In this document: piece by piece, positions 1 through 64,000 of the stretch
Position numbering within the stretch: position 1 is the stretch's first letter
Layout: every line of letters starts with the position of its first letter
Assembly: GCA_018433245.1 (NCBI GenBank)
Contig: JAHDRN010000019.1
Span: forward strand, 3,622 to 67,621
DNA from: Candidatus Proruminimicrobium quisquiliarum
GTDB taxonomy: Bacteria > Elusimicrobiota > Endomicrobiia > Endomicrobiales > Endomicrobiaceae
Reading direction: 5' to 3'
DNA length: 64,000 bases
The notes under the pieces: model-generated
Seen by the model: the letters and a program-made list of their open reading frames with translations, nothing else
Told to the model about the DNA's origin: nothing
Database searches by the model: none
Made by a program: the position numbers and the translations under genes

Positions 1-26
1 TGGCTTACAACAAGAACTTTTTTCAT
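1..26 (-). CDS. 5' end of a CDS running off the left edge (MKKVLVVS...)
   Basis: ATG at 24-26 on the minus strand, preceded by GGAG; only 8 codons visible. Confidence 0.3.
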
Positions 27-59
27 AAATAATTCTCCGTAATTTAGTTAATTGTTCAA

Positions 60-1217
60 TCAGATATTTTTTTCATAAAACGCGTTTAATTTTTTTGCAA
101 TGACCTTCCAATCATATTGATTTACAGCATTCATTCTAGCATTTTCAGAGATTTTGTTGTATAGTTTGTCATTCAAACATAATTCTATAACCATATCCGC
201 AAATTTACTCGCTGTATCGGCAACCAGTATATCGTAATAATGTTCACATTGTATGCCTTCGGCGGCTTCTTGCGTGGCGACAACCGGAACGCCTGAAGCC
301 ATTGCCTCTAAAACTTTGCCTTTAATCCCCCCGCCGAGTCTGACCGGAGCTATAAAAATATTCGGACATTTCAAATATTGTCTTATATCTTCAACTTCTC
401 CCGTAATAATAATATTCTCTTTCTCCAACCGCCTTACATCTTCCGTAAGGCCTGATCCGACAACGTAAAGTTTAATATCGGGAATTCTTTTAATTATTTT
501 ATCAAAAATAAATCTAACGAAATATACAATTGCATCGGCATTGGGATAATGCTTATAGTGGCCTACAAAAACCAGATTTTTTTCATTCCCCGACTTTTTA
601 CCGATATTAAAAAAATCAATATCAACTCCCGTTTGTATAACCACGGTTTTAGCATCAGGATTAAATTTATTCATTATATTTTTATCCCTGTCCGTTAAAA
701 CTATTACGGATTTGAATTTATTTATAATATTTCTTTCGTATTCTACCAACTTTCTCCACTCAACATATCTTACATTGTCGGGCAAATCCCTGTCATGATA
801 GGACTGATTAAAATCCAAAGTTCCGAGATCATGTTCCGTATAAAAAACAGGAATATTTTTTATGTGTTTCACATATTCCGTCATTATCAAAAAATCAAGC
901 TGCACCAGATCAGGCTTAACAAGATTTAAAACTCTATTCAGCTCGTCTATCATCGCCTGAGTATAAAAAAAACTTACGCATCTGGGAATATCTTCTCTTT
1001 CTATGCGTTTATCTTCATGTCTTACAACGGGAAATACGTCTTTACAGACTTCTTTTGCCGTTCTGATTGAATCAGACGAAGCTTCAGGTTCAATATATGC
1101 AAGAAGATAAACTTCATTATCTTTTGACAGATGCTTTATCAGATTGTACAGTCTGACTTTGCCTCCGTCTCGCGGAGGATAAGGAAAATACGGGGAAATG
1201 ATAAGAATTTTTTTCAT
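60..1217 (-). CDS. glycosyltransferase, GT4 / group 1 family
   Basis: N-terminus MKKILIISPYFPYPPRDGGKVR and C-terminal GGIKGKVLEAMASGVPVV motif are typical of GT-B group 1 enzymes. Confidence 0.85.
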   Translation of the reverse strand: MKKILIISPYFPYPPRDGGKVRLYNLIKHLSKDNEVYLLAYIEPEASSDSIRTAKEVCKDVFPVVRHEDKRIEREDIPRCVSFFYTQAMIDELNRVLNLVKPDLVQLDFLIMTEYVKHIKNIPVFYTEHDLGTLDFNQSYHDRDLPDNVRYVEWRKLVEYERNIINKFKSVIVLTDRDKNIMNKFNPDAKTVVIQTGVDIDFFNIGKKSGNEKNLVFVGHYKHYPNADAIVYFVRFIFDKIIKRIPDIKLYVVGSGLTEDVRRLEKENIIITGEVEDIRQYLKCPNIFIAPVRLGGGIKGKVLEAMASGVPVVATQEAAEGIQCEHYYDILVADTASKFADMVIELCLNDKLYNKISENARMNAVNQYDWKVIAKKLNAFYEKNI

Positions 1218-1219
1218 GA

Positions 1220-2296
1220 TTAAATTATATCCTTCATAAACAATCCGTATTTTTGTCTGTTTTCAATTATATATTTCAACATTTTTTTATGTGTTTCGGG
1301 CCTGAATGTTATATGTGAAGAAATTTTATCTATATTGCCTGAAAAATATTCAATACATTTTCTGCATATATCGTTAGGTTTGTTTTGCGAAAGTTCTTTT
1401 CTCAGTTTTATATACCGCGTTGAATTCCATAAGTCCTGAAAAGACATTTCACTTAAATTCCCCATATGTTTACCGGCAAAAACGCATGCGTTGACCGTTC
1501 CCTGATTTTCCACATAAACGTAATTCCACGGGCATTTGCATGTTTTAGGATTTTTTTCTTTGTTAAAAAACTTTTGCGGAAGACTGACCGATATACCGAG
1601 TTTTTTTGCAAATTTCGCAGTTCTGTCTATCATTTCATTTGTTTTATTTTTTGACGTAAAAACAGTAAGGTCAAAATCTTTATATTCAAAAATCGTCAGA
1701 TATCTGAATATTACGGAATCCACTTTCAATTTATAAGCCAATTTTAGAAAATTCTCCATATCTTCAAGATTTATATTGTTAATTACGCTGTACAGACTGA
1801 TTTTTAAATTTTTTTGTTTTCTTAAAACACTGATATTGCGAGTAATATCTTCAAAAGAATCCGTGCCGGTCAGTATTTTATGCATATGTTTTTCGGATGC
1901 ATGCAGAGAAACTATAATATTAAACCTGCCTTCATCAAAATTTTTATCTTTTAAATTAATTCCGTTTGTAAAGAAAGTTTTTGTCTGATTCGGCAGCGTT
2001 TTATTTATTCTTTTTATAAAAGAATTTATCTCAGGCATTAGAAGCAATTCACCGTATCCGTGAAAATCTACATTTTCGGCTTTTATTAATACGTCTTTTA
2101 GTTTTTCTTCAAAAAATATTTGATATCTTTTCAGAGAAAATTCCGGATATTTCCCGCCTAAACAAAAAATACATTTGGCATTACAAAAAAAATGAGCTCC
2201 TATGCCTATATTTTTAGGAGCCGAATTCAGTACAACCGAGGATTTTTTGATTTCAAAATTATTTAATATACTGTTGAATTTTATTAAATTATCCAC
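1220..2296 (-). CDS. radical SAM protein with Cys-rich SPASM/twitch-like C-terminus
   Basis: CNAKCIFC (CX3CX2C) cluster motif. C-terminal Cys clusters CKCPW...NAC...ICRKC. GTG start. Confidence 0.8.
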   Translation of the reverse strand: MDNLIKFNSILNNFEIKKSSVVLNSAPKNIGIGAHFFCNAKCIFCLGGKYPEFSLKRYQIFFEEKLKDVLIKAENVDFHGYGELLLMPEINSFIKRINKTLPNQTKTFFTNGINLKDKNFDEGRFNIIVSLHASEKHMHKILTGTDSFEDITRNISVLRKQKNLKISLYSVINNINLEDMENFLKLAYKLKVDSVIFRYLTIFEYKDFDLTVFTSKNKTNEMIDRTAKFAKKLGISVSLPQKFFNKEKNPKTCKCPWNYVYVENQGTVNACVFAGKHMGNLSEMSFQDLWNSTRYIKLRKELSQNKPNDICRKCIEYFSGNIDKISSHITFRPETHKKMLKYIIENRQKYGLFMKDII

Positions 2297-2306
2297 TATG
2301 ATTACT

Positions 2307-3365
2307 TTATAAAAAATTTACATGGTCAACTTTTTTCTGCATGTTAAAAAGCACAGTATTAAAACTGTCGCATCTGCAAAGCAACGGACAATCTTTAAAA
2401 TCAATATTTGAAAAAACCTTTTTTCTGTGTTCTGACGACCAAATTTCTCTCAGAGTATTCTTTTTTAAGTCTCCTATACAATACTTTTTCATTCCTCTCA
2501 TATGGCAGCACAAATACATTTTTTGATCTGCCGCCACGACAGTTGCAAAATGATGTCCGTAACAGACATCATACTGTCTTTGAGTATTTTTAGATTCCAT
2601 TAAAACATATTTATGAATTGAACTCACAACCGAAAAATCTTTTGTGCCGTATTTTTCGGCAATTTTCATATTTTTCAAAATTACAGACTGATTTTTATTG
2701 TTTATTTCTTTTTCTTTAAATTTTTTCAACAGCGGTCTGTACTGAGCGTAATCAACTCCCAGCGACAAACCCAATTTTGCAAACGGAATTATATCATCAA
2801 TTGTTTTGTCATAAGTTAAAAGCCCTATTCCTATGGTAATCCCGCTTTTAAATTTCTTTTTTGCTTTGACAAGAATTTTTATATTTTCCAAAACATTGTC
2901 AAAAGTCGTAGAATTCATACCGTGCGTAATTTTATACTTTTCTCTTGATGCCGCATCCAGACTGATTCTTATCCATGTGCAATTTTTTACAATATCATCA
3001 GCTGTTTCTTGGTTTAACAAAATCCCGTTTGTTATAAACCCGACGTCCAATCCTATTTTTTTGGCATAAACTGAGGCTTTGACGGTGTCTTTGTTGCAAA
3101 GAGGATCTCCTCCTCCTGTAAAAGTAACGGCTTTGCCGCCGAATGATTTGATTTGTTTTAAAATATTCTTTGCTTCATTCAATTTGATGCTTACAAGATT
3201 TTTTGACTGTTCAAAAAATCCGAAACAAAAATGACATTTTGCATTGCAGATATTTGTCATATCCAATTCATAAGTTACAGGCCTTGAAATTTTATTTTTC
3301 TGCCACTCGCTTATTCTGTCAATATGCTGCAGTATCTTTGAAGAAGAGAACTGACTGACTTTCAT
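2307..3365 (-). CDS. radical SAM protein, paralogue of the neighbouring gene, SPASM/twitch-like C-terminus
   Basis: CNAKCHFC (CX3CX2C). GGGDPL glycine-rich SAM motif. C-terminal CYGHH...LCCHM...CPLLCRC. Confidence 0.8.
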   Translation of the reverse strand: MKVSQFSSSKILQHIDRISEWQKNKISRPVTYELDMTNICNAKCHFCFGFFEQSKNLVSIKLNEAKNILKQIKSFGGKAVTFTGGGDPLCNKDTVKASVYAKKIGLDVGFITNGILLNQETADDIVKNCTWIRISLDAASREKYKITHGMNSTTFDNVLENIKILVKAKKKFKSGITIGIGLLTYDKTIDDIIPFAKLGLSLGVDYAQYRPLLKKFKEKEINNKNQSVILKNMKIAEKYGTKDFSVVSSIHKYVLMESKNTQRQYDVCYGHHFATVVAADQKMYLCCHMRGMKKYCIGDLKKNTLREIWSSEHRKKVFSNIDFKDCPLLCRCDSFNTVLFNMQKKVDHVNFL

Positions 3366-3370
3366 AATTA

Positions 3371-4645
3371 TTACATTCCGTCCGGAAGTTTTTCCATAAT
3401 TTCAAGAACATTTTTTGTCCATTTGTCAATTAAAAGCTCTATATTCTTTGTTCTTAAAACATTGTAGTTCATATTATTAGCGGAATATCCTTTGCCGCCG
3501 ACATGATAGATAAAAGTGTCGCCCGCTATAACAATTTTATAACCGGCCTGTTTAACTCTCATACAATAATCAAAATCCTCATAGCCGCCGGGGCCGAACA
3601 TTTCGTCCAAAACTCCGACATTAAATAAAACTTCTCGTTTTATTAAAACACAAAAACCTATTATTCTGTTTACCGAAAACCAAAAACCGGCGTTTTTCTG
3701 CAAAATCTCTTTTGAAAACTTTTGTATCGCTTCATCATCGTCAGCCGAACCGTCAAAAACCACAACCTGCCTTCCTGACGCATGATTTGTGCAAGGCCCG
3801 ACGATTCCGATTTTTTTATCGCTTTCGGCGATTAACAGCATTCTGCTAAGCCAGCCGTCTGTTAAAATAACATCGTTATTTAAAAGCAATACATATTCGC
3901 CTTCTGAAATTTCTATTCCCTGGTTATTTGCGCATGCAAATCCTAAATTTGTCTCGTTAAGTATTACTTTTACGTTTGAATATTTTGATTTCAAATCTTC
4001 CAGATAAGTTTTTGTATCGTCTTTTGTTGATCCGTTGTCAACGAATATAAGTTCATAATTGACGTCTGCCGTATGTTTCATTAAAGATTCAACGCATATT
4101 TTTGTATCATCAAGCTGGTTGTAAGTCAGCATAACTATGCTTACAAGATATTTAGGTTTATCTTTAAATATTATTCCTTTTGCGGCAACATCTTCCGCAG
4201 TTTGTATTGGGATATCTGAAACTTCCTTTTCTATTACACCGGCATCTTCCGCATTTTCAAACACAATCGCGTCTGCCAACCGGCAATTGCTTATTTCCAT
4301 ACCGCCGGCCTTTTCCAACAATTTACTGACTTCATCGTATATGCTGCCGTTTTGTTTAATATATTCTTTAATATTGGATATTTCAGGCATAAACGACACC
4401 AACTTGGAATTGGGAGTCAGACTTTTTATAATCCTCAGCAATCTGTAGTCTTCGGTCAAACCCGCATAAGCGCAGACTATTATTTCATAAGAATTTGCAG
4501 TCAGTTGAGCTTTTAGAGCATCAAACGAGACATTATCAAAATAAAAAACATCGTGTTTATCTAAAATTTTGTCAAAGCATTTGGAATGTTTTTTGTCAAT
4601 ATTTGATTTAAAGCTTTCCGGTATTATCAATAAATTATTAGACAT
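3371..4645 (-). CDS. glycosyltransferase family 2 with an about 190 aa N-terminal domain of unknown function
   Basis: VSIVMLTYNQLDDTKICVESL...FVDNGSTDDT...LLLNNDV are GT2 motifs. Start moved to the ATG at 4643-4645 because the longer ORF (to 4726) runs through tRNA-Pro. Confidence 0.85.
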   Translation of the reverse strand: MSNNLLIIPESFKSNIDKKHSKCFDKILDKHDVFYFDNVSFDALKAQLTANSYEIIVCAYAGLTEDYRLLRIIKSLTPNSKLVSFMPEISNIKEYIKQNGSIYDEVSKLLEKAGGMEISNCRLADAIVFENAEDAGVIEKEVSDIPIQTAEDVAAKGIIFKDKPKYLVSIVMLTYNQLDDTKICVESLMKHTADVNYELIFVDNGSTKDDTKTYLEDLKSKYSNVKVILNETNLGFACANNQGIEISEGEYVLLLNNDVILTDGWLSRMLLIAESDKKIGIVGPCTNHASGRQVVVFDGSADDDEAIQKFSKEILQKNAGFWFSVNRIIGFCVLIKREVLFNVGVLDEMFGPGGYEDFDYCMRVKQAGYKIVIAGDTFIYHVGGKGYSANNMNYNVLRTKNIELLIDKWTKNVLEIMEKLPDGM

Positions 4646-4667
4646 AAAATACCTCTCCCGTAGAAAA

Positions 4668-4741
4668 TCGGGAAGGCGGGACTTGAACCCGCAGCCTCCT
4701 GCTCCCAAAGCAGGCGCGATAGCCAATTACGCTACTTCCCG
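4668..4741 (-). tRNA. tRNA-Pro, anticodon UGG
   Basis: Reverse complement folds as a cloverleaf: acceptor CGGGAAG/CTTCCCG, anticodon stem CCTGC/GCAGG, loop TTTGGGA, T arm GCGGG-TTCAAGT-CCCGC. CCA not encoded. Confidence 0.93.
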
Positions 4742-4776
4742 GACACCACATCATTTTTTAACGATTAGTGCCGTTG

Positions 4777-4806
4777 ATTATACAACAATATGCAATTCTT
4801 TGTCAA
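4777..4806 (-). promoter_or_regulatory. sigma-70-type promoter for tRNA-Pro
   Basis: Minus strand reads TTGACA (4806-4801), an 18 nt spacer, then TATAAT (4782-4777), about 30 nt upstream of the tRNA 5' end. Confidence 0.6.
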
Positions 4807-4952
4807 TTTGAGAAATTTCAGTTAAAATTATAAACACTATTGAAGACTATTGAAGGTTTTTTTGGCAATCAACATCTTTTTTTCCGTTCCAATCTTATTG
4901 AATAACGAGAATATATAAAACTATAGAAAACTGACCGCAATTATTTTTCAGA

Positions 4953-6398
4953 CTAAAATAAAGGACTAAACAATCTCATCAGCATCTGCATCAATCTTTC
5001 TGTTTTGCTTTGTATTCTCAAATATCCTTCATCCATTATTGCGCTTTTGTTTACGTCATTCATAAAGATATCGGCCATTTTTGAAACAATTTCTTTGCCG
5101 TACATAAGCATCGTAAGCTCAAAATGCAGTTTAAAACTGCGGATGTCTATATTAAAAGTGCCCAGAGACGCTATTTCATTATCAACTACAAGAGTTTTAC
5201 TGTGAATAAAAGCAGGATAAAGATATACTTTTGCTCCGATTTTTACCATATCGCTGACATAACTTTTTGTGGCGTAATAAACAGCTTTTTTATCAGGAAT
5301 TTCCGGTATCATAATTCTTACGTCAACGCCGCCTCTTACAGCGGTGGCAACTGCATCCGCAAAACTGTCGTCAGGAATATAATAAGGCGTTTGAATCCAT
5401 ATCCTTTCTTTCGCGCCGTAAATGAGTTTTATGTACGTTTGTTTTATTTCCTCGGTTACAACATCGGGCCCTGAACTTATAAGCTGCATTGGAAGTATTT
5501 TTGTAACATCATGTCTGCCGAAATCAGATATCAGATTTGACACATCTTTGTTTGCAACATAAGCGTAATCCTGCAAAAACCTCAAATTTATAAGAGCGAC
5601 TGCATCTCCGATCACTCTCATATGTGTATCACGCCACGGAATTTCTCCCTGGTTCATATATTCGTCGCCTATGTTTGCTCCGCCCGTATATGCGATTTCA
5701 TTGTCTATGATAATCATTTTTCTGTGATTTCTGAAATTAAGATTTCTGTTAAGATATTTCCAAGGACCGGCTAAAAATCTTAAAACCTCGCCGCCGCTTT
5801 CTGTAAGCGGTTTAAAAAAATCTCTGTTAGCCCAAAGGGACCCTATATCGTCAACTATAAGTTTTATTTTTACTCCCTCTTTTGCTTTTTGAGCCAAAAC
5901 CTCCAAAAGTTTTGATCCTATTACGTCTTTTCTGTAAACGAAATACAAAAGATTCACAGTTTTTTTTGCATTAGAAATATCATTTATCATATCCTCGTAC
6001 TGCTCAGATATGTCAGTATAAATTTTAACGTCATTATTAATCGCAAGAGGAGCAAGATTATATTTTGAATTAAATTCTATTATATCCTTAACATTATTTT
6101 GCTCAAAAAAATCAGTTTTATTGAATTCTTTTATATTTCTCTGAAGAAATTTTGCAAGTTTTGTATCGCTCTGCATTTTTATATAAAATCTTTTCCGGTT
6201 TTTTAAAGACGGGCCTTTACCTATAAGAAGATATAGAAAAAAACCAAATATTGGCAGCAGAAGTATGACAAGAGTCCATACCATTATTGAATAGGGTTTT
6301 CTGTGTTCTTTAAAAATCATAAAGATTATCAACAGAAAATTAAATAGAACAAAACCGAGCAGTATAATCCAATAAATGCCTATTTCCAATTTAAACAT
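4953..6398 (-). CDS. cls: cardiolipin synthase (PLD superfamily)
   Basis: Two N-terminal TM helices and two HKD motifs (HRKMIIID, HSKTLVVD). Start set at ATG 6396-6398, which has AAGGAG upstream, rather than the TTG at 6446. Confidence 0.9.
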   Translation of the reverse strand: MFKLEIGIYWIILLGFVLFNFLLIIFMIFKEHRKPYSIMVWTLVILLLPIFGFFLYLLIGKGPSLKNRKRFYIKMQSDTKLAKFLQRNIKEFNKTDFFEQNNVKDIIEFNSKYNLAPLAINNDVKIYTDISEQYEDMINDISNAKKTVNLLYFVYRKDVIGSKLLEVLAQKAKEGVKIKLIVDDIGSLWANRDFFKPLTESGGEVLRFLAGPWKYLNRNLNFRNHRKMIIIDNEIAYTGGANIGDEYMNQGEIPWRDTHMRVIGDAVALINLRFLQDYAYVANKDVSNLISDFGRHDVTKILPMQLISSGPDVVTEEIKQTYIKLIYGAKERIWIQTPYYIPDDSFADAVATAVRGGVDVRIMIPEIPDKKAVYYATKSYVSDMVKIGAKVYLYPAFIHSKTLVVDNEIASLGTFNIDIRSFKLHFELTMLMYGKEIVSKMADIFMNDVNKSAIMDEGYLRIQSKTERLMQMLMRLFSPLF

Positions 6399-6468
6399 TT
6401 TTGTCGCTCCTTTTATGATTGTATTAAAAACCGTACTCTTCGTCAACTTAATTTATTCTCTCAAAAAC

Positions 6469-6497
6469 TTGACAAATAGCGTAATTTTATATATAAA
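6469..6497 (+). promoter_or_regulatory. candidate sigma-70 promoter of the trpB2-pyk operon
   Basis: TTGACA (6469-6474), 17 nt spacer, TATAAA (6492-6497). Leaves an about 150 nt leader before the ATG at 6656. Confidence 0.45.
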
Positions 6498-6655
6498 TGT
6501 AAAGAATAATGTTAATTTGTTTCCGCCGTATCTGCTTTAAATATATTTTTCAAAAATTATCAGAGTTCCGATGGCGGGCTCTTACTGCCTAAGGCATTTC
6601 ACAGCAGTATTTTTAATTTTTAAAATTCAAAACAATTTAATAAGGAGCCATAATT

Positions 6656-8020
6656 ATGTTAGAAGATAAAAAAATAATTTTAAGCGAAAAAGATATTCCC
6701 AGACACTGGTATAATATAGTCGCCGATTTAAAACCCATGGATCCGCCTTTTAATACAAGAACAGGCAAAATAGCTACAAAAGAAGATTTTCTTCCTATTT
6801 TTTGCGAAGACATTATAGATCAGGAAATGAGCCGCGAAAGATTCATTGAAATTCCGGAAGAAGTTGTTCATACATACAAAATATGGAGACCTTCGCCTCT
6901 TATAAGGGCAAAGCATCTTGAAAAATTTCTTGATACGCCGGCAAAAATTTATTTTAAAAACGAAGGAGTAAGTCCTTCCGGAAGCCATAAATCTAATTCG
7001 GCAATACCTCAGGCTTATTACAATAAAAAATGCGGAGTAAAAAGAATAGCGACAGAAACAGGCGCCGGACAGTGGGGCTCTGCGCTTGCCATGGCCTGCG
7101 GTTTTTATGGGATGGAATGCGTTGTATATATGGTAAAAGTTTCTTTTGAACAAAAACCTTACAGAAAAATTCTTATGCAGGTATACGGAGCAAGCGTGTT
7201 TTCAAGTCCGTCTAAATTTACGGAAGTCGGCAGAAAAGTTCTGGATACCGATCCTTCAAGCCCGGGCTCTCTGGGAATTGCGATATCGGAAGCGATTGAA
7301 GACGTCGTCACTCATAAAGATACAAAATACGCTCTCGGAAGCGTTTTAAATCATGTTGCGTTGCACCAAACAGTTATAGGCATTGAAGCAAAAAAACAGA
7401 TGGAAATAATCGGCAGATATCCTGATATAGTAATAGCATGTCTCGGCGGAGGTTCTAATTTTTCAGGCATAAGTTTTCCTTTTATTATGGATAAGATTAA
7501 CGGAACACATAAAAATCTAAGAGCCATAGCGGTTGAACCGTCGGCTTGTCCTAAACTTACACACGGAGTATTTGCATACGATTACGGAGACAGTTCCGGA
7601 TTTACTCCGGCTATGAAAATGTACACTCTCGGACATTCTTTCATTCCGGAAGGCACTCACGCCGGTGGTTTAAGATACCACGGAGCATCGCCGATAGTTT
7701 CTGCAATCGTAAAAGAAGGATTGGCTGAAACCGCGGTAGTAAAACAGCGCGAAGTTTTTGACGCAGCCATAAAATTTACAAAATGCGAAGGCATTTTACC
7801 CGCTCCTGAATCGGCGCATGCTATAAAAGTCGCCATTGATGAAGCGTTAAAAGCAAAAGAAGAAGGAATTTCAAAAACAATCTTGTTTAATCTTTCGGGG
7901 CACGGTCATTTTGATTTGTCAGCTTACGAACACGCCCTTGCCGGAGATTTGGGAGACTGCGATTATTCAAAAGAAGAAGTTGAAAAGAATTTAAAATTTT
8001 TACCAGAGGTTAAATTGTAA
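6656..8020 (+). CDS. trpB: TrpB2-type tryptophan synthase beta-like PLP enzyme
   Basis: The long N-terminal extension (IPRHWYNIVADL) and 454 aa length are characteristic of the TrpB2 clade. PLP lysine motif GSHKSNSA. GGGSN motif. Confidence 0.85.
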   Translation: MLEDKKIILSEKDIPRHWYNIVADLKPMDPPFNTRTGKIATKEDFLPIFCEDIIDQEMSRERFIEIPEEVVHTYKIWRPSPLIRAKHLEKFLDTPAKIYFKNEGVSPSGSHKSNSAIPQAYYNKKCGVKRIATETGAGQWGSALAMACGFYGMECVVYMVKVSFEQKPYRKILMQVYGASVFSSPSKFTEVGRKVLDTDPSSPGSLGIAISEAIEDVVTHKDTKYALGSVLNHVALHQTVIGIEAKKQMEIIGRYPDIVIACLGGGSNFSGISFPFIMDKINGTHKNLRAIAVEPSACPKLTHGVFAYDYGDSSGFTPAMKMYTLGHSFIPEGTHAGGLRYHGASPIVSAIVKEGLAETAVVKQREVFDAAIKFTKCEGILPAPESAHAIKVAIDEALKAKEEGISKTILFNLSGHGHFDLSAYEHALAGDLGDCDYSKEEVEKNLKFLPEVKL

Positions 8021-9048
8021 TGGCTAAAACAGGAATTATTTGCACCATGGGACCGGCGACAAGGTCTCTTAACGTTTTAAAAAAGATGGCTGATGCCGGA
8101 ATGACTGTTGCCAGGCTTAATTTTTCGCACGGAAATTTTGAACAGTATGAAAAAGATATCGCTTTGATAAGAACCGTCAATAAAAAATATAACAAAAAAA
8201 TTAAAATTCTCGGCGACTTGGAAGGGCACAGAATAAGAATAGGTGAATTAAAAGACGCAAAACCGGTAGCTTTAAAAAAAGGCCAGAAGCTGATTCTTTC
8301 CACAAAAGAAATGACAGGCAACAACCACACTGTTTTTATAGACTATTCAGGCCCTATTTCGGATTTTAAAAAAGGGCTTGATATTTACATAGACGACGGG
8401 AACTTAAAACTTACCGTTATTTCGGTATCAAAAGAAAACAAAAGCATAGTAACCGAAGTAAAAATGGATTATCTTTTAAAACAAAATAAAGGCGTAAATA
8501 TACCTGACGCTAAACTCCACTTTCCTGAAATAGAAGAGCACGATATGCTGCATATAGAATTTGCAATAAAAAATAAACTTGATTTTATCGCAAATTCGTT
8601 TGTAAGAAATAAACATGATATGATTGCTCTTAAAAAAGCCGTATCAAAAAGACATCCAAAATGCAAGCTTATCGCAAAAATAGAAGACAGAGAAGGACTT
8701 GACAACATAACTTCAATCATAGATACATGCGACGGGATAATGGTAGCAAGAGGCGATTTGGGAATATCAATCCCGCTGTGGACCGTTCCGGTGGTGCAGA
8801 AATATATAATAAAAAAATGCCGTTCAAGAAACAAATTCGTCATTACGGCGACTCAGATGCTTGAAAGCATGGTTGAATCTCCGACTCCCACAAGAGCCGA
8901 AGTCAGCGATGTCGCAAACGCAATAATAGACGGCAGCAATTTCGTCATGCTTTCTGCGGAAACGGCGATAGGAAAGTTTCCGGACAAAGCCGTACAAATG
9001 ATGGGCAATATAATAAACTTCACTGAAAAAAACATATACAGACTGTAA
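8020..9048 (+). CDS. pyk: pyruvate kinase-like protein lacking the C-terminal regulatory domain
   Basis: TMGPA, RLNFSHG, AKIEDREG, MVARGDLG, TQMLESM and MLSAETA motifs. Ends right after the A-domain at 342 aa. Start overlaps the trpB2 stop (TAATG). Confidence 0.8.
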   Translation: MAKTGIICTMGPATRSLNVLKKMADAGMTVARLNFSHGNFEQYEKDIALIRTVNKKYNKKIKILGDLEGHRIRIGELKDAKPVALKKGQKLILSTKEMTGNNHTVFIDYSGPISDFKKGLDIYIDDGNLKLTVISVSKENKSIVTEVKMDYLLKQNKGVNIPDAKLHFPEIEEHDMLHIEFAIKNKLDFIANSFVRNKHDMIALKKAVSKRHPKCKLIAKIEDREGLDNITSIIDTCDGIMVARGDLGISIPLWTVPVVQKYIIKKCRSRNKFVITATQMLESMVESPTPTRAEVSDVANAIIDGSNFVMLSAETAIGKFPDKAVQMMGNIINFTEKNIYRL

Positions 9049-9288
9049 TTTTCGGCAAATAAAATTATTTATCGGCATTCCGGCGGCGATATAATAAAAT
9101 CCGCAGGTTGTTTATCCTTATATAAATTATTTTATTTTTAAGTTTATATTCTCCCGCATTAACCGGTATTCCCTAAGATTTGCCAAATTCATATTCAAAA
9201 ACATTCGGTTTAACTTAAAATTTGTTAAATCAATATTTTTCAAGTATAATATTTTCGTTGTTTAATTTATATTTATAAAATTAAAATC

Positions 9289-11397
9289 ATGAAATTCAAA
9301 ACGCTGTTCATCCTTACGGTTATATTTTCGCTGGCCGCGCTGTCAGCCGTCATATTCATATCAAAACTGATTGACGAATTGCCGCCCATATCAAACCTTG
9401 AAAGTTTTAAACCGAGCGTAGTTACAAAAATTTACGATAAAGACGGAAATATAATTTCAGAGATGTTCATTGAACGCAGAGTATTGGTTCCTCTGAAAGA
9501 TACTCCGGCCGACTTGCAAAATGCTTTTATCGCAATTGAAGACAACGATTTTTATGAACACTGGGGCATATCTACAAAAGGCATTCTCAGAGCGTTTGTT
9601 ATCAATTTTTTAAAAGGAAAAGTATCTCAGGGCGGTTCTACAATAACCCAGCAGCTTGCAAAAACCATATTTTTGACATCCGAAAGGACAATAACAAGAA
9701 AAATTAAAGAAATGCTTTTAACCGTACAGTTGGAACACGAATATACGAAAGAAGAAATTCTGCAATTATATATAAACCAGATTTATTTCGGAGCAGGCGG
9801 ATACGGAGCCGAATCTGCCTGTAAAATATACTTCGGTAAATCCGTTAAAGACATAAACCTGGCCGAAGCGGCTTTAATCGCAGGCCTTCCTAAAGCGCCG
9901 AATTATTATTCTCCTTTAAAAAATCCGGAAATCGCAAAAAACAGAAGAGCCGTAGTTTTATCTCGTATGCGCGATTTGGGATTTATTACTAAAGAGCAGG
10001 AAGAAGAAGCAAACAATCAGCCTTTGCCGGATAAACGGCAATTGCCGGAACGCAGTTCCGGACATTATTTTATAGAATATCTGAGAATATTGCTTGAGCC
10101 GAAATACGGCACAAATGTTCTTCACAAAGAAGGCTTATCAATATATACCACTCTTGATTCCAAAATGCAGGCAGCAGCCGAAAAAGCGCTTTCGGAAAGC
10201 CTTGATAATTTTGATACTCAGCAGTCTGAATTTTTTAAAAAAGCTCAAATTGAACCTAAAAAAGTTCAGGGAGCCTTAATAGCAATAGATCCTAAAACCG
10301 GAGCAATCAGAGCAATGGTAGGCGGCCGCGATTTTAAAGAAACAAAATTCAACAGAGCCATACAGGCAAAAAGACAAGCCGGCTCTTCCTTTAAGCCGTT
10401 CCTTTATACGGCGGCTATAGACTCAAAAATCATGACTCCGGCCACAATTCTTGAAGATAAACCTATTGTCTACGCGTTTGACGGTAAAATGTGGAATATC
10501 GCTTCAAGAAATGTAAATTATGTTGAAGTGCTTGCCGAAAAAATGACTTCCGATGAATTGATTGATCCGATGAAAATATGGACTCCCGCCAATTACGGAG
10601 GAAAATTCAGAGGAGAAATGACGTTAAGAAGAGCTATAGCAAAATCGGTAAACATATGCGCAATTGAAACTATTGAAAAAGTAACTCCGTCAAAAGTTAT
10701 AGACTACGCCAGAATGATGGGCATAAAAAGCCCTCTTGTAAATTCTTTATCTCTTGCTTTGGGCTCAAGCGACGTAACGCTGCAGGAAATGGTCTCGGCG
10801 ATAGGAACTCTTGCATCGGGCGGCATTCAGACGGAACCTTATTTTATAACAAAAATAATTGATAAAGACGGGAAAATACTTGAAAATAACATCCCGAACG
10901 AAAAAGAAGTTTTAACTCCGCAAACGTCATACATTATGACAAATCTGTTGAAAGGCGTAGTTGAAAGAGGAAGCGGAATCAGGGCTAGAGAACTTGGAAG
11001 ACCGTGCGCAGGAAAAACCGGAACTTCAAACGACAGTATTGACGCGTGGTTTATAGGATATACTCCTCAATTAGCGGCAGGCGTTTGGGTAGGTTATGAC
11101 GACAGGACTTCTCTGGGAAAAAATGCGACAGGCGGAAACACGGCATGTCCGATATGGACGAGTTTTATGAAAAACGCTCTTGCCGGTTATCCGATTAGAG
11201 ATTTTGCGCAGCCTAAAGGAATTGAATGGGCATTGATAGATCCGGCCACAGGACTTCTTGCATTAAGCAAAACTCCCGGCGCTTATCTTGAATCTTTCCT
11301 TGAAGGAACAGCGCCGAAAAGTTATTCAATTATGAAAGATTCGTCAAAAAAAGCCGCCGAAGAAGAAGACGACTTAATAAACGAAGACGGATTCTAA
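9289..11397 (+). CDS. mrcA: class A penicillin-binding protein 1A (transglycosylase/transpeptidase)
   Basis: GT51 motifs EDNDFYEHWG and GGSTITQQ. Transpeptidase motifs SSFKP and KTGTS. N-terminal TM anchor. Confidence 0.92.
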   Translation: MKFKTLFILTVIFSLAALSAVIFISKLIDELPPISNLESFKPSVVTKIYDKDGNIISEMFIERRVLVPLKDTPADLQNAFIAIEDNDFYEHWGISTKGILRAFVINFLKGKVSQGGSTITQQLAKTIFLTSERTITRKIKEMLLTVQLEHEYTKEEILQLYINQIYFGAGGYGAESACKIYFGKSVKDINLAEAALIAGLPKAPNYYSPLKNPEIAKNRRAVVLSRMRDLGFITKEQEEEANNQPLPDKRQLPERSSGHYFIEYLRILLEPKYGTNVLHKEGLSIYTTLDSKMQAAAEKALSESLDNFDTQQSEFFKKAQIEPKKVQGALIAIDPKTGAIRAMVGGRDFKETKFNRAIQAKRQAGSSFKPFLYTAAIDSKIMTPATILEDKPIVYAFDGKMWNIASRNVNYVEVLAEKMTSDELIDPMKIWTPANYGGKFRGEMTLRRAIAKSVNICAIETIEKVTPSKVIDYARMMGIKSPLVNSLSLALGSSDVTLQEMVSAIGTLASGGIQTEPYFITKIIDKDGKILENNIPNEKEVLTPQTSYIMTNLLKGVVERGSGIRARELGRPCAGKTGTSNDSIDAWFIGYTPQLAAGVWVGYDDRTSLGKNATGGNTACPIWTSFMKNALAGYPIRDFAQPKGIEWALIDPATGLLALSKTPGAYLESFLEGTAPKSYSIMKDSSKKAAEEEDDLINEDGF

Positions 11398-11400
11398 CAA

Positions 11401-11715
11401 CAACAAAAGCTCGGAAGTTTAGAAGCTGGGAAGTTTGGCAAAAACAAATACAATCAAAAAATCAATTCACAGAATCATTAATGTTTTGTCGGTAGTGCCA
11501 CGTTAAGCACTTTTATGAATGAAGTATTTTTTACCGTAAAAACTTCATATTTCTTAAATTTGAGGATTTTTTTGAGTTGTTGCTGTTATAGACTTCACAG
11601 TTGTTAGCGAATTGAAGAATTTTCAAATCGCAGTGTACGTAAGTAAAGCGGAGCGAACGGTACATCAGATTTGAAAATTCAAAAATGCAGCAACAAATGT
11701 GAAGGTGATATAAAA
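11401..11715. repeat. composite intergenic repeat element (longest copy of a dispersed family)
   Basis: Sub-blocks recur elsewhere: 11413-11443 resembles 20181-20203; 11497-11524 resembles 57091-57118; 11563-11586 resembles 57199-57222; 11629-11699 resembles 24051-24128. Also holds a perfect 13 bp inverted repeat, GAATTTTCAAATC (11617-11629) with GATTTGAAAATTC (11668-11680). Confidence 0.6.
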
Positions 11716-13452
11716 TTAGGTTCTTTTGAAAAATTTTTCCAGTTCTTCTCTCGTAATCTTATACATCGTAGGTCTTCCGTGCGGGCAGGTGTAAGGCATC
11801 TTACATTTAAATATATCTCTGACCAATTGCAAAGCTTGTTTATCAAGCATAATATCTCCTGCTTTTATGCTGCTTTTACAGGCGATTTTTATTATAGTTT
11901 CCTGCATTTCAGGAACCGCCGCGTTTTTTTCTTCTTTTAAAAATTCAATCACGCCGTTTATTATTTCAATCAAATTAACGTTTCCGCCCAATAATGCCGG
12001 ATAGGACGTCAGCCTGAAAGTATTGGAACCGAATTCTTCCAAAGCAAATCCCAATTTGTTAAATACCGCCAGAGAACTTTTTAAAACTACGCTTTGCCAT
12101 GCCTGCAGTTCAAAAACATCAGCAATCAAAAGCTGCTGCACCGATAATTTATTATTTTGAATTTCATCCGTAAACATTTCGTATTTTACTCTTTCCTGAG
12201 CCGCGTGCTGGTCTATTATATAACACACGTTTTGTTTTTCGGCGATTATGTACATATTGAACATCTGCCCTGCAAACTTATATTCATCAGACTGCAAAAG
12301 CTCTTCCTGTACGCCGGAATGAAAATTGCTTGAAGAATATAAATTTTTATAATCTGAAACGGATACATCTCTTTTATAATCATAACTTCTGTTGTATTGA
12401 TATCCGGCGTTTTCCGTAAGTTGTTTTCCGGGTTCCGCAGATTTAACTTCAATTATGCCGCCCGGACCGTCATTTTCAACGGCCCCTTTAATAAACGTAT
12501 AAAACAATTCATACATTTCATTTTCTCCGGAAAATTTAATTTCTCTTTTCGCCGGATGTACGTTTATGTCAATATCGGACGGGTCTGATTTTAAAAACAT
12601 AATTATTCCGGGATGTCTTCCTATCGGAGTTGACTGTTTATAAGCCTGATATATTGAATGAATAAGCCATTTCGGATAATTAACGCATCTTGAATTTACA
12701 AAAAGATACTGGGCGTTTTTATGAGACAGCGAATTGTCTCTTGTCGTAATAAACGCTTCAATTCCTATTTTAGGATGGTTAAAACTGATATATTTCATTT
12801 TTTTTGACAGATCTTTTCCCAAAATATCTTCTATGCGTTTTATTTTAGAATCGGTTTTGCGGTATTGGGCGAATATTTTTCCGTCCGTTATGACCGTAAA
12901 ATCAACGTCGTTTCTGACAAGAGCGATTTCATCTATGCAATTTATGATTTTTGCTTTTTCGGTTGTGTCGCTTTTTAAAAATTTTTGTCTTGCCGGAGTA
13001 TTAAAAAATAAATTTTTAACTTCAACAGCCGTTCCGCCAGAACCGGCCCAAGGCTGCAAATCGGACTGTTTAGAACCTTCCATAGACAAATGCCAGCCCG
13101 AATCCGAATTTTTCTTCTGCGTTTTTATATCAAATATTGATATCGCCGCTATGGAAGGAAGAGCTTCCCCCCTGAATCCTAAAGTCAGCGTTTTTGATAA
13201 ATCTTCAAAAACCGAAATTTTACTGGTGGCATGCCTCTGCACGGAAAGAAGCAAATCATCTTTATCCATGCCGCATCCGTTGTCGCTTACTCTTATTAAT
13301 TTTTTTCCTGATTTTTCTATTTCAACCGATATGTTTGAGGCGCCGGCGTCCAAAGCGTTTTCAACCAGTTCTTTTACGACGTTCAAAGGTCTTTCTACGA
13401 CCTCTCCGGCTGAAATTTTATTAATTGTTTTATCGTCTAAAACTTTTATCAT
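11716..13452 (-). CDS. mutL: DNA mismatch repair protein MutL
   Basis: GHKL ATPase motifs INKISAGEVVERP, ELVENALDAG and DNGCGM, plus a C-terminal dimerisation region. Start placed at ATG 13450-13452 (MIKVLDDKT), which overlaps the pilZ stop as ATGA. Confidence 0.93.
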   Translation of the reverse strand: MIKVLDDKTINKISAGEVVERPLNVVKELVENALDAGASNISVEIEKSGKKLIRVSDNGCGMDKDDLLLSVQRHATSKISVFEDLSKTLTLGFRGEALPSIAAISIFDIKTQKKNSDSGWHLSMEGSKQSDLQPWAGSGGTAVEVKNLFFNTPARQKFLKSDTTEKAKIINCIDEIALVRNDVDFTVITDGKIFAQYRKTDSKIKRIEDILGKDLSKKMKYISFNHPKIGIEAFITTRDNSLSHKNAQYLFVNSRCVNYPKWLIHSIYQAYKQSTPIGRHPGIIMFLKSDPSDIDINVHPAKREIKFSGENEMYELFYTFIKGAVENDGPGGIIEVKSAEPGKQLTENAGYQYNRSYDYKRDVSVSDYKNLYSSSNFHSGVQEELLQSDEYKFAGQMFNMYIIAEKQNVCYIIDQHAAQERVKYEMFTDEIQNNKLSVQQLLIADVFELQAWQSVVLKSSLAVFNKLGFALEEFGSNTFRLTSYPALLGGNVNLIEIINGVIEFLKEEKNAAVPEMQETIIKIACKSSIKAGDIMLDKQALQLVRDIFKCKMPYTCPHGRPTMYKITREELEKFFKRT

Positions 13453-13865
13453 ATTTTTTGTTTTTTGTCGCACAGAACGTAATAGCTGCATTCTTTTTTA
13501 CAGATATCGGTCGCTCCCAGGGCTATTTTTGTTTCGCAGTCGTTAAAATCTATCGCCATTCTGTTTATTTTTTTTGAATCAAGGGTGTCTATTTCTAAAA
13601 ATTCAAGACCTACTTCCCACATTGAATTTTTTAGTTTTGATCTTACAACCTTGCCGAGAATCTGTTTTGTTTCCATTTTGGGGATGTTAATCATAAGCGA
13701 AACTTCAGCGCTTATCGGTATGTCCGCATACATCAATAAAAGCATTCCGCCCGCCGATAAATTAATGATTATGCCGGGGAAAGTCTCTTTTTCCGTACCT
13801 ATTGAAACAGCGTGGCCGAAATCTTTTATTACAGGAAATCTCGGATGTCTTCTTTTATTTAACAT
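13449..13865 (-). CDS. PilZ domain protein with a Cys-rich C-terminal tail
   Basis: RRHPR (RxxxR) and NLSAGG (D/NxSxxG) c-di-GMP-binding motifs at canonical spacing. Tail is C-x14-C-x3-C-x5-C. Confidence 0.85.
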   Translation of the reverse strand: MLNKRRHPRFPVIKDFGHAVSIGTEKETFPGIIINLSAGGMLLLMYADIPISAEVSLMINIPKMETKQILGKVVRSKLKNSMWEVGLEFLEIDTLDSKKINRMAIDFNDCETKIALGATDICKKECSYYVLCDKKQKI

Positions 13866-13881
13866 ACTCTTTCTCCCAAAA

Positions 13882-16467
13882 TTATTTTTTATATTTTTCT
13901 TTCCAGTCCGATAATAATTTTAACGCTTCAACGGGTTTGAGATTATCAACATCCAGCTTTCTTAATTCTATCAAAATTTCAGGTTCTATTGAAGTAAAAA
14001 GATTAGGCTGTATATCCTGTTCAAGTTTTGAAAATTTTTTATTGATATTTTTTTCAAGTCCGTCAAGAATCTGATAAGCCCTTTGTATGACTTTATGCGG
14101 AACCCCCGCAAGACGGGCGACGTGTATTCCGTAAGATTTATCGGCGGATCCTTCAACGATTTTATGCAGAAAAATCACATTGCCGTCCCATTCCTTAACC
14201 GACACGCTGGCATTAATTATTCCGCTGCCTTCGGAAGCAAGAGACGTCAGTTCAAAATAATGAGTCGCAAACAGAACTTTTGCGCCTTTGTTGTATCTGC
14301 TGCCGGTATCGGAAAAAAACTCCAATATCGCCCACGCTATGGACATTCCGTCATAAGTGGACGTTCCTCTTCCCACTTCGTCAAGTATAATTAAGCTTTT
14401 ATCCGTATATCTGTTTAAAATATTGGCCGTTTCCGTCATTTCAACCATAAACGTTGATTCGCCTGCGGCAAGATTATCTCCGGCGCCTATTCTTGTAAAT
14501 ATTTTATCAACTATTCCTATTACCGCTTCGGAACACGGAACAAAAGAACCTATCTGCGCCATAATTACAATCAATGCCGTCTGTCTGAGATAAGTTGATT
14601 TACCGGACATATTGGGGCCGGTCAGTATCATTATTCTTTTATCGCTGTCGTTTAAATCAATGTCGTTTGCCACAAAATCGCCGAATTTTAAAATTTGTTC
14701 TATAACCGGATGTCTTGCATTTTTTAAAACAAGTTCTTTGCCGTACGTCATTTTAGGACAAACATAATTATTTTTAACGGCATTGAAAGCAAAAGACATA
14801 TAAATATCAAGTTCGGCGATCATTGACGAAATATTAAGTATTACAGCCGAATATTCCGCAAGTTCCTGTCTTAAACATACGTAAAGTTCGGTTTCAAGTT
14901 TTATCGTTTTATCCTGGGCTGAAATAATTTTTTCTTCCAGTATTTTTAATTCCTGCGTTATGTATCTTTCGGAATTCGTCAAAGTCTGCTTTCTTATGTA
15001 ATGAGCCGGCACCGACGATATGTTTGATTTTGTAACGTCAATATAATAACCGAATACGGACGTATATCCTATTTTCAAATTATTTATTCCGGTTGCCTGT
15101 CTTTCTTTTGTTTCAATTTCGGATATATATTTCTTAGCGTCTTTGCCGAGCAGTCTTAATTCGTCAAGTTCGGGCGAAACTCCCGTTTTTATAACGTTGC
15201 CGTCTTTAAGCATAACAGGGGCTTCCTGCTCTATATGAGATTCTATTTTTTCTATAACTTCTTTTACGGGTTCAACGACCGGATTTTCGCAATAGCCTAT
15301 TTCTTTTAATTTTTCAAAAATCGCGGTTGCGCCGATAAGAGAATCTTTTAACGCCAGAAGTTCTTTCGGATTTGCGGAACCGCTTATTATTCTTGCGGCT
15401 ATTCTGTCCAAATCGGCTATTGATTTTAAAATTTCGGACAATTCGTTACGCGCCGTTTCATTTTCAATGAATATTTTTATTTTATTCTGTCTGTCTTCTA
15501 TCTTTTTTATTTCAAGAAGCGGCTTTATTATCCAGTTTTTTACAAGTCTTGCCCCCATAGGAGTTATCGTAGCGTCAAGCACCGATACAAGAGAACCGTC
15601 CTGTTTGAGAGAAGTTGACGATCTTAAAATTTCAAGATTTTTAATCGCGACGCCGTCCAAAAGCATATAATCGCCTGTTTCCAAAAACCTGATATTGTTT
15701 AAAATCGGCAGAGTCTGCGGCTGGTTGTCCTGCACGTACATAAATATCGCGCCGACAGCCGATATAACGCCGGGCTTATCGGATATGTTAAAATGATTAA
15801 GAGAAGATATCTTTAATATTTTCTTTATTAAATTGCCGCAATATACGGCGTCCGAGCATATATCGTTTACGGTTGAGGACGTAATATTGGATTTTGAAAG
15901 AATCTTTTTTAAATTTTCGTCTTTTGCCAGCGACTGGGCTATAATAATTTCTCCGGGTTTGTATTTTATAATTTCATTTTCCAAATTCTGAATATCCGTC
16001 TCGTAAGCGAAAAAATCGCCCGTTGAAATATCTGCCGCCGCTACCGCGGCTACGGAAGAATCTCCGCCGGCAAAAAATACCGACATAAGATAATTGTTCA
16101 TTTTTGAATCAAGAAGATTATCTTCCAAAAGAGTTCCGGGAGTAATGACTTTAACAACTCCTCTTTTCACGATGCCTTTTGTCGCGCCCGGTTCTTCCAA
16201 TTGTTCGCAAATTGCTATTTTCAAACCGGCTTTTATCAATTTTCTTATATAATTTCCAGCGGAATGATACGGCACTCCGCACATCGGAACGGTTTGTCTT
16301 TTTGTCAGAACAACCTCTAAAATCGGAGACGCTTTTACGGCGTCTTCGCCGAACATTTCATAAAAATCGCCGAGTCTGAAAAACAGAATAATATCGGGAT
16401 ATTTGGCTTTTATAGCCGTATACTGCTGCATCAGCGGCGTTAATTGTCCGTCATCTTTATTTGTCAT
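13882..16467 (-). CDS. mutS: DNA mismatch repair protein MutS
   Basis: N-terminus TPLMQQY..KAKYPD..FFRLGDFYEMF, Walker A GPNMSGKST, 861 aa. Confidence 0.95.
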   Translation of the reverse strand: MTNKDDGQLTPLMQQYTAIKAKYPDIILFFRLGDFYEMFGEDAVKASPILEVVLTKRQTVPMCGVPYHSAGNYIRKLIKAGLKIAICEQLEEPGATKGIVKRGVVKVITPGTLLEDNLLDSKMNNYLMSVFFAGGDSSVAAVAAADISTGDFFAYETDIQNLENEIIKYKPGEIIIAQSLAKDENLKKILSKSNITSSTVNDICSDAVYCGNLIKKILKISSLNHFNISDKPGVISAVGAIFMYVQDNQPQTLPILNNIRFLETGDYMLLDGVAIKNLEILRSSTSLKQDGSLVSVLDATITPMGARLVKNWIIKPLLEIKKIEDRQNKIKIFIENETARNELSEILKSIADLDRIAARIISGSANPKELLALKDSLIGATAIFEKLKEIGYCENPVVEPVKEVIEKIESHIEQEAPVMLKDGNVIKTGVSPELDELRLLGKDAKKYISEIETKERQATGINNLKIGYTSVFGYYIDVTKSNISSVPAHYIRKQTLTNSERYITQELKILEEKIISAQDKTIKLETELYVCLRQELAEYSAVILNISSMIAELDIYMSFAFNAVKNNYVCPKMTYGKELVLKNARHPVIEQILKFGDFVANDIDLNDSDKRIMILTGPNMSGKSTYLRQTALIVIMAQIGSFVPCSEAVIGIVDKIFTRIGAGDNLAAGESTFMVEMTETANILNRYTDKSLIILDEVGRGTSTYDGMSIAWAILEFFSDTGSRYNKGAKVLFATHYFELTSLASEGSGIINASVSVKEWDGNVIFLHKIVEGSADKSYGIHVARLAGVPHKVIQRAYQILDGLEKNINKKFSKLEQDIQPNLFTSIEPEILIELRKLDVDNLKPVEALKLLSDWKEKYKK

Positions 16468-16473
16468 AAAATC

Positions 16474-17067
16474 TTATTCCCAAAAAAATATAGCTCTTTC
16501 TATTTTATCAATATATTTCAATATTGAGTATATTTTATCTATTTTTTTTACGTATTGTTTTGTTTCATTAAACGGCATTTGTTCAAAATCATACTCAACG
16601 ATAGGATTCATCTGTCTCCACTGCGTAACATTGCCGAGCCCCGCGTTATAAGAGGCAAGTATTAAATTCATATTTCCTTTAAACATCGTATTTAATATTT
16701 TATAATAAAAAACGCCGAACATTATGTTTATTTCAGGATTTAAAAGCATCTCTTTTTTAAAATTTTCCATCTGTAAATATCCCGCAATCTGTCTGCCTGT
16801 GGCCGGCATAATCTGCATAAGCCCGACTGCTCCCTTATTTGACACGGCATCCGGCGCAAAATCCGATTCAACCTTTATAATGGCTTTTACCAAAAGAGGA
16901 TCCACGTTATATTCAGCCGCGTATTTATTTATAAATTCCGAATATTTCCATGTTTTGTTGATTTTAACAAAAACATACAAAATTATAAAAAATAAAACGG
17001 CCGTTATCGCAAGCAATAATTTATTTTTATTAATTTTCACGCATATCTCCGGACATGCTGTTTGCAA
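16474..17067 (-). CDS. lytic transglycosylase (SLT domain), membrane anchored
   Basis: The SLT catalytic region ES...GLMQIMP..., here VESDFAPDAVSNKGAVGLMQIMPATG...YNAG, plus an N-terminal TM helix. The annotated start overlaps the miaB 3' end by 38 nt. Confidence 0.85.
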   Translation of the reverse strand: MQTACPEICVKINKNKLLLAITAVLFFIILYVFVKINKTWKYSEFINKYAAEYNVDPLLVKAIIKVESDFAPDAVSNKGAVGLMQIMPATGRQIAGYLQMENFKKEMLLNPEINIMFGVFYYKILNTMFKGNMNLILASYNAGLGNVTQWRQMNPIVEYDFEQMPFNETKQYVKKIDKIYSILKYIDKIERAIFFWE

Positions 17068-18283
17068 AAACTTTCGTTATTTTTACCGTAACGGTTTTTC
17101 CCGTCAGATCTTTAGCGGAATTAAAAAAAATTTTTATATTCTGGCTGTTTCTTGATTCGCATATTCCGTTTGCATAAGCGTCCACCAAAACTTTTTCCTC
17201 GGAATTTATATAATATCCGTTTAATTCTTTTGATATTTCATTTGAGCGTTCAAGCAAAACGGAATGCCTTTCTTTTTTTACCGCCGTTGAAACGTCGTCT
17301 TTAAGTTTATACGCCGATGTGTTAGGCCTTGGCGAATATTTAAAAATAAACAAACCTCCGAATTTTAAATCTTCAGCCGCGCGCAGAGTTTCTTTAAAAT
17401 CGTCGTCTGTCTCGCCCGGAAAACCTATTATAATGTCGCTTGTAATATTTATCCGCGGTATTTTATTTCTTATTTTTTCAACGAGCAGTTTATATTTGCC
17501 GTATGTGTATTTTCTGTTCATTCTGTTTAAAACGTAATCCGACGCCGACTGCATGGGCAGATGAATATATTTGCATATTTTATCGTTTGCGGCTATTTCG
17601 TCTATTAATTCGTCCGGAAAATCTTTCGGATGGTTGGTCATAAACCTGATTCTTTCAAGTCCGTTTATTAGCGAAACTTCTTTTAAAAGACCGGTAAAAT
17701 CAATATTTTTATAATTATAAGAATTTACATTCTGTCCTAAAAGTATTATTTCTTTTGCGCCGCGTTTAACGCACTTTTCGGTTTCCGCCAATATTTCGTC
17801 AACGCTCACGCTTTGTTCCGGACCTCTTACGTAAGGAACTATGCAGTAAGAGCAAAAATTTTCGCATCCCCTCATTATCGTAACGTATTCAAAGACTCCT
17901 GATTTCCTTGTTGCCTTACGAACTCCGCCTGTTTCTATGAATTTTGAAACGACGCCTGCAAATTTATCAAGTTCCTTTGCGCCCAAAACGAAATCAAGAA
18001 ATTTAAATCTGTTTTTTATGCTTTTGCCGGCATATTGCGCCATACATCCGACAACGCCGGCAATAAGTCTCGGATTTTTATCTTTTTGTTCCGAAAGCCG
18101 TCCCAGAAAAGAATACGCCTTATGTTCGGCGGAAAATCTTACCGAACATGTGTTAAGTATCACCAGATCGGCCTGTAAAACATCGTCCGCGTATTCCAAA
18201 CCCTCCGATAACAAATAATCAGTTATTTTATCGGAATCGTTAACGTTCATCTGGCAACCGATCGTTTCAACAAAAAATTTCAT
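17030..18283 (-). CDS. miaB: tRNA methylthiotransferase, MiaB family
   Basis: N-terminal GCQMNVNDSD, radical SAM CENFCSYC, C-terminal TRAM-like region. Confidence 0.85.
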   Translation of the reverse strand: MKFFVETIGCQMNVNDSDKITDYLLSEGLEYADDVLQADLVILNTCSVRFSAEHKAYSFLGRLSEQKDKNPRLIAGVVGCMAQYAGKSIKNRFKFLDFVLGAKELDKFAGVVSKFIETGGVRKATRKSGVFEYVTIMRGCENFCSYCIVPYVRGPEQSVSVDEILAETEKCVKRGAKEIILLGQNVNSYNYKNIDFTGLLKEVSLINGLERIRFMTNHPKDFPDELIDEIAANDKICKYIHLPMQSASDYVLNRMNRKYTYGKYKLLVEKIRNKIPRINITSDIIIGFPGETDDDFKETLRAAEDLKFGGLFIFKYSPRPNTSAYKLKDDVSTAVKKERHSVLLERSNEISKELNGYYINSEEKVLVDAYANGICESRNSQNIKIFFNSAKDLTGKTVTVKITKVFANSMSGDMREN

Positions 18284-19162
18284 TTATTCCGGCTCATTTG
18301 CTATTTTTTCAAGATACTGTCCGTAATCTGAATTCAAAAGTTTGGTGTTTTCAAGAAGCTGTTGTTTATTTATAAAACCTTTTCTGTAAGCTATCTCTTC
18401 AATGCAGCCTATCATTATTCCCTGTCTTTCTTCTATCGTTTTTATAAACATTGACGAATCTATAAGCGAATTATACGTTCCGGCGTCAAGCCATGAAAAA
18501 CCCCTGCCGAATAATTCAACGTGGAGTTTTCCCCGTTTTAAATATTCGTTGTTGATATCGGTTATTTCAAGTTCGCCTCTTGCGGAAGGTTTTACGTTTT
18601 TTGCGATTTTTATAACTTCGTTATCGTAAAAATAAAGACCGGGAACCGCCCAGTTTGATTTTGGTTCTTTAGGTTTTTCAACTATTCTTACGGCTTTTTT
18701 ATTTGAATCAAGTTCAACTATTCCGTGTCTGTGCGGATCGGGAACGTAATAAGCGAAAATCGTGGCTCCGTCGTTTTTTTCGGCGGCTCTTGTGACTATG
18801 TGCGAAAGTCCGTGTCCGTAAAATATGTTATCGCCCAAAACAAGAGAAGCGTTATCGTCTCCTATAAATTCTTCGCCGAGTATAAACGCCTCGGCAAGCC
18901 CGTTAGGATGTTCCTGTATTTTATAAGATATGTTTAAGCCGAGTCTTTTTCCGTCAGAAAACAATTCTTCAAATTTCGGCAAAGCGTCAGGCGTTGAAAT
19001 TATAAGCACGTCTTTTATTCCCGCAAGCATAAGAACCGACAAAGGATAATATATCATCGGTTTGTTGTAAACCGGAAGCAGCTGTTTTGAAACGACATAC
19101 GTTAAAGGATAAAGGCGCGTAGCTTTTCCGCCGGCAAGAATAATACCTTTTGTTTTTTTCAT
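18284..19162 (-). CDS. rfbA: glucose-1-phosphate thymidylyltransferase
   Basis: [16 protein letters not shown] signature and full-length similarity to RmlA (292 aa). Confidence 0.92.
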
Positions 19163-19172
19163 TTTATTCCCC

Positions 19173-20099
19173 TTATAAACTTTTGAAATATTTTATCGTT
19201 TCACGCAATCCGTCTTCCAACTGAACATCCGGAAGCCATTTTAATATTTTTTTTGCCTTTGTTATATCGGGACGCCTCATTTTCGGATCGTCCTGAGGAA
19301 GTTCTTTATAAATTATTTTTGATTTGCTTGCCGTTAATTTTATGATTATTTCCGCAAGTTCTTTTAACGTTATTTCGTTCGGATTTCCGATATTGACGGG
19401 ATATTTGTAATCGGACATCAGCAATTTATAAACGCCTTTTACCAAATCCGATACAAAACAAAAACTTCTCGTCTGCCTTCCGCTGCCGAATACGGTAACC
19501 GGCCGGCCGGCAAGAGCCTGCGATATAAATTCAGGTATGGCCCTTCCGTCTTTTTCATTCATTCCGGGCCCGTAAGTATTAAAAATTCTCACTATTCGCG
19601 TCTTAACTCCGTAATCTCTCAAATAACACATAACGGCCGCTTCCGAAAATCTTTTTGCCTCGTCATAAACGCTTCTGATCCCTATTGAATTTACGTTTCC
19701 CCAGTATTCTTCAGGCTGCGGATTTACAAGAGGGTCTCCGTATACTTCGCTTGTAGAAGCGAATAAAAATTTTGCTTTTTTAAGTCTTGCCAGTTCCAAA
19801 AGATTTAAAGTTCCCAAAGAGCCTGTTTTTAAAGTTTCAAGCGGATATTTTATGTAGTCTTTGGGGCTTGCGGGAGACGCAAAATTCAATACGGCGTCTA
19901 TTTTTCCGGGTATTTTTATATTTTTTGATATGTCGGCTTTGATAAATTTGAATTTTTTATTTTTAAGAAGATGTTTTATGTTTTCTTTTTTGCCGGTAAT
20001 AAAATTGTCAACGGCAATAACTTTATGATTTTTTGAGATAAAAAAATCACACAAATGCGAACCTAAAAAACCAGCTCCTCCGGCTATCAAAACGTTCAT
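19173..20099 (-). CDS. UDP-glucuronate decarboxylase (UDP-xylose synthase)-type SDR
   Basis: [23 protein letters not shown] and RIFNTYGP; collinear with UXS-type enzymes. Confidence 0.85.
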
Positions 20100-20180
20100 T
20101 AAAAATCCTCTTTTTATATTCGGTGATTATATAATTTTGGGAGGTTCTTATCAATACATTATATAGAAGCCCGGCAGCTT

Positions 20181-20203
20181 GGAAGTTTAGAAGTTTGGCA
20201 AAT
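20181..20203. repeat. short copy of the dispersed repeat block GGAAGTTTAGAAG...TTTGGCAAA
   Basis: Matches 11413-11443 apart from an 8 nt deletion. Followed by the palindrome TTTGGCA-AA-TGCCAAA (20193-20208). Confidence 0.55.
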
Positions 20204-20213
20204 GCCAAAACGG

Positions 20214-21425
20214 CTAATTCAGCGGAACAAGATGCGAATCCCAGCCGCCGTATTTTGCCCTGTTGTATTCGGCAATCAATGTGTCGTCATCGGTCAAAGC
20301 GTTTTTTACTCTTAACGCCGTTTCAGTATTGTATAATCCGCCGACTAAAATACCGAACCCTATCGCGGCCGGCGGTCCTACGATCGGAATTTTCGCTATA
20401 TCCGACGCCACCGATAAAATGACTATGATCTGGTCGGCAAACATTTTTGACATAAGTCCGACAGTCAAAAGTTCTGCTCCGGTTTTTGTATTTTCTTCAG
20501 CAGGAAACATCGCATCGTCAACATTATAAACTCCGGCCGAGCCGTAAGCCATAATCGGCGGATATTTTATCCCTATAATTTTTCCAAGAACGGGATAACC
20601 CCTGTTTGAATCGGCATTCGGCAGTTTTGTTCCTATTCCGACTATTTTTTTATCGTAAAAATTTTCGTTCTGAACGTACCAAGAATATTTATCGTCTTTG
20701 AACCCTCTGCTTTTTTGGGCGCGTACAAAATGTCTGTGCCCCGCGATATTGACGCAAAAATTATAGGTTCCGTAATATTTTATGCCTTTTGAATTCTTTT
20801 TTATCCCAAGCAATTGTTCCGCAAGAGCAACCGGATTTGAACTTTTCAATGAAAACGACTTCCAATTTTTTGCATATCGCGACGGAACAACGATAATTTT
20901 GCAGTCATCAGCAGGGACATTTGCAATTATATCGGCATAACCGGCTATATAAGCTGAAAGTATGCTTTTTTGAATATTCTGAATACCGTTTACCGTCCTT
21001 TTAATATTTCTGACGCCCTGTTCGCTGTAAAAACCGGGCAGACATTTATAATCTGAAAACGGGCCGGCAATCATTGAACCGGCAATCCTTTCGGTTGAAA
21101 ACGACGGATACATTAGCCCGCCGAAATCTATATTAACGTCAATTTTCAATTTCTTTAAAATTGCGCTTATATCGGGTGTGTGCGGATCGGACGCGAAAGA
21201 TAAAACCGTCGCCATCAGATAATTTGTCGCGCCTATGGCGTTTAAAGTTCTTGCCTGCAGCGTCGCGATTGAAAGAGTCGTATTATCAACCGAGTTTTGA
21301 AGAATCATTCTGTCTCTGATAAGCTTTGCTATGTTAATCATCATAGCCCAGCTTATCAATAATATCATTGACAAGACCAGAAAATAAGCAAGCACCTGTC
21401 CTTTTCTGTTATTGTTTATTATCAT
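20214..21425 (-). CDS. TadG-like pilus assembly protein (Tad N-terminal domain)
   Basis: N-terminal RKGQVLAYFLVLSMILL hydrophobic segment followed by LQNSVDNTTLSIA, as in TadG/Tad_N proteins. Rest of the protein unrecognised. Confidence 0.6.
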   Translation of the reverse strand: MIINNNRKGQVLAYFLVLSMILLISWAMMINIAKLIRDRMILQNSVDNTTLSIATLQARTLNAIGATNYLMATVLSFASDPHTPDISAILKKLKIDVNIDFGGLMYPSFSTERIAGSMIAGPFSDYKCLPGFYSEQGVRNIKRTVNGIQNIQKSILSAYIAGYADIIANVPADDCKIIVVPSRYAKNWKSFSLKSSNPVALAEQLLGIKKNSKGIKYYGTYNFCVNIAGHRHFVRAQKSRGFKDDKYSWYVQNENFYDKKIVGIGTKLPNADSNRGYPVLGKIIGIKYPPIMAYGSAGVYNVDDAMFPAEENTKTGAELLTVGLMSKMFADQIIVILSVASDIAKIPIVGPPAAIGFGILVGGLYNTETALRVKNALTDDDTLIAEYNRAKYGGWDSHLVPLN

Positions 21426-21936
21426 TTCCTATTTTTACAAACCTTCTTGCTCCCGGATATGCTTTATCATAAAATTCTTCATCCGGAGATTTTATCATTC
21501 TGGCTCTTGCCCACTGCGTCCGTGCTCCGTCCAAACCGAACAGACTTGAAAACATAAGTCTCATGTTATATTTAATTTTTACGTTGTATTTTTTCAGATT
21601 TATTCCGGAATGATCTTTTATATCCTTTCCCAAAACAGTCCCGTTCCAATTTGTCGTTTTTGAACCTTCTTCATCCGCCGAATCGCTTATATTGCTTGAA
21701 CTCAATCCGTTTAAACGAATCATTTTATCGGCCGCTTTTTGCGCGGTCTCTTTTATTTTACCGGATTGCGCCACGGAAACGGCTCTTACAGCCATAAAAG
21801 CGGCTTCGTTGTAAAGAGTATCGTTAACCGCGATAATACATACCTGTATCAGGGCAAACATAAAAACCGTTATAATCATTACGGCGATTAAGCCTTCAAT
21901 AAAAGCCTGCCCGTTATTTTTTTTAAATAAACGCAT
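21409..21936 (-). CDS. TadE-like pseudopilin
   Basis: N-terminal NGQAFIEGLIAVMIITVF resembles the TadE/TadF prepilin-like G/xxxxE motif plus hydrophobic helix. Confidence 0.6.
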   Translation of the reverse strand: MRLFKKNNGQAFIEGLIAVMIITVFMFALIQVCIIAVNDTLYNEAAFMAVRAVSVAQSGKIKETAQKAADKMIRLNGLSSSNISDSADEEGSKTTNWNGTVLGKDIKDHSGINLKKYNVKIKYNMRLMFSSLFGLDGARTQWARARMIKSPDEEFYDKAYPGARRFVKIGNDNKQ

Positions 21937-22135
21937 TGATAACTTCCCTACCGTATCCCAATAAAAAAAATTTGTACTGCCAAAGCCAAATAAACAGTTT
22001 TATCATACCGTATGAAGCGGCGAATAAAACTATGACGAATAAAATATATTCCGTTGAAGCCTGCCCTTTTTTATTTTGTGAGATAAACCTTAACGCGGAT
22101 TGCGTTTTAAGAGAATGTTGTTTTAATCTGTCCAT
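21923..22135 (-). CDS. flp: Flp-family type IVb pilin
   Basis: KKG/QASTEYILFVIVLF fits the Flp processing motif G/XXXXEY followed by a hydrophobic stretch; 70 aa. Confidence 0.7.
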   Translation of the reverse strand: MDRLKQHSLKTQSALRFISQNKKGQASTEYILFVIVLFAASYGMIKLFIWLWQYKFFLLGYGREVINAFI

Positions 22136-22168
22136 ATTACGAGTCCGCCGGCATTAAATTTTAAGCGG

Positions 22169-22900
22169 TTATTGCTCTATTATTTTGGGTGTCACAAAAA
22201 TCAAAACGTTCGTTTTATTATCTACCGTTTTTGTATTTTTAAATAAAGTTCCCAGAATAGGAATATCAGATAATATCGGGACTCCGGAAGTGGTCTTGTC
22301 TTTGTAGTTTTCAATAAGTCCGGCTATAACTATCGTCTGCTGGTCTTTAAGGACAACGTTTGATTTGGCCTGTCTTTTGGCTATATTAGGAAAGCCCTGA
22401 ACGCTGTTTGACCAGTCCAGCCTTGAAAGCTCGGCTTCTATAGTAACGTCTATCGTGCCGTCAGGTAGAATTTTCGGAAGAACTTCGGTTATAATTCCGT
22501 ATTCTTTCCATTCCACGTTCCCGCCGGATACGCCCGAAACGGCGATCGGAAATTCTCCGCCTACCAGAAATCTGGCTTTATTGCCCGATTTTGTCACAAG
22601 TTTCGGATTTGACAAAACCTGCGCCGCCCCGTTTTCCTGCAGTAATTTTAACGTCGCACTCAGAGGAGTATATCTTACCCAATCGTTATATTCTACAAGC
22701 GAGGGATATATAGTAGTATGGTGTGCTCCCTGAATAAACAATTCTCCCGTTGATATTTCATCAACCCATTTGATGCCGTATTCTTTTGCTTTATTGTTGT
22801 TAATCTCGGTAATTTCTATCGATATTTCAACCAGTTTTTCGGCAAACAAATTATGTATGCACAAAAACAGCAACATCATAACAAAAAAATTTTTTTTCAT
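22169..22900 (-). CDS. short secretin (CpaC/RcpA-like C-domain only)
   Basis: Signal peptide. Secretin C-domain motifs NPKLVTKSGNKARFLVGGEFP and GVPILSDIPILGTLFK...VLIFVTPKII. Only 243 aa. Confidence 0.8.
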   Translation of the reverse strand: MKKNFFVMMLLFLCIHNLFAEKLVEISIEITEINNNKAKEYGIKWVDEISTGELFIQGAHHTTIYPSLVEYNDWVRYTPLSATLKLLQENGAAQVLSNPKLVTKSGNKARFLVGGEFPIAVSGVSGGNVEWKEYGIITEVLPKILPDGTIDVTIEAELSRLDWSNSVQGFPNIAKRQAKSNVVLKDQQTIVIAGLIENYKDKTTSGVPILSDIPILGTLFKNTKTVDNKTNVLIFVTPKIIEQ

Positions 22901-22903
22901 TTT

Positions 22904-23962
22904 TTACCTTCTGTAAAATGGTTTTTGAACTATTTTTATGTTTCGCATGTTATTGTGAATGCTTATCTGAAGCTGTTTTGTTTCATCCGTATTAAAATCA
23001 ATAAGTGCAAGCCCTATGGCTTTTTTAAAAGTGGGAGAAAACGTGCCGCTTGTTACGTATCCTATTTCTTTGCCGTCAGAAAATACTTTATTGCCGTTTC
23101 TCGCTATTGAGCCTTCGCATATAAACGCTATTGATTTTTTTGATATTTTATTTTTATCAAGGGAGTTTTTGCCTATAAAATCTTTATTCCAGCATATTGT
23201 TTTTTCAAATCCGGCGTCAAGCGGCGTAATGTTTTCGTCTATTTCATGCCCGTGTAAAGGCATGCACGCTTCAAGACGCAGCGTATCTCTGCATCCCAGA
23301 CCGCACGGTTTAGCTCCGAGTTCAGTCAGTTTATTCCATATAAACGAAGCCTTATCTTTTGAGATAAAAATTTCAAATCCGTCTTCGCCCGTATAGCCTG
23401 TTCTTGCTATTTTTGAAAATCGGGCTGACACATTTTTTAATTTTATGTCTCTGCCGGTAAAATATTTCATATCTGAAACATTTTCTTCAATTATGTTTGA
23501 AATAATTTCAACGGATTTAGGACCCTGAAGCGCCAGAAGACAAATTTCGGAACTGATATTTTCAATATCAGTATCTCCTGTTTTATGGTCATTAAGCCAT
23601 TTAAAATCTTTATCAAGATTGCCTGCATTAACAACCATCATATAGTAATTTTCGAATTTATAAACTATGATATCGTCTTTAATTCCGCCTTCATTATTTA
23701 AAAGCATTGAATATCTTGCTTTGTATAAAGGCAGATCAGACATTTTTGAAATCGTTACATAATCAAGAAATTTACCGGCATCATTTCCTGAAATGATAAA
23801 CGTTCCCATATGTGACGTGTCAAAAATTCCTGCATTTGTTCTTACGGCGTTATGCTCTTCAATAATTGAAGTATACATAACCGGCATATCCCATCCGCCG
23901 AATTCGGTAAATTTTGCGTTTAATTTTTTGTGTTCTTCATAAAGAGGAGTCTGTTTTAACAT
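22904..23962 (-). CDS. gcvT: glycine cleavage system aminomethyltransferase
   Basis: [21 protein letters not shown] and DTSHMG motifs; 352 aa. Confidence 0.92.
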
Positions 23963-24050
23963 GGTGTTTTTCCTTTAGTTATATATTTAATTTTTTACTG
24001 TTTTTAAATTTCAAAACTGCCGTTAATATTTCGGCTTTTTAACAAGACAA

Positions 24051-24128
24051 AGAATTCTGCGGCTGCGTACGAAAGCAAAAAGAAGCGAACTGTAAGAAAA
24101 ATTCAAAATCGCAATCAAAAGAACAATG
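24051..24128. repeat. partial copy of the dispersed intergenic repeat
   Basis: GCGTACGAAAGCAAAAAGAAGCGAACTGTAAG...AAAATTCAAAA aligns with 11629-11699 at an eye-estimated 70 percent. Confidence 0.45.
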
Positions 24129-24131
24129 GCG

Positions 24132-25451
24132 TTATAAAATACTTGGAAGCTCAGTGCACTTACCCAAAGCCTGATGACAGGCGTTTAAAATCATCTCGGA
24201 AAGTCCCGGATGAAAAAACATATTTTTTGATAAATCGTTTACGGTATTTTTATTCTGCACGACCACGGATGCTACGTCTATAAGTTCGTCGGCGTTTGCG
24301 CCTATAATCCATACGGCAAGTATTCTTCCGGTTTTTTTATCAACAGCCGCTTTTACAAAACCCGTTCTTTGTCCTTCCATCTGCGCTCTTGCCGAAGCGG
24401 CAAAAGGAAATTTACCGTAAAGTATTTCGCCGTATTCGTTAAAATCATTTGATTTTACTGAAGCTGCCGGCGGATATGAGAAGACTGCTTTGGGAATAAC
24501 AAATTCTTGCGGATTTAAAATATTTTCAGCAATATTTAATCCGTCCTGCTGGGCCGTATATGCAAGAAAATTTTTACCGGTTATGTCGCCTGCGGCGAAA
24601 ACATTGTCATTGTTTGTCGTTCCGTTTTGTTTCACAGGTATATAATTTTTAGCGTCCGTTCGAATCCCCGCGTTTTTTACTTTAAGCGCGTCAGCCGTTG
24701 ACTGTCTTCCGGTTACTACAAGAACCTTGTCAAACGAATCAGCGTCTTTCAAAGCGTCTTTACAGCCGGTTTCAACAGTAACGCCCTGCCTTTGAAGATT
24801 TTTTGTAATTTCTGCGGCGATTTCAGCGTCTTCGCCGGGCATAAGCTGAGGAAAAATTTCTCTTAAAGTTATTTCAGAACCAAACGCCGAATATATCGTT
24901 GAAAGTTCTATTCCTATGGCTCCGCCGCCTATCACGAGCATTTTTTTTGGAACTTCATTTAATAAAAGAGCGTCCGTTGAATCTATAAATTTATCATGGT
25001 CTATTAAAACGCCGGGTATTGATTTTGACTCTGAGCCCGACGCGATCACTATTTTGCCGGCAGAATATTCGGTTCCGTTTACCGTTACCGTAGAATCCGA
25101 CGAAAAAGAAGCCTCGCCTTTTATTATTTCTATTTTATAGCTTTCAACCATTCTTTGAAGGGATTTTCTTAAATTTTCAATGAATTTGTTTTTCTTTGCC
25201 ATTATATCCTGAAAATTTAGCTGCACGGGAGAAGTTTTTATGCCGTATTCGCAGGCTTTTGATACCGTATTTTTTAATTTCAGAGACTGCCACAAAAATT
25301 TTGTCGGTATGCATCCGCAGTTAAGGCATGTTCCGCCTATTTCGTTTTTTTCAATAAGAGCGGTTTTACTGCCCAGCTGGGCAAATCTTACGGCGCAGGT
25401 ATATCCGGCGGGGCCTGCTCCGATAACGATGACGTCGTATTTCTTATCCAT
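24132..25451 (-). CDS. lpd: dihydrolipoyl dehydrogenase
   Basis: FAD motif VIGAGPAGY, redox disulfide GGTCLNCGCIPTK, C-terminal HPGLSE interface motif. Confidence 0.88.
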   Translation of the reverse strand: MDKKYDVIVIGAGPAGYTCAVRFAQLGSKTALIEKNEIGGTCLNCGCIPTKFLWQSLKLKNTVSKACEYGIKTSPVQLNFQDIMAKKNKFIENLRKSLQRMVESYKIEIIKGEASFSSDSTVTVNGTEYSAGKIVIASGSESKSIPGVLIDHDKFIDSTDALLLNEVPKKMLVIGGGAIGIELSTIYSAFGSEITLREIFPQLMPGEDAEIAAEITKNLQRQGVTVETGCKDALKDADSFDKVLVVTGRQSTADALKVKNAGIRTDAKNYIPVKQNGTTNNDNVFAAGDITGKNFLAYTAQQDGLNIAENILNPQEFVIPKAVFSYPPAASVKSNDFNEYGEILYGKFPFAASARAQMEGQRTGFVKAAVDKKTGRILAVWIIGANADELIDVASVVVQNKNTVNDLSKNMFFHPGLSEMILNACHQALGKCTELPSIL

Positions 25452-27174
25452 TTTTCAAACTTTCTTGAATTTTTGATTTTATATATTCAACGATTTTATC
25501 CGTTTTTATTATTTCGGCTTTCGTTTTATCGTCTTTTCTCGCCTTAAATTCAACGTTGCCGTCTTTAAGATTTTTTTCGCCGATCGTAATTCTAAAAGGG
25601 ATTCCCATTAAATCGGCGTCTTTAAATTTGATTCCCGCCCTTTCGTCGCGGTCGTCAAGCAAAACTTCAATTTTATCTTTTTTAAGCTGTTTGTATATTT
25701 CTTCGGCTGTTTTTTTAATCGCCTCATTGTTAAAATCAACAGGCACTATTGAAACTTTATACGGCGCAAGCGAAACCGGCCATATTATTCCGTTTTCGTC
25801 ATACGACTGTTCTATTGTGGCGGCAAGGATTCTTGTTACTCCTATTCCGTAACAGCCCATTATCATAAAATTTTCTTTGCCCTGCGCGTCAAGATAAGTC
25901 GCTTTCATTGATTTTGAATATTTTGTCCCGAGTTTAAAAACATGCCCTATTTCAATTCCTCTTGAAAACTGCAGTTTTTCTTTTTTGCATCTCGGGCAGA
26001 GATCGCCTTTTACGACCGTTCTTATATCTGCCGTAATATCTGCTTTGAAATCTCTGTTTATGTTGACGTTTTTGATATGTTTATCGTCTTTATTTGCTCC
26101 GACAACGGCGTTTACAATATTTTCAACCGCATAATCGGCTAATATTTTTACCTGTTTTTTTAAGTTAACCGGTCCTGCAAAACCGACTTTTGCGCCGGTT
26201 ACTTCCTGTATTATTTCAGGCGAGGCAAGTTCCAGCTCATTGCAGCCCAAAAGCGACTGAAGTTTTGATTCATTAACGTCATGGTCGCCTCTTACAAGAA
26301 CGGCTACGGGCGCACCATCTGCGACGTATATCATCGTTTTTATAAATTTCCGTTCTGTGGACGATAAAAATTTAGCGACGTCTGCAACCGAACCTATATT
26401 AGGGGTAAAAACCTCTTCCATCTCGGGCATCGGCTCCGAATTTTCTTTTTTTTCATATTTTATGCATTCGGCTTTTTCGGAATTTGCGCCGTATCCGCAG
26501 CTGCACCATGCGATTTCTTCTTCGCCCGTATCGGCAAGCACCATAAATTCATGCGAAAAATTTCCGCCTATGGCGCCGGATGACGCTTCAACGACTCTGT
26601 ATTTAAAACCGCATCTTTTGCATATATTTTCGTAAGCTTCGTAAACTCTTTTATAGTATTTTTCCAAATCGGCTTCATCGGCATGGAACGAATAAGCGTC
26701 TTTCATCATAAATTCTCTGGCTCTCATAACTCCGAATCTGGGTCTTATTTCGTCTCTGAATTTCATACCGAACTGGTACAGCATCAAAGGCAGCTGCCTG
26801 TATGAGCTTACGTCGTTTCTCACTACGTTTGTTATGCCTTCTTCATGCGTCGGCGCAAGGCAGAATTCTGCATCTTTTCTGTCTTTAAGTCTGAATAATT
26901 CTTTGCCGTAAACGTTCCATCTTCCCGTTTCAATCCACAAATCTTTAGGTAAAAGCAACGGAAGGCGTACTTCCTGTCCGTCTATATTATCCATTTCTTC
27001 TCTTATTATGGTTATTACGTTTTCAAGAGTTTTCAGCCCTGTAGGAAGCAGTTCAAAAAATCCGCTGGCAAGTTTTCTTATCATTCCGGAACGAACCATT
27101 AATTTTGCAGAAATATTGTCCATATCCGAAGGAGCTTCTTTCAATGTCGGTATAAATGCTTTTGAAAAATACAT
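25444..27174 (-). CDS. proS: proline--tRNA ligase (bacterial type with editing insertion)
   Basis: Class II motifs (FRDEIRPRFGVMRAREFMMKDAYSF, GCYGIGVTR); 576 aa. Confidence 0.95.
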   Translation of the reverse strand: MYFSKAFIPTLKEAPSDMDNISAKLMVRSGMIRKLASGFFELLPTGLKTLENVITIIREEMDNIDGQEVRLPLLLPKDLWIETGRWNVYGKELFRLKDRKDAEFCLAPTHEEGITNVVRNDVSSYRQLPLMLYQFGMKFRDEIRPRFGVMRAREFMMKDAYSFHADEADLEKYYKRVYEAYENICKRCGFKYRVVEASSGAIGGNFSHEFMVLADTGEEEIAWCSCGYGANSEKAECIKYEKKENSEPMPEMEEVFTPNIGSVADVAKFLSSTERKFIKTMIYVADGAPVAVLVRGDHDVNESKLQSLLGCNELELASPEIIQEVTGAKVGFAGPVNLKKQVKILADYAVENIVNAVVGANKDDKHIKNVNINRDFKADITADIRTVVKGDLCPRCKKEKLQFSRGIEIGHVFKLGTKYSKSMKATYLDAQGKENFMIMGCYGIGVTRILAATIEQSYDENGIIWPVSLAPYKVSIVPVDFNNEAIKKTAEEIYKQLKKDKIEVLLDDRDERAGIKFKDADLMGIPFRITIGEKNLKDGNVEFKARKDDKTKAEIIKTDKIVEYIKSKIQESLKNG

Positions 27175-27312
27175 AAATATCCTCTTTTCGTTGTTTTTAG
27201 ATTGTTAATTTTATCATTTTTTATTGATTTTCACTAGTCCGAAAACCGCGCAGGCTTTCAAAAACAGAATAAATTTTATATCATAGACCGAAATAGATAT
27301 CAGGAGGGGCAT

Positions 27313-27891
27313 ATGAAAGTCGTCGCTTTTAACTGCAGTCCCAGAAAAGACGGCAATACTTCAATTCTTATAAATACCGTGTTTAAAGAACTTGAAAAAC
27401 ACAATATTGAAACAAAACAAATACAGTTCGGCCCGCAAAAAGTATCAGGATGCATAGCATGTTACCAATGCGTAAAAAATAAAGATAAAAAATGCGTATT
27501 AAAAGACGATATAGTAAACGACTGCATATCGGAAATGGATAAAGCCGACGGAATTATAATAGGCTCTCCCGTTTATTTCGCCAACATAACGCCTATTGCG
27601 GCTTCTTTAATATGCAGAGCCGGCATGGTTTCAAGGGCAAACGGTTCAATGCTGGCAAGAAAAGTCGGAGCAGGAATAGTTTCATTAAGAAGAGCGGGAG
27701 CTCTGCACGCCTTTAATTCAATTAACAACTTTTTTACAATATTGGAAATGACAGTAGTAAGTTCAAATTACTGGAATATGGGTTTCGGCAAACAGCCCGG
27801 CGACGTTTTAAAAGATGAGGAAGGCTTACAAATAATGACAAAACTCGGCGAAAATATGGCATGGCTTTTAAATAAAACGGGGAATAAATAA
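27313..27891 (+). CDS. NADPH-dependent FMN reductase / iron-sulfur flavoprotein family
   Basis: MKVVAFNCSPRKDGNTS, GSPVYF and the CIACYQC cluster. AGGAGG RBS. Confidence 0.8.
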   Translation: MKVVAFNCSPRKDGNTSILINTVFKELEKHNIETKQIQFGPQKVSGCIACYQCVKNKDKKCVLKDDIVNDCISEMDKADGIIIGSPVYFANITPIAASLICRAGMVSRANGSMLARKVGAGIVSLRRAGALHAFNSINNFFTILEMTVVSSNYWNMGFGKQPGDVLKDEEGLQIMTKLGENMAWLLNKTGNK

Positions 27892-27892
27892 A

Positions 27893-28405
27893 ATGAAATA
27901 TCTTTTAACGCTTTTTACTGTTTTGACGTTTGTCTCAGTTTCTTTTGCGCAGCAGCAAGCCGAAAATAACAGGCTTTTTATCATAGAAAGAAGCAAAAAC
28001 GCAAATGTCGTATGTTATGACGCAAATATGACAAAAGACGGGAAAATTGATAAAGAAAAACCGGTTGACGCATATTGGATTATGTATGCAGAAAACGCCG
28101 GCAGGCAAGAAATAAGCGCTTTTGAAAAAAGAGCTTACGGTTTTAAAATAAACTATAACGAAAGCGCGAAAAATTTTGATTTTTCGTTAAAAGCCGTTGA
28201 AAATAAGAATATGAATATAATTATGGTTGACGGAAACCCTAAAGTCAAAATAATGATAAATAATACGGAATCTTATTTAAATAAAGTATACATTCAGTCA
28301 AAAGACGGCCCTTTGGGAATACCTAAAGTGTATTACTATGTATTGTACGGAACAACAATCGCTTCAAATGAAAATATTGAAGAAAAAATCATATTGAAAA
28401 AATAG
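27893..28405 (+). CDS. secreted protein of unknown function (possibly DUF4833-like)
   Basis: Signal peptide. IIERSKNANVVCYDAN resembles my recollection of DUF4833; unverified. Confidence 0.5.
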   Translation: MKYLLTLFTVLTFVSVSFAQQQAENNRLFIIERSKNANVVCYDANMTKDGKIDKEKPVDAYWIMYAENAGRQEISAFEKRAYGFKINYNESAKNFDFSLKAVENKNMNIIMVDGNPKVKIMINNTESYLNKVYIQSKDGPLGIPKVYYYVLYGTTIASNENIEEKIILKK

Positions 28406-28461
28406 TTAATTTATGTTAGACTTATTATGCGAAGATGGGATATATACCTAAGAGGTTGTAT

Positions 28462-28845
28462 ATGAAGAAAAAGAAAAGAGGTTTTTCTCTATCGGAACTT
28501 GTTGTAACACTTGTTATGGTTGCTATTCTTGCAATCATAGGGTTACCTATATACAGAGGATACGTAAAAAAAGGCATCGCCACTGAAGGAAAGGCGCTTT
28601 TGGGCGAAATTAACGCCGCCCAGCAGATATATTATACAAGACACGGACAGTATTACGCGGGATCCGTAGGTCAGACTTTCGGCGGAGCATTTGGCGTTGA
28701 CGCGAGAAGAAATAAATATTTTACATCTTATAATCTTTCTACCAATGCGCAGACGTTTACAGCCTCAACGAGTTCTAAAGACGGAACTCAGAGTTTAACT
28801 TTGGTCGGAAGTTTCACTACCGATCCGAAATTGATTGAAAGGTAA
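28462..28845 (+). CDS. type IV pilin / pseudopilin-like protein (prepilin N-terminal methylation motif)
   Basis: KKRGFSLSELVVTLVMVAILAIIG is a class III signal peptide (G/FSLSE). Start set at ATG 28462, which has an upstream AGAGG. Confidence 0.85.
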   Translation: MKKKKRGFSLSELVVTLVMVAILAIIGLPIYRGYVKKGIATEGKALLGEINAAQQIYYTRHGQYYAGSVGQTFGGAFGVDARRNKYFTSYNLSTNAQTFTASTSSKDGTQSLTLVGSFTTDPKLIER

Positions 28846-28869
28846 GTTAATTAAAAGATATAATAAAAA

Positions 28870-28897
28870 ACAAGAAGTCTCTTATTCTTGTTTTTTA
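28870..28897 (+). terminator. rho-independent terminator after the pilin gene
   Basis: ACAAGAA-8 nt loop-TTCTTGT followed by a T-run. Confidence 0.6.
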
Positions 28898-28912
28898 TTT
28901 TGTCGTTCAAAT

Positions 28913-29003
28913 GGAGAGGTGGCCGAGTTGGTTTAAGGCGGCAGTCTCGAAAACTGCTACTCGGGAAACCGGGTCGGGGGTTCGAATCCCCCCTTCTCCG
29001 CCA
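28913..29003 (+). tRNA. tRNA-Ser, anticodon CGA, CCA encoded
   Basis: Acceptor GGAGAGG/CTTCTCC; anticodon stem GCAGT/ACTGC with loop CTCGAAA; long variable arm; T arm GGGGG-TTCGAAT-CCCCC; GCCA end. Confidence 0.93.
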
Positions 29004-29008
29004 TGTTT

Positions 29009-29030
29009 GAGCCCTTTTGGGCTCTTTTTT
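29009..29030 (+). terminator. rho-independent terminator after tRNA-Ser
   Basis: GAGCCC-TTTT-GGGCTC followed by TTTTTT. Confidence 0.8.
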
Positions 29031-29224
29031 ATTTATTTTGAACTTCGGATATCGGCTCGCTACCGCTCGGCTGTGCTGGATATACCTTGTCCAAAATGAA
29101 ATAAAAAATATCCTCAAAATCATCTCAAACAGTGATACTGCTTACACCACACTTTTAAATACTTAATTTCACCTAAAATCTTAATGTTTCAAACGACAAA
29201 AAAATATCAAAATTTGAAAAAATA

Positions 29225-30517
29225 CTATTTTAATGCTCTGAATATTGGACCTATTAAGAAGTCTTTGCCTAGATTTTCCGGATTTTTTACTTGATTTAAA
29301 CAATATGTCTTATCGTTTATTTGAGAGTAGTCTATTTTTATGCCCATGATATTTTCTAATTGTTTGCTTGTTACTAGGTTATATAAGAGAGTACCTCCCG
29401 CTTCTTGTGTCCGCTCATCGTAAGATTTTTGGTTAAAAAATTTTAACTTATCCACAGAATAATAAAGTACTTCACCTACATATAAAACTGTTCGTATTTT
29501 TTCATTTTTAACACGTTCAGCCACTTCATTTATTGTTCGATAATACGTTGTTTTAACCGTTCCAGCAAACATACCAATAAGTTCGGCAGTATTATCTTCA
29601 TAAACCAATAAAAAAGTTGCAAGTATTTCTGGTTCTTTTTCTTTTGTTTGTTCAAGTTGCATTTGAGCCACAAAAATATGATTCAAAGCCCACCTCTGTA
29701 GTAGGATAATATCATTGTCACAATAATCCTTTCCGAACATTGGACTTTTTGCTAAATCAAACCGCATATCTTCTTTGTTGAAAACTTTTTCTCTCAGTCC
29801 ATAAGAATTTATTCGGCTACCTATTTGTATTTTTCCAGCATTATAACAGCAGTCTTGAATAAATATTGTCTGCCTATACTGGATATGATTTAAAGCTTCC
29901 TCTATTTGTTTTTTCAAGTTTTTGCATTTAGTACAACTGCATGGATAAGTATTGTACACATCCGATACAAATTTCCACATAGTCATCGTACCTTCGATTA
30001 TTTTTTCATATATATCAATCTCTTTGCCATTTTCTATAAACAATACCAATATGCTAAAAAATACTTCAAAGCAATTTTTATAGTGCTTTTCTAAGATATT
30101 AGTTATTTCAGCAAGTAAATCTTTAAAATCCTTATCACTATCTATAGTCAACAAAATTTTAAATTCATCAAAATTATTGGCTGCCGTATAGATTTTTAAT
30201 GATATAGCTTTTTCTAGCTTAAATGGACTTTCCTTAGTTATTTTATTACGAATATCAACAAACCACGCCATATTATCGTTAGATAGATAGGTTACCCGCT
30301 TAGCTTCATAGAATGCTTTAAGTTCTGGCGTGGAGAAGTTTTTTTGCATAACAAATGTTATGTTTCTGAATTCTTGAAAGAATGCATCTATTTTGGGAAT
30401 ATTTTCAAAGATATAATCATCAGGATTAACAGCTTTCAAACTGGATAGTGCACTATAAAACTTTTGCAAAACTGGATATATCAAGCAATCTTTTTCATAT
30501 AACATTTTATTCCCCAT
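29225..30517 (-). CDS. hypothetical protein, 430 aa, no recognisable domain
   Basis: Long uninterrupted ORF in an AT-rich block, last gene of a 3-gene minus-strand cassette. Has a CSCTKC motif. Confidence 0.6.
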   Translation of the reverse strand: MGNKMLYEKDCLIYPVLQKFYSALSSLKAVNPDDYIFENIPKIDAFFQEFRNITFVMQKNFSTPELKAFYEAKRVTYLSNDNMAWFVDIRNKITKESPFKLEKAISLKIYTAANNFDEFKILLTIDSDKDFKDLLAEITNILEKHYKNCFEVFFSILVLFIENGKEIDIYEKIIEGTMTMWKFVSDVYNTYPCSCTKCKNLKKQIEEALNHIQYRQTIFIQDCCYNAGKIQIGSRINSYGLREKVFNKEDMRFDLAKSPMFGKDYCDNDIILLQRWALNHIFVAQMQLEQTKEKEPEILATFLLVYEDNTAELIGMFAGTVKTTYYRTINEVAERVKNEKIRTVLYVGEVLYYSVDKLKFFNQKSYDERTQEAGGTLLYNLVTSKQLENIMGIKIDYSQINDKTYCLNQVKNPENLGKDFLIGPIFRALK

Positions 30518-30611
30518 AAGCCCATTTATTGTAGCAAACCAATAAAGTTTCAGAACATCAATATGCTACTTACGATTTATTTAAGCATCATGTAGTAAAA
30601 TAATTATCTTG

Positions 30612-30911
30612 TTACTTGTATCGTTTATTTTTGCCAGTCAAGCTGTATTGCATACCGTATTTCTTGGCATCCTGTTTATGGGCTGCCCAATGTTCTTTTT
30701 GACTAGAAAATACTGCTAAATTATTAAGAGAATTATTCTGTTTATTTCTATCTTTATGATGTACAACTTCTCCTGAATTTAAATTGCGACCAATCTTATT
30801 TTCTGCTACCAACCGATGTACTGCTATGCCACTATCTTTGAATATACGATAGCCATTATTATTGACATATGTTTTAGTCGTTCTATATAGAAATTTAGTT
30901 CTATTTTTCAT
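30612..30911 (-). CDS. small HNH endonuclease (phage/homing HNH_3-like)
   Basis: HRLVAE...VVHHKDRNKQNNSLNNLAVFSSQKEHWAAH matches the H-N-H core; 99 aa. Start overlaps the upstream gene by 11 nt. Confidence 0.8.
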   Translation of the reverse strand: MKNRTKFLYRTTKTYVNNNGYRIFKDSGIAVHRLVAENKIGRNLNSGEVVHHKDRNKQNNSLNNLAVFSSQKEHWAAHKQDAKKYGMQYSLTGKNKRYK

Positions 30912-31518
30912 TATTGTCTCCTTTGTAATTGTTATGTCCAGCTGGGATTAAATCATAAGAACGCCCATCACATTCTGGCCAATGTTTGCAAACTTCTTCA
31001 GCCATATTATCGGGTTGCCCTTTTATTTTTACCAACTTTGTTTCGTTTGATAAAAATTGCTCTCCACAATGTAAACATTCAAGCATAACATGTAACTCGT
31101 TGTTATTCGTAGATATGGCTATAACTTCTTCGTAGGATTTTTTATTGAATTCTATCTCTATTTTCTTTTGCGCAAAGTATTCTTCCTCAGTTGGAAATTC
31201 TTCCAAGCGATATATGGCTAAGGTATCGTCAAGTGTGCGTTTTGCATAAGCCAATTTATCCTCAGGCAACTTTATCAATTCAACCCAATTTTTACATCCC
31301 GCCATCTGTGCAATAATATGTTGGAGTTTCATTAATGTGAAGTTTTCTTCTCCTTCGTATCCATTATTAAAATCATAGATAATTTCATCTATGTTGAAAT
31401 ATTTTGGATCGTACGAATAGAGTGGAGTGCCGTCTTCGTGATTATCGGATGTGTGTTGTGTTTTGTAGTCTCTGAACAGATTTTTGGCTTGCAACTTAAA
31501 ATACTCAATGTTTTTCAT
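30901..31518 (-). CDS. hypothetical protein, 205 aa, C-terminal Cys/His pairs (possible zinc ribbon)
   Basis: ORF with CLHCGEQF...CKHWPECDG; no family recognised. Confidence 0.55.
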   Translation of the reverse strand: MKNIEYFKLQAKNLFRDYKTQHTSDNHEDGTPLYSYDPKYFNIDEIIYDFNNGYEGEENFTLMKLQHIIAQMAGCKNWVELIKLPEDKLAYAKRTLDDTLAIYRLEEFPTEEEYFAQKKIEIEFNKKSYEEVIAISTNNNELHVMLECLHCGEQFLSNETKLVKIKGQPDNMAEEVCKHWPECDGRSYDLIPAGHNNYKGDNNEK

Positions 31519-31809
31519 AATATAATCCCCTTTTTATTATCTAAGATTATTATCTATATTTTTTTGCGTTCGTAGTCTTTGGCTAGATAATAAACTTAGT
31601 AAGGTTTATATTACTATCAACGTTGGTTGATGAAATCTTTGCACGAACGAGCTGGCCCACCAACAGGGCACAAAAGTATTTTAATAAAAGTTTTTTATAA
31701 AGTCAATTGATTAAAAAGCAGCTAAATATTTATTATCTTTCCTGATTTTTCCAATCAAAATCATCATTGTTTTTGGCTGGTTGTATCTGATGTAAAGTAT
31801 TATTAGATA

Positions 31810-32283
31810 TTAGGACAAGGCGCGGATGATGAAGGGGACGGTAAAGGCTAACAGCAAAGCTGTCATTATTGGTCTTAGAAGATTTTTTAGCACGTAGTTT
31901 TTATCTTTTATCGCCGAATAGGCATGGTTGCAGGCTGATAGCGTAAGAAATATCAGCAATATCATCAGTACTGCTGCTTCGGCGTGTGTTCCCCACTCAA
32001 ATAATGATACGATTATTGCAGTTATTGCCACTGCTATATTGTTCAAACCGGATTGGCGTTGATATGCGGGATTATATCCGTAACCGCTAAGTTCAGACGC
32101 CGCCTTACCAAACCAGACCGACTCAATTCCTGTAAGACCCGCAAGAGGTATTACAAGCCACGGCATTATTATATGAAGCTGGCTGATAGGATTTTGTCCT
32201 AAAAAATAAGCCAGATTAAAACCGGCTATTATGCATGTCCACCTTACAATTTCAAGAATGTTACAGATCTGTTTCTGCGTCAT
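31810..32283 (-). CDS. small integral membrane protein (about 4-5 TM)
   Basis: Hydrophobic helices throughout; no family recognised. Confidence 0.6.
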   Translation of the reverse strand: MTQKQICNILEIVRWTCIIAGFNLAYFLGQNPISQLHIIMPWLVIPLAGLTGIESVWFGKAASELSGYGYNPAYQRQSGLNNIAVAITAIIVSLFEWGTHAEAAVLMILLIFLTLSACNHAYSAIKDKNYVLKNLLRPIMTALLLAFTVPFIIRALS

Positions 32284-32425
32284 TTTTTCCTCTTCACAGA
32301 ATTAAACTATGAAACTAACTGCATTATACTAAATTTACATATCTTTTAACCTTTTGAAGTTTTTCAATCTGCCGATTTTATACAGATATTATAATTTGAC
32401 TTAAAAAAATTTTAATGGTATAAAT

Positions 32426-32438
32426 AGAAATAATTTCT
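32426..32438. promoter_or_regulatory. candidate Zur/Fur-type operator upstream of znuA
   Basis: Perfect AT-rich palindrome AGAAAT-A-ATTTCT about 40 nt upstream of the znuA start; a zur gene sits in the same operon. Confidence 0.45.
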
Positions 32439-32477
32439 GTTTAACAATTTTTAAAAAACAAGATGCCGGAGTATACA

Positions 32478-33410
32478 ATGTTAAAAAAAATATGTTTTGT
32501 TTTTGGCGTGTTATTTGTTGCGTTTGTTTCTCTTTACGCAAAAGATGCCGGAGCAAAAATTGAAATAGTTACGACGCTTTTTCCGACCTATGATTTTGCA
32601 AAACAAATAGGAGGCGAGAAAGTAAATGTTTCGCTTCTTTTACCGCCCGGAGTTGAGCCTCATACTTTTGAACCTAAACCGAAAGATATCGTAAAAATAA
32701 ATAAATCCGATATTTTTATTTATACGGACAACTATATGGAGCCGTGGGTTGAAGATCTTTTAAAAGGAATACCAAATAAAAATCTTAAAATCGTAAATTC
32801 AAGCGCAGGCATTGAATTTATGTCGGAAAATGACGAACATGACGAAGACACAGAACACGGCGGTCATCATCACACAGGAAAAGACCCTCATATCTGGCTT
32901 GATTTGGCAAACGCGCAGATTATGACCGACACAATAGCAAAAGCGCTTTATGAAAAAAATCCGGCAAACAAAAATTTTTATATGCAAAACGCGGAAAAAT
33001 ACAAAGCGCGGTTAGCTGCTTTGGACAGCCGTTTTAAAGAAACTTTTGCCACGGCAAAGCAAAAAACGATTATTTACGGCGGTCATTTTGCTTTCGGATA
33101 TTTTGCGAAACGTTACGGACTTAATTACGAATCTCCGTATAAAGGATTTTCCCCTAACGCCGAGCCAAACCCGAAAGCCATAGGCGAATTAATAAATAAA
33201 CTTAAAACATCCGGAATAAAATACATATATTACGAAGAACTTCTTGACCCGAAAGTGGCGCGCACGATTTCTGAAGCGACAGGCGCAAAACTTGAACTTC
33301 TGCACGGAGCGCATAACGTAAGCAAAAACGAACTTAAAAACGGAATAACTTTTATTGATATTATGAATTCAAACTTAAATAAATTAAAGGAAGGCCTGCA
33401 ATGCCTGTAG
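32478..33410 (+). CDS. znuA: zinc ABC transporter substrate-binding protein
   Basis: Cluster A-I SBP fold motifs and a His/Asp-rich loop, DEHDEDTEHGGHHHTGKDPH. Start set at ATG 32478 (GGAG 6 nt upstream). Confidence 0.88.
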   Translation: MLKKICFVFGVLFVAFVSLYAKDAGAKIEIVTTLFPTYDFAKQIGGEKVNVSLLLPPGVEPHTFEPKPKDIVKINKSDIFIYTDNYMEPWVEDLLKGIPNKNLKIVNSSAGIEFMSENDEHDEDTEHGGHHHTGKDPHIWLDLANAQIMTDTIAKALYEKNPANKNFYMQNAEKYKARLAALDSRFKETFATAKQKTIIYGGHFAFGYFAKRYGLNYESPYKGFSPNAEPNPKAIGELINKLKTSGIKYIYYEELLDPKVARTISEATGAKLELLHGAHNVSKNELKNGITFIDIMNSNLNKLKEGLQCL

Positions 33411-34147
33411 AAATAATACAGATTAAAAATCTTAGCGTAAAATACGGCGAAATTGAAGCTCTTTCGGACGTTTCTTTTGATATTATCTCAGGTGATTACG
33501 TAGGAATCGTCGGACCTAACGGGTCCGGCAAATCAACGCTGATAAAGTCAATTCTCGGGCTTATTCCTTTTGAAGGTAAAATTATTTTTCAGGGTGAAAC
33601 TTTATCCGATTTTATATTAAAAAATAACATAGGATATCTGCCGCAAAAAATGTCTTTTATAGACCAGAGATTTCCGGCGACCGCAATGGAAATAGTCGTA
33701 TCCGGATTATACTGCCGCAAAAAATTCCCGAAACGCGTTACTAAAAACGATTATAAAACAGCCGGCGAAATAATGGAAACCCTCGGGATAAGCGGACTTG
33801 CAGACCGTTCAATCGGAAAACTTTCGGGCGGGCAGCAGCAGCGTATTCTGCTTGCAAGAGCTTTAATTCATTCTCCGCGGCTTTTAATTTTAGATGAGCC
33901 GACCGTAGCGCTTGACCCTCAGTCAAGAGACACATTTGCTTCAATTATTAAAAAATTAAACTCAGAGCACGGTGTTACTATTTTACTTGTATCGCATGAT
34001 TCAGGTTCAATGGGCAAATATGCGTCAAAACTTCTTTATCTTGACAGAAAAGTCGTTTTTTACGGCACGTTTGACAATTTCTGCCGGTCTGACGAAATGA
34101 CAAAATATTTCGGCGCAGATCAGCATATTATATGCCACAGGCATTGA
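33401..34147 (+). CDS. znuC: zinc ABC transporter ATP-binding protein
   Basis: Walker A GPNGSGKST, signature LSGGQQQR, Walker B LLILDEP. Confidence 0.88.
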   Translation: MPVEIIQIKNLSVKYGEIEALSDVSFDIISGDYVGIVGPNGSGKSTLIKSILGLIPFEGKIIFQGETLSDFILKNNIGYLPQKMSFIDQRFPATAMEIVVSGLYCRKKFPKRVTKNDYKTAGEIMETLGISGLADRSIGKLSGGQQQRILLARALIHSPRLLILDEPTVALDPQSRDTFASIIKKLNSEHGVTILLVSHDSGSMGKYASKLLYLDRKVVFYGTFDNFCRSDEMTKYFGADQHIICHRH

Positions 34148-34168
34148 TATAAATTAAGGAACTAAACT

Positions 34169-34990
34169 ATGGAAATATTTTCACAAATTTATGAATCTCT
34201 CCAGTACGTATTTGTGCAGCGGGCGATAATAGCCGGATGTTTTATGGCGCTTGGATGCTCTTTTTTGGGAATTTTTCTTGTTTTAAGAAGATTTTCTTTA
34301 ATAGGCGACGGGCTTGCCCACGTAAGTTTTGCGACGGTCGCCATAGCGCTTCTTTTGCAGGCTCAGCCGATGATAGTTTCAATACCGCTTGTGGCGGTTG
34401 CTTCTCTTATTATTTTAAGTTTAAATGAAAAAGCGAAAGTTTACGGCGACGCGGCAATAGGGCTTGTGTCTTCTTTCGGAATTGCGCTCGGCGTAATTAT
34501 AGCTTCAACGGCGGGCGGTTTTAACGTTGACCTGTTCAGTTATCTTTTCGGAAATATCCTTTCGGTAAGCTCGTCCGAAGTGTGGCTAACCGTTTTCATA
34601 TCGCTTTTGGTAGTGCTTGTGACGATACTTTTTTATCACGATCTTTTTGCCATAACATTTGACGAAGATTACGCGCATGTATCCGGCATTAAAGTAAAAA
34701 CCGTAAATAAAATTTTAATACTTCTTACTTCGCTTATTGTTGTTCTGGGAATAAAAATAGTCGGTACAATGCTTGTTTCAAGCCTTATTATTCTGCCGGC
34801 CGTATCGGCATTACAGATTGTGCGCAGTTTTAAATCGGCGATAGCTCTTGCGGGAATATTTGCGGTGGCGTCGGTGATAATAGGAATATTTATTTCTTAT
34901 CTTCTTAATTATCCTTCGGGCGCGACGATTGTAATGGTAAATTTCATATTTTTTATCGGTTCGTTTATATCCGGAAGTCTCAAAAAATAA
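34169..34990 (+). CDS. znuB: zinc ABC transporter permease
   Basis: ABC-3 family polytopic membrane protein in znuA-znuC context. Confidence 0.85.
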   Translation: MEIFSQIYESLQYVFVQRAIIAGCFMALGCSFLGIFLVLRRFSLIGDGLAHVSFATVAIALLLQAQPMIVSIPLVAVASLIILSLNEKAKVYGDAAIGLVSSFGIALGVIIASTAGGFNVDLFSYLFGNILSVSSSEVWLTVFISLLVVLVTILFYHDLFAITFDEDYAHVSGIKVKTVNKILILLTSLIVVLGIKIVGTMLVSSLIILPAVSALQIVRSFKSAIALAGIFAVASVIIGIFISYLLNYPSGATIVMVNFIFFIGSFISGSLKK

Positions 34991-35002
34991 GGAAATAAAA
35001 AA

Positions 35003-35416
35003 TTGGAAAAATATCTTGAAAAATTAAAAAATTACGGTCTCAAACTTACTCCCAGAAGACAGGCTATAATTGAATTATTTTTAAACTGCAAAAGCCATAT
35101 GACGCCTGAAGTAGTTTTGCATAAATTAAAAATAAAAATAAAATGCTGCGGAGTACCCGGCATCTATAGAAATCTTGAAAGCCTTGTTGAATGCGGAATA
35201 TTGACGAGAATTCAACAGTTTGACAGAAAAAGACATTACAGCCTTTGTTCCTGTATTCATGATAAACACCACCATCATATCACATGTATAAAATGCGGAA
35301 AAGTTGACGTAATAAAAGACTGTTCTTTACACAGCGTAAAAAAAATAAACGGTTATAAAGTCGTAAGCCATTTTATGCAGGTAAACGGCATCTGCCCGGA
35401 ATGTTCTAAAAAATAA
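35003..35416 (+). CDS. zur: Fur-family metalloregulator, probably Zur
   Basis: LKLTPRRQAIIELF winged helix, HHHH and the CxxC pairs CIKCG/CPEC. Last gene of the znu operon. TTG start. Confidence 0.8.
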   Translation: MEKYLEKLKNYGLKLTPRRQAIIELFLNCKSHMTPEVVLHKLKIKIKCCGVPGIYRNLESLVECGILTRIQQFDRKRHYSLCSCIHDKHHHHITCIKCGKVDVIKDCSLHSVKKINGYKVVSHFMQVNGICPECSKK

Positions 35417-35428
35417 CACCTGAATCTT

Positions 35429-36589
35429 TTATTTAGCTTTTAAAGCGTAAAAACTTCCGCCTAAAAACGGCAATGCAATCAATAAATAAATTGCATAATT
35501 TAAACTTACATAATCTGCAAACAAACCTATCAAGGCGACCCCTAATCCGCCTATACCTATACCGAATCCCAGCATTAACCCCGAAGCCATAGCCTGATTT
35601 TTAGTTAAAATTTCCTGAGCCGTTACTACCGTTACTGAAAAAGAAGCTAAAAGAGCCATTCCGGCCAGAGAAAGAAACATTATGCTTAATATTCCTTCGG
35701 TCAATATAAATCCGCATAAAAAAGGAGTCGCAAGCATAAGAGAATAAGCAATAATCGGTTTACGTCCGAATTTATCCGACAAATGCCCGCCGATAAGTCC
35801 GCCTATAGCTCCGCTGAACAACATTATAAAAAGCAGATGGCTGCTGACCGTAATTGAAATATTTTTACCCTGCAGATATAACGGCAGAAATGCAATTAAT
35901 CCTAAAAACGCCAAAGAACGCGTTGACACCGTTATTACGATTTTTGTAAGACTCTTCCAATTTTGTTTTAAAGCTCCTAACGTAGAATGATTAATGCCGT
36001 CTTTGTTTAACGGCATTTTTGAAGAAGTGTTTTTCAGTAAAATCGTGACAAGCAATGCGGGAATTATAAATATGGGAGTCGCTTTTAATCCAAATTCTTT
36101 TACAAACGGAACTACGATTAACGGAGAAAATGCAAATCCGATGTTTCCTGCCGTGACAAATATAGACTGGTACAATCCTTTTTTATTTCCGCTTATAGAT
36201 GTAACCATTGCGGATGCCTGAGGATGAAAAGCGGCCGTGCCTAAACCTGCCAGCGTAACCATTATAAACATTAACGTATAATTGCTTACTAATCCTACTA
36301 AGCTTAATAACGTTCCCATCCATATAGTCCCGACATATACCATCCAGCGTTTATTCTTTTTATCAACAAGGTATGCAAAAATCGGCTGTAAAACGGAAGA
36401 GCTGATTGTAAACGCAGAAATTAAAACGGCGCTCTTGCTTATGCTAAAACCTGCTAATACCAAAAACGGCAATAACGTCTGCATATAATTTGAATACCAG
36501 TCATTTAACGCATGCGCAAATGATATTGAAAATAATTTTAAAAATTTTGATTTTTGCCTGTCTTCTAAAGCGCACTTTCCCGCATTCAT
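35429..36589 (-). CDS. MFS transporter
   Basis: About 12 predicted TM helices; DKFGRKP loop motif. Confidence 0.8.
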   Translation of the reverse strand: MNAGKCALEDRQKSKFLKLFSISFAHALNDWYSNYMQTLLPFLVLAGFSISKSAVLISAFTISSSVLQPIFAYLVDKKNKRWMVYVGTIWMGTLLSLVGLVSNYTLMFIMVTLAGLGTAAFHPQASAMVTSISGNKKGLYQSIFVTAGNIGFAFSPLIVVPFVKEFGLKATPIFIIPALLVTILLKNTSSKMPLNKDGINHSTLGALKQNWKSLTKIVITVSTRSLAFLGLIAFLPLYLQGKNISITVSSHLLFIMLFSGAIGGLIGGHLSDKFGRKPIIAYSLMLATPFLCGFILTEGILSIMFLSLAGMALLASFSVTVVTAQEILTKNQAMASGLMLGFGIGIGGLGVALIGLFADYVSLNYAIYLLIALPFLGGSFYALKAK

Positions 36590-36705
36590 AATAAATCCCT
36601 TTTATAAATTATAAATAAACATTATGTATTATAACTCTTTTAAAAATTAATTCTAATCAATTTTAATTTTATATAATATTTTAATAAACTTCGGAGGTTT
36701 GCCAA

Positions 36706-37248
36706 ATGAAAAAATTTCCGTTAAAAAAAGCTTTTACCTTCATAGAACCGGGTCCCGTTACAATGATAACGACGTTTGACGGCAAAAAAAATAACATAAT
36801 GACGATATCCTGGAACATGGTAATGGATTTTACGCCTCAGTTTGCAATTTTAACAGGTCCGTGGAATCATTCATACAAAGCGCTTGTTAAAACAAAAGAA
36901 TGCGTTATCTCAATACCTTCAGTTGCCATATCCCAAAAAGTTATAAAAATAGGGGCATGCTCCGGAAAAGATACTGATAAATTTAAAAAATTCAATTTAA
37001 CCCCCCTGAAAGCAAAATACGTCAAAGCGTCTCTTATAAAAGAATCTCTTGCCAATATAGAATGCCGCGTGGCAGACCATATTAAAAAACACAATATTTT
37101 TGTGCTGGACGGAATCGCAGCATGGTTTAACGATAAAATAAAAGAAAAAAGAATGTTTCATGCAGCAGGCGACGGAACGTTTACAGTTGACGGTCGCAGA
37201 ATAAACCACAAAAAACTTATGATTAACAAACTGCCGGACGGAGTCTGA
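36706..37248 (+). CDS. flavin reductase-like FMN-binding domain protein
   Basis: Split-barrel Flavin_Reduct pattern (PVTMITT...NIMTISW). Confidence 0.7.
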
Positions 37249-37249
37249 T

Positions 37250-37771
37250 TTGAAATATATCGCGCTGCTCAGAGGAATCAACGTCGGAAAAGAAAGACGC
37301 GTTGACATGAAAAAACTTAAACTTATTTTTGAAAGGCTCGGGTTTACGGAAGTTTCCACGTATATAAATTCAGGAAACGTCATTTTTAAATCCGGCAAAA
37401 CAAAAAATGTTATACTCTGCGAAATTAAGCAAATACTCAAAAAAGAATTTGATTTTGAAATACCAGTTCTTGTCAAAACCGAAAAAGAAATAAAAAAAAT
37501 AACGGACGCCATTCCAAAAAACTGGCAAAACGACAAACAGCAGAGAACAGACATAGCTTATTTGTTTAAAGAAATTGATTCTGAAAAAATTGTCCGTGAA
37601 CTTCCTTTTAATACAGAGTTTGTTGATTTGCATTATATAAAAGGAGCTGTTTTTTGGAATATTGTAAGAAAAGATTACGGCAAGAGCCGTTTAAATAAAT
37701 TAATCGGAAGTAAATTTTATAAATATATGACGCTGCGTAACGTAAATACGGCGCGTTTTTTGGCGTCTTAA
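37250..37771 (+). CDS. DUF1697 domain protein
   Basis: [18 protein letters not shown] is the hallmark N-terminus of DUF1697. Confidence 0.75.
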
Positions 37772-37814
37772 AATTGATATAATTTAGCAGATACTATAAA
37801 AAAGAGAACCCGAA

Positions 37815-38624
37815 ATGATTGAATTCCAAAATTTAAATCCCGTTTGGCAGGCGCTTCTTGCAGGCGTCTTTACATGGGGGCTTACCGCTCTGGGCGCGAG
37901 TCTTGTTTTTTTCAACAAACAATTTAACCAGAAACAATTTGACGCGATGCTTGGTTTTGCGGGCGGAGTAATGATAGCGGCAAGTTTCTGGTCGCTGCTT
38001 GCGCCGGCAATTGAAATGTTGGAAAAAACAAATATCGCCAAATGGATTCCGCCGGCTATAGGATTTTTGGCGGGAGCCGTTTTTTTACGCTTAATTGATA
38101 AAATTCTGCCTCATCTTCATCTTGGTTTTCAAAATAATGAAGCTGAAGGTATAAAAACAAGCTGGAAACGAAGCACTCTGCTAGTTTTGGCTGTTACGCT
38201 TCATAATATACCTGAAGGGCTGGCCGTGGGCGTCGCTTTCGGAGCGGCTGCCTCGGGTTTTGAAGGAGCTTCTCTTTCGGGAGCAATTGCGCTTGCTGTC
38301 GGAATAGGAATACAGAATTTCCCTGAAGGTTTTGCTATTTCTGCACCGTTGAGACGTGAAAAATTATCAAAATTTAAAAGTTTTTGGTACGGACAGCTTT
38401 CTGCAGTAGTTGAACCGGTCTTTGCGGTAATAGGAGCCGCTGCAGTAGTAATCGCGCAGCCTGTGCTGCCGTATGCTTTGGCTTTTGCGGCAGGAGCAAT
38501 GATTTTTGTCGTTGTTGAACAGGTTATCCCCGAATCGCAGAGAAACGGCAACGCCGATTTAGCCACCGGCGGAGCAATAACCGGTTTTTTAATAATGATG
38601 ATTTTAGACGTAGCTTTGGGGTAA
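37815..38624 (+). CDS. zupT: ZIP family metal (zinc) transporter
   Basis: HNIPEGLAVG and IQNFPEGFA signature helices; 269 aa. Confidence 0.85.
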   Translation: MIEFQNLNPVWQALLAGVFTWGLTALGASLVFFNKQFNQKQFDAMLGFAGGVMIAASFWSLLAPAIEMLEKTNIAKWIPPAIGFLAGAVFLRLIDKILPHLHLGFQNNEAEGIKTSWKRSTLLVLAVTLHNIPEGLAVGVAFGAAASGFEGASLSGAIALAVGIGIQNFPEGFAISAPLRREKLSKFKSFWYGQLSAVVEPVFAVIGAAAVVIAQPVLPYALAFAAGAMIFVVVEQVIPESQRNGNADLATGGAITGFLIMMILDVALG

Positions 38625-38625
38625 A

Positions 38626-39099
38626 ATGAAAATTTTACAGGCATCCGTAAAAGACGCAAATGAAATATTAAATTTACAGAAATCCGCTTTTCAAATTGAA
38701 GCGGAAATTTATAACAATTACGACATTTCGCCTCTGAAAGAAACAATTGAAGAAATAAGCCGGTGTTTCAAAACACACGTATTTTTGAAAGCGGAAGATT
38801 CAGGAAAAATTGTAGGCGCCGTAAGGGCTTTTGAAAAAGACGAGACGTGTTACATAGGAAGACTTGCCGTGTCAAAAGAAATGCAAAACCGAGGAATCGG
38901 AACGCTTCTTATGAAAGAGATAGAAAAATATTTTAAAACAAAACGTTTTGAACTTTTTACCGGCGCAAAAAGCGAAAAAAATATACAACTTTACAAAAAA
39001 CTCGGGTATTCTCCATTCGGAAAAGAAAAGTCGGGCTGCGGCGGATTAGCAGAGGTAATTTTCATGGGAAAGATCAAATTTTGTAAAAGACGCGGCTGA
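38626..39099 (+). CDS. GNAT family N-acetyltransferase
   Basis: Acetyl-CoA motif A: RLAVSKEMQNRGIGTLLM. Confidence 0.8.
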   Translation: MKILQASVKDANEILNLQKSAFQIEAEIYNNYDISPLKETIEEISRCFKTHVFLKAEDSGKIVGAVRAFEKDETCYIGRLAVSKEMQNRGIGTLLMKEIEKYFKTKRFELFTGAKSEKNIQLYKKLGYSPFGKEKSGCGGLAEVIFMGKIKFCKRRG

Positions 39100-39138
39100 A
39101 ATTCTTGAAGAAATTTTATAATTAAATAAGGAGTGTTT

Positions 39139-40002
39139 ATGAAAAGAAAATTAACGTTTGTCGTACTGTCATTAGTATGTTTAGTCTTTACATTCAGCGC
39201 CGTAAGTTTGGCAAAAACCCAAACGGCAATCTCAAAAGACGGAGTAGCCGTTTCTTATTCGGTTTACGGAAAAGGCGACACTGCTTTAGTATTTATCCCG
39301 GGATGGAGCTGCAACAGTTCCGTTTGGAAAAACCAAGTTCCTTATTTTTCAAAAAAATATCGTGTAGTAACTTTAGATTTAGCAGGTCACGGCAAATCCG
39401 GAAAAGAAAGAACCGTTTACTCAATGGAATCGTTCGGGCAGGATGTCGCCGCCGTAGTTAAAAAAATAAATGCGCAAAAGGTTATTCTTATAGGCCATTC
39501 CATGGGCGGTTATGTTATTATTGAAACAGCAAAAATTATTCCTGATAATGTTATTGCATTGGTAGGTATAGACACTATACAAAATTTAGAAGAGGCATAT
39601 ACTCCCGAACAAGTTGTAGAATTTGTAAAACCTTTTAAAGCCGATTTTAAAAAGACTACGGATTCTTTTGTAAGAGGAATGTTTGTAAAAGGAACTGATC
39701 CAAAACTTGTTAATGAAATTGTTGATATGATGTCTAACGCGTCTCCGGCCGTCGGCGTCAGCGCTATGGAAAATATGTTTTCAACATCTTATGTGACAAA
39801 TCCTCCGAATATAAAAACTCCCGTTTGGTGTTTAAACGCCGATTTATGGCCGACTAACGCTGAAATTAACCGTAAATACGTTACGGAATTTAATCTTCGT
39901 TTAATGCCGGGCCTCGGACATTTTATCATGTTGGAAAAACCGGATGAATTCAATAAACAGCTTGATGAAATAATAAAAGAAATTCTAAACAGAAGCAAAT
40001 AA
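39139..40002 (+). CDS. secreted alpha/beta hydrolase
   Basis: Signal peptide, nucleophile elbow GHSMGG and a C-terminal GH. Start at ATG 39139 with AAGGAG upstream. Confidence 0.8.
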   Translation: MKRKLTFVVLSLVCLVFTFSAVSLAKTQTAISKDGVAVSYSVYGKGDTALVFIPGWSCNSSVWKNQVPYFSKKYRVVTLDLAGHGKSGKERTVYSMESFGQDVAAVVKKINAQKVILIGHSMGGYVIIETAKIIPDNVIALVGIDTIQNLEEAYTPEQVVEFVKPFKADFKKTTDSFVRGMFVKGTDPKLVNEIVDMMSNASPAVGVSAMENMFSTSYVTNPPNIKTPVWCLNADLWPTNAEINRKYVTEFNLRLMPGLGHFIMLEKPDEFNKQLDEIIKEILNRSK

Positions 40003-40443
40003 ATGGAAACTGAAACCGGCAGAATCACCGATTCAGATAGTTTTCCCGATGATAAAAAAATTAAAGATTGGATAGGCGCCGAAGCCTTTGCATACTGGCG
40101 GGAACTTGAAGGCTGGATAAACCAAAAATATCCTGAAATATTCAATCCGCAATGGTTATACGGCGGAAAAAAACACGGCTGGGCGTTACGATATAAAAAA
40201 AACAAATCATTCTGTACTTTTGTTCCGGAAAGAAACCGTTTTAAACTTTTAATTGTTTTCGGAGCCGAAGAAAGAGAAAAAACCGAAAAAATTATTAATA
40301 CTCTGTCAGCCGGCACGCAAAACGAATACAGAAAAGCCGAGACTTACCATGACGGCAAATGGCTGCTTTTAACGGTTGACAGAGTTAAAATTATTGAAGA
40401 TATAAAAATTCTTCTTGTTTTAAAAAGAAAACCTGAATTTTAA
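40003..40443 (+). CDS. DUF3788-like protein
   Basis: WGW.LRYKK..K..C pattern recalled from DUF3788; unverified. Confidence 0.5.
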   Translation: METETGRITDSDSFPDDKKIKDWIGAEAFAYWRELEGWINQKYPEIFNPQWLYGGKKHGWALRYKKNKSFCTFVPERNRFKLLIVFGAEEREKTEKIINTLSAGTQNEYRKAETYHDGKWLLLTVDRVKIIEDIKILLVLKRKPEF

Positions 40444-40489
40444 AACAGTTATTAAAAATTTTTATTTTATATTGCCGTAATCTTATATC

Positions 40490-40555
40490 AATTAGATAAT
40501 CTAATTTATTAAATTAGATAGATGACTTGACAAAGTTATATAATTTTATTACAAT
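40490..40555 (+). promoter_or_regulatory. palindromic operator plus sigma-70 promoter upstream of the MerR-like gene
   Basis: AATTAGAT-A-ATCTAATT perfect 17 bp palindrome (40490-40506), with a half-site repeat AAATTAGATAG downstream. TTGACA (40527-40532), 17 nt spacer, TACAAT (40550-40555). Confidence 0.55.
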
Positions 40556-40585
40556 CACATTGAATATTAATTTGAAACGGGCTTT

Positions 40586-40864
40586 ATGAAGAAAAAAATA
40601 AACGTAAAAAAAATAATAATTGAATATGACGAACCTGTTTACGGAATGAGCGTCGTATGCAGATTGATAAAGATACCGGAATGGACTTTAAGAATGCTTG
40701 ATAAAAATAAAATAGTAATTCCTCATAAAAGCCAAGGAAAAACAAGATTGTATTCTCACAAAGATTTGGATAGATTGCAATATATTCATGATATTATGGA
40801 AGAAAAAAATTTGGATATAAGAGATTTAAAAGTTTTAATGAAATTTTCAAATTTATTTGACTGA
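40586..40864 (+). CDS. MerR-family HTH protein (HspR-like, heat-shock context)
   Basis: MerR-type HTH (YGMSVVCRLIKIPEWTLRMLDK...LYSHKDLDRLQYI) directly upstream of three Hsp20 genes. Confidence 0.65.
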   Translation: MKKKINVKKIIIEYDEPVYGMSVVCRLIKIPEWTLRMLDKNKIVIPHKSQGKTRLYSHKDLDRLQYIHDIMEEKNLDIRDLKVLMKFSNLFD

Positions 40865-40890
40865 CGGCATATATTTTTTTGCCTTTGTAA

Positions 40891-40917
40891 TTGGCACTCT
40901 TTCACGCAAAGTGCTAA
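40891..40917. promoter_or_regulatory. CIRCE-like inverted repeat (HrcA operator type)
   Basis: TTGGCACTC-N9-AAGTGCTAA versus the CIRCE consensus TTAGCACTC-N9-GAGTGCTAA (16 of 18 arm positions), 75 nt upstream of the first hsp20. Confidence 0.7.
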
Positions 40918-40993
40918 TTATAAATAAAATAAAGAAAACAGAAAGAGAGCCCGGTATAATTTTAAGCGGTAAAAGAAACAGGAGGTATTTATT

Positions 40994-41452
40994 ATGACAA
41001 ACTTAATCCCTTGGAGAAAAAAAGAAAAAGCCGGCGATTTGGCGAACATTCAAAACGAAATAAACAGATTGTTCAACACGTATCTATCGCACTGGTTTGA
41101 TACTGATGATTTGCTTGAATCGGCATGGAGTCCCGCAATAGACGTTAAAGAATCAAAAGATGATGTGGTTATAGTCGCGGATATTCCAGGCGTAAACAAA
41201 GAAGACATAGAAGTATCCGTACACGGAGACATTTTGACGATCAAAGGAGAAAAAAAGCAGGAAACGCAGGAAAAAGGAAAAGATTTTATCCACACGGAAA
41301 GATTTTACGGAAGTTTCAGCAAATCAATAAGTCTGCCGTGCGAAACGGATATTTCAAAAGCGGATACGAATTATAAAGACGGCGTACTTAAAATAGTTCT
41401 TCCTAAAAAAGAAGAAGCTAAAACTAAACAAATACAAATAAAAGTCAGATAA
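40994..41452 (+). CDS. Hsp20/alpha-crystallin small heat shock protein
   Basis: ACD pattern P.IDV.E..D..V..ADIPGV.KEDI.V.V....L.I.GE...E......ER.YG.F.R...LP...D......A.Y.DGVL.I.LPK. Confidence 0.9.
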   Translation: MTNLIPWRKKEKAGDLANIQNEINRLFNTYLSHWFDTDDLLESAWSPAIDVKESKDDVVIVADIPGVNKEDIEVSVHGDILTIKGEKKQETQEKGKDFIHTERFYGSFSKSISLPCETDISKADTNYKDGVLKIVLPKKEEAKTKQIQIKVR

Positions 41453-41498
41453 TATACAGCCGGTCTCTTTCTGGGAAAAAATTTTAAAGGAGAAAAAA

Positions 41499-41852
41499 AT
41501 GAATAATTTAAATTTACAAGACATTTACGAAAGTCCCGCAGCCGATATACATGAATCGGAAAAAGACATATGCATGTTTTTGGAAATGCCGGGAATAGCA
41601 AAAGAAAACATAAACGTTGAGTTCGGACAGGACGAACTGACAATATCCGGAAAAAAATCCGCAACCGAAGAATGCTGCGGACAGCATCATATTCTTTTCA
41701 AAGAACGCGGCGCAGGTAATTATTACAGAAAATTTAAACTTAACGTAAACATAGACAAAGATAAAACGGAAGCCGATTATAAGGACGGCATACTTAAAAT
41801 AACAATGCCGAAAAGCGAAGAATTAAAGTCCAAAAAGATAGAAATAAAATAA
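41499..41852 (+). CDS. Hsp20 family small heat shock protein (short)
   Basis: ACD motifs LEMPGIAKENINVEF..DELTISGK and ADYKDGILKITMPK. Confidence 0.85.
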   Translation: MNNLNLQDIYESPAADIHESEKDICMFLEMPGIAKENINVEFGQDELTISGKKSATEECCGQHHILFKERGAGNYYRKFKLNVNIDKDKTEADYKDGILKITMPKSEELKSKKIEIK

Positions 41853-41890
41853 TATTTTTAAAAATTAACTATTTTTAGGAGGAAAATTTT

Positions 41891-42490
41891 ATGTTTAAAA
41901 AAGTTTCGGTTAAAAAAATGTTTTTGGCCGCATTTGCCGCATTTTTTATTTTTCAGGCCGGCGCTTATGCTTCTAAAAACGCCGCAAACGGGATTGAAGA
42001 CTTAAAAAAACAGGTTGAACTTTTACAAAAACAAATAACGGCTCTGGAAAAAGAAAATACAGCGCTTAAAAATAATTCAGGAATATGGAATCCTTTTGCG
42101 GAAGTTGCAAGAATGCAGGCGACTATGGATTCTCTTTTTCAGAATTCATTAAAACAAAACAATGAGTCAAACGGAATTTTGTTCACCAATACGATCAATT
42201 ATGACGATACTTTTAAAATGAAAAACGAAAAAGACAAATATGTAATACAATTTGACGTAAAAGATTTTAACAAAGAAAAAATAAGCGTAAACATAAACGA
42301 TACTTCAATAACTTTAAAAGGCGAAAAATCTTACGAAAAAACCGAAGAAAAATCCAAGGACAGTTACATTAAATCAAAAAGTTTTGAATCGTTTATGAAA
42401 ACTTTGCCCATACCTGCTGACGTCGACAAACAAAAAATCAAGTATGAACTGGCGGAAAACACTCTTACTGTCACTCTGCCCAAAAAATAA
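41891..42490 (+). CDS. exported Hsp20/ACD-domain protein with an N-terminal coiled coil
   Basis: Signal peptide ending AYA/S. Heptad-like KKQVELLQKQITALEKENTALK. ACD-like C-terminal half (ISVNINDTSITLKGEK...YELAENTLTVTLPKK). Confidence 0.7.
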   Translation: MFKKVSVKKMFLAAFAAFFIFQAGAYASKNAANGIEDLKKQVELLQKQITALEKENTALKNNSGIWNPFAEVARMQATMDSLFQNSLKQNNESNGILFTNTINYDDTFKMKNEKDKYVIQFDVKDFNKEKISVNINDTSITLKGEKSYEKTEEKSKDSYIKSKSFESFMKTLPIPADVDKQKIKYELAENTLTVTLPKK

Positions 42491-42510
42491 AAATCTTTAT
42501 CGGCAAAAAC

Positions 42511-42545
42511 ATCCGGTTTTACGACGACAAATCGTAAAGCCGGAT
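42511..42545. terminator. bidirectional terminator between convergent genes
   Basis: 14 bp stem ATCCGGTTTTACGA / TCGTAAAGCCGGAT (one G-U pair) with a 7 nt loop. Confidence 0.65.
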
Positions 42546-42554
42546 ACGGCATAG

Positions 42555-43991
42555 CTATACTGTATCTAAACGGCAAATTTTTATTTTCTTATTTTCCGCC
42601 ATATAAATATCATTTATTCCTATTTTTTTTATAAATTCAGGTTCATGAGAAACAATAAGAAGGCTTCCGGGATATACCGAAAGAATTTGCGCAATATGTT
42701 CTTTTGTAAGCAGATCAAGGTTATTGGTTATTTCGTCAAGAATTAAAAGCTGAGGCACTCTGCACGCAATGGCGGCAAGGGAAATCCTTGCTTTTTCCCC
42801 TCCTGACAGCAGCGGTATTTTTTCATTTACTTCCTCATTTTTTCTGAACAGAAAATCATTAAGATGTTTTCTTATTTGGGCATTCGTCCATTGAGGCGCT
42901 ATATATGAAATAAATTCTATTACAGTTTTATTAAAATCAAGATTTGAATAATGCTGGTCAAGATATCCTATATTTTCTTTTTTTGGAACTATCCATACGC
43001 CGTTTTTTAATACGTTCCTATCGTCTGTTAAAGCCCTTAGAAGCGTAGTTTTTCCCGAAGCGTTTCTTCCGATAAGAGCGGCTTTTTGTCCCGCGGCTAT
43101 TGCAATGTTTATATCGCTAAGAACTTCGTTGTTTTCATATCCCGCAGAGCCTTGTGATACCGAAAGATTAAAAGAGACCGAAGAAGAATTCAAATAAAAA
43201 GAAGGCGTTATCTCTTCGCTGATTTCCAATGATTTAAGCCGTTCGTTGATATCATATCTGCGCTGCGAAATTTCGCTTTTTTGTTTCCCTGCCGATACCT
43301 CTGCGCCGCTTTTTTTAATTCCTGCCGCAATAGGCGCCCATTTTGCTTCTTCTCTTTTTTTCTCGCCGCCTTTGCGGCTTTTTGAAGCGCGTTCCTGCTG
43401 TTTCATAAGTTTTTTATGCGCGGATTTTTTCTCTCTTTCAAGCATTTTCTTTTCTTCCTCAAGAGAGTTTTTTGTCAAGGCCGCGTTTATTTTGTAATCG
43501 CGGTATTTGCCGTTAAAAATTTTTATTTTGCCGCCTTCTATATGCCATAAAATATCGGCGTTTTTGTTTAACAATTCCTCATCGTGCGATACAATCAGCA
43601 AAGCGCCTTTAAACCTCTCAAGCATTCCCATAAGAGATTTTCTGTTGTAAATATCAAGATGGTTTGTAGGTTCGTCAAGAATAAGCAAATCGGGATTTTT
43701 AGACAAAGCCAGGCTTAATTCTTTGTTAAAACGCTGCCCGCCGCTTAACTGCGGATAACTTTCTATCGTCTGCGGAACATAACCGGTTATAATGCCGTCA
43801 GGAATATATATTTCTCCTTCCAGTATGTTTGCGCAGCCTGCAATCGCTTTTACAAGCGCGGTTTTTCCGCTGCCGTTATTTCCTATAACGGCTATTCTGT
43901 CGCCGTAATTAATTACGGCGCTGAAATTTTGAAAACATATTTTATGATTAAATGTTAATGAAATATTTTCTAATTTGATTGGTTTGGGCAT
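42555..43991 (-). CDS. ABC-F family ATPase (two NBDs, no membrane domain)
   Basis: Two Walker A motifs (GNNGSGKT, GRNASGKT), two signatures (LSGGQ, LSGGE) and a K/E-rich inter-domain linker. Confidence 0.85.
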   Translation of the reverse strand: MPKPIKLENISLTFNHKICFQNFSAVINYGDRIAVIGNNGSGKTALVKAIAGCANILEGEIYIPDGIITGYVPQTIESYPQLSGGQRFNKELSLALSKNPDLLILDEPTNHLDIYNRKSLMGMLERFKGALLIVSHDEELLNKNADILWHIEGGKIKIFNGKYRDYKINAALTKNSLEEEKKMLEREKKSAHKKLMKQQERASKSRKGGEKKREEAKWAPIAAGIKKSGAEVSAGKQKSEISQRRYDINERLKSLEISEEITPSFYLNSSSVSFNLSVSQGSAGYENNEVLSDINIAIAAGQKAALIGRNASGKTTLLRALTDDRNVLKNGVWIVPKKENIGYLDQHYSNLDFNKTVIEFISYIAPQWTNAQIRKHLNDFLFRKNEEVNEKIPLLSGGEKARISLAAIACRVPQLLILDEITNNLDLLTKEHIAQILSVYPGSLLIVSHEPEFIKKIGINDIYMAENKKIKICRLDTV

Positions 43992-44107
43992 AAATAACCT
44001 CCTGCTGTTGTTAATTTTTTAAAATTAAGAATAAAAGGTTATTTATTTTCCATAATGCGCAGGTTTTATAATTTAACGCCTGCAGGGATAATATATAAAA
44101 TTATTTA

Positions 44108-45151
44108 CTAAAATGGCAAATTATATTTGTTTTTAAATAAAGGGTTAAACATTCTCTTCATTTTACGGATATAAGAAAAAAAAGGACTGGACAAAAGGAT
44201 CAACGGTTTATATGAAAGTATTATATATAACAGCAGATGTTTTTTATTTAAAAAATATTTATATCCGGCGCTGCTTATATCAATGTTTTGAATATTCAGA
44301 TTTTTAAGATAATCTTCTTTGAATTTAATATCCGCAAACTGATAATAACCGCAGAATATATCCACTGCAAAATTTGCAAAACTTTTTTTAAAAAATTCAA
44401 AAGTATTGTCTTTAATTAAACTGTCTTTCAAAAGAACCAGAACTTCATAAAAAGACAACGGATATTTCATTCTTCTTGAAATTGCCGTTGCCGAAGTATC
44501 TACGTTTATTCTGTAAGTGCATAATGTTTTATTTAATACGGATATTCTTTCCGCTTTTGTCAAAGGATAAGCGGCAAAAAAAGAATCGTCATGGATTTTT
44601 GTAGTCTGAAATAAAAATTTATTTTCTTTTACAAACGACGCTTTATAAAGCTTGTCCCAGCACCAGTTAATATCTATCTGGAATATATAGTCCGCAACGT
44701 CTGTTGGCGAAAACACTTCTTTATCGGGCAGAATTTCAAAATTTATGTTTTCTATTTCTTTAACAACTTTCGTTTTATTATCAAAAGTTCTTCCTTTGCA
44801 AAATATTATGTCGGTATCATGTTTTACGGCATGGTTATACATAATTTCAAACATATCCAAATCAAAAAAATCGTCGCAGTCAAGAATAGACAAGTAATCG
44901 CCTGAAGCATGCGCCAAACCGTTATTTCTTGCTTCGGCTGCGCCTGAATTTTTCTGATTGATAACTTTTATTCTTGAATCTTTTTGCGCGTATTGTTCAA
45001 GAATCGCAAGCGATTTGTCGGTTGAGCCGTCATTGACGCATATTATTTCAAAATCTTTAAAAGTCTGGTTTAGAAGGCTGTCCAGACATTGGCTAATATA
45101 TTTTTCGCCGTTATAAACAGGGATAATTACCGAAATTTTGGGATTATTCAT
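44108..45151 (-). CDS. glycosyltransferase family 2
   Basis: ISVIIPVYNGEKYISQCLDSLLNQT...ICVNDGSTD...DCDD. Confidence 0.88.
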   Translation of the reverse strand: MNNPKISVIIPVYNGEKYISQCLDSLLNQTFKDFEIICVNDGSTDKSLAILEQYAQKDSRIKVINQKNSGAAEARNNGLAHASGDYLSILDCDDFFDLDMFEIMYNHAVKHDTDIIFCKGRTFDNKTKVVKEIENINFEILPDKEVFSPTDVADYIFQIDINWCWDKLYKASFVKENKFLFQTTKIHDDSFFAAYPLTKAERISVLNKTLCTYRINVDTSATAISRRMKYPLSFYEVLVLLKDSLIKDNTFEFFKKSFANFAVDIFCGYYQFADIKFKEDYLKNLNIQNIDISSAGYKYFLNKKHLLLYIILSYKPLILLSSPFFSYIRKMKRMFNPLFKNKYNLPF

Positions 45152-45213
45152 TTACGGGGTATTATATCAAATATCAAAAAACATTTATAAATAAAGCGTT
45201 ATTTAAAAAGATA

Positions 45214-45264
45214 TTGACAAATTTCACAAACAATATTATAATTCTTACACAGATATGTAAGAAT
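45214..45264 (+). promoter_or_regulatory. sigma-70 promoter overlapped by a probable TetR operator
   Basis: TTGACA (45214-45219), 17 nt spacer, TATAAT (45237-45242). Inverted repeat ATTCTTACA-N6-TGTAAGAAT (45241-45264) overlaps the -10/+1 region. Confidence 0.65.
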
Positions 45265-45278
45265 TACGGGGAGGCATC

Positions 45279-45908
45279 ATGGCTAGAAAAGGCTCCGACG
45301 GCGATAAAAGAATAATAAAAGCAGCCATAGATCTGGCTCATAAAAAAGGCCTGTCGGGATTTTCGGTAAGAGAACTTTGCTCAAAAGCAAAAGTAAATTC
45401 CGGAATGTTTAACTATTATTTCAAAAAGAAGGAATATCTTAACGAATGCGTTTTAAAAACAATTTACGCGGATATGATAAAACAGATTGAATTAAACGTT
45501 TCCCCTTCAAAAAATCCGAAAGAAAACATAACGGAAATTTTATACGCTTTAAGCTCTTTTATAAAAAACAACAGGACTATAATTTCGGCATTTGCCGGAG
45601 ACGTTTTAAGTTTAAACATAACGGATAAAAAAATATTCGGCAATTTTACCGCGCATCTTAAAGCTTTGGCTGAAGAATTATCAAAAGCAAAAAAACAAAA
45701 AATGCTTGTGACAAATTCCGTGACAAATGCAATTCTTATTCTTGTCGCGCCTTTTGTAATACCGCAGATGATACTGGGCACTCTTGAAAGAATGAATATA
45801 AACAAACCGATAGAACTATATGCCTTTAATTCCGGAGAATTTGATTCAACAACTGACGAAAGAATAAAAATCGCGGTAAACGCTGTTTTTAAAGAGAGGA
45901 TAAAATGA
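45279..45908 (+). CDS. TetR family transcriptional regulator
   Basis: N-terminal HTH (SGFSVRELCSKAKVNSGMFNYYF); first gene of the efflux operon. Confidence 0.8.
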   Translation: MARKGSDGDKRIIKAAIDLAHKKGLSGFSVRELCSKAKVNSGMFNYYFKKKEYLNECVLKTIYADMIKQIELNVSPSKNPKENITEILYALSSFIKNNRTIISAFAGDVLSLNITDKKIFGNFTAHLKALAEELSKAKKQKMLVTNSVTNAILILVAPFVIPQMILGTLERMNINKPIELYAFNSGEFDSTTDERIKIAVNAVFKERIK

Positions 45909-47239
45909 AAAAACTTTTTTTATTATTGCCGTGTCTGTTTTGTTATTGGCACGTTTATGCCGCGGATATTATAAAACTGACGCTTGAAACAGTTGAAAAA
46001 CAGGCTCTTGAATATTCGCCTAAAATCAAACAGGTTCAAAGCGCGGCGCAGGCTCAGGGCTATATCTCCGAAAGCTTTGGCGCATATCTTTATCCGGCGC
46101 TTACTCTTGACGCAAAAGGCGGATGGGTTTCGCAGATACCCGAACTTTCAATGGGTATGACAAAATTAAAATTCGGCGACAACTGGTCGTATTCGGCAGG
46201 CCCTACTCTTCAATATACCGTTTTTGACAATAACCGCAGAAAAGACAAAATAAAAAGCGAAACGGCGGTTTATAATTCAAAAATACGCGATTTTGAAGCC
46301 GTAAAAAAACAGGTTTTGCTTGACGCAAGGCGTTCTTATTTTAAAATACAGCGCGACCTTGAAAAAATATATTTTCTTTTTGAATATATGAAACTTACGC
46401 AAAAACAGCTCAAAGATATAAACTCGGCTTTTAAAACAGGCGTGAAAAATAAACGCGACGTTATAATGGCCGAAAAACAGTTTATTAAAGCAAAAATTTC
46501 AATAAGCGCCGCAAGAGCCGTTTTATCTCAGGATCTTTCGGAACTTTTTAAAATTACCGGAACGAATTTTTCAATAAATAACGATTATCCTTCCGATTAC
46601 AGAATAGAAACTGCAGAACTTGACGGAACGGCAAGCGCTTTGATTCAGTGCGACTCGCCTGACGATACTCTCGTAAAATTTACGCCCGTTGAAAATTTAA
46701 ACTTTGACTCCGAGCAGGCAAAACTTGTTTCTTATGACGAACTTGTAAAATCATACGAATATTTAAGCGCTTATTATAAATCGGAATTGTATCCTAAAAT
46801 CAATCTTGCGGCAGGCACTTATTTTGAATATACCAACGGTCCGATAACCGAAAGCGTATTTCAAACAAGAGCAAACGCCGCAATAAGCATGCCTCTGTTT
46901 GAAAAATCAAAAAACAAAAAATTGTCTCAGGCGCAAAAATCGGCGGCAGAGTCGGTCTCGGCGCAAAAACAGGATATGTCCGAAACGTTAAAAAGCCTTT
47001 TTGAGTTTTCAAAAAGAAGGCTTTATTCTTTAAACATAGAAAATAATCTTACCGAAAAAATGATAGAAGACTCAAAAACGGCTGTAAAACTTACTTACGA
47101 CGCATATAACGCGGGGTCCGTAACGTTTTTGGAAGTGCAGAACGCAAACATTGATTTGCTTTCGGCGCAGACGGAACTTTCAAATTTAAAAATAGAAAAA
47201 CTCAATTGTCTTGCCGTAATGGACAATTTAGGAAAATGA
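45905..47239 (+). CDS. TolC-family outer membrane efflux protein
   Basis: Signal peptide and two OEP repeats; operon context. Confidence 0.8.
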   Translation: MKKLFLLLPCLFCYWHVYAADIIKLTLETVEKQALEYSPKIKQVQSAAQAQGYISESFGAYLYPALTLDAKGGWVSQIPELSMGMTKLKFGDNWSYSAGPTLQYTVFDNNRRKDKIKSETAVYNSKIRDFEAVKKQVLLDARRSYFKIQRDLEKIYFLFEYMKLTQKQLKDINSAFKTGVKNKRDVIMAEKQFIKAKISISAARAVLSQDLSELFKITGTNFSINNDYPSDYRIETAELDGTASALIQCDSPDDTLVKFTPVENLNFDSEQAKLVSYDELVKSYEYLSAYYKSELYPKINLAAGTYFEYTNGPITESVFQTRANAAISMPLFEKSKNKKLSQAQKSAAESVSAQKQDMSETLKSLFEFSKRRLYSLNIENNLTEKMIEDSKTAVKLTYDAYNAGSVTFLEVQNANIDLLSAQTELSNLKIEKLNCLAVMDNLGK

Positions 47240-47246
47240 GGTTAAT

Positions 47247-47978
47247 ATGAAAAAACAAAAAATTATGCTGGCGGTTATTTTTATCGTAACGCTTGTTATG
47301 CTTGCTCTTATTTTTATAAGACGCGAAAATTTTGCTTACAGCGGAGTGATTGAAGCCGTTGAAGTTGACGTCTCGTCAAGAATGCCCGATATCATTTCAA
47401 AAATAAACGTTGACGAGGGAAGCGTTGTAAAAAAAGACCAGATTTTAGCCGTTCTTGAAAACAAAGAAACTAATCTTGCTTACGAGATAAGTTTAAAAGA
47501 ATTTAAACGAGCCGAGCAGCTTTTAAAAACATCGGCAGGATCTGAGGAAAATTACGATTTGAAAAAAAACAGATACCAGCAGGCTTTGATAAAAAAAGAG
47601 TGGGGCGAGATAAAAAGCCCGATAGACGGCAAAGTATTGTACAAATATTATGAAGCAGGCGAATTTGTTCCTGCCGGAAGAAAAATACTTACTATTGCCG
47701 ACTTAAAAAAAGTAAACGCATGGATATATGTTGAGCATGATAAACTTGCAGAGCTTTCAATAGGACAGGAAGTTATCGGTTATCTTCCCGAATCCGAACA
47801 GACGTTTAAAGGAACTATTACGGTTATAAACGATGAGGCGGAGTTTACTCCCAAAAACGTGCAGACAAAACAGGAAAGAACAAGACTTGTTTACGGAGTA
47901 AAAGTTTCATTTGAAAACGACGATAAATTTACTCTTAAACCGGGAATGACCGTTGAAGCCGATTTCGGCAAAAAATAA
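47247..47978 (+). CDS. HlyD-family membrane fusion protein (short)
   Basis: TM anchor, lipoyl-like hairpin (GSVVKKDQILAVLE ... SPIDGKV) and C-terminal beta-barrel motif LKPGMTVEA. Confidence 0.8.
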   Translation: MKKQKIMLAVIFIVTLVMLALIFIRRENFAYSGVIEAVEVDVSSRMPDIISKINVDEGSVVKKDQILAVLENKETNLAYEISLKEFKRAEQLLKTSAGSEENYDLKKNRYQQALIKKEWGEIKSPIDGKVLYKYYEAGEFVPAGRKILTIADLKKVNAWIYVEHDKLAELSIGQEVIGYLPESEQTFKGTITVINDEAEFTPKNVQTKQERTRLVYGVKVSFENDDKFTLKPGMTVEADFGKK

Positions 47979-47995
47979 ATTTAAACGGAGCAAAA

Positions 47996-48721
47996 ATGCC
48001 CGCTTTGGAAGTTTCATTTAATAATGTCAGTAAAAAAATGGCTGACGCCCAAGCCTTAAAAAACGTATCCGCCGAGCTAAAAAGCGGACAGATTAACGGC
48101 ATAATAGGGCCTAACGGAGCCGGCAAAACTACGTTTATAAGGCTTACTGCAACGCTTCTTACTCCTGATTCGGGAAATATAGTTTATTTTGAAAATAAAA
48201 TAAAAAAAAGCGCTTACCAGATAAAAAACGATACTGGCTATTTTCCTCAGGAACCAAGTTTATATGCCGATTTAAGCTGCATTGAAAACATGGAATTTTT
48301 CAGAGATTTATACGGTATAACAAATAAAGAATTTAAAGCAAGAAGCGAAGAACTTTTTTCGGCAACCGCAATGGCTCCGTTTAAAGACAGGCCTGCCGGA
48401 AAACTGTCAGGCGGAATGTATAAAAAACTCGGGCTGATGTGCGTTCTTTTAAACCGCCCTAAACTGCTTTTATTGGACGAACCGACTGTCGGCGTTGATC
48501 CTTTAAGCAGACAGGAATTATGGACGCTTATAAACAAATTTGCCGGGCAAGATATGACCGTAGTAATTACAACGTCATATATGGAAGAAGCGTTAAGATG
48601 TTCAAACGTCATAGCGCTTGATGAAGGAAACCTTATAATACAGGATAATCCCCAGAATATAATGAAAAAATTTAATTTAAAAAATTTTGCAGATATATTT
48701 TTATTAAAAAACAATGAATAA
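47996..48721 (+). CDS. ABC transporter ATP-binding protein (YbhF-like, first half)
   Basis: Walker A GPNGAGKTT, LSGGMYKK, LLLLDEPT. Confidence 0.85.
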   Translation: MPALEVSFNNVSKKMADAQALKNVSAELKSGQINGIIGPNGAGKTTFIRLTATLLTPDSGNIVYFENKIKKSAYQIKNDTGYFPQEPSLYADLSCIENMEFFRDLYGITNKEFKARSEELFSATAMAPFKDRPAGKLSGGMYKKLGLMCVLLNRPKLLLLDEPTVGVDPLSRQELWTLINKFAGQDMTVVITTSYMEEALRCSNVIALDEGNLIIQDNPQNIMKKFNLKNFADIFLLKNNE

Positions 48722-49637
48722 TATTATAGACGTAAAAAATTTAAGCGTTTTATTCGGCGGTTTTAAAGCTGTCAACGATATCTCTTTTGACGTCAAAAAA
48801 GGAGAAATATTCGGATTTCTGGGTGCTAACGGAGCAGGCAAAACTACAACAATAAGAGTTTTATGCGGAATATTAAAACCGTCTTCGGGAAAAGTTGTTC
48901 TTGAAGGAAAAGATGTCACAAAATCAATACAGATTCTTAAAAATAAAATAGGGTATATGTCGCAGAAATCTACCTTATACAAAGACCTCACGATAGCCGA
49001 AAATATTACATTTTCAGGCAGGCTTTACAATATGGATGACGGTAAAATAGAAAAAAGACAAAAAGAGCTGTTTGATTTTATAGGTTTAAAAGAGAATGTT
49101 TCAAAAATAGCGGGTTCTCTTCCTTTGGGAATAAAACAGATGGTCGCTTTGTGCGCGACTGTTATTCATGATCCCGAAATAATATTTCTTGACGAGCCGA
49201 CAGCAGGCGTTGACCCGAAAACAAGAGAACGGTTTTGGGAACTTATAAAAAATATGGCGTCTTCAGGCAAAACTGTTTTTGTCACTACCCACTATATGGA
49301 CGAAGCCTCTTACTGCAACAGAATAGTTCTTATGGATAAAGGAAGCATTATAGATTTTGACTGCCCCGATAACCTTAAAACCAAATATTTCAAACAAAAA
49401 CCGGTTGAAATAAAATTTAAAGATAATCTAGTCCAAAACAAAATAATGAAAGAATTTGAAAATCAAAATGCGGGATACGGCTATATTTTTGCAGACACTT
49501 TAAGATTTTTTGTAAACAATAAAACAAATTTTGAAAATATTATTTCGGAATATAAAAAAGATTTGACGGTTACACAAACGGAAGCTACTCTTGAAGACGT
49601 TTTTTTAAAAGCGCTTCAAAGGGAGAATAAAAAGTGA
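48714..49637 (+). CDS. ABC transporter ATP-binding protein (YbhF-like, second half)
   Basis: Walker A GANGAGKTT, Walker B IIFLDEPT. Confidence 0.85.
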   Translation: MNNIIDVKNLSVLFGGFKAVNDISFDVKKGEIFGFLGANGAGKTTTIRVLCGILKPSSGKVVLEGKDVTKSIQILKNKIGYMSQKSTLYKDLTIAENITFSGRLYNMDDGKIEKRQKELFDFIGLKENVSKIAGSLPLGIKQMVALCATVIHDPEIIFLDEPTAGVDPKTRERFWELIKNMASSGKTVFVTTHYMDEASYCNRIVLMDKGSIIDFDCPDNLKTKYFKQKPVEIKFKDNLVQNKIMKEFENQNAGYGYIFADTLRFFVNNKTNFENIISEYKKDLTVTQTEATLEDVFLKALQRENKK

Positions 49638-50764
49638 ACCTCTTTTTCAGACGTATTTTTTCAATATCAATGAAAGAATATAAACATATTTTAAGAGACC
49701 CTTTTACTTTTGCCGCAGCCGTCGGCATTCCGATTCTTTTTGTAATATTTTTCGGGTTTATAATAGATCTTGATTATAAAGGCGTAAACGTCAACGTAAG
49801 AGACAACGACCAGACGGAATCGTCAAGGCGTTTTTTACAGCTTATGGGTTCAAGCTCGTATTTTAATCTTATTCCCCTGCACCAACAGTCTGAAGCGGAT
49901 AAAAAAATAAATCAAAATGATATGTCGGCCGTGTTGATAATACCGAAAGGATTCGGGCAGACCGTAAAAAAAGGAGAAGAACCGGCCCAAATGCAGCTTT
50001 TGATAGACGGAACAGATAACGCAAAAGCAGGTATCGTTACAAGCTATATAACGCTTGCTGCCGAAAAAGCGTCTGAGGTTTTATTTGATAACAACGGTAT
50101 TCAAAAATCTGCTTTAAATATCAAAACACGCTTTCTTTTTAATCCGGAACTTAACAGCAGATGGTTTATAGTGCCGGGACTGGGTACCGTTATAATAGGA
50201 CTTATAGCAATAGTTCTTACGGCTCTTACCGTTGCAAAGGAATGGGAAAACGGCTCTATGGAACTTCTTCTTGCAACGCCCGTATCGGCAACTGAAATAA
50301 TAATCGGCAAACTGATACCTTATTTTATACTTGCGCTTGCCGATATATTTATGATTTTTATATTTTCAATATTTGTTTTTGCGATACCTTTTAAAGGAAG
50401 TTTTCTGTTTTATGTTTTATCGTGCGTAATTTATATTACAGGCGCTCTGGCGCTCGGGCTTTTGATTTCTGTTATTACAAGAAAGCAGGAACAGGCTACC
50501 CAGATAGCTTTTGCCGTAGGAATTCTTCCGTCTTTTATTTTATCGGGATTTATTTTCCCGATTGAAAATATGCCTCTTTTTTTCAGGATTTTAACGGCCG
50601 TTTTTCCGCAGAGATGGTTTATGCAGATAAGCAGAAGCGTTTTTTTAAGCCCGTCGGGATTTTTTGAACTTATAATGCCGTTTTTATTTATAACATTTTT
50701 TGCTGTTTTAATGATATTTATATCAATTAAAAAATTTAAAAAAGATTTGGAAGTGACGCAATGA
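49634..50764 (+). CDS. ABC-2 type permease (YbhS/YbhR-like)
   Basis: N-terminal TM, large periplasmic loop and a C-terminal 5-TM ABC-2 domain (EWENGSMELLL). Confidence 0.85.
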   Translation: MNLFFRRIFSISMKEYKHILRDPFTFAAAVGIPILFVIFFGFIIDLDYKGVNVNVRDNDQTESSRRFLQLMGSSSYFNLIPLHQQSEADKKINQNDMSAVLIIPKGFGQTVKKGEEPAQMQLLIDGTDNAKAGIVTSYITLAAEKASEVLFDNNGIQKSALNIKTRFLFNPELNSRWFIVPGLGTVIIGLIAIVLTALTVAKEWENGSMELLLATPVSATEIIIGKLIPYFILALADIFMIFIFSIFVFAIPFKGSFLFYVLSCVIYITGALALGLLISVITRKQEQATQIAFAVGILPSFILSGFIFPIENMPLFFRILTAVFPQRWFMQISRSVFLSPSGFFELIMPFLFITFFAVLMIFISIKKFKKDLEVTQ

Positions 50765-51873
50765 GATTTACTATTTTAAAAGGTTATTTCATTAAGGAAT
50801 TTATACAAATTTTACGCGATAAAAAAATGATCGCTTTGATATTTTTTATTCCTATTATGCAGATGACTATGTTCGGGCTTGCCCTTACAAGCGAAGTAAA
50901 AAACATAGAGCTTGTAATTATCGCAAAGCCCGGCAAAATAGCAAGAGAACTTACCGCAAGAAGTATGGCGGGAGGCTGGTTTAAAAAAATAACAAATATT
51001 GACGTTTACAAAGAGTCCGACCCAGTTTCCCTTATACAAAAACATAAAGCGGAAGCCGTTTTAATTGCTCCGAAAGAAGGTTTTGAATACGCTCTTGAAA
51101 GAGGCGGTAAAGATATTCAGCTTCTTGTTGACGCAACAAATTCGCAGAGAGCCCAGCAGGTTTCAGTTTATGTAAAACAGCTTCTTTTGCAGACGGCAAG
51201 AGACAAATACGGAAAAGAAAACTTTAAAAATATGACAGACATAAAAACAAGAGTTTTGTTTAACCATTATATGAACACGGCGGATTTTATGATACCCGCT
51301 TTAATGGTAATGGCAAGTTTTATCGTTTTGATGCTTGTAAGCTCAATGAGTTTTACAAAAGAAATAGAAACAGGTACTCTTGAAAAACTTGTAGTTTCCC
51401 CCTCTTATACATACGAGATACTGTCAGGCAAAATACTGCCTTATTTTGTAATCGGTCTTCTTCTTATGACTTTTATGCTTGTTACGGGAATAGGATGGTT
51501 CGGGCTTTCTTTCAGAGGAACGATATGGCAGCTTTTGATAACAGCGATACTTTTCATAGGTTCTGCTTTATCATGCGCCGTTTTAATTTCAACTTTCGCA
51601 AAAACACAGCAGCAGGCGATGATGGGAAGCATTTTGTTAATTCTTCCGGCAATACTTCTATCGGGAATCCTTTTTCCCGTTGAAAACATTCCGCAGTCGG
51701 TAAGATGGATATGTTATCTTAACCCGATGATATATTCGGTTACAAATTTCAGAAGCATAATCCTCAAAGGCGGAGATTATCTGCTATGTCTGCAAAACTG
51801 CGCCGCATTACTGTTAATCTGCATAATATTATCGGCAGCAGCCTACAAAAACTTTAAATCTAAATTTAATTAA
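50761..51873 (+). CDS. ABC-2 type permease (YbhS/YbhR-like)
   Basis: Same architecture (EIETGTLEKLV); paralogue of the preceding gene. Confidence 0.85.
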   Translation: MRFTILKGYFIKEFIQILRDKKMIALIFFIPIMQMTMFGLALTSEVKNIELVIIAKPGKIARELTARSMAGGWFKKITNIDVYKESDPVSLIQKHKAEAVLIAPKEGFEYALERGGKDIQLLVDATNSQRAQQVSVYVKQLLLQTARDKYGKENFKNMTDIKTRVLFNHYMNTADFMIPALMVMASFIVLMLVSSMSFTKEIETGTLEKLVVSPSYTYEILSGKILPYFVIGLLLMTFMLVTGIGWFGLSFRGTIWQLLITAILFIGSALSCAVLISTFAKTQQQAMMGSILLILPAILLSGILFPVENIPQSVRWICYLNPMIYSVTNFRSIILKGGDYLLCLQNCAALLLICIILSAAAYKNFKSKFN

Positions 51874-51923
51874 AATAATTTTTAATATTGTATAATCTTA
51901 AAAAATGCGCATAAGGAGCAGGA

Positions 51924-52979
51924 ATGAAAAAATTTATTTCCGTCTTATGTTTTTTGTTTATAAACATTTTTATTTCAAATTATTCTTTAACGCAAGCGGC
52001 AGAAACAGACGCCGACAGTTTGAAGCAAACAACCGTCACTTCTTATTTGCAGAAAAAAATCACAAAGGGCAAAAATCTGATTTTCTGTTCAACAATGCAG
52101 CTTGCATGGAATGCTTTGTGCGATGATATTATAAAAGCTCCTTTGGAACTGTCGGGAACACCTGAAATTCAAACAATGCTCAATGAAAGATTAACTGGCA
52201 AAGAAGATATAGCCCCAGACGCTTACATCGCAATGGCAGGATTTAACAGAGACGGCATTGTTAAAAAAATAGACAACGCGTTATTAAATAAATTTGATAA
52301 AAAAAACGGATGCGGAATAACGCTAATGAGCCCTGAAGATATACTTGCGTATGCCTATCTGTTTAAAAAACTTGAATTTAAAAATAAATTTGAAGATCTA
52401 AACGATAATCCTATTTTTTTCAAAAATGAAACAGAAGTAGAAACTTTCGGAATAAAACAATATTCATACGAAATTGCTAAGCAGGTTAAAATACTTTATT
52501 ATAACAATGACAACGATTTTATATTAAAACTTGAGTCCAAATCTCAAAATGACGAGATAATACTTGCAAAAATAGAGCCTAAAGAAACGCTTTTATCAAC
52601 CGTTGATTATGTTTTTGAACAAATTAAAAATAAAAAAACTATTGCCATAGAAAAAGGAGATATCCTAAAAATACCAAAATTTGACTTTGATATTTTCAAA
52701 AAATATTCGGAACTAATAAACAGAGATTTTCTTAATAAAAATTTTGAAGGATACTTTATATCAGATGCATTTCAGGGAATTAAATTCAAACTTGATGAAA
52801 AAGGAGTAATCCTTGAATCATACGCGGCTATAAGAGGAGAAAAAAGCATGCCATATTTGCCGGGAACAAAACGGTTAATTTTTGACAAGCCTTTTTTATT
52901 TTGCCTTAAAGAAAAAACAGGCAAATATCCGTATTTCGTAATGTGGATTGATAACGCCGAATTAATGTTAAAAAAATAA
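51924..52979 (+). CDS. secreted serpin-like protein, copy A
   Basis: Signal peptide. Collinear serpin motifs NLIFCSTMQLAWNAL (s6B/hB), ILAYAYLFKKLEFKNKFE (s3A), ILKIPKFDFD (s2C), KLDEKGVILESYAAI (s5A/hinge) and FDKPFLFCLKEK (s4B/s5B). Confidence 0.7.
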   Translation: MKKFISVLCFLFINIFISNYSLTQAAETDADSLKQTTVTSYLQKKITKGKNLIFCSTMQLAWNALCDDIIKAPLELSGTPEIQTMLNERLTGKEDIAPDAYIAMAGFNRDGIVKKIDNALLNKFDKKNGCGITLMSPEDILAYAYLFKKLEFKNKFEDLNDNPIFFKNETEVETFGIKQYSYEIAKQVKILYYNNDNDFILKLESKSQNDEIILAKIEPKETLLSTVDYVFEQIKNKKTIAIEKGDILKIPKFDFDIFKKYSELINRDFLNKNFEGYFISDAFQGIKFKLDEKGVILESYAAIRGEKSMPYLPGTKRLIFDKPFLFCLKEKTGKYPYFVMWIDNAELMLKK

Positions 52980-52997
52980 TCTCAGCAAAAATATAAA

Positions 52998-53035
52998 AAT
53001 AATAGATACTGTTAAATTTTACAGTATCTATTATT
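52998..53035 (+). terminator. terminator hairpin after serpin A
   Basis: Perfect 15 bp inverted repeat AATAATAGATACTGT / ACAGTATCTATTATT with an 8 nt loop. Confidence 0.6.
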
Positions 53036-53127
53036 TATTATGCCTGCAAAACTGCGCCGCATTATTGCTAATCTGCATAATATTATCGGCAGCAGCCTAC
53101 AAAAACTTCAAATCCAAATTTAATTAA
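53032..53127 (+). pseudogene. relic copy of the last 31 codons plus stop of the ABC-2 permease gene
   Basis: Aligns without gaps to 51778-51873. By my count there are 8 nucleotide differences, all synonymous in the permease frame (YLLCLQNCAALLLICIILSAAAYKNFKSKFN*). No upstream coding context. Confidence 0.8.
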
Positions 53128-53176
53128 AATAATTTTAATATTGTATAATCTTAAAAAATGCGCATAAGGAGCAGAA

Positions 53177-54223
53177 ATGAAAAAATTTATTTCCGTTTTA
53201 TGTTTTTTATTTTTAAGTATTTTTATTTCAAATTATTCTTTCACTGAAGCGGCAGAATCCATTGACGCTGACAGTTTACAGCAAACAACCGTCACTCCTT
53301 ATTTGCAGAAAAAAATCACAGCAGGCAAAAATCTTGTTTATGGTGCAACATTTCAGCTTGCATGGAATGCCTTATGCGATGATATTATAAAAGTTCCTTT
53401 GCAATTATCAGGAACATCGGAAATACAAAATATGCTTAACGAGAGATTAGTCAATAAAGAAGATATTGCGGAAAATACTTGCATCGCCATGGCAGGTTTT
53501 GAAAGAAATAACATTGTTCAAAAAATAGATGAGGCTTTATTAAAAAAATTTAACAATACAAAAGGCTGCGGCATAAAATTACATAATCCCAGTGATATTC
53601 TGGCTTATGCCTATCTGTTTAAAAATCTTGAATTTGAAAATAAATTTGAAGATTTAAACTCAAATCCGATTTTTTTCAAAAATGAAACAGAAGTAGAAAC
53701 TTTCGGAATAAAACAATATTCATACGAAATTGCCAAGCAGGTTAAAATACTTTATTATAACAATGACAACGATTTTATATTAAAACTGGAATCCAAATCT
53801 CAAAATGATGAGATAATACTTGCAAAAATAGAGCCTAAAGAAATGCTTTTAACAACCGTTGATTATGTTTTTGAACAAATTAAAAATAAAAAAACTATTG
53901 CCTTAAAAAAAGGTGATATCTTAAAAATACCAAAGTTTGATTTTGATATTTTTAAAAAATACCGTGAACTAACAGGCAGAAGTTATGGCGTCTATGCTTT
54001 AGCAGGCGCCATTCAGGGAATTAAATTTAAACTTGATGAAAAAGGAGTAATCCTTGAATCATATGCAGCTATTGTGATGCAGGAAAAAAGCATATCAGTC
54101 CCGGTGGAGCCAAAACAGTTAATTTTTGACAAGCCTTTTTTATTTTGCCTTAAAGAAAAAAACGGCAAATATCCGTATTTTGTAATGTGGATTGATAACG
54201 CGGAATTAATGTTAAAAAAATAA
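53177..54223 (+). CDS. secreted serpin-like protein, copy B
   Basis: Paralogue of 51924-52979 with an identical promoter/RBS region. The central about 90 aa are nearly identical. The N-terminal half and the loop before FDKPFLF are divergent. Confidence 0.7.
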   Translation: MKKFISVLCFLFLSIFISNYSFTEAAESIDADSLQQTTVTPYLQKKITAGKNLVYGATFQLAWNALCDDIIKVPLQLSGTSEIQNMLNERLVNKEDIAENTCIAMAGFERNNIVQKIDEALLKKFNNTKGCGIKLHNPSDILAYAYLFKNLEFENKFEDLNSNPIFFKNETEVETFGIKQYSYEIAKQVKILYYNNDNDFILKLESKSQNDEIILAKIEPKEMLLTTVDYVFEQIKNKKTIALKKGDILKIPKFDFDIFKKYRELTGRSYGVYALAGAIQGIKFKLDEKGVILESYAAIVMQEKSISVPVEPKQLIFDKPFLFCLKEKNGKYPYFVMWIDNAELMLKK

Positions 54224-54246
54224 TAATTTACAAGGAGTACTTATTT

Positions 54247-54666
54247 ATGAAAAAATCAGTTTTGTTTTTATTATCTGTATTTGGATTTGTTTTTGCAGGA
54301 TGCGCTACTGTTCCAACAACTTGGGAACAAACTGTTATCAATTATCAGGCGGCGGCTCCGAAAGTAGAATTAGGAATGTCAAAACAGGAAGTAGTTGATA
54401 TACTGAACCCGACTCAAACACTATTGGCAAATACTGAAATAAAACAACCTGACAGATATATAAAAGACGGCGTTAACGTTGAAATTCTATATTACAGAAG
54501 CGGCTGGATTTCTGACAACTTAAATACCGATGACGAGTACACACCCTATGTTTTCAATAACGGAAAACTTGTCGCAATCGGATGGATGACTATCGGAGGA
54601 CCGAAAAACACATCTTCCTCCGTACCAAAGGTAAACGTCCAAAACAAAACCACTGTTATTTATTAA
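54247..54666 (+). CDS. lipoprotein (BamE/SmpA-OmlA-like or DUF3192-like)
   Basis: Lipobox FAGC. GMSKQEVVDILNP is typical of SmpA/OmlA-fold lipoproteins; family assignment tentative. Confidence 0.6.
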   Translation: MKKSVLFLLSVFGFVFAGCATVPTTWEQTVINYQAAAPKVELGMSKQEVVDILNPTQTLLANTEIKQPDRYIKDGVNVEILYYRSGWISDNLNTDDEYTPYVFNNGKLVAIGWMTIGGPKNTSSSVPKVNVQNKTTVIY

Positions 54667-54715
54667 TTTATATACTGTATGAACTCCAAATCAAAATTTA
54701 GTATAGAGAGAGGTT

Positions 54716-55225
54716 ATGATTATGAGTAATTCAAACATTCATCATTTAAAAGATAGTGAAGAAACTAGAAACAAAATTCATTATGCATATGTTTTGGTAA
54801 AAGATTACTTAACTTATAAAAAAGGTCTCGCTGAATTAAAAATAGGTGTTGGGGCATACATTTATGATTTGGACAAGCCTGCTTGTTTAAATATTAGATA
54901 TTACTCTAAGGCTTTAGAGGATGAATTTAAGAAAAAGTTATCTTTTAAGGAGTGTATGAGAGCAGAATGCAAAAAAAAAGTTTCTGATATAACTGAAGAA
55001 CATATGATATGCAGATGTGTACTAAGAGATGAATTTATAAAAATGATAACTGAAAAAGCTACTGAAAATGAATGTTTTGATTTTTTAGATAAACATCTTA
55101 TGATATGTACAATGAAAAAGGAAGAAGAAAAAAAATTACCGAAAAACAGACAAGGCTTAAAGAATTGGAAAAAATATTATGATGATGCTGGAATAAATCC
55201 ACTTCCAGCAATAAATAACAAATAA
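54716..55225 (+). CDS. hypothetical Cys-rich cytoplasmic protein, 169 aa
   Basis: ORF with a GAGAGG RBS and 8 Cys; no family recognised. AT-rich. Confidence 0.5.
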   Translation: MIMSNSNIHHLKDSEETRNKIHYAYVLVKDYLTYKKGLAELKIGVGAYIYDLDKPACLNIRYYSKALEDEFKKKLSFKECMRAECKKKVSDITEEHMICRCVLRDEFIKMITEKATENECFDFLDKHLMICTMKKEEEKKLPKNRQGLKNWKKYYDDAGINPLPAINNK

Positions 55226-55260
55226 AGAGATGTTGAGTTTTTTACTCGAATTTTATGATT

Positions 55261-55329
55261 CGCCTGTTAATCTGCATAATATTATCGGCGGTTGCCTACA
55301 AACACTTCAAATCCAAATTCAGTCAATAA
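55261..55329 (+). pseudogene. second, more diverged relic of the permease 3' end
   Basis: Encodes RLLICIILSAVAYKHFKSKFSQ* in the homologous frame. Its core TAATCTGCATAATATTATCGGC is identical to 51814-51835 and 53068-53089. Shares the TTC/TCC variants with the relic at 53032. Confidence 0.7.
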
Positions 55330-55502
55330 TGTTATTATCCTTCATTTTTTATTAAACTTCTTATTCTCAACTTTAATACATTTATTTATATTTTATTTCT
55401 TATTACTGATTTGAAAATGGTTTATTTTTTTGATAAAAATTAATAGGATACCAATAATTTTGCAATATTGTTTTAAAATAAATATAAATAAATACTAATA
55501 GT

Positions 55503-55531
55503 TTGACAATTATATATAAAATTTATAGAAT
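55503..55531 (+). promoter_or_regulatory. near-consensus sigma-70 promoter of the orphan cassette
   Basis: TTGACA (55503-55508), 17 nt spacer, TAGAAT (55526-55531). The first ATG follows only 10 nt after the -10 box. Confidence 0.55.
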
Positions 55532-55541
55532 TTGGTTGGTT

Positions 55542-55898
55542 ATGGCTAACACACAAAAAGAAAATTATTATTGGATTCCTGAATCTCTTAAGTGGACTTT
55601 CAAAATAATGAATTCACCTAATTGTTATTTGCTAATAATAATACTGGTTATCGTTTCCTTTTTAATATTAACTCTTCGAATACCTGATACCCAACTTATG
55701 TCTTTTATAAAACTAGTGCTTAATCAAAGTGTTTTCTTAGTTATTTTTATTGCAATTGAAACATTTACTATTTTTTTATGGAGAACTGATAGAGAAAATT
55801 TAAAAGCAGAAATTAAACGATTATCTGAAGAAAAAAGTAGATATATGCATAGCAATAAGAAATTACCAAAACACAATCCTAGTGGAGCAGAATTTTGA
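55542..55898 (+). CDS. small membrane protein (2 TM plus a C-terminal charged/coiled segment)
   Basis: Hydrophobic helices CYLLIIILVIVSFLILTL and VFLVIFIAIETFTIFLW, then ENLKAEIKRLSEEKSR. Start taken at ATG 55542 because the TTG at 55503 coincides with the -35 box. Confidence 0.5.
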   Translation: MANTQKENYYWIPESLKWTFKIMNSPNCYLLIIILVIVSFLILTLRIPDTQLMSFIKLVLNQSVFLVIFIAIETFTIFLWRTDRENLKAEIKRLSEEKSRYMHSNKKLPKHNPSGAEF

Positions 55899-55917
55899 TT
55901 TAATAACGGAGGAAACT

Positions 55918-56472
55918 ATGGACAATTATCAAGATGTAGTTACTATTTTAATAATAATCTTATCAGTTTCGACAAGTGCTTTTTTTATATCAAAGCTTTT
56001 GCTATGGAAAAGACAAATAGCATTTGAAAAATATTTGTTTAGGTTTTTCAAACTTAGAGATGATTTAGCATATTTAGTATTAGAAGATAAGTTGCAACAA
56101 AATAGTGATGTATATGAATTTTTAATCTTTAATATTAATAAATATATTGCAACGATTGAAGATACTGATCTCTGTAGTTTTTTAATTAAATATATTGAGA
56201 CAAATTCTGACAAAAAATATATTGATAATTTGGTTGCCATCGTTCAAAAATGCAAAAATAGCAGCAAAGAAGTTTCTATCATTATGAAGGAATTTGAAAA
56301 AATCACCAACAGTATTATTACTGACAATAGCCTTATATTTATATTCATATTTATTGGTACAAAAATATTATCAAAATTTTTCAAACATAATATCCCTTCA
56401 TTTATTTCAAAATTTAATCAACTTAGACCTATAGTGAAAGAACAAGAAAATAGAATAGCAAATTCATACTAA
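55918..56472 (+). CDS. membrane protein (N- and C-terminal TM helices flanking a soluble helical region)
   Basis: ATG 55918 with a GGAGG RBS. TM helices VVTILIIILSVSTSAFFISKLLLW and LIFIFIFIGTKIL. No family recognised. Confidence 0.55.
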   Translation: MDNYQDVVTILIIILSVSTSAFFISKLLLWKRQIAFEKYLFRFFKLRDDLAYLVLEDKLQQNSDVYEFLIFNINKYIATIEDTDLCSFLIKYIETNSDKKYIDNLVAIVQKCKNSSKEVSIIMKEFEKITNSIITDNSLIFIFIFIGTKILSKFFKHNIPSFISKFNQLRPIVKEQENRIANSY

Positions 56473-56499
56473 TTTATTACACTATAGGGGGGTATTTTA

Positions 56500-56859
56500 A
56501 TGGAAGTTACTCTTTACAATCGTTCAGGGAATCCTATTGCTTATATTGCAGATGATGCTGATAATGCTATATATATGTGGAATGGGCATGCTGTATGTTA
56601 TATTTTTGAAGATAAAATATATGGTTGGAGAGGTAAGCATATTGGCTGGTTTATAAACAATAGAATATATGACTTAAATGGTTTTCTTGTTGGATTTACA
56701 AAAAATACGTGTCCAGTTATTACTACAATACCAACCATAAAAAATATAAAATATATTAAATCTATTAAATCCGTACGCAATATAGCAACTACTAAGCCGA
56801 TTTTATCTACACAATATTCAGAATACAATTTAAAATTTTTTTTGGAACAAAATAGCTAA
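56500..56859 (+). CDS. soluble protein with four tandem beta-hairpin-like repeats (possibly the 4-fold beta flower family)
   Basis: Four repeats of [LI]Y-x3-G-x2-[IVL]-x-[YWF]: LYNRSGNPIAYI, IYMWNGHAVCYI, IYGWRGKHIGWF and IYDLNGFLVGFT. GGGGGG RBS. Family name from memory, unverified. Confidence 0.55.
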   Translation: MEVTLYNRSGNPIAYIADDADNAIYMWNGHAVCYIFEDKIYGWRGKHIGWFINNRIYDLNGFLVGFTKNTCPVITTIPTIKNIKYIKSIKSVRNIATTKPILSTQYSEYNLKFFLEQNS

Positions 56860-57090
56860 TAAAACTATATCTGCAAACTAATAACTACAAACTCTCAACA
56901 CGGTTCCTTAAATTTCGTCTATATTAATTTATCTATAACTATCTCTAATCTTACTTCTAATTAACAGCAATTCAGATTTTGTATTTTCAATACTCAATAT
57001 CTATGATTGATCTATGCGCATATTACGCTTTGAAACAAAGTTTCTTAATCCAATTTTTGAATAATATTTAATATTTTACAATATATTTTT

Positions 57091-57222
57091 GCCACGTTTA
57101 GCACGTCTATGAATGAACTGTTTTTAGTTGTAAAATTTTCAAACAGATAAAATTTTAAGTTCACTTGTCCGAAGAAAAATCCGTTTCATTATGCAGTAAG
57201 GATTTTTCAAGTTGTGAACTGT
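57091..57222. repeat. partial copy of the dispersed intergenic repeat
   Basis: GCCACGTTTAGCACGTCTATGAATGAA (57091-57118) aligns with 11497-11524, and AGGATTTTTCAAGTTGTGAACTGT (57199-57222) with 11563-11586, in the same order. Confidence 0.55.
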
Positions 57223-57271
57223 GCGACAAAAAAAACAGAAATGAATGTGCGACTTGTGGCGGGTCTTTTTG

Positions 57272-57302
57272 GTTACTTTTTAGACTCGTGATAAAAAGTA
57301 AC
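57272..57302. repeat. perfect 11 bp inverted repeat (hairpin) in an ORF-free region
   Basis: GTTACTTTTTA-9 nt-TAAAAAGTAAC. Confidence 0.6.
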
Positions 57303-57447
57303 TTGCCGTGGGTCAAACACCCACAGTTGTTGCCTTTAAAGGCTATAATGCAAAAGTATTGCCCCGTGCGGAACATCCACACAAGCTTTTTGAATTAAAA
57401 ATTAATAAGTTGATTAGTCTTGTTTTGATTAAACTTTGAAAAAGTTA

Positions 57448-59643
57448 CTATTTAAATTCTTCTTTGGCCAACTCCCCAATCGTCACATAATCGGTCTTCC
57501 CGTTGCCCATAAGATACATCTGTTCTATAATTTTTATTTTTTTAGGAATGAACAATTCGCTTAAACCCTGTTTTTTAAATTCGGCGCCTATTTCGCTAAA
57601 AACGGTATTCGGTCTTGTGGTATATAAAACAAGCTGCTCGCCTTTTTTGGGGTCTGGAACCGCCACTACGGCATGCTCAAAATCAGGCCATAATTTTAAA
57701 ATAGCCGTTTCAACAGCCGCAAGCGAAACCATTTCGCCCGCGATTTTTGCAAACCTCTTTGCCCTTCCTTTTATCGCTATATAACCTTCGTTATCTATTG
57801 TTACAATGTCGCCCGTATCATGCCAGCCGTCTTCAAGAGGCTGTATTACGCCGGGCTTGTCTATTTTCATATAACCTACCATTACATTTTTGCCTTTTAT
57901 AAAAAGTCTTTTTCCTTCTTTTACGCCCGGCACTTCTTCAAGCCTTGTTTCTATGCCGACAAGAGGTCTGCCGACGGTGCCGTATTTGTAATACATATTT
58001 GTGTTTACGGCTATAACCGGAGAAGTTTCGGTAACGCCGTATCCTTCCCAGATTCTTACGCCGAACGTATTAAAGAAATTTTTTGCGGTCGCTTCTTTAA
58101 GTTTTTCCGCTCCCACAACCGCTATTCTGATTGAATAAAAATCGTAAGGATGGGCAGACTTTGCGTATCCGTTTAAAAAAGTATCCGTTCCGAACATAAT
58201 CGTTGCGTTTGAATCATAAATAAGTTCGGGGATAACGCGGTAATGAAGAGGAGACGGATACATAAAAGTTTTAATTCCGCTGAGAAGCGGCAAAAGCATT
58301 CCCCCCGTCAGTCCGAATGAATGAAAAACCGGCATTGCGTTAAAAAAACTGTCGGTTATGCCGAAATCAAGAATACTGCGTATCTGAAATATGTTTGCCA
58401 TAAAATTTTCATGGCTTAAAACTACGCCTTTTGGCACGCCCTCTGAACCTGAAGTAAATAATATAACGGCAGGTTTTTTTGGGTCATGTTTTTTACCCGA
58501 TGACTTTTTATAATACCAGCCGGGAAAAAAAGATGCAAAAAGACCGGTAAGTTTATCTTTAAGTTTTATCGTTTTTGCCAAATCTTCAAGATAAATAATA
58601 TTTACGCCCTCGGCTTTCATCGCGTTTACGACGTCGTGAAGGCTTCCTTTTTCTATAAATTCCCTTGAAGTGTAAACATTTTTAATGAGCGCCGTTTTGC
58701 AGCATGAGATCATATTTTTTACGCCAGTTGAAAAATTAAGCATCGCGGGCGTCAGCCCGAACGCCTGCATTCCCAAAAATACCGCCGTGCCGGCTATGGA
58801 ATTGGGAAGCATAAAACCGACGTAATCTTCTTTTTTATTTTGTTTTGCTATAAGTTTTCCGAGTATAAAAGAAACGGTAAAAAGTTTGCCGTAATTTACG
58901 GTTTTGCGGGACATATCCTCAAGAATTATCTTGCCGCGTCCTACAAGATTTTTTGCGTCTATAAAAGAATCAAAAAGAGTCTGGTCCCAGTTTACCGAAT
59001 TATAACGCATATTCGTCATAAGATCGTATAAGTTTCTCATGGCTTCTTTTCTGCGTTCTTCGCCTTTTAAGTTTTCCGCTATTTTAAGCCTTGTGGCCGG
59101 GAAAATATTTACCGTTATTTTACTTTTCGGACGGGTTTTTAAACTTCCGCCGAAATTGGAAAACATCAGATACTGGTTGCCTTCAATGCATACCGGTATT
59201 ATCTGCGCGTCGCATTTGTCGGCTATAATGGCGGAACCCGGATAAATTTTCATAAGTCTGCCGGTCGTAGTGATACGCCCCTCCGGAAAAATTACGACTC
59301 TGTTTCCTTTTTTTACTTCGTCTATTATAGATTTTACGGCCATAGGCTGAGCAGGGTCAATCTGATAAAATTTCGCAAGATGCAAAAACGGCTTAACGTA
59401 CCACTTTTTAGCTATCAAAGGATTTATGGCAAAATGCAGGTCTTCGGAAATGTAAGACCACAGAAAAAAAGCGTCAAGAAAAGAATTATGGTTTGCTATG
59501 ATAAGAGCGTTTCCCGAAGCGTTTTTAAAATTTTCAATGCCTTTTACTTCCACTTTGAAAATATAATTAAAAATTCCTCTCAATATCATTCTGACGATAT
59601 TGACCGGAAGAATTATCTGGAATATGTTTTTTTCGGCAGCCAT
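57448..59643 (-). CDS. aas: bifunctional acyl-ACP synthetase / lysophospholipid acyltransferase (Aas-type)
   Basis: N-terminal PlsC motif (NHNSFLDA...FPEGRIT) followed by an AMP-binding domain (TSGSEGVPKGV, GYGVTET, TGDIV). At 731 aa it is similar in size to E. coli Aas. Confidence 0.85.
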   Translation of the reverse strand: MAAEKNIFQIILPVNIVRMILRGIFNYIFKVEVKGIENFKNASGNALIIANHNSFLDAFFLWSYISEDLHFAINPLIAKKWYVKPFLHLAKFYQIDPAQPMAVKSIIDEVKKGNRVVIFPEGRITTTGRLMKIYPGSAIIADKCDAQIIPVCIEGNQYLMFSNFGGSLKTRPKSKITVNIFPATRLKIAENLKGEERRKEAMRNLYDLMTNMRYNSVNWDQTLFDSFIDAKNLVGRGKIILEDMSRKTVNYGKLFTVSFILGKLIAKQNKKEDYVGFMLPNSIAGTAVFLGMQAFGLTPAMLNFSTGVKNMISCCKTALIKNVYTSREFIEKGSLHDVVNAMKAEGVNIIYLEDLAKTIKLKDKLTGLFASFFPGWYYKKSSGKKHDPKKPAVILFTSGSEGVPKGVVLSHENFMANIFQIRSILDFGITDSFFNAMPVFHSFGLTGGMLLPLLSGIKTFMYPSPLHYRVIPELIYDSNATIMFGTDTFLNGYAKSAHPYDFYSIRIAVVGAEKLKEATAKNFFNTFGVRIWEGYGVTETSPVIAVNTNMYYKYGTVGRPLVGIETRLEEVPGVKEGKRLFIKGKNVMVGYMKIDKPGVIQPLEDGWHDTGDIVTIDNEGYIAIKGRAKRFAKIAGEMVSLAAVETAILKLWPDFEHAVVAVPDPKKGEQLVLYTTRPNTVFSEIGAEFKKQGLSELFIPKKIKIIEQMYLMGNGKTDYVTIGELAKEEFK

Positions 59644-62600
59644 TATTTTAAAATCCCTTTTGCGATTTCTATAAGTTTATTGTAATCCGTTTTTCCCGTT
59701 CCGACTATCGGTATATCGGCAAGAGTTTCAACCCTGCATGGAACGGTCAATTCCGCAAGCATTTTATCCTCAAATACTTTTTTAAGTTCCGAACACGTTA
59801 TGTTTGAAGCAGTGGTAAAAAGAACAATCTGTTTTCTTGCCCTGCTGTCGGCAATAACAACGATTGCATGTTTGCTTTGAGGATATGCTGCAGATATAAG
59901 AGTTTCAAGCTCGGTTAATGAAATATTTATACAGTTCATTCTTATGAATCTTTTTGTCGTGTCTTTTACAAAAACAAAGCCGTCTTCGTCCATATTTACG
60001 ATATCGCCGGTATCATACCAGCCGTCGGCAAGCGTTTTTGGAACCGATAAAACTCCGTCTTTTATATAACCGCTCATTACGTTTTCGCCTTTTACGTAAA
60101 GGCGGTTCCCTTCAAGATGAGGGGCTTCAACAAGCTTATACTCCATTGACGGCAAAAATCTTCCTACGCTGCCCGTTTTGAAATATATCGGCGTATTAAC
60201 TGCGACCGTGGAAGAAGTCTCCGTTGAGCCGTAAGCTTCAAAAACTCTTATGCCGAACCCGTCAGCCCATAAGTTTGCCGTTTCTTCCCTTAATTTTTCA
60301 ACTCCGGCAACCACAAACCTTATAAAATAAAAATCATACGGATGAGCCGATTTGGCGTATCCGTTTAAAAACGTGTCGGTTCCGAATATTACCGTTGAAT
60401 TTGTTTCGTAAACAAGCTCCGGCACTATTTTATAATGAAGAGGAGAATGGTACATAAAAACTTTTATTCCTCTTAAAAGAGGCAAAAACATACCGCCCAC
60501 TATTCCGAACGAGTGAAATATAGGCATTGTATTAAAGAAACTGTCCATAAGCCCGAAATCAAGAACGCTTGAAATCTGGTTTCTGTTTGTCTGTATATTT
60601 TTATGCGTAAGAGCTACCGCTTTCGGAGTGCCTTCCGCGCCTGAAGTATACAGAACGACGGCCGTTTTGGAATGATCTATATTTTTGTTTATTTTTTTAT
60701 AGTAATAAGACGGGCAATACGACATCATATAAGCAAAAAATTTGTCGGAAACCTTTAATTTTTTTTTCAAATCTTCAATATAAATTACATTTATGCCGTT
60801 ATCGGAAAGTTTTACGGCGAGCTCTTCAAGAGCCGACTCTTTTATAAATGCTTTTGACGTAAAAATATTTTTTGCGCCCGTATTATTTATATATTCTATT
60901 ATGCTTCCTACGCTGTTTGCATAATTAATCATACAAGGAATTCTGTTTACGGCCGATAAAGAAAAGAACAATTCAACGGTAGTTTTTGAATTCGGAAGCA
61001 TCAGGCCTATATATTCATTTTCTTTTGTTTTTCTTCGGATAAGTTTTGAAAATGCAAAAATGGCGCCTATCAGAGAACCAAGCGATATGGGCGTTCTGTT
61101 TATATCGTCAAGGATTTCTTTATTTCTGCCGACAAGCTTTACGGCCTTTATAAGAGAATCAAATACGGTATCTGTAGTTAAACTGCTTGCAAACTTCATT
61201 TCGCACATAATATCGTAAAGTTTTGTGACGGCAATCTGTCTTCTCTGTCCGTCCGGTATTTCACCGTCAATCCCGAGCTTTCTGGGCGGTAATACAGTAA
61301 GCGTAATTTTTCTCTGCCTTCTGCTTTTTACTTTGCTTCCGAAATACGAGAAATCCGAATATTGGCTGCCTTCTATACAAACCGGAAGTATATCGGCATT
61401 ACTTTTATCGGCTATAACGGCAGGACCGGGATAAATTTTCATAAGACCGCCGGTTGTAGTGATTCTTCCTTCCGGAAATATCGCCACTATTCCGCCTTTT
61501 TTAAGCTCGTCAACTATGGATTTTACGACCATAGGATTAGTAGGATCAATAGCAAAATACTTTATAAGTTTTAAAAACGGTTTTACCAAAATTTTGTTTA
61601 TACTGTCGGTATTAATTGCAAATGAAACTTTTTCTCCGAAAGTTGTTGATAAAATAATAGCATCCAATAAAGAAGTGTGGTTTGCAATAATTAAAGTTCC
61701 GCCTTTACATTTTTCAAAATTTTCAAATCCCTTTACGTTAACGGAATAAAAAAGAGTCAAAAATCTTTTTGTAATCGTTCTTAAAAGATGCGCCGGAAGA
61801 AGAATTGAAATATAAACGGCAACCGCGATGTTAAACAGCGCGATAAAGGCAAGAGTCGTGGGAATAGGAAGATTACCCAAAAACAAAATACATATAACGG
61901 CGGCGGCAAGCATAAAAAACACGTTTACAAAATTATTTACGGCAAGAACGCGCCCTCTTATCTTTCTGTTTGCCACAACCTGAAGCATTGTCATAAGAGG
62001 AACGATATATAAACCGCCGAAAACGGAAAATGCAAACAAATCAAATATTATTCTTATCCCCGAAAAAGTGGTGAATATTTGTTTTATCTGTATTGAAGTT
62101 TCCAGATTTACGGCATTTGCACATAAAGCCAAATCCACAATAAAAACTGTCATAAAAACAACGCTTATAGGAATGTGCTTTAATGTAAGTTCGCTTTTTA
62201 AAAGGAAATAACTCAGTAATGCTCCTACGGCTATACCTGCGGCAAACAATAAAATTAAAAACATATATATTGATTCGTTTCCGTGAAGAGCAACTTGTGC
62301 AAAAGCAGGCATTTGCGATACCAGTATAACCCCGATGAACCAAAACCATGATATTCCTAAAATACAAAGATAAACATCTCTGCTCTGTTTAAGAAAAGAT
62401 ATGTTTTCTACGGCTGCTTTAAAAATATTTTTTGAAATTTCCAGAGGTTTCTGTTGCGGTGCAGGTTTTAATTCCGGCAGAAAAAAAGCCGCAACAATCC
62501 CCAAAACCGCAATTGCGGCAAGAATTATAAAAAGAAGCGTCCTGTCTGACTGGTAAACGGCGCTTCCGGCTATTACTCCGGATATGATAGACAAGTATGT

Positions 62601-63056
62601 TCCGGCCTGTATCAAACTGTTTGCGCATATAAGTTCTTCATTTTCAAGAATTTCCGGAAGTATGCTGAATTTTACAGGGCTTAAAACGGCCGAAAGAATC
62701 CCGAGCAGGAACAACACAAAAAGAAGAATCCATATATTTTTAAAAACAAAACCCCAGAACGCCAAAAGCAAAACGGCAAACTGGAGAATTTTAACGATTT
62801 TCACTATAACGTCTTTTCTGTATTTATCGGTTATTTCGCCGGCTGTTGCCGAAAATAACAAAAACGGCAGCATAAAAACTGCCACCATAAGAGAAACAAT
62901 CAGGGATCTGCTTTTTTCGCTCAAAGAAATAAGGTCAAAAACTACAAAAGTCGCAAAAGCCGACCTGAAAAAATTATCGTTAAAAATACCGAGGAACTGC
63001 GCGGCATAAAGAGAAAAAAATGAACGGCTGAAAAAGACTTTAAGCAAATTTTTCAT
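59643..63056 (-). CDS. triple fusion: MFS lysophospholipid transporter (LplT-like) plus PlsC acyltransferase plus acyl-ACP synthetase
   Basis: About 400 aa of MFS TM helices, then NHTSLLDA...FPEGRIT, then TSGAEGTPKAV...GYGSTET...TGDIV. Its stop overlaps the start of the downstream aas paralogue (TAATG). Confidence 0.85.
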   Translation of the reverse strand: MKNLLKVFFSRSFFSLYAAQFLGIFNDNFFRSAFATFVVFDLISLSEKSRSLIVSLMVAVFMLPFLLFSATAGEITDKYRKDVIVKIVKILQFAVLLLAFWGFVFKNIWILLFVLFLLGILSAVLSPVKFSILPEILENEELICANSLIQAGTYLSIISGVIAGSAVYQSDRTLLFIILAAIAVLGIVAAFFLPELKPAPQQKPLEISKNIFKAAVENISFLKQSRDVYLCILGISWFWFIGVILVSQMPAFAQVALHGNESIYMFLILLFAAGIAVGALLSYFLLKSELTLKHIPISVVFMTVFIVDLALCANAVNLETSIQIKQIFTTFSGIRIIFDLFAFSVFGGLYIVPLMTMLQVVANRKIRGRVLAVNNFVNVFFMLAAAVICILFLGNLPIPTTLAFIALFNIAVAVYISILLPAHLLRTITKRFLTLFYSVNVKGFENFEKCKGGTLIIANHTSLLDAIILSTTFGEKVSFAINTDSINKILVKPFLKLIKYFAIDPTNPMVVKSIVDELKKGGIVAIFPEGRITTTGGLMKIYPGPAVIADKSNADILPVCIEGSQYSDFSYFGSKVKSRRQRKITLTVLPPRKLGIDGEIPDGQRRQIAVTKLYDIMCEMKFASSLTTDTVFDSLIKAVKLVGRNKEILDDINRTPISLGSLIGAIFAFSKLIRRKTKENEYIGLMLPNSKTTVELFFSLSAVNRIPCMINYANSVGSIIEYINNTGAKNIFTSKAFIKESALEELAVKLSDNGINVIYIEDLKKKLKVSDKFFAYMMSYCPSYYYKKINKNIDHSKTAVVLYTSGAEGTPKAVALTHKNIQTNRNQISSVLDFGLMDSFFNTMPIFHSFGIVGGMFLPLLRGIKVFMYHSPLHYKIVPELVYETNSTVIFGTDTFLNGYAKSAHPYDFYFIRFVVAGVEKLREETANLWADGFGIRVFEAYGSTETSSTVAVNTPIYFKTGSVGRFLPSMEYKLVEAPHLEGNRLYVKGENVMSGYIKDGVLSVPKTLADGWYDTGDIVNMDEDGFVFVKDTTKRFIRMNCINISLTELETLISAAYPQSKHAIVVIADSRARKQIVLFTTASNITCSELKKVFEDKMLAELTVPCRVETLADIPIVGTGKTDYNKLIEIAKGILK

Positions 63057-63107
63057 ATATTTTGTCGTGAGTTTTATTTTATAAAATTAACGTCTCAAAA
63101 ACAACAA

Positions 63108-63476
63108 TTATTTAACAATTTTTAAACTTATTCCGGGTTTGATTACGCTATTGTCGAAAGCGCCTGACGGCAGTTCAAGGATATGTTTTGTTTTTTTAAA
63201 AGACGCCGCCAATCTAAACGGTTTGACTCCGTAAAAAATTTCAACTATTTTATAATCTTCATCAAGGCATACGACGTCTATATTAAATTCCATAAAGAAT
63301 GTGTGTACAGAAGAGCATTTTTCAATCAAAAGACCGTATTTCCGGCTTTTAAACATCAATCCCGAAAATCTCTGCCAAAATGTTTTGGCCTCATAAATAT
63401 CGCAGGCGATTTCGCGTCCGCCGGCATATATTTTCATTCTATCCATTTTTTGCCGCATTATACGCGTTTTCGGCAT
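63108..63476 (-). CDS. DUF192 domain protein
   Basis: F.GLMF......GLL.....SVHTFFM.F..DV..LD pattern is typical of DUF192/COG1430. The true start may be an internal ATG (63437 or 63446), since 63476 overlaps lipA by 38 nt. Confidence 0.65.
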   Translation of the reverse strand: MPKTRIMRQKMDRMKIYAGGREIACDIYEAKTFWQRFSGLMFKSRKYGLLIEKCSSVHTFFMEFNIDVVCLDEDYKIVEIFYGVKPFRLAASFKKTKHILELPSGAFDNSVIKPGISLKIVK

Positions 63477-64000
63477 AATAAGAACTTCTTACATATCTTC
63501 CCGATACGCAGTTTTTTATACCTGATTCAATGACTTTATTTTTTAGATATTCAAATTCGGCGTCTTGGTAATGTTTTGCTATTTCAACGCTGCCTTTAGA
63601 CGGTTTTAAATATTGTCCGAGCGTTAAAATATCGCAGCCTATATTATTCAAATCACTCACCGTTTTTAACAGTTCTGATTCAGTCTCGCCAAGTCCCAGC
63701 ATTAAACCTGTTTTTATAAGAAATCCCTTTTGTTTTGCATATTTTAAAATATCAAGCGATCTTTGATACTGCGCATTTTTACGGTATTTGTATAAAGAGG
63801 CGACAGTTTCAATATTATGCGAAAAAACGTCAGGCCCCGCAGATAAAACAGCGTCAACTGATTCGTGAGAGCCTTGAAAGTCAGGCACAAGAACTTCTAT
63901 TTTGACGTCGGGGATTTTTTTGATTTCTTTTATGACAGATACGAAATGGGATGCTCCTCCGTCGTTTAAATCGTCTCTTGTAACGGAAGTTATTACGACA
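63439..64000 (-). CDS. lipA: lipoyl synthase, C-terminal part (gene continues beyond the right edge)
   Basis: VITSVTRDDL.DGGA..F...I..IK...P...IEVL.PDF.G and NIETV..LY..R..A.Y.RSL..L are LipA-specific. The reading frame stays open to position 64000. Confidence 0.9.
   Translation of the reverse strand, partial: VVITSVTRDDLNDGGASHFVSVIKEIKKIPDVKIEVLVPDFQGSHESVDAVLSAGPDVFSHNIETVASLYKYRKNAQYQRSLDILKYAKQKGFLIKTGLMLGLGETESELLKTVSDLNNIGCDILTLGQYLKPSKGSVEIAKHYQDAEFEYLKNKVIESGIKNCVSGRYVRSSYYAENAYNAAKNG

Follow-up and report, generated by a model that had tools for sequence, protein, structure and literature searches.

The window analysed here, a 64,000-nucleotide stretch of a contig from Candidatus Proruminimicrobium quisquiliarum (phylum Elusimicrobiota), carries a minus-strand string of genes in which a short gene, which we call pilZ-Cys4 (pilZ for short), lies between mutS and mutL. 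The genes and features of the locus are as follows.

9289..11397 (+), class-A penicillin-binding protein gene, convergent (open reading frame and translation)
11716..13452 (-), mutL, 578 aa, endonuclease type; TIGR00585 492 bits; DQHA..E and CPHGRP motifs
13449..13452 (-), ATGA, overlap of the pilZ stop and the mutL start (sequence)
13449..13865 (-), pilZ-Cys4, 138 aa, a single PilZ domain and a C-terminal four-cysteine (Cys4) tail; predicted c-di-GMP receptor
13470..13538 (-), Cys4 tail codons, C110-x11-C122-x3-C126-x5-C132, then a basic C-x-K-x-x-K end (alignments)
13746..13763 (-), NLSAGG codons, residues 35-40, the (D/N)xSxxG motif (read off the sequence)
13839..13853 (-), RRHPR codons, residues 5-9, the RxxxR motif (read off the sequence)
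13866..13881 (-), mutS-pilZ spacer of 16 nt with a GGAG-type ribosome-binding site, sequence TTTTGGGAGAAAGAGT
13882..16467 (-), mutS, 861 aa; NF003810 996 bits, TIGR01070 920 bits
16474..17067 (-), slt, SLT-domain lytic transglycosylase-like gene; Pfam SLT E = 7e-30
17030..18283 (-), miaB-type radical-SAM tRNA methylthiotransferase gene; Pfam UPF0004 and Radical_SAM
18284-19162 (-), RmlA-like nucleotidyl transferase gene, abutting miaB
19173-20099 (-), RmlB-like dehydratase gene, a co-directional sugar-nucleotide gene

The original prediction placed a 138-aa PilZ open reading frame between mutS and mutL, starting 16 nt past the mutS stop and ending in a TGA that overlaps the mutL ATG, and each of these points was borne out. 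The mutL ATG at 13452-13450 shares bases with the pilZ TGA at 13451-13449 to form the ATGA; the same overlap (a gap of -4) is kept in 4 other genomes of the genus, and the GGAG of the mutS-pilZ spacer is kept within the genus. An upstream ATG at 13491 was considered as the mutL start and rejected, since orthologous MutL alignments begin at MIKVLD, which makes 13452 the conserved start, and since the mutL of other genera begins downstream of the pilZ stop.

Scanned for promoters and terminators, positions 11300-18800 yielded as many candidates as expected by chance, with no terminator between mutS, pilZ and mutL; an Rfam search over 11000-19500 matched no RNA family, riboswitches included. It is very probable that in this genome mutS, pilZ and mutL share a transcript, and termination-reinitiation coupling from pilZ into mutL would very probably cause PilZ and MutL to be made together. 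In a compact genome, closely coupled stop and start codons are a weak sign of a functional link, and tight packing in the window also joins unrelated genes: there is a 0-nt gap between the rmlA-like gene and miaB, and slt and the 3' end of miaB share 38 nt. The minus-strand string stops after mutL within the window; miaA is on another contig (C21) of the same genome, and in this genus miaA and hflX are no longer part of the operon.

The PilZ domain and its four-cysteine tail

Judged by its sequence, PilZ-Cys4 is a genuine single-domain PilZ protein and a predicted c-di-GMP receptor. It matches Pfam PilZ (PF07238) with 47.6 bits, against a curated cut-off of 22.5 bits, and E = 2.3e-12, over residues 3-103 and profile positions 1-99 of 102. 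The AlphaFold2 model (pLDDT 79) has the six-stranded beta-barrel and C-terminal helix that define a PilZ domain, with the strands between residues 13 and 91 and the helix at 94-115. When this model was compared with the PDB using Foldseek, each of the best 46 matches was either a PilZ-domain protein or a cellulose synthase that contains PilZ, and most were c-di-GMP-bound structures (MotI, YcgR, Alg44, BcsA, PlzA, MrkH). The canonical RRHPR and NLSAGG motifs and the four-Cys tail that had been predicted are confirmed by a family alignment of 61 sequences (mean identity 26%), in which R5, R9, S37, G40 and all four cysteines (C110, C122, C126 and C132) are invariant; residue 35 is D or N across the family alignments. 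The ligand-binding residues, checked for loss in homologues, are thus intact throughout these 61 sequences.

The cysteine spacing C-x(9-14)-C-x3-C-x5-C is found in about 100 representative clusters, and two lysines at the end of the tail, K134 and K137, are likewise invariant. The tail is modelled with low confidence (pLDDT 50-70). Searches against Pfam (E <= 10), with the tail alone or with the family profile, gave no match to it, and no PDB sequence matched over the tail. From its sequence the Cys4 tail is presumed to be a metal (Zn or Fe-S) site. Repair glycosylases of the EndoIII/MutY type have a C-terminal four-Cys [4Fe-4S] loop, C-x6-C-x2-C-x5-C. The PilZ-Cys4 tail resembles this loop in having four C-terminal cysteines with a last spacing of x5, and the protein is encoded among DNA-repair genes, but its spacing is C-x11-C-x3-C-x5-C and neither sequence nor fold matches; we offer the likeness only as a lead.

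Stand-alone PilZ adaptors (MapZ/PA4608 with CheR1, MotI/DgrA, YcgR, PlzA, MrkH) share the fold and the RxxxR and (D/N)xSxxG motifs, and the best structural matches are 5vx6 (MotI), 5y6g (YcgR PilZ domain), 4xrn/4rt0 (Alg44), 7mie (PlzA), 5kgo (MrkH) and 5xly (MapZ-CheR1). By comparison with these proteins, ligand-dependent partner binding is expected for PilZ-Cys4 too. Flagellar brakes of the YcgR/MotI type have a PilZN/YcgR_N domain, whereas PilZ-Cys4, at only 138 aa with its PilZ domain beginning at residue 3, has none; some JGI records nevertheless auto-label distant relatives 'YcgR', though the PilZN domain is absent. The invariant C-x11-C-x3-C-x5-C tail, unlike anything in these adaptors, has no counterpart in Pfam or PDB, and the gene lies in a mismatch-repair/tRNA-modification operon, not in a motility, exopolysaccharide or pilus locus. 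The family combining a PilZ domain with a Cys4 tail is previously undescribed. With its invariant Cys4 site it makes up a compact, new subfamily of PilZ proteins, and nucleotide and metal/redox signals may thus come together in one small protein.

Family matches were found in 233 of 301 Elusimicrobiota genomes, mostly in single copy, and all named members are from Elusimicrobia; the family appears to be confined to Elusimicrobiota. The window's own genome has 4 GGDEF matches. Among 41 relatives searched, all 28 with PilZ-Cys4 also have GGDEF, and PilZ-Cys4 was found in none of the 7 genomes that are without GGDEF, a distribution that lends indirect support to c-di-GMP binding. Three long members (P0071, P0077, P0087) are fused to TPR repeats, and PilZ-Cys4 is also found beside giant surface-protein genes, which together suggest a portable module. 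One family, f12, keeps the pilZ position but has lost the tail, so the Cys4 tail is dispensable for whatever retains the gene there.

Gene order across the Elusimicrobiota

Conservation of the mutS-pilZ-mutL order in relatives had been set beforehand as a test of the original prediction, and the order is kept well outside this genome. The arrangement miaB-(slt)-mutS-pilZ-mutL-miaA-hflX, which we call form A, occurs in 22 GTDB families, including the window's own, and because it recurs so widely the placement of pilZ between mutS and mutL is no chance event. In many form-A loci slt has the same place, between miaB and mutS, that it has in the window. In relatives mutL, miaA and hflX are co-directional and contiguous (for example loci L042, L066-L069, L085, L088, L089, L094, L096 and L098). 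Where mutS has been displaced from a form-A locus, pilZ is still directly upstream of mutL (for example genomes G024, G041 and G006), with the order prmC-pilZ-mutL in G024 and sugar isomerase-like gene-pilZ-mutL-miaA in G041.

A second arrangement, form B, is miaB-pilZ-miaA-hflX and is found in about 8 families, including a large sister group (families f20, f24, f27-f30 and f33). The gene miaB, the upstream anchor of the conserved cluster, precedes pilZ throughout the phylum, whichever the arrangement. Of 27 form-B genomes, 26 carry both mutS and mutL, elsewhere in the genome and with no PilZ between the two, and in 21 of these 26 they are no more than about 170 nt apart. One genome, G050 (78% complete), has miaB-pilZ-miaA and yielded neither mutS nor mutL. 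The overlaps of pilZ with its neighbours miaB and miaA in the sister-group families, -4 to -17 nt, are as tight as the coupling in form A; in form B the overlap with miaB is typically 4 nt, and miaA is often overlapped too. The original prediction took the coupling at the locus to suggest co-expression and possibly a physical or regulatory link with repair. The tight coupling stands, but its specificity for mismatch repair does not, pilZ being coupled equally tightly to miaB and miaA in form B.

Form-A genomes fall on either side of the deepest split in the MiaB tree, and the form-B label requires 2 changes in the PilZ tree (bootstrap range 2-3). For these reasons it is probable that form A is the ancestral state and that form B arose more than once, a polarity that is read from midpoint-rooted, partly unresolved single-gene trees. 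Form-B MutS (41-43%) and MutL (32-35%) are about as identical to the window proteins as are those of form-A genomes of other classes, and this identity comparison, made without an outgroup, gave no sign of a foreign origin that would indicate horizontal replacement of the form-B mutS-mutL pair.

The gene in the window has orthologues, mostly in single copy, in the greater part of the Elusimicrobiota, and it is a resident of an ancient housekeeping string. This string of genome-fidelity and translation-fidelity genes (MiaB, MutS, MutL, MiaA, HflX) is, by analogy, the counterpart of the E. coli mutL-miaA-hfq-hflX superoperon, which groups functionally unrelated genes (PMC12249760). In both, mutL, miaA and hflX form one string that takes in a small regulatory gene, the neighbourhood is deeply conserved, and a product-product interaction is not known. 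They differ in that Hfq is encoded between miaA and hflX in E. coli while PilZ is encoded upstream of mutL in the Elusimicrobiota, and in that the elusimicrobial string also holds mutS and miaB. Of 151 Elusimicrobiota genomes searched, 149 gave no Hfq match.

Candidate partners of PilZ-Cys4

On balance we favour the reading that PilZ-Cys4 is a predicted PilZ receptor with a C-terminal helix peculiar to its family and a Cys4 knuckle, anchored to the operon as a whole, whose partner is common to both arrangements. The form-B order and the equal coupling elsewhere tie the gene to the housekeeping superoperon rather than to mismatch repair. In outline, c-di-GMP made by GGDEF cyclases would bind the RxxxR and (D/N)xSxxG motifs and switch a protein surface comprising the barrel, the helix (I100-A104-D106-D109) and the Cys4 tail, and the switched surface would bind a partner protein or nucleic acid. 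The genes mutS and mutL would have left the string, probably several times, with pilZ remaining between miaB and miaA. Form-A and form-B groups conserve the same residues of the helix and the tail, and since pilZ stayed in place with these residues its partner would be something present in both arrangements. Candidates are MutL in trans, a translation-fidelity component (MiaB, MiaA or HflX), or nucleic acid; gene order does not name the partner. Three observations pull against this reading: pilZ stays upstream of mutL after mutS is displaced, as a specific PilZ-MutL partnership would predict; the order over 22 families is a strong neighbourhood signal in itself; and the polarity of the two forms has the basis in single-gene trees described above.

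We regard a dedicated repair role as possible but doubtful, given that pilZ lies beside tRNA-modification genes with mutS and mutL elsewhere in form B. Here c-di-GMP-loaded PilZ-Cys4 would bind MutL or MutS and tune the MutL endonuclease or MutS-MutL assembly, with mutation or recombination rate following c-di-GMP and the protein acting in trans in form B. The position between mutS and mutL in form A, the ATGA overlap with mutL kept in the genus and the retention of pilZ upstream of mutL once mutS is displaced are all consistent with this, and the mutS and mutL of nearly all form-B genomes mean that a trans-acting partner is present there. As a precedent, E. coli Hfq, encoded in the mutL superoperon, reportedly down-regulates MutS (Tsui et al. 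1997, a reference in PMC12249760). On the other side, a constant association with mutS and mutL is not seen: it holds in 22 families and fails in the roughly 8 where pilZ lies between miaB and miaA with mutS and mutL paired elsewhere, or, in G050, not found. Nor is tight coupling limited to the mismatch-repair genes. Lineages that have lost PilZ-Cys4 retain intact mutS and mutL, and co-loss of mismatch repair with PilZ was accordingly rejected. No PilZ-MutL or PilZ-MutS fusion was found among the family members: open frames of 755 and 777 aa in G118 and G235, considered as PilZ-MutL fusions, are separate genes with stop codons, and in the three long members considered for the same reason the fusion partner is the TPR repeats. 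A c-di-GMP link to MutL in particular is conceivable and no better supported than links to other targets. We think it unlikely that c-di-GMP gates MutL/MutS activity by way of PilZ-Cys4 as an ancestral switch common to the phylum, with Cys4 perhaps adding a redox input. If it were, Elusimicrobiota would raise or lower their mutation and homeologous-recombination rates on a second-messenger cue, a programmed, signal-dependent mutator control encoded within the repair operon itself.

The original prediction knew of no established link between c-di-GMP and mismatch repair, and our literature searches agree, finding no published PilZ-mismatch-repair link. The links between c-di-GMP and DNA repair that were found are transcriptional: VpsR/VpsT activate tag in Vibrio cholerae, and NadR is an effector in Salmonella (PMC12421817). 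These systems also tie c-di-GMP level to DNA-repair capacity, but through transcription factors acting on base-excision repair or NAD supply; neither PilZ nor MutS/MutL takes part in them, and their genes lie outside repair operons (PMC12421817).

Most work on c-di-GMP concerns its part in switching between motile life and biofilms. A phylum-wide PilZ protein kept for so long among the MiaB, MutS, MutL, MiaA and HflX genes points to an unstudied c-di-GMP output.

It is also improbable, in our estimate, that PilZ-Cys4 is a general c-di-GMP effector with an unrelated target, its gene simply profiting from the steady expression of a housekeeping operon. One form this could take is a nucleic-acid-binding regulator acting through the basic Cys4 knuckle; binding to nucleic acid is known from the PilZ proteins MrkH and PlzA, and the tail ends in the invariant K134 and K137. 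Such a role would parallel that of hfq in the enterobacterial mutL-miaA-hfq-hflX operon, and it fits the near absence of Hfq from the phylum genomes, the portability of the module and the rml-like and slt genes that the window string also carries, as well as the mixed content of the E. coli superoperon (PMC12249760). Yet holding one position for the depth of the phylum is unusual for a mere passenger, and family f12 keeps that position despite having lost the tail.

Least convincing is a partner restricted to MiaB, MiaA or HflX, the operon-mates in both arrangements, with c-di-GMP, perhaps together with redox via a Cys4 Fe-S site, tuning ms2i6A37 tRNA modification or ribosome rescue: in form A and form B alike pilZ is preceded by miaB and followed by miaA-hflX, form-B pilZ overlaps miaB and often miaA, and MiaB is itself an Fe-S enzyme by its Pfam domains, but the window's own genus has neither miaA nor hflX in the operon, form A places a 2.6 kb mutS (and slt) between miaB and pilZ, and there is no fusion evidence with MiaB, MiaA or HflX. 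The distribution of miaB, a near-universal gene, is uninformative either way, and since mutS and mutL are kept without PilZ, presence/absence patterns are unable to single out a partner. The two forms, in only one of which mutS and mutL flank pilZ, offer a natural comparison for partner finding.

A PilZ protein with a four-cysteine tail between mutS and mutL

The original prediction placed a 138-aa PilZ gene (here pilZ-Cys4) between mutS and mutL, starting 16 nt past the mutS stop and with its TGA overlapping the mutL ATG, and reading the sequence confirmed each of these points. The identities of MutS and MutL are unambiguous from profile matches. The minus strand reads RmlB-like, RmlA-like, miaB, slt, mutS, pilZ and mutL, followed by a convergent penicillin-binding protein gene:

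18284-20099, minus strand: RmlB-like and RmlA-like sugar-nucleotide genes; the RmlA-like stop codon is followed directly by the miaB ATG (gap of 0 nt)
16474-17067, minus strand: slt, SLT-domain lytic-transglycosylase-like; 38-nt overlap with the 3' end of miaB
13882..16467, minus strand: mutS, ending 16 nt upstream of pilZ
mutS-pilZ spacer, 16 nt, minus strand: TTTTGGGAGAAAGAGT, with a GGAG-type ribosome-binding site within it
13449..13865, minus strand: pilZ-Cys4 open reading frame, 138 aa
11716..13452, minus strand: mutL, whose ATG shares ATGA with the pilZ TGA

An ORF-listing call that starts mutL at 13491 was rejected; this start is not the conserved one: the alignment of MutL orthologues begins at MIKVLD, and the mutL start of other genera lies past the pilZ stop. 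A scan of the gene string found promoter-like and terminator-like sites at chance level, none of them between mutS, pilZ and mutL. Rfam gave no family there either.

The protein matches Pfam PilZ (PF07238) at 47.6 bits (E = 2.3e-12), and its AlphaFold2 model (pLDDT 79, pTM 0.71) has a beta-barrel at residues 13-91 and a long helix at 94-115, with the Cys tail modelled less confidently than the rest. Every one of the 46 best Foldseek matches in the PDB is a PilZ-domain protein or a cellulose synthase with a PilZ domain; most of these structures were determined with c-di-GMP, and they include MotI (5vx6), YcgR (5y6g), Alg44, BcsA, PlzA and MrkH. By every sequence and fold criterion it is a PilZ protein. 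It is not of the YcgR type, because it lacks the PilZN domain that YcgR has; it is expected to work in the manner of stand-alone PilZ adaptors.

When 1.84 billion representatives were searched with a profile, 167 clusters matched at E <= 1e-10, approximately 100 of which carry C-x(9-14)-C-x3-C-x5-C past the PilZ domain. The residues invariant in a 61-sequence alignment (mean identity 26%), R5, R9, S37, G40, C110, C122, C126 and C132, are exactly the c-di-GMP motifs and the four cysteines. K134 is nearly invariant in this alignment, and K134 and K137 are both invariant in 19 closer sequences. The tail has no counterpart in Pfam or the PDB, the only name given to the nearest homologues, which come from MAGs of Endomicrobiaceae, Endomicrobiia or Elusimicrobia, is "PilZ domain-containing protein", and literature searches found no description of such proteins. 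We conclude that PilZ-Cys4 represents an undescribed PilZ + Cys4 subfamily with a putative Zn or Fe-S site, confined to Elusimicrobiota as far as names are available for its members.

Distribution and gene arrangements in Elusimicrobiota

A pilZ-Cys4 orthologue is present in 28 of 41 relatives. GGDEF cyclases occur in all 28, and none of the seven relatives without a GGDEF match has PilZ-Cys4, which fits a c-di-GMP-dependent function, related genomes not being independent samples. The family profile matches 233/301 Elusimicrobiota genomes at E <= 1e-10 (203/234 of those of high quality), almost always as a single match; in genus g2, whose genomes measure 0.8-1.4 Mb, the gene is found in 0/44. 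Genomes without it retain mutS and mutL, which in some directly adjoin (G019, G008, G026). Elsewhere the mutS-mutL slot holds, instead of PilZ, a protein of 159 aa whose N-terminus is hydrophobic (G018; L024 2660-3139), or it is a 510-nt spacer that lacks any substantial ORF and may be the remains of a gene (G005; L023 2223-2731).

For the 20 best-matching loci, which come from 19 genomes because the window's own appears twice, the flanks were read out to 1.5 kb: 18 have mutS upstream and mutL downstream, and two have mutL alone. Approximately 12 kb around 57 further matches was fetched and MiaB, SLT, MutS, MutL, MiaA and HflX were mapped; almost all loci have one of two arrangements. Form A, miaB-(slt)-mutS-pilZ-mutL-miaA-hflX, is found in 22 families (f1-f3, f5-f16, f19, f21, f22, f25, f26, f31 and f34; f16 has pilZ-mutL-miaA only), which together with the 18 loci upholds conservation of the mutS-pilZ-mutL order in relatives. 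In family f12 the PilZ in this slot has lost the Cys4 tail entirely (L096 6035-6418, L098 5989-6372), its RxxxR and DxSxxG motifs and its position being retained.

Form B, miaB-pilZ-miaA-hflX, is found in f20, f24, f27-f30 and f33, in f32 (miaB-pilZ only) and in one f21 genome, G050; a further case is the MAG protein P0017, whose gene overlaps miaB by 4 nt and miaA by 16 nt. Both mutS and mutL lie elsewhere in 26/27 form-B genomes, on the same strand within approximately 170 nt of each other in 21/26, where PilZ, slt and miaB are all missing from their vicinity; neither was found in G050, a 78% complete genome. Many form-A genomes have slt between miaB and mutS; form-B loci lack it. In G220 (family f24) the genes mutS and mutL are kept apart by a repeat protein of 388 aa, hydrophobic at its N-terminus (L102 3040-4206), and an opposite-strand 149-aa ORF.

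Judged from the placements in two trees, form A is probably the ancestral arrangement, from which form B arose, perhaps repeatedly. The PilZ tree matches the family structure, with the main form-B group as one clade (support 100/95); f32 and G050 fall outside it, G050 nested within a clade of form A, and two changes of the form-B label are therefore required. A MiaB tree built for these loci places form A on either side of its deepest (midpoint) split, and form-A families f25, f26, f31 and f34 are interspersed among families of form B. Both trees are single-gene, midpoint-rooted and partly unresolved, which leaves this polarity an inference. If form A is ancestral, mutS and mutL departed from the string and pilZ remained between miaB and miaA. 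Form-B MutS (41-43%) and MutL (32-35%) resemble the window proteins to roughly the degree seen for distant form-A genomes, and this comparison, made without an outgroup, gave no sign of foreign replacement. Helix and tail residues I100, A104, D106, D109, the four Cys, K134 and K137 are kept in both arrangements, which suggests that the function is probably the same in both.

Relation to mismatch repair

The tight coupling had been read as a sign of functional connection, an argument not supported as it stood: start and stop distances to miaB and miaA (often -4 to -17 nt) are as short as those to mutS and mutL, and coupling in the window joins clearly unrelated genes too, and is therefore no argument by itself. 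The RmlB-like/RmlA-like run into miaB is one example of unrelated genes packed in a single co-directional string. What favours a MutL link is that form-A pilZ remains immediately upstream of mutL where mutS is displaced (G024, G041, G006 and G284). G024 has rpmE-prfA-prmC-pilZ-mutL, G041 has a sugar isomerase-like gene-pilZ-mutL-miaA, and in G284 approximately 2 kb separates mutS from pilZ. The window's genus retains pilZ-mutL with the ATGA overlap despite a broken mutL-miaA junction, miaA being on contig C21 in the window's own genome. The original interpretation is partly supported: this retention speaks for a repair connection, and form B, with the gene away from mutS and mutL, speaks against it.

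Gene order does not identify the partner of PilZ-Cys4. We lean towards a genuine c-di-GMP receptor with a putative metal-binding tail, whose gene belongs to an ancient superoperon of fidelity and housekeeping genes and is expressed together with mutL in this genome; such a protein would bind c-di-GMP and a metal, be co-transcribed and switch partners. A specific modulator of MutL/MutS, to which the place upstream of mutL in form A points, is rather unlikely with form B set against it; an unrelated target, or nucleic acid, is unlikely; and an effector of MiaB, MiaA or HflX, to whose genes form B brings it close, is quite improbable.

Literature searches found no link between PilZ and mismatch repair. 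Transcription factors mediate the reported links of c-di-GMP to DNA repair, one through activation of tag by VpsR/VpsT and another through NadR (PMC12421817); these links involve neither PilZ nor mismatch repair. In E. coli mutL-miaA-hfq-hflX (PMC12249760) a small regulator, Hfq, is embedded among genes without known physical interplay; the likeness is positional only. The mutL-miaA-hflX string, which carries hfq in Proteobacteria, is conserved in Elusimicrobiota, where searches across the phylum and in the window's own genome did not find Hfq (PF17209) in 149/151 genomes, with only one match above cut-off.

Other members of the family

P0071, P0077 and P0087 (577-697 aa, Elusimicrobia MAGs) carry the PilZ-Cys4 module as an N-terminal fusion to long stretches of TPR repeats, and the module is therefore portable. 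A fusion with MutL was considered and rejected: none with MutL or MutS occurs among the family matches, the long members being these TPR fusions. A paralogous subgroup of 168-201 aa, approximately 21-27% identical (L035 5001-5606, L037 5001-5528, L038 5001-5507), is flanked in every case by a UPF0164-family gene on one side and giant surface-protein genes (2,000 to >5,000 aa) on the other, recalling the small pilZ genes reported beside giant genes in Omnitrophota (bioRxiv 10.1101/2023.11.21.568195). Contig C31 of the window's own genome carries two tandem PilZ-like genes of 113 and 108 aa without the Cys tail (L022 1483-1824, 2043-2369), upstream of a folD-like gene; the first is the genome's only other PilZ match in the profile search.

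What the first reader, a model, noticed from the sequence alone, without database searches (positions are those of the whole stretch)
29004..31800. AT-rich three-gene cassette with a small HNH nuclease inserted next to tRNA-Ser
Directly downstream of tRNA-Ser(CGA) and its terminator lies a minus-strand operon-like trio. Gene one is 205 aa with a C-terminal Cys/His zinc-ribbon-like pair. Gene two is a 99 aa HNH_3-type endonuclease overlapping it by 11 nt. Gene three is a 430 aa protein with no recognisable domain. Codon usage and composition look different from the neighbours (fewer CG/GC-rich codons). tRNA 3' flanks are classic island insertion points. However, I find no integrase and no direct repeat of the tRNA 3' end by eye. 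It is therefore either a decayed island or a compact stand-alone module. A minimal HNH nuclease translationally coupled to two unknown partners resembles nuclease-based defence or homing cassettes rather than a lone homing endonuclease.
Basis: partly seen in the sequence, partly recalled or inferred. Interest (0 to 1): 0.65.

Follow-up and report, generated by a model that had tools for sequence, protein, structure and literature searches.

The report
Recombinase-island remnant with RNA-gated nuclease module
The three genes next to tRNA-Ser are what is left of a mobile element whose recombinase was lost: an apparently undescribed folded RNA leader in front of a small protein coupled to an HNH nuclease, followed by a swappable phage-lambda-Ea47-like gene, a layout that in other bacteria heads known anti-phage defence genes.

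Summary
Three minus-strand ORFs (205, 99 and 430 aa) lie beside tRNA-Ser(CGA), the 99 aa ORF is an intact HNH_3 nuclease overlapping the first by 11 nt, and the region is moderately AT-rich.

It is not an obligate three-gene system. Across 12 distinct loci in Elusimicrobiota, Bacteroidota and a Reyranella-type alphaproteobacterium, plus unassigned metagenome contigs, the constant unit is gene 1 plus a ~155-nt leader that is more conserved than the protein. The HNH follows in 5 of 12 loci, always with the 11-nt overlap. Gene 3 follows in 2 of 12, and three other loci carry a gene 3 relative without gene 1 or the HNH.

The leader is a pseudoknotted RNA that pairs with the ribosome-binding site and start codon. 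18 of 40 pairs show compensatory changes, and no Rfam family matches.

The module sits just downstream of a large serine recombinase in related elements, and the window keeps that gene's last ~10 codons. The closest relative has a different recombinase island at the same tRNA. So this is a decayed island.

Elsewhere the gene 1 domain is fused to nuclease-type domains, and known defence systems fill the cargo slot.

Best reading: a translationally gated nuclease/defence module. The function is inferred, not shown.

The parts
28913..29003 (+). tRNA-Ser(CGA). Its 3' end is the integration point of the island.
   Evidence: ARAGORN and Rfam tRNA at 58 bits. The window and sister genome L030 are collinear up to window 29000 and diverge exactly at the acceptor 3' end.
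29009..29034 (+). Intrinsic terminator-like hairpin plus T-run after the tRNA.
   Evidence: GAGCCCTTTTGGGCTC followed by TTTTTTATTT.
29144..29204 (-). 62-nt 3' flank element downstream of gene 3, marking the downstream limit of nucleotide homology with L005.
   Evidence: blastn and alignment A5. In L005 it occurs twice, flanking an inserted 128 aa GIY-YIG gene. It was not found in other loci.
29225..30517 (-). Gene 3: 430 aa (426 aa from the second ATG), distantly lambda-Ea47-like, function unknown. It is a swappable cargo gene.
   Evidence: 103 homologs. Weak precomputed PF26900 hits. hhalign against lambda Ea47 covers residues 23-100 only (E 7e-4, probability 26%) but falls on the family's invariant motifs. 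AF2 model has pLDDT 85.7 and pTM 0.84, with no match at E <= 0.001 in the PDB or BFVD. dN/dS is 0.23 against L005.
30612..30911 (-). Gene 2: minimal 99 aa HNH_3 nuclease, translationally coupled to gene 1 through an 11-nt overlap.
   Evidence: Pfam HNH_3 E 2.4e-12. PHROG HNH families down to 1.5e-14. Catalytic core invariant. The same 11-nt overlap is seen in L005, L006, L013 and L121. dN/dS is 0.10.
30901..31518 (-). Gene 1: 205 aa, with a rare conserved N-terminal domain (~residues 1-95) plus a C-terminal C4 zinc ribbon. It is the constant protein of the module.
   Evidence: Homologs and alignments. About 400 representatives among 1.84 billion. No Pfam, PADLOC, NCBIfam or PDB match. The N-domain is fused elsewhere to CoiA_N and DUF4268. 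dN/dS is 0.22.
31519..31671 (-). Structured 5' leader RNA, ~155 nt. P1 pairs 31665-31659 with 31627-31621. P2 is a loop-loop pseudoknot pairing 31649-31643 with 31573-31567. P3 pairs 31599-31584 with 31556-31541. P4 pairs 31612-31601 with 31530-31519, covering the Shine-Dalgarno sequence and abutting the AUG.
   Evidence: Alignments A4 and A6. Pair counts: 92.6% paired, and 18 of 40 pairs changed on both sides, reached by 0 of 500 shuffles, with slid controls giving 2-7. RNAalifold recovers P1, P3 and P4 independently. The covariance model hits only sites upstream of gene 1 in 1.46 Mb. No Rfam match. The 5' end at ~31671 is inferred from the promoter and was not mapped.
31678..31706 (-). Sigma-70-type promoter of the cassette: TTGACT, 17-nt spacer, TAAAAT.
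   Evidence: The position is conserved in the other loci (alignment A4).
31733..31765 (-). Remnant of the 3' end of a large serine recombinase gene (...DDFDWKNQER, then a stop codon). It marks the upstream limit of the conserved cassette.
   Evidence: Translation compared with recombinase C-termini from L003, L006, L002 and L118. blastn homology with L005, L002 and L006 starts at 31764, 31753 and 31756. Recombinase fragments or intact genes occupy the same position in L002, L006 and L118.

Best explanation
Window 29144-31765 is the surviving att-proximal end of an integrative element of the large-serine-recombinase (LSR) type. That element inserted at the 3' end of tRNA-Ser(CGA) in an Endomicrobiaceae genome and later lost its recombinase and everything upstream. 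What remains is one promoter-driven unit. A ~155-nt pseudoknotted leader RNA base-pairs with the ribosome-binding site and start codon of gene 1, so the default state is translationally OFF. Gene 1 (a rare N-terminal domain plus a zinc ribbon) is translationally coupled to a minimal HNH nuclease. A lambda-Ea47-like gene occupies the variable cargo slot behind them. The anatomy, the modularity, the recombinase remnant, the RNA structure and purifying selection are shown by the analyses. The function is inferred: gene 1 is the adaptor or sensing partner of a nuclease effector (HNH here; CoiA-like or DUF4268 domains when fused), the leader keeps this potentially toxic pair silent until some trigger opens P4, and the module works as a phage-defence or element-addiction device that travels at the head of other defence cargo.
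For: Island status: collinearity with the 92%-ProRS sister genome stops exactly at the tRNA 3' end, and that genome has DUF2924, an LSR and a type I R-M system there instead. The same 2.6-kb unit is 86% identical in a different neighbourhood in L005. Recombinase link: an intact LSR lies directly upstream of the leader in L118/L119. LSR fragments lie there in L002, and an LSR C-terminus at the contig edge in L006. DUF2924 remnants are in L013 and L123. The last ~10 LSR codons are in the window. Constant core: leader plus gene 1 in 12 of 12 loci; HNH in 5 of 12, always with the 11-nt overlap; gene 3 in 2 of 12. RNA. G.U pairs that work only on the sense transcript argue for RNA rather than a DNA palindrome. 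Nuclease partnership: N-domain fusions to CoiA_N and DUF4268; HNH catalytic core invariant. Defence association: the cargo after gene 1-HNH in L006 is PD-Lambda-2-like (beta 6e-45, capP-like 5e-30); the gene after gene 1 in L124 is PDC-S68 at 1240 bits. SIR2 and HEPN genes lie next to gene 1 in L002. A gene 3 relative abuts Hachiman HamA/HamB. All three genes are under purifying selection, dN/dS 0.10-0.23.
Against: No experiment and no homology to a characterised defence protein: PADLOC gives nothing significant for gene 1 or gene 3. Both confident AF2 models lack structural relatives, so the biochemical roles of gene 1 and gene 3 are guesses. Defence association rests on about a dozen loci, not on a statistical enrichment. 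The gene 1-HNH interaction was not modelled. The LSR remnant in the window is only ~10 codons. The trigger for the leader is unknown, and all helices are mutually compatible, so no ON conformation is evident. L121 and L111 show the module with no recombinase or tRNA nearby.
Confidence: 0.55

Rival explanations
1. The three genes are one compact, stand-alone three-component defence system in which all three proteins act together.
For: The trio recurs intact, with the same spacing, in L005 and L029. All three genes are under purifying selection. Lambda shows a superficially similar order, ea59-ea31(HNH)-ea47.
Against: Gene 3 follows gene 1 in 2 of 12 gene 1 loci, and relatives of it stand without gene 1 or the HNH in L001, L003 and L117. 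The gene 1-HNH pair occurs without gene 3 in L006, L013 and L121. Gene 3 is separated by a 94-nt gap, not coupled. Lambda Ea59/Ea31 are a Septu-type PtuA/PtuB pair unrelated to gene 1 and gene 2.
Confidence: 0.07
2. The HNH is a selfish free-standing homing endonuclease that invaded the site downstream of gene 1 and spreads between gene 1 alleles. Gene 1 is merely its landing site.
For: Presence/absence polymorphism at one site: L013 (gene 1 + HNH) against L118 (gene 1 only), both beside tRNA-Ser(TGA) and LGT. HNH relatives at 66-70% identity follow an unrelated lipoprotein-like gene in L007-L012. A GIY-YIG gene was inserted nearby in L005. PADLOC and PHROG label the family as homing endonuclease or HNH endonuclease.
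Against: The identical 11-nt overlap persists while gene 1 diverges to 36-42% identity, and the HNH has the lowest dN/dS, 0.10. At 99 aa it has no DNA-binding domain for a long target. The gene 1 domain is independently fused to other nuclease-type domains, which points to a functional partnership.
Confidence: 0.15
3. Leader plus gene 1 is a housekeeping part of the integrative element itself, for example a recombination directionality factor or excision/immunity regulator for the adjacent serine recombinase. The HNH and gene 3 are passengers.
For: Gene 1 lies immediately downstream of the LSR in L118, L002 and L006, and of its remnant in the window. It is small and has a zinc ribbon, with tight translational control. 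From memory, directionality factors of serine integrases are diverse and often adjacent to the integrase gene.
Against: Gene 1 and the leader stay intact and under purifying selection where the recombinase is gone (window, L005, L013, L121). Gene 1 also occurs beside a tyrosine integrase (L125) and with no recombinase within 5 kb (L111, L124). This reading does not explain the fusions to nuclease-type domains.
Confidence: 0.15
4. The HNH is a phage or satellite packaging accessory of the HK97 gp74 type that works with terminase.
For: L118 carries DUF5681 and a large terminase a few kb upstream of gene 1. L013 and L123 have DUF5681 fragments.
Against: There is no terminase in the window. L118, the locus with the terminase, lacks the HNH. 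Gene 1 and gene 3 relatives are almost absent from 2.9 million viral contigs, one hit each. tblastn of gene 3 against 50,697 phage records found nothing.
Confidence: 0.03

Closest known systems
Genomic islands integrated at tRNA 3' ends by large serine recombinases, carrying defence cargo
   Same: The site is the tRNA 3' end, variable between sister genomes. A recombinase remnant is present. There is no long direct repeat. Defence-type cargo is found in related loci.
   Different: The recombinase and most of the element are gone here. The recombinase is paired with a DUF2924 gene. Directly downstream of it sits a conserved RNA-plus-gene 1 module that I could not find described.
abiF RNA motif / RCd22 with AbiF (a prophage Abi system with type III TA-like RNA control; PMC12373285)
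   Same: A conserved structured RNA lies immediately upstream of a mobile-element gene, and the RNA restrains expression or activity of a potentially toxic protein.
   Different: No Rfam hit to abiF or any other family. There is a single pseudoknotted unit rather than repeated motifs. No terminator separates the RNA from the gene. Gene 1 matches no Pfam family, so it is not an Abi_2/HEPN protein. Here the RNA demonstrably masks the ribosome-binding site; any antitoxin-like action in trans is untested.
Free-standing HNH_3 endonucleases of phages (Pfam PF13392; PHROG HNH families)
   Same: Gene 2 is a bona fide HNH_3 domain with an intact catalytic core.
   Different: It is only 99 aa with no DNA-binding module. 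It is translationally coupled to a zinc-ribbon protein, and it is chromosomal rather than phage-borne.
Phage lambda b-region genes ea47 / ea31 / ea59
   Same: Gene 3 shares the N-terminal motif block of Ea47. The position is att-proximal and accessory. Lambda's neighbours Ea59/Ea31 score as Septu-type PtuA and PDC-M01B.
   Different: The similarity to Ea47 is weak and partial (probability 26%). Gene 1 and gene 2 are unrelated to Ea59 and Ea31. Ea47 itself has no known function (PMC3224144).
Conserved regulators that precede diverse defence systems (CapH/CapP, BrxR-type; recalled from the literature, not tested here)
   Same: One conserved small gene with its own control region sits in front of variable defence cargo: PD-Lambda-2-like, PDC-S68, or Ea47-like.
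   Different: Gene 1 has no HTH, WYL or M78 domain. Control appears to be by RNA structure at the level of translation. Gene 1 is itself coupled or fused to nuclease-type domains.

Membership tests
HNH_3 endonuclease (Pfam PF13392) | Profile score above the curated cut-off | tested here: met
   46.7 bits against a cut-off of 24.8, E 2.4e-12.
HNH_3 endonuclease (Pfam PF13392) | Catalytic His / Asn / His(Asn) residues present | tested here: met
   H51, H52, N59, N60, N64, H74 and H78 are invariant in 9 relatives. Nuclease activity was not tested.
Phage_lambda_Ea47 (Pfam PF26900) | Significant profile match over the family's length | tested here: inconclusive
   Only 'weak' precomputed hits. The local Pfam scan returned no hit. 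hhalign against lambda Ea47 gave probability 26% and E 7e-4 over residues 23-100 only. tblastn against phage records found nothing.
Septu (PtuA ATPase + PtuB HNH), as in lambda Ea59/Ea31 | AAA_15-type ATPase partner plus a PtuB-type HNH | tested here: not met
   Gene 1 has no ATPase domain. Gene 2 against Ea31 gives E 0.73. Ea59 scores as PtuA and PDC-M01A, and Ea31 as PDC-M01B, in PADLOC; genes 1 and 2 do not.
Any PADLOC-listed defence system | Profile hit of the component proteins | tested here: not met
   Gene 1 has only a spurious 11-bit HamB hit. Gene 3 has none. Gene 2 hits only generic 'homing endonuclease' models.
Free-standing homing endonuclease gene | Presence/absence polymorphism of the nuclease gene at an otherwise conserved site | tested here: met
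   L013 (with HNH) against L118 (without) at the same tRNA-Ser(TGA)/LGT site.
Free-standing homing endonuclease gene | Own DNA-binding module and a cleavage site in the nuclease-less allele | tested here: inconclusive
   The only domain detected in the 99 aa protein is the HNH core, so no DNA-binding module was found. The cleavage site in the nuclease-less allele cannot be tested with these tools.
Integrative element of the large serine recombinase type | Large serine recombinase gene (Resolvase + Recombinase domains) inside the element | tested here: not met
   There is no intact gene in the window, only the last ~10 codons. Intact or fragmentary LSR genes occupy the equivalent position in L118, L002 and L006. 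The window is therefore filed as a remnant, not a functional element.
Integrative element of the large serine recombinase type | Site-specific insertion, with the same site variable between close relatives | tested here: met
   Sister genome L030 carries a different LSR island at the same tRNA. Divergence starts exactly at the tRNA 3' end.
Known RNA families (Rfam 15, including the abiF, DUF3268 and HEARO motifs) | Covariance-model match | tested here: not met
   No family matches the leader at E <= 1 in the window or at E <= 0.1 in five other loci.
Cis-regulatory 5' leader RNA (translational control class) | Covariation-supported structure in the 5' UTR that pairs with the Shine-Dalgarno sequence and start codon | tested here: met
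   In P4, 6 of 9 pairs of the main helix changed on both sides. RNAalifold extends it to the A and U of the AUG.
Cis-regulatory 5' leader RNA (translational control class) | A defined trigger (ligand, protein, temperature) that switches the structure | not testable with these tools
   No alternative ON fold is evident. This needs probing and reporter assays.
Type III toxin-antitoxin | Tandemly repeated RNA antitoxin units followed by a terminator, then the toxin gene | tested here: not met
   There is a single RNA unit per locus, no tandem repeats, and no terminator between the leader and gene 1.

The most novel reading that the evidence does not exclude
The pseudoknotted leader, gene 1 and a nuclease effector (HNH, CoiA-like or DUF4268) form a previously unrecognised RNA-gated conflict system found in several bacterial phyla. 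In this reading the nearly invariant RNA is more than a translational brake. It is a functional partner of gene 1, acting as an antitoxin-like inhibitor or as the sensor of an infection cue, and it releases a nuclease when a phage or a competing element arrives. Serine-recombinase elements carry it as the fixed 'first cassette' of their defence cargo.
Probability: 0.25. Interest if true: 0.8.

Novelty: new variant of a known kind. Interest (0 to 1): 0.62.

Why it matters
Three things would follow if this holds. First, a structured RNA of ~155 nt with a loop-loop pseudoknot, nearly invariant across Elusimicrobiota, Bacteroidota and a Reyranella-type alphaproteobacterium and absent from Rfam, is a new candidate riboregulator with an obvious read-out (masking of the ribosome-binding site), so it can be tested directly. 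Second, it marks a rare protein domain (~400 clusters among 1.84 billion) that repeatedly partners with nuclease-type domains and sits at the head of known defence systems. That gives a new handle for finding defence cargo on serine-recombinase elements, and a first context-based lead on lambda Ea47-like proteins, whose function has been unknown for decades. Third, it shows how a tRNA-adjacent cassette with no integrase and no repeats can be explained as the selected remnant of a serine-recombinase island.

Tried and rejected
- A direct or inverted repeat of the tRNA 3' end as att sites: only chance-level AT-rich matches.
- Family assignment of genes 1 and 3 by Pfam, PADLOC, PHROGs and NCBIfam: nothing significant.
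- Structure-based assignment: the gene 3 model (pLDDT 85.7) and gene 1 model (pLDDT 82.9) have no PDB match at E <= 0.001. The best BFVD hit is E 2e-3, to uncharacterised phage proteins. Profile and sequence searches of the PDB found nothing for the gene 3 family or the HNH, and only chance-level hits (E >= 0.26) for the fused protein P0344.
- Homology of the trio to lambda ea59-ea31-ea47: rejected for genes 1 and 2, weak for gene 3.
- A phage origin: gene 3 gave no tblastn hit in 50,697 phage genomes. Genes 1 and 3 gave one hit each in IMG/VR.
- A strict empty-site test: the only same-species contig (L029) has the same arrangement. The nearest species has the site occupied by another island rather than empty. 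The 84% relative is not syntenic there.
- The leader as a known RNA, including the DUF3268 motif suggested by weak DUF3268 hits in 4 gene 1 relatives: no Rfam match.
- The leader as a DNA operator palindrome: disfavoured by G.U pairs and by pseudoknot covariation.
- The 62-nt 3' element as a general cassette end: found only in the window, L029 and L005.
- Literature on Ea47 function: none found.
Full report
**1. Observation**

The window has three minus-strand ORFs of 205 aa (30901-31518), 99 aa (30612-30911) and 430 aa (29225-30517). They converge on tRNA-Ser(CGA) at 28913-29003, which is followed by a terminator hairpin.

- The 99 aa ORF overlaps the 205 aa ORF by 11 nt. It is a clear HNH_3 domain (46.7 bits against a cut-off of 24.8), and its catalytic core is invariant among relatives.
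- The 205 aa protein carries a CxxC...CxxxxC zinc ribbon.
- Neither large protein matches Pfam, PADLOC, PHROGs or NCBIfam.
- GC is 31.2% against a window mean of 35.7%, the 7th percentile. This is driven by genes 2 and 3 (GC3 z about -2), while gene 1 is typical.
- No att-like repeat was found.

**2. Host and site**

The neighbouring prolyl-tRNA synthetase places the window in Endomicrobiaceae (Elusimicrobiota). The closest reference genome (L030, 92% identity) is collinear with window 20000-29000.

The two sequences are identical through the tRNA body and diverge exactly at the acceptor 3' end. Beyond the tRNA, L030 carries a different island: two unknown genes, a 536 aa large serine recombinase (LSR), a DUF2924-like gene and a type I R-M system.

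The tRNA-Ser 3' end is therefore a variable integration site and the cassette is accessory. A strict empty site was not found. The only same-species contig (L029) has the same arrangement.

**3. The trio is modular, not obligate**

I collected 12 distinct loci that encode gene 1 relatives: window/L029, L005, L002, L006, L013, L110, L111, L118, L121, L123, L124 and L125.

- The HNH follows gene 1 in 5 of 12 loci (window, L005, L006, L013, L121), always with the same 11-nt overlap. This holds even where gene 1 is only 36-42% identical.
- Gene 3 follows in 2 of 12 loci (window, L005).
- Gene 3 relatives stand without gene 1 or the HNH in three other loci: L001, L003 (directly after Hachiman HamA/HamB) and L117 (after tail genes and a Fic protein on a phage contig).
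- HNH relatives at 66-70% identity follow an unrelated lipoprotein-like gene in termite-gut contigs.
- The whole 2.6-kb unit (window 31764-29144) is 86% identical in L005 in another neighbourhood.
- All three genes show purifying selection between the two copies: dN/dS 0.22, 0.10 and 0.23.

**4. Remnant of a serine-recombinase element**

In L118/L119 the gene order is DUF5681, terminase, T5orf172, DUF2924, LSR, leader, gene 1, tRNA-Ser(TGA), then core genes.

- L002 has an internally deleted LSR (an N-terminal 60 aa and a C-terminal 96 aa fragment) directly upstream of the leader.
- L006 begins with the LSR C-terminus.
- L013 and L123 keep DUF2924 remnants.
- In the window, the minus-strand frame upstream of the promoter reads ...DDFDWKNQER and then stops. 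This matches the LSR C-termini (TLDWNEQKR, TTDWKEQEK, TSNWKKQEK).
- Nucleotide homology to L005, L002 and L006 begins exactly there, at 31753-31764.

So the cassette is the att-proximal end of an LSR element whose recombinase was deleted. From memory, serine integrases leave no long direct repeats, which would explain the missing repeat.

Six of the 12 loci have a tRNA (Ser or Asp) beside the module.

**5.

The ~240 nt upstream of gene 1 are more conserved than the protein. They are nearly invariant in L013 (gene 1 42% identical) and across contigs with 30-56% GC.

A sigma-70-type promoter (TTGACT, 17-nt spacer, TAAAAT; 31706-31678) precedes a ~155-nt leader. The structure has these elements:

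- P1, a hairpin.
- P3, a long hairpin.
- P2, a 7-bp loop-loop pseudoknot between P1 and P3.
- P4, which pairs an upstream segment with the Shine-Dalgarno sequence and the start region.

On the 12-sequence alignment, 92.6% of cells are paired. 18 of 40 pairs show changes on both sides; 0 of 500 shuffles reach this, and slid controls give 2-7. P2 is 98.8% paired, with 4 of 7 pairs covarying. G.U pairs are frequent, which fits an RNA on the gene 1 sense strand rather than a DNA palindrome.

RNAalifold independently recovers P1, P3 and P4, and extends P4 onto the AUG. A covariance model finds one strong hit (106-173 bits) per gene 1 locus and nothing else in 1.46 Mb. No Rfam 15 family matches. The DUF3268 motif, which weak DUF3268 hits had suggested, is a different RNA.

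All helices are mutually compatible, so the folded state is predicted to block translation of gene 1. The trigger is unknown.

**6. Gene 1 and its partners**

The gene 1 family is rare: 400 representatives at E <= 1e-3 among 1.84 billion clusters. The conserved domain is always N-terminal. The C-terminal ends vary: a zinc ribbon, other domains, or none.

The AF2 model (pLDDT 82.9) has no PDB relative. The longer family members are informative. P0344 adds a CoiA_N zinc finger (27.3 bits, above the cut-off) followed by a body that I read as a CoiA-type nuclease. P0330 and P0303 add DUF4268. From memory, both belong to PD-(D/E)xK-type nuclease assemblages; I did not test this.

Together with the conserved translational coupling to the HNH, this suggests the gene 1 domain is an adaptor or sensor for nuclease effectors.

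**7. Gene 3**

Gene 3 has 103 homologs, including in Chitinispirillales, Bacteroidota and Gastranaerophilales. The model is confident (pLDDT 85.7, pTM 0.84) but has no PDB match at E <= 0.001 and no PDB profile hit.

The link to lambda Ea47 is weak: precomputed PF26900 'weak' hits, and an hhalign probability of 26% over residues 23-100. That alignment does fall on the family's invariant motifs, F..FRNITFVxQK and W....RN...KE. Ea47's function is unknown.

Its positions (behind Hachiman, behind Fic, and att-proximal like lambda's b region) are typical of accessory or defence genes.

**8. Cargo context**

- Behind gene 1-HNH in L006 lies a PD-Lambda-2-like set: capP-like M78 peptidase (5e-30), 'beta' (6e-45) and PD-Lambda-2_C (1e-16).
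- Behind gene 1 in L124 lies PDC-S68 (1240 bits).
- L002 has SIR2_2 and HEPN genes upstream.
- L005 gained a GIY-YIG gene.
- L030 has a type I R-M system.

The slot behind leader-gene 1 is thus repeatedly filled by defence genes.

**9. Mechanism and rivals**

Shown: the anatomy, the modularity, the LSR remnant, the RNA structure that masks the ribosome-binding site, an intact HNH core, and purifying selection.

Inferred: gene 1 plus the HNH is a two-part nuclease that the leader keeps silent, acting in defence or element addiction, and gene 3 is independent cargo.

Rivals:
- An obligate three-gene system. The co-occurrence data contradict it.
- A selfish homing HNH. The L013/L118 polymorphism and promiscuous HNH relatives support it. 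The deeply conserved overlap, the low dN/dS and the nuclease-domain fusions argue against it.
- Gene 1 as a recombination directionality factor or element regulator. Adjacency to the LSR supports it. Retention without any recombinase, and occurrence next to a tyrosine integrase in L125, argue against it.
- A packaging HNH. Unlikely, because the families are almost absent from viral contigs.

**10. Novelty and limits**

Islands at tRNA genes, HNH nucleases and RBS-masking leaders are all known kinds. Three things appear new:

- the RNA family;
- the gene 1 domain and its nuclease partnerships;
- their fixed place downstream of DUF2924-LSR genes, at the head of defence cargo.

I found no description of these in Rfam or in the searchable literature.

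Limits:
- only 12 loci;
- no enrichment statistics;
- the transcript 5' end is inferred from the promoter;
- the LSR remnant in the window is short;
- no experiments.

Noticed in passing
L030 1-8185 (OY762939.1, sister Endomicrobiaceae genome): At the same tRNA-Ser(CGA) 3' end the sister species carries a different island: 264 aa and 225 aa unknown proteins, a 536 aa large serine recombinase, a DUF2924-like gene, and type I R-M HsdR/HsdS. The island extends beyond the 10 kb fetched.
   Followed up: partly
L005 7040-7762: A 128 aa GIY-YIG-domain gene is inserted downstream of gene 3 and is flanked by two copies of the 62-nt element that lies at window 29144-29204. It looks like a duplication made on insertion of a second nuclease-type gene.
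   Followed up: partly
L007-L012 (termite-gut metagenome contigs): HNH relatives at 66-70% identity, 90-111 aa and lacking the N-terminal extension, follow a 127-159 aa lipoprotein-like ORF about 10 nt upstream instead of gene 1. They lie near an XRE-type regulator, a nucleotidyltransferase/HEPN pair and a PemK-like toxin.
   Followed up: no
L004 (phage lambda 22686-26973): In PADLOC, lambda Ea59 scores as PtuA and PDC-M01A (611-667 bits) and Ea31 as PDC-M01B (375 bits). So lambda's b region encodes a Septu-type pair next to ea47.
   Followed up: partly
L117 5004-6374 (IMG/VR contig): The only gene 3 relative on a viral contig is split into 96 aa and 308 aa ORFs, apparently a pseudogene. It follows tail genes and a 516 aa Fic-domain protein.
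   Followed up: no
L111-L115 5001-8677: A 281 aa gene 1 relative with its leader heads an operon of three unknown proteins (296, 545 and 68 aa) with no significant Pfam or PADLOC match. The same arrangement was recovered on many contigs. This is a candidate new cargo system.
   Followed up: partly
P0117 and P0245 (gene 1 family): Some family members contain two tandem copies of the gene 1 N-terminal domain.
   Followed up: no
window 54100-57600: This is the lowest-GC stretch of the window (about 26.7%), lower than the cassette. It contains small ORFs of 131-196 aa with no Pfam match and one DUF3192 protein.
   Followed up: partly
window 28435-28845: A type IV pilin-like gene with a prepilin-type N-terminus (FSLSELVVTLVMVAIL) lies immediately upstream of tRNA-Ser and is conserved in the sister genome (L030 8341-8733).
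   Followed up: no
L123 190-4746 (Elusimicrobium posterum CP152277.1): Upstream of this gene 1 locus lie a 1238 aa protein with a faint NPHP3_N hit and inverted DUF2924/DUF5681 genes. Downstream is a ParB-methyltransferase. This looks like another rearranged element of the same kind.
   Followed up: no

Follow-up and report, generated by a model that had tools for sequence, protein, structure and literature searches.

ICEs and CIMEs accrete in tandem at the 3' end of a protein gene, as ICESt1 and ICESt3 do at fda in Streptococcus thermophilus, and islands accrete at the 3' ends of tRNA genes; both need a tyrosine integrase and involve att repeats of fixed length. Integron cassette arrays, Xer-dependent pdif modules and IMEX consist of small blocks between a recurring short site, the Xer elements having no recombinase of their own. 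In the P. aeruginosa cDHS and the minimal mobile elements (MMEs) of Neisseria, differing whole-gene cargos reportedly lie between the same conserved genes across strains; these cargos are said to be rich in defence systems and to lack mobility genes, their exchange being ascribed to homologous recombination in the flanks. We know of no description of these loci in which relics of the flanking gene's end recur at internal block boundaries. In the lpl cluster of tandem paralogues in S. aureus, recombination at conserved stretches reshuffles secreted/lipoprotein gene paralogues (Tsuru & Kobayashi 2008, PMC2568036). Arrays of orphan modules downstream of T6SS effector, Rhs and CDI toxin genes have been described as "C-terminal displacement", with homology-facilitated illegitimate recombination and ordinary homologous recombination as the proposed mechanism (Kirchberger et al. 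2017, PMC5361080).

With these systems we compare an interval of Candidatus Proruminimicrobium quisquiliarum, family Endomicrobiaceae, within a window of 64,000 nt (the whole stretch of DNA analysed), in which a first-pass annotation had noted three copies of the 3' end of an ABC-2 permease gene. The permease gene, permB, belongs to a TetR/TolC/HlyD/2xATPase/2xpermease exporter operon. The features, in window coordinates, are:

50761–51873, + strand: permB, second ABC-2 permease, left conserved flank (Pfam ABC2_membrane_3, E 1.9e-37)
51778–51873, + strand: copy 1, the functional last 31 codons and stop at the 3' end of permB
51874–51923, + strand: P1, intergenic region, putative promoter
51924–52979, + strand: serA, secreted serpin-like protein (weak Pfam Serpin match; AlphaFold fold matches)
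52980–53029, + strand: spacer X, 50 nt, unique, 3' of serA, at the junction of the tandem units
53030–53127, + strand: relic 2 (copy 2; 53032–53127 when aligned to copy 1), the last ~97 nt of a permease allele, peptide intact
53128–53176, + strand: P2, duplicate of promoter region P1
53177–54223, + strand: serB, serpin-like paralogue or allele (81% amino acid identity to serA)
54247–54666, + strand: DUF3192 lipoprotein gene (Pfam DUF3192, E 1e-8)
54682–54702, + strand: relic 4, degenerate (TCCAAATCAAAATTTAGT...), between the lipoprotein gene and orf169
54716–55225, + strand: orf169, function unassigned, homologues confined to Endomicrobiaceae
55264–55329, + strand: relic 3 (copy 3), positions -62 to +3 of the permease end
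55542–56859, + strand: AT-rich three-gene cassette (2TM protein, 1TM protein, 4-fold beta-flower protein)
57102–57302, + strand: E250, ~200-nt structured-RNA candidate, right edge of the island
57448–59643, - strand: aas731, acyltransferase and AMP-binding domains (Pfam families), right conserved flank

Alignment of copy 1 (51778–51873) with copy 2 (53032–53127) gave exactly the 8 differences in 96 nt counted in the first pass, and the seven codon changes listed there are correct. All eight are transitions, and in the permease frame all eight are synonymous and none non-synonymous (dN = 0), both copies translating to YLLCLQNCAALLLICIILSAAAYKNFKSKFN followed by a stop. Neutral decay was simulated by introducing 8 random substitutions in 300,000 trials and counting unchanged peptides, which arose in 0/300,000 trials at kappa 1 and at frequencies of 1e-5 at kappa 2, 1.7e-4 at kappa 10 and 2.8e-4 with transitions only. 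The all-synonymous pattern is as unlike neutral in-situ decay as had been claimed (P <= 3e-4), although the case is much weaker without the edge differences (4/4 left synonymous; P ~0.01–0.03, an estimate and not a simulated value): the first three differences fall in the first 12 nt, which form the homology edge and lie in the 3' arm of a hairpin. The dS between the copies, 0.56, is slightly above the between-lineage range for the whole gene (0.21–0.51) and inside the range for the last 31 codons; between the functional permease ends of the window and of one related locus (L161) there are 7 nt differences, of which 6 are synonymous. It thus appears that relic 2 and the functional end are alleles of different lineages, separated by divergence under purifying selection, and this part of the original proposal holds. 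Its other part, that copy 2 arrived with incoming DNA, is one of two conceivable directions, the other being that relic 2 is what remains of the resident's former end after incoming DNA pushed it aside. The closest known relative of copy 2 is copy 1 of the same genome, and no identical donor allele was found among the sequences compared.

The 96-nt copies are real, but the repeat is not the gene end alone, as had been assumed: the homology of copies 1 and 2 continues past it for 1.25 kb (51776–52980 versus 53030–54224), covering an intergenic promoter region of 50 nt, nearly identical in the two, and all of the serpin-like gene before it stops at the serpin stop codon. Copies 1 and 2 are accordingly the heads of a 1.25-kb tandem unit of gene end, promoter and serpin-like gene. 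P1 contains an AT palindrome right after the permease stop, TTTTAATATTGTATAAT at 51880–51896, and the serpin 5' leader with its RBS; the 17-mer is found, exact or with 1–2 mismatches, upstream of serpin, lipoprotein and HNH genes in 10 lineages. P2 differs from P1 by one substitution and one indel in 50 nt. The AlphaFold model of serA (pLDDT 90.8) has only serpins as its top PDB fold matches (E 1.6e-9, TM 0.35–0.5), and the protein is 95% identical to the single serpin of L165. Identical to protein P0009 from an NCBI contig of 88,946 nt, serB is a mosaic, some segments being nearest to unit 1 and others to the alleles of L165, L161, L162 and L167, with a unique loop region (54050–54109) and a 23-nt junction to the lipoprotein gene of the L167/L162 type. 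A 20-bp hairpin at 52997–53036, whose 3' arm extends from spacer X into relic 2, was not found in any other locus compared. This arrangement is like the lpl cluster in its tandem secreted or lipoprotein gene paralogues reshuffled at conserved stretches; there the repeats lie inside paralogous ORFs, whereas the repeated piece here derives from an upstream gene that is no paralogue.

Copy 3 is likewise real, in frame and read through at its stop, as first described. It matches the best functional end at 59 of 66 nt and translates to LLICIILSAVAYKHFKSKFSQ before a stop one codon further on, TAA having become CAA. Its "non-synonymous" variants (N to H and N to S) are alleles present in functional permeases of other lineages, and over the 30 nt that precede the stop it is the same as the functional end of L165. 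The junction between orf169 and relic 3, 38 nt past the orf169 stop, is common to L172, L173–176 and L169. Sharing of this join at the same point by several other lineages makes relic 3 ancient, and orf169 with its relic is an old module held in common with those lineages and not made in this genome. At every locus recovered for them, orf169 homologues lie in this same island, normally directly 3' of a DUF2779 nuclease-like gene, which is missing here. Relic 4, which the first pass did not report, matches a functional end (positions -23 to -3) at 19 of 21 nt; though weak on its own, it falls at a block boundary as the other relics do. The proposed partition into three cargo blocks is too simple, given the tandem promoter and serpin units, a fourth relic that splits block 2, and the old module of orf169 and relic 3.

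Orthologues of permB in related loci are 79–97% identical, and this identity breaks at ~51270, from ~95% to 72–78% against L001 and from 96–97% to 85–90% against L165; divergence is higher in the last 31 codons. The 3' end of permB therefore reads as a recombination mosaic. On the right, aas731 orthologues (90.6–97.8% identical) adjoin the island in L001, L004, L082 and L162. E250 recurs within the island of related genomes; 97.3% of its cells are paired, versus 40–61% in slid controls, 22 of 44 pairs are changed on both sides, and an Rfam search gave no match. The three-gene cassette (23–28% GC) matches the PADLOC 2TM-TIR (E 1.3e-6) and 1TM-TIR (E 8.6e-8) models and Pfam Bflower (E 3e-29), which makes it a candidate defence cassette.

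The interval 3' of the orthologous permease was compared in about 20 related Endomicrobiaceae loci. It is hypervariable, cargo differing in nearly every lineage, with 0–3 relics per locus at block boundaries, the outcome that had been named as supporting a hotspot. The variable cargo comprises serpin-like genes (0, 1 or 2 copies), the DUF3192 lipoprotein, isochorismatase and a Znu-like block; Shedu; EcoRI-type, DpnII/TdeIII and type I restriction-modification systems and a GmrSD-like gene; and Abi_C with a kinase, nSTAND-Mrr, CAP12-TIR, SocA and DUF2779. The last 21 nt of copy 1 (51853–51873) form the motif that recurs at block boundaries; allowing up to 2 mismatches, it was found, in the ~250 kb searched, on the + strand only and in this island only, the copy before the lipoprotein gene in L082 being more degenerate and placed by eye. 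Relic left ends vary (-97, -67, -52, about -25, -15) and the same block has different ends in different genomes, which argues against one fixed att site. In L162 a relic keeps the frame with TGA in place of TAA. Past the relic that comes after orf169, L172 and L173 have the same sequence that L002 has immediately behind its functional permease, which is a displaced original locus. L162 has two E250 copies with a block of relic, promoter and HNH gene between them, the outcome expected from the appending of an entire allelic island. L165 reads permease-H-serpin-H-lipoprotein and L001 permease-H-lipoprotein, as expected from deletion between the H repeats. In L161 the order is reversed, lipoprotein then serpin; L162 has an independent serpin duplication without a relic; and the serpin alleles, like unit 2, combine segments of several lineages in mosaic fashion. 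The absence of integrase and transposase genes noted in the first pass extends from this island to about 20 related ones, whose scanned or listed ORFs gave no such Pfam match; excisionase, relaxase and phage genes were also found in none of ~20 islands. As in the cDHS and MMEs, variable, defence-rich cargo lies between conserved genes without mobility genes; unlike there, relics record the stacking events.

The explanation that we favour, with a probability of roughly 0.55, is that the permB–aas731 interval is a variable island of this group of related Endomicrobiaceae and a recombination hotspot that works without an integrase. Cargo would be exchanged mostly by ordinary homologous recombination, with crossovers in the conserved flanks, left-hand ones within permB and right-hand ones in E250 or aas, the DNA probably entering by natural transformation; Endomicrobium genomes carry and express competence genes (PMC8809381). 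Occasionally one end of an exchange would be an illegitimate, microhomology-type join inside the last ~100 nt of permB, not beyond, and the new block would be stacked beside the old instead of replacing it, stranding a 3' fragment of a permease allele between them. Since the putative serpin/lipoprotein promoter starts at the permease stop codon, relic and promoter would head each native block, and these repeats (45–150 nt) could later serve as secondary crossover points for the loss, duplication, reordering or replacement of single blocks. Here, relic 2 and the functional end would be two lineages' alleles joined in tandem with two serpin alleles, while the much older relic 3 would have been inherited with orf169. 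Against this stands the position of the junctions: no independent one is more than 100 nt from the stop, and six to eight relics, all short, begin at about -25, a clustering not expected of random illegitimate joins. It may reflect how close these positions are to where homology ends, together with microhomology at the A-run CAAAAAC. Homology-facilitated illegitimate recombination is reportedly orders of magnitude rarer than homologous recombination (PMC5361080), so with at least six junctions selection for keeping both cargos must be assumed.

Alternatively, a recombinase encoded elsewhere in the genome would act on a ~30–36-nt site over the permease stop (about -28 to +9), in which an inverted repeat, AAACTT-7nt-AAGTTT, and a palindrome, TTAAAATA-T-TATTTTAA, are present; blocks would integrate and excise like integron cassettes, pdif modules or IMEX elements, each event regenerating the site. 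We consider this unlikely, though it is the strongest competitor. Small, often single-gene blocks separated by a recurring short site do form an array here, always site-block-site-block in one orientation; the short relics are similar in extent (-25/-29 to 0/+9) despite different neighbours, some without a promoter at their right; foreign DNA starts 0–20 nt past the stop; the dyad symmetry, the reversed order in L161 and the lack of an integrase in cis, as with Xer-dependent elements, also suit it. However, the longer relics (-97, -67, -52) are homologous continuously far beyond any core, the site-adjoining ends of the Znu and lipoprotein blocks differ between genomes, and selection on permB would equally make heterology start at the stop codon. 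The 6-bp inverted repeat is not significant in AT-rich coding DNA, and no viral contig combined the motif with flanking similarity. Unlike integron, pdif and IMEX arrays, the locus yielded no intI, attC-like or dif-like sequence (10 loci were searched with a dif consensus), and what recurs here is a copy, variable in length, of the end of the gene next to it. Decayed phage, ICE or CIME-type elements, the other mechanism offered in the first pass, fit less well than homology-driven exchange at a conserved flank, and we regard them as improbable. Their attP would mimic the permease 3' end, with serial integration and later loss of the integrases. Successive blocks are indeed bounded by direct repeats of the 3' end of a gene that stays intact, the classic att pattern; repeat length varies among element families too, and motif copies flank the Znu-like block. 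Yet no integrase was found in any of the ~20 islands, repeat lengths and block ends vary, blocks can be as small as one gene (orf169, serpin), and IMG/VR holds no contig with the motif in an attP-like context.

An additional scenario, rather doubtful but less so than decayed elements, is in-situ tandem duplication of the 1.25-kb segment (permease -97 to serpin end) followed by allelic replacement through homologous recombination, foreign alleles overwriting the functional permease end, parts of either unit, or both. Synonymous-only differences would then arise without any relic arriving from outside. Copies 1 and 2 do head a head-to-tail unit; relic 2, P2 and the serpin middle are nearest to unit 1 of the same genome (90–98%); the relic-free duplication in L162 offers a parallel, and the permB 3' end is itself mosaic. 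On the other hand, spacer X is not repeated after serB, as it would be in a clean tandem duplicate, unit 2 is in part nearer to other lineages' alleles than to unit 1, and relics 3 and 4 are left unexplained, as are relics before unrelated cargo in other genomes. This account and the hotspot overlap heavily, both requiring inter-lineage recombination and one illegitimate junction. Least probable of all is a two-strain chimera in the metagenome assembly. The sequence does come from a MAG contig, long exact repeats common to the serpin 3' ends could let an assembler switch paths, and one Logan contig (L168) breaks within this repeat; but the X–relic 2 junction has no long k-mer in common with any permease allele, so reads must span it, and the copies are 5–20% diverged. 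A Logan assembly of run SRR13787004, made with a different assembler from reads that may be the same as the MAG's, is 100% identical across 54132–57190, relics 3 and 4 included, and comparable relic arrays occur in assemblies of several independent projects, among them a complete chromosome and a contig of 1.9 Mb.

The hotspot reading is the model already proposed for the T6SS, Rhs and CDI orphan arrays (PMC5361080). As in those arrays, new modules would enter beside a conserved gene on the upstream side, with older 3' fragments and their partner genes shifted downstream and retained, and the orphans resemble functional alleles of other strains, with no integrase involved. Unlike them, the anchor here is a housekeeping-type ABC-2 permease and not a polymorphic toxin, it leaves behind only its last 20–100 nt, the cargo (serpin-like proteins, a lipoprotein, defence systems) is unrelated to the anchor, the relic carries a putative promoter, and the host belongs to the Elusimicrobiota. 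The 20–100 bases of transporter gene end left at the boundaries suggest that the blocks were stacked by general recombination without an integrase, and the hotspot would then be a clear footprint, in these Endomicrobiaceae, of a process already known from other bacteria.

The variable island lies between permB, the second ABC-2 permease gene, and aas731, an acyltransferase and AMP-binding gene.

Features of the window from permB rightward
50761-51873, + strand: permB; its last 96 nt (51778-51873) are copy 1, the functional end
51776-52980 and 53030-54224: units 1 and 2 of a head-to-tail repeat of 1.25 kb
51924-52979 and 53177-54223: serpin-like genes serA and serB
52997-53036: palindrome (hairpin) of 20 bp
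53032-53127: copy 2 (relic 2)
54682-54702: relic 4, degenerate, between the lipoprotein gene and orf169
54716-55225: orf169
55264-55329: copy 3 (relic 3)
55542-56859: AT-rich cassette of three genes
57102-57302, + strand: E250, a conserved element of ~200 nt, between the AT-rich cassette and the convergent aas731
57448-59643, - strand: aas731
59643-63056, - strand: second Aas-like gene

Copy 2 repeats the last 96 nt of permB with 8 differences; all eight are transitions and, as the first-pass annotation had counted, synonymous, so that both copies encode YLLCLQNCAALLLICIILSAAAYKNFKSKFN followed by a stop. In simulations, eight random substitutions left the peptide unchanged in fewer than 1 of 3,000 trials when transitions only were allowed, and in about 1 of 100,000 at a kappa of 2. 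Neutral decay in situ, which had been doubted from the start, is rejected by this substitution pattern. Three of the eight differences fall at positions 1-12 of the copy, a stretch of fading homology that lies in the 3' arm of the hairpin; with these positions left out the remaining four are all synonymous, which taken alone is weak evidence. The dS/dN comparison of the two copies, carried out as had been proposed, gave an allele-like dS of 0.56 and a dN of 0. For comparison, the window and its closest relatives show a dS of 0.21-0.51 over the whole of permB, and close pairs one of 0.65-1.26 over its last 31 codons; the functional ends of the window and of L161 (L numbers denote related Endomicrobiaceae loci) differ at 7 nt, 6 of them synonymous. 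When polarised by eye against the ends of other lineages, about three of the copy 1/copy 2 differences appeared derived on copy 1 and four to five on copy 2. As changes fall on both branches, a simple in-situ duplicate in which the selected copy alone changed is ruled out.

Copy 3 is a genuine, shorter copy that reads LLICIILSAVAYKHFKSKFSQ and a stop in frame, but the changes described earlier as non-synonymous (N to H and N to S) are residues of the functional permeases of L165, L002, L003 and L173. The 30 nt that precede its stop match the functional end of L165 exactly. Judged by sequence, the relics resemble functional alleles from other lineages; this and a dS near the between-lineage range support the suggestion that the gene end had diverged in another lineage. 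We also considered whether relic 2 could be translated by frameshifting as a C-terminal membrane anchor of serA. Although its frame is open from 52966 to 53127, this is unlikely, given the strong hairpin in between, the lack of a start codon and the absence of any relative with a long relic after the serpin.

Copies 1 and 2 stand at the heads of the two repeat units. The repeat spans a 50-nt intergenic region (1 substitution, 1 indel) holding TTTTAATATTGTATAAT and the serpin leader, covers the entire serpin-like gene and ends at the serpin stop codon. Between the units lies X, a unique 50-nt spacer with a hairpin; unit 2 has no such spacer after it and leads directly into the RBS of the lipoprotein gene. 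A simple tandem duplication would have a single new joint, with identical sequence downstream of each copy, whereas here X follows unit 1 only and the units are mosaics of different alleles. Within unit 2, relic 2, the promoter-like region (P2) and the middle of the serpin gene are nearest to unit 1 (90-98%), 53210-53329 is nearest to L165, and 53450-53629 is nearest to L161, L162 or L167; the serpin loop region is unique, and the junction between serB and the lipoprotein gene is of the L162/L167 type. The tandem unit may have started out as a local duplication and been overwritten afterwards.

The palindrome (95% complementary, no loop) is unique to this genome, sits exactly at the junction of unit 1 and relic 2 and resembles a minus-strand terminator; it may have helped to form that junction. 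As possible microhomologies, the joint between X and relic 2 has a 5-nt ATTAT overlap and the joints near -25 (counted from the permease stop codon) have A-runs, both read from the sequence and not significant at 30% GC. A sigma-70 consensus scan missed the shared promoter-like region. The best -35 candidate of that region in the window, TTAAAA, which overlaps the stop codon, is separated from the -10 element by 15 nt; the scanner covers spacings of 16-18 nt.

The serpin-like proteins are secreted; their match to the Pfam Serpin family stays below the gathering score (19-20 bits vs 27), and a PDB sequence search with serA returned no matches. An AlphaFold model (pLDDT 90.8) matched serpins only among PDB folds (E 1.6e-9, TM 0.35-0.5). 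Its low-confidence loop at residues ~310-315 is the most variable stretch of these proteins and may, on the model, correspond to the reactive-centre loop of a putative inhibitory serpin. The serpin alleles of the window and its relatives are mosaics across lineages. At L162 (10001-12148) the gene was duplicated independently, and its two copies are separated by just a 24-nt RBS spacer that holds no permease relic. Exact-protein look-ups of permB, serA, serB (P0009) and orf169 found no record, while that of the lipoprotein led to L168.

A permease search placed the window in the Endomicrobiaceae, phylum Elusimicrobiota. About 20 loci with permB 79-97% identical were recovered from genomes, metagenomes and Logan/ENA/JGI assemblies. 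All share the exporter operon, and the DNA downstream of permB is variable. permB forms the left flank at all loci; the right flank is aas731 in the window, L001, L004, L082, L162 and L169, and in the L002/L173 group the right side consists of E250 and the GATase-EamA-CrcB operon.

Table. Permease relics (functional end excluded), genes after permB, and E250 positions
Window: 3 relics
L001: 0 relics in the DNA available; lipoprotein, isochorismatase, Shedu, EcoRI-type methylase, GmrSD-like HNH, Schlafen/AlbA; E250 at 17465-17663
L002, L003, L084, L085: 0 relics in the DNA available; TdeIII restriction-modification system, kinase + Abi_C, nSTAND-Mrr, CAP12-TIR; E250 at 13946-14142 (L084) and 5994-6195 (L085)
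L004: 3 relics; E250 (11335-11532), Znu-like block, serpin, lipoprotein, isochorismatase, three reverse-strand genes including SocA
L005, L083, L166: 0 relics in the DNA available
L082: 2 relics, one more degenerate, placed by eye; order of L004 minus the serpin, plus a DUF4238 protein; two E250 copies at 7853-8051 and 14876-15074
L161: 1 relic (weak); lipoprotein, serpin, DUF2779
L162: 1 relic; two tandem serpins (no relic between), lipoprotein, isochorismatase, DpnII system, E250 (15829-16025), HNH, E250 (17068-17264)
L165: 2 relics; serpin, lipoprotein
L167: 0 relics in the DNA available; serpin, lipoprotein
L169: 1 relic; E250 at 8724-8919
L172: 1 relic
L173-176: 1 relic each; DUF2779, orf169 homologue, DUF4268, restriction-modification systems; E250 at 15817-16015 (L173)

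The island is a defence-rich hypervariable hotspot: cargo varies, with 0-3 relics, downstream of the orthologous permease, which is the pattern that the first-pass annotation had named as support for a hotspot. That annotation's failure to see an integrase or transposase extends to the relatives, since no integrase, transposase, relaxase or phage family occurs among the Pfam matches of island ORFs at the loci scanned or listed, within ±10 kb flanks. Scans of the island for tRNAs and Rfam families were empty, and it is therefore not tRNA-linked.

Two further features of these loci deserve mention. Directly after permB, L004 (11598-14784), L082 (8142-11332) and L005 (3777-6970) carry a reverse-strand block of four genes encoding an ABC-3 permease, ZnuA, a 351-aa protein with no Pfam match and a 96-aa protein, with no ATPase gene; it is common to three lineages otherwise 79-96% related, and in L004 and L082 copies of the permease-end motif lie on both sides of it. 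At the right flank, aas731 and the second Aas-like gene form a conserved tandem pair, each with acyltransferase and AMP-binding parts and ~46% identical over the common part; the second product (1137 aa) is extended at its N-terminus by a long hydrophobic stretch.

The 21-nt end of permB, (T)TCAAATCCAAGTTTAGTTAA, recurs with at most 2 mismatches on the + strand only and inside the island only in the ~250 kb searched. The relics are stranded 3' fragments of permB, downstream of the intact gene and in its orientation. The motif copies are located at block boundaries, as the earlier division of the cargo into blocks had it, but that division missed relic 4 and the 1.25-kb tandem unit. Right of a relic there is either a promoter-like region with a 'native' gene (serpin, lipoprotein, HNH) or unrelated DNA beginning 0-20 nt past the old stop codon. 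The left ends of the relics lie at -97, -67, -62, -52, in a cluster at about -25, and at -15, and the ends of the Znu and lipoprotein blocks vary between genomes. The L162 relic keeps its frame, stops at TGA where the gene has TAA, and matches L167/L004-type alleles. In L004 the isochorismatase ORF (16584-17126) runs into a relic at 17097-17122 and gains a 9-residue tail (…KISNPSLVK) relative to L001 and L082, apparently a small case of a relic co-opted into coding sequence.

The small orf169 family, seen in Endomicrobiaceae only, lies inside this island at every locus recovered for it (e.g. L173 8475-10570, L169 3-979), usually at most 14 nt after a DUF2779/Cas4-like nuclease gene. The window lacks this partner, and a degenerate permease relic takes its place. 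The junction running from the orf169 stop through 38 nt to the relic begins at an identical left boundary in the window, L172, L173-176 and L169, despite the orf169 proteins being just 62-80% identical; copy 3 was not made in this genome. In L172 and L173 the DNA to the right of the relic after orf169 is that found directly behind the functional permease in L002; this is the original locus, displaced. Unrelated AT-rich DNA begins at the old stop codon of relic 3 in the window. Its cassette encodes two membrane proteins matching the PADLOC 2TM-TIR and 1TM-TIR models and a 4-fold beta-flower protein (PF21784), and on these matches it is a candidate defence cassette. We read these model names as pointing to a candidate 2TM-1TM-TIR defence system; on that reading the third gene occupies the TIR position, which suggests a variant with a swapped effector.

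E250 has no Rfam match. Its covariation is strong: 97.3% of cells are paired, vs 40-61% in slid controls; both sides have changed in 22 of 44 pairs, none of 500 shuffles reached the observed score, and G-U pairs point to the + strand. It was found inside this island only, beside aas, immediately downstream of permB, between blocks, or upstream of a GATase-EamA-CrcB-DUF190 operon, and we regard it as a candidate new structured RNA and as the right-hand boundary of the island. In L162 a block of relic, promoter and HNH gene stands between two E250 copies, which is the outcome when a whole allelic island, from permease end to E250, is appended and not exchanged.

Signs of exchange extend into permB. 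At ~51270, inside the gene, identity falls from ~95% to 72-78% against L001 and from 96-97% to 85-90% against L165, and in most close pairs divergence is higher over the last 31 codons than elsewhere in permB. L165 (permease-H-serpin-H-lipoprotein, where H is the relic plus promoter repeat) and L001 (permease-H-lipoprotein) differ as predicted by deletion between H repeats. We favour, with a probability of roughly 0.55, an integrase-free hotspot driven by homologous recombination in the flanks together with occasional illegitimate joins. The bulk of exchange would take place by the former; joins near the permB end would now and then stack blocks and strand a permease end, and the relic and promoter repeats would later act as secondary crossover points. 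A relic may represent the former end of the resident gene, or it may have come in with the new DNA. Heterology starting at the stop codon needs no special site, since selection on permB would place its start there. The favoured scheme agrees with the model of homology-facilitated illegitimate recombination put forward for Vibrio T6SS orphan immunity arrays and Rhs/CDI 'C-terminal displacement' (PMC5361080). Related Endomicrobium genomes carry and express the competence genes comEC, dprA and recA (PMC8809381), which for DNA uptake is indirect evidence only.

What fits this model poorly is that all relic junctions lie within 100 nt of the stop, with six to eight short relics starting at about -25, at the A-run CAAAAAC of the gene; we assume that nearness to the end of homology and microhomology produce the clustering. 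The main alternative is a recombination site of ~30 nt, used by a recombinase encoded elsewhere; the putative site combines an inverted repeat (AAACTT-7-AAGTTT) with an AT palindrome immediately downstream of the stop. We think such a site unlikely: the long relics show continuous homology, block ends are imprecise, the motif occurs in no attP-like context in IMG/VR, and no dif-like sequence was found at up to 3 mismatches in 10 loci, a weak test, the dif consensus used not being one established for this phylum. The same weak test showed none of the 28-nt dif-like sites (11-6-11) that bound Xer-dependent modules (IMEX/pdif). The 18 IMG/VR matches to the motif form 4 redundant groups in unrelated coding DNA with no flank similarity, and were dismissed as chance matches and not phage attP sites. 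Cumulative GC skew peaks near 56.5 kb, but skew changes sign several times across the window, as gene orientation would produce, and no dif-like site was found; a replication terminus there was rejected for lack of support.

It is more doubtful still that the locus is an integron-like or pdif-like cassette array without a linked integrase, its ~30-nt stop-codon site served by a host recombinase encoded elsewhere; to our knowledge none is known in this phylum. E250, at island edges and between blocks only, might then belong to the machinery of that array, or to island regulation. An integron has intI, attI and attC sites with R''/R' core sites; here no integrase was found, and by eye the motif lacks the GTTRRRY core. 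Decayed integrative elements (phage, ICE or CIME with att in a gene 3' end) are very improbable, as no tyrosine or serine integrase turned up in any island scanned or listed and, in place of constant-length direct repeats with precise ends, left ends scatter over -97, -67, -52, ~-25 and -15. Least credible is an assembly chimera: comparable arrays are present in assemblies from unrelated projects, one of them a complete chromosome, and a Logan assembly of SRR13787004 (a different assembler, on reads possibly the same as the MAG's) is 100% identical over 54132-57190, the extent of this support, 51.7-54.3 kb lying outside it.

Taken together, the repeated permease ends are confirmed and their interpretation as a hotspot is supported. 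The locus is an integrase-free variable island that lies between core genes and holds displaced gene-end relics; it is of a kind already known and brings no new mechanism unless the site-specific reading is true. Its significance would grow if a recombinase were encoded in another part of the genome or if E250 had a role. Many defence islands occupy chromosomal hotspots without mobile-element genes, and how their cargo enters and piles up is largely inferred. Here, in an uncultured phylum, the footprint is unusually legible: the stranded permease ends indicate that blocks were stacked, not merely swapped, from pieces derived from functional loci of other lineages, and suggest that the repeats then divide the island into independently replaceable units. 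The locus supplies a candidate structured RNA and a candidate variant of the 2TM-1TM defence cassette, and it documents gene flow in the little-studied, uncultured Endomicrobiaceae.
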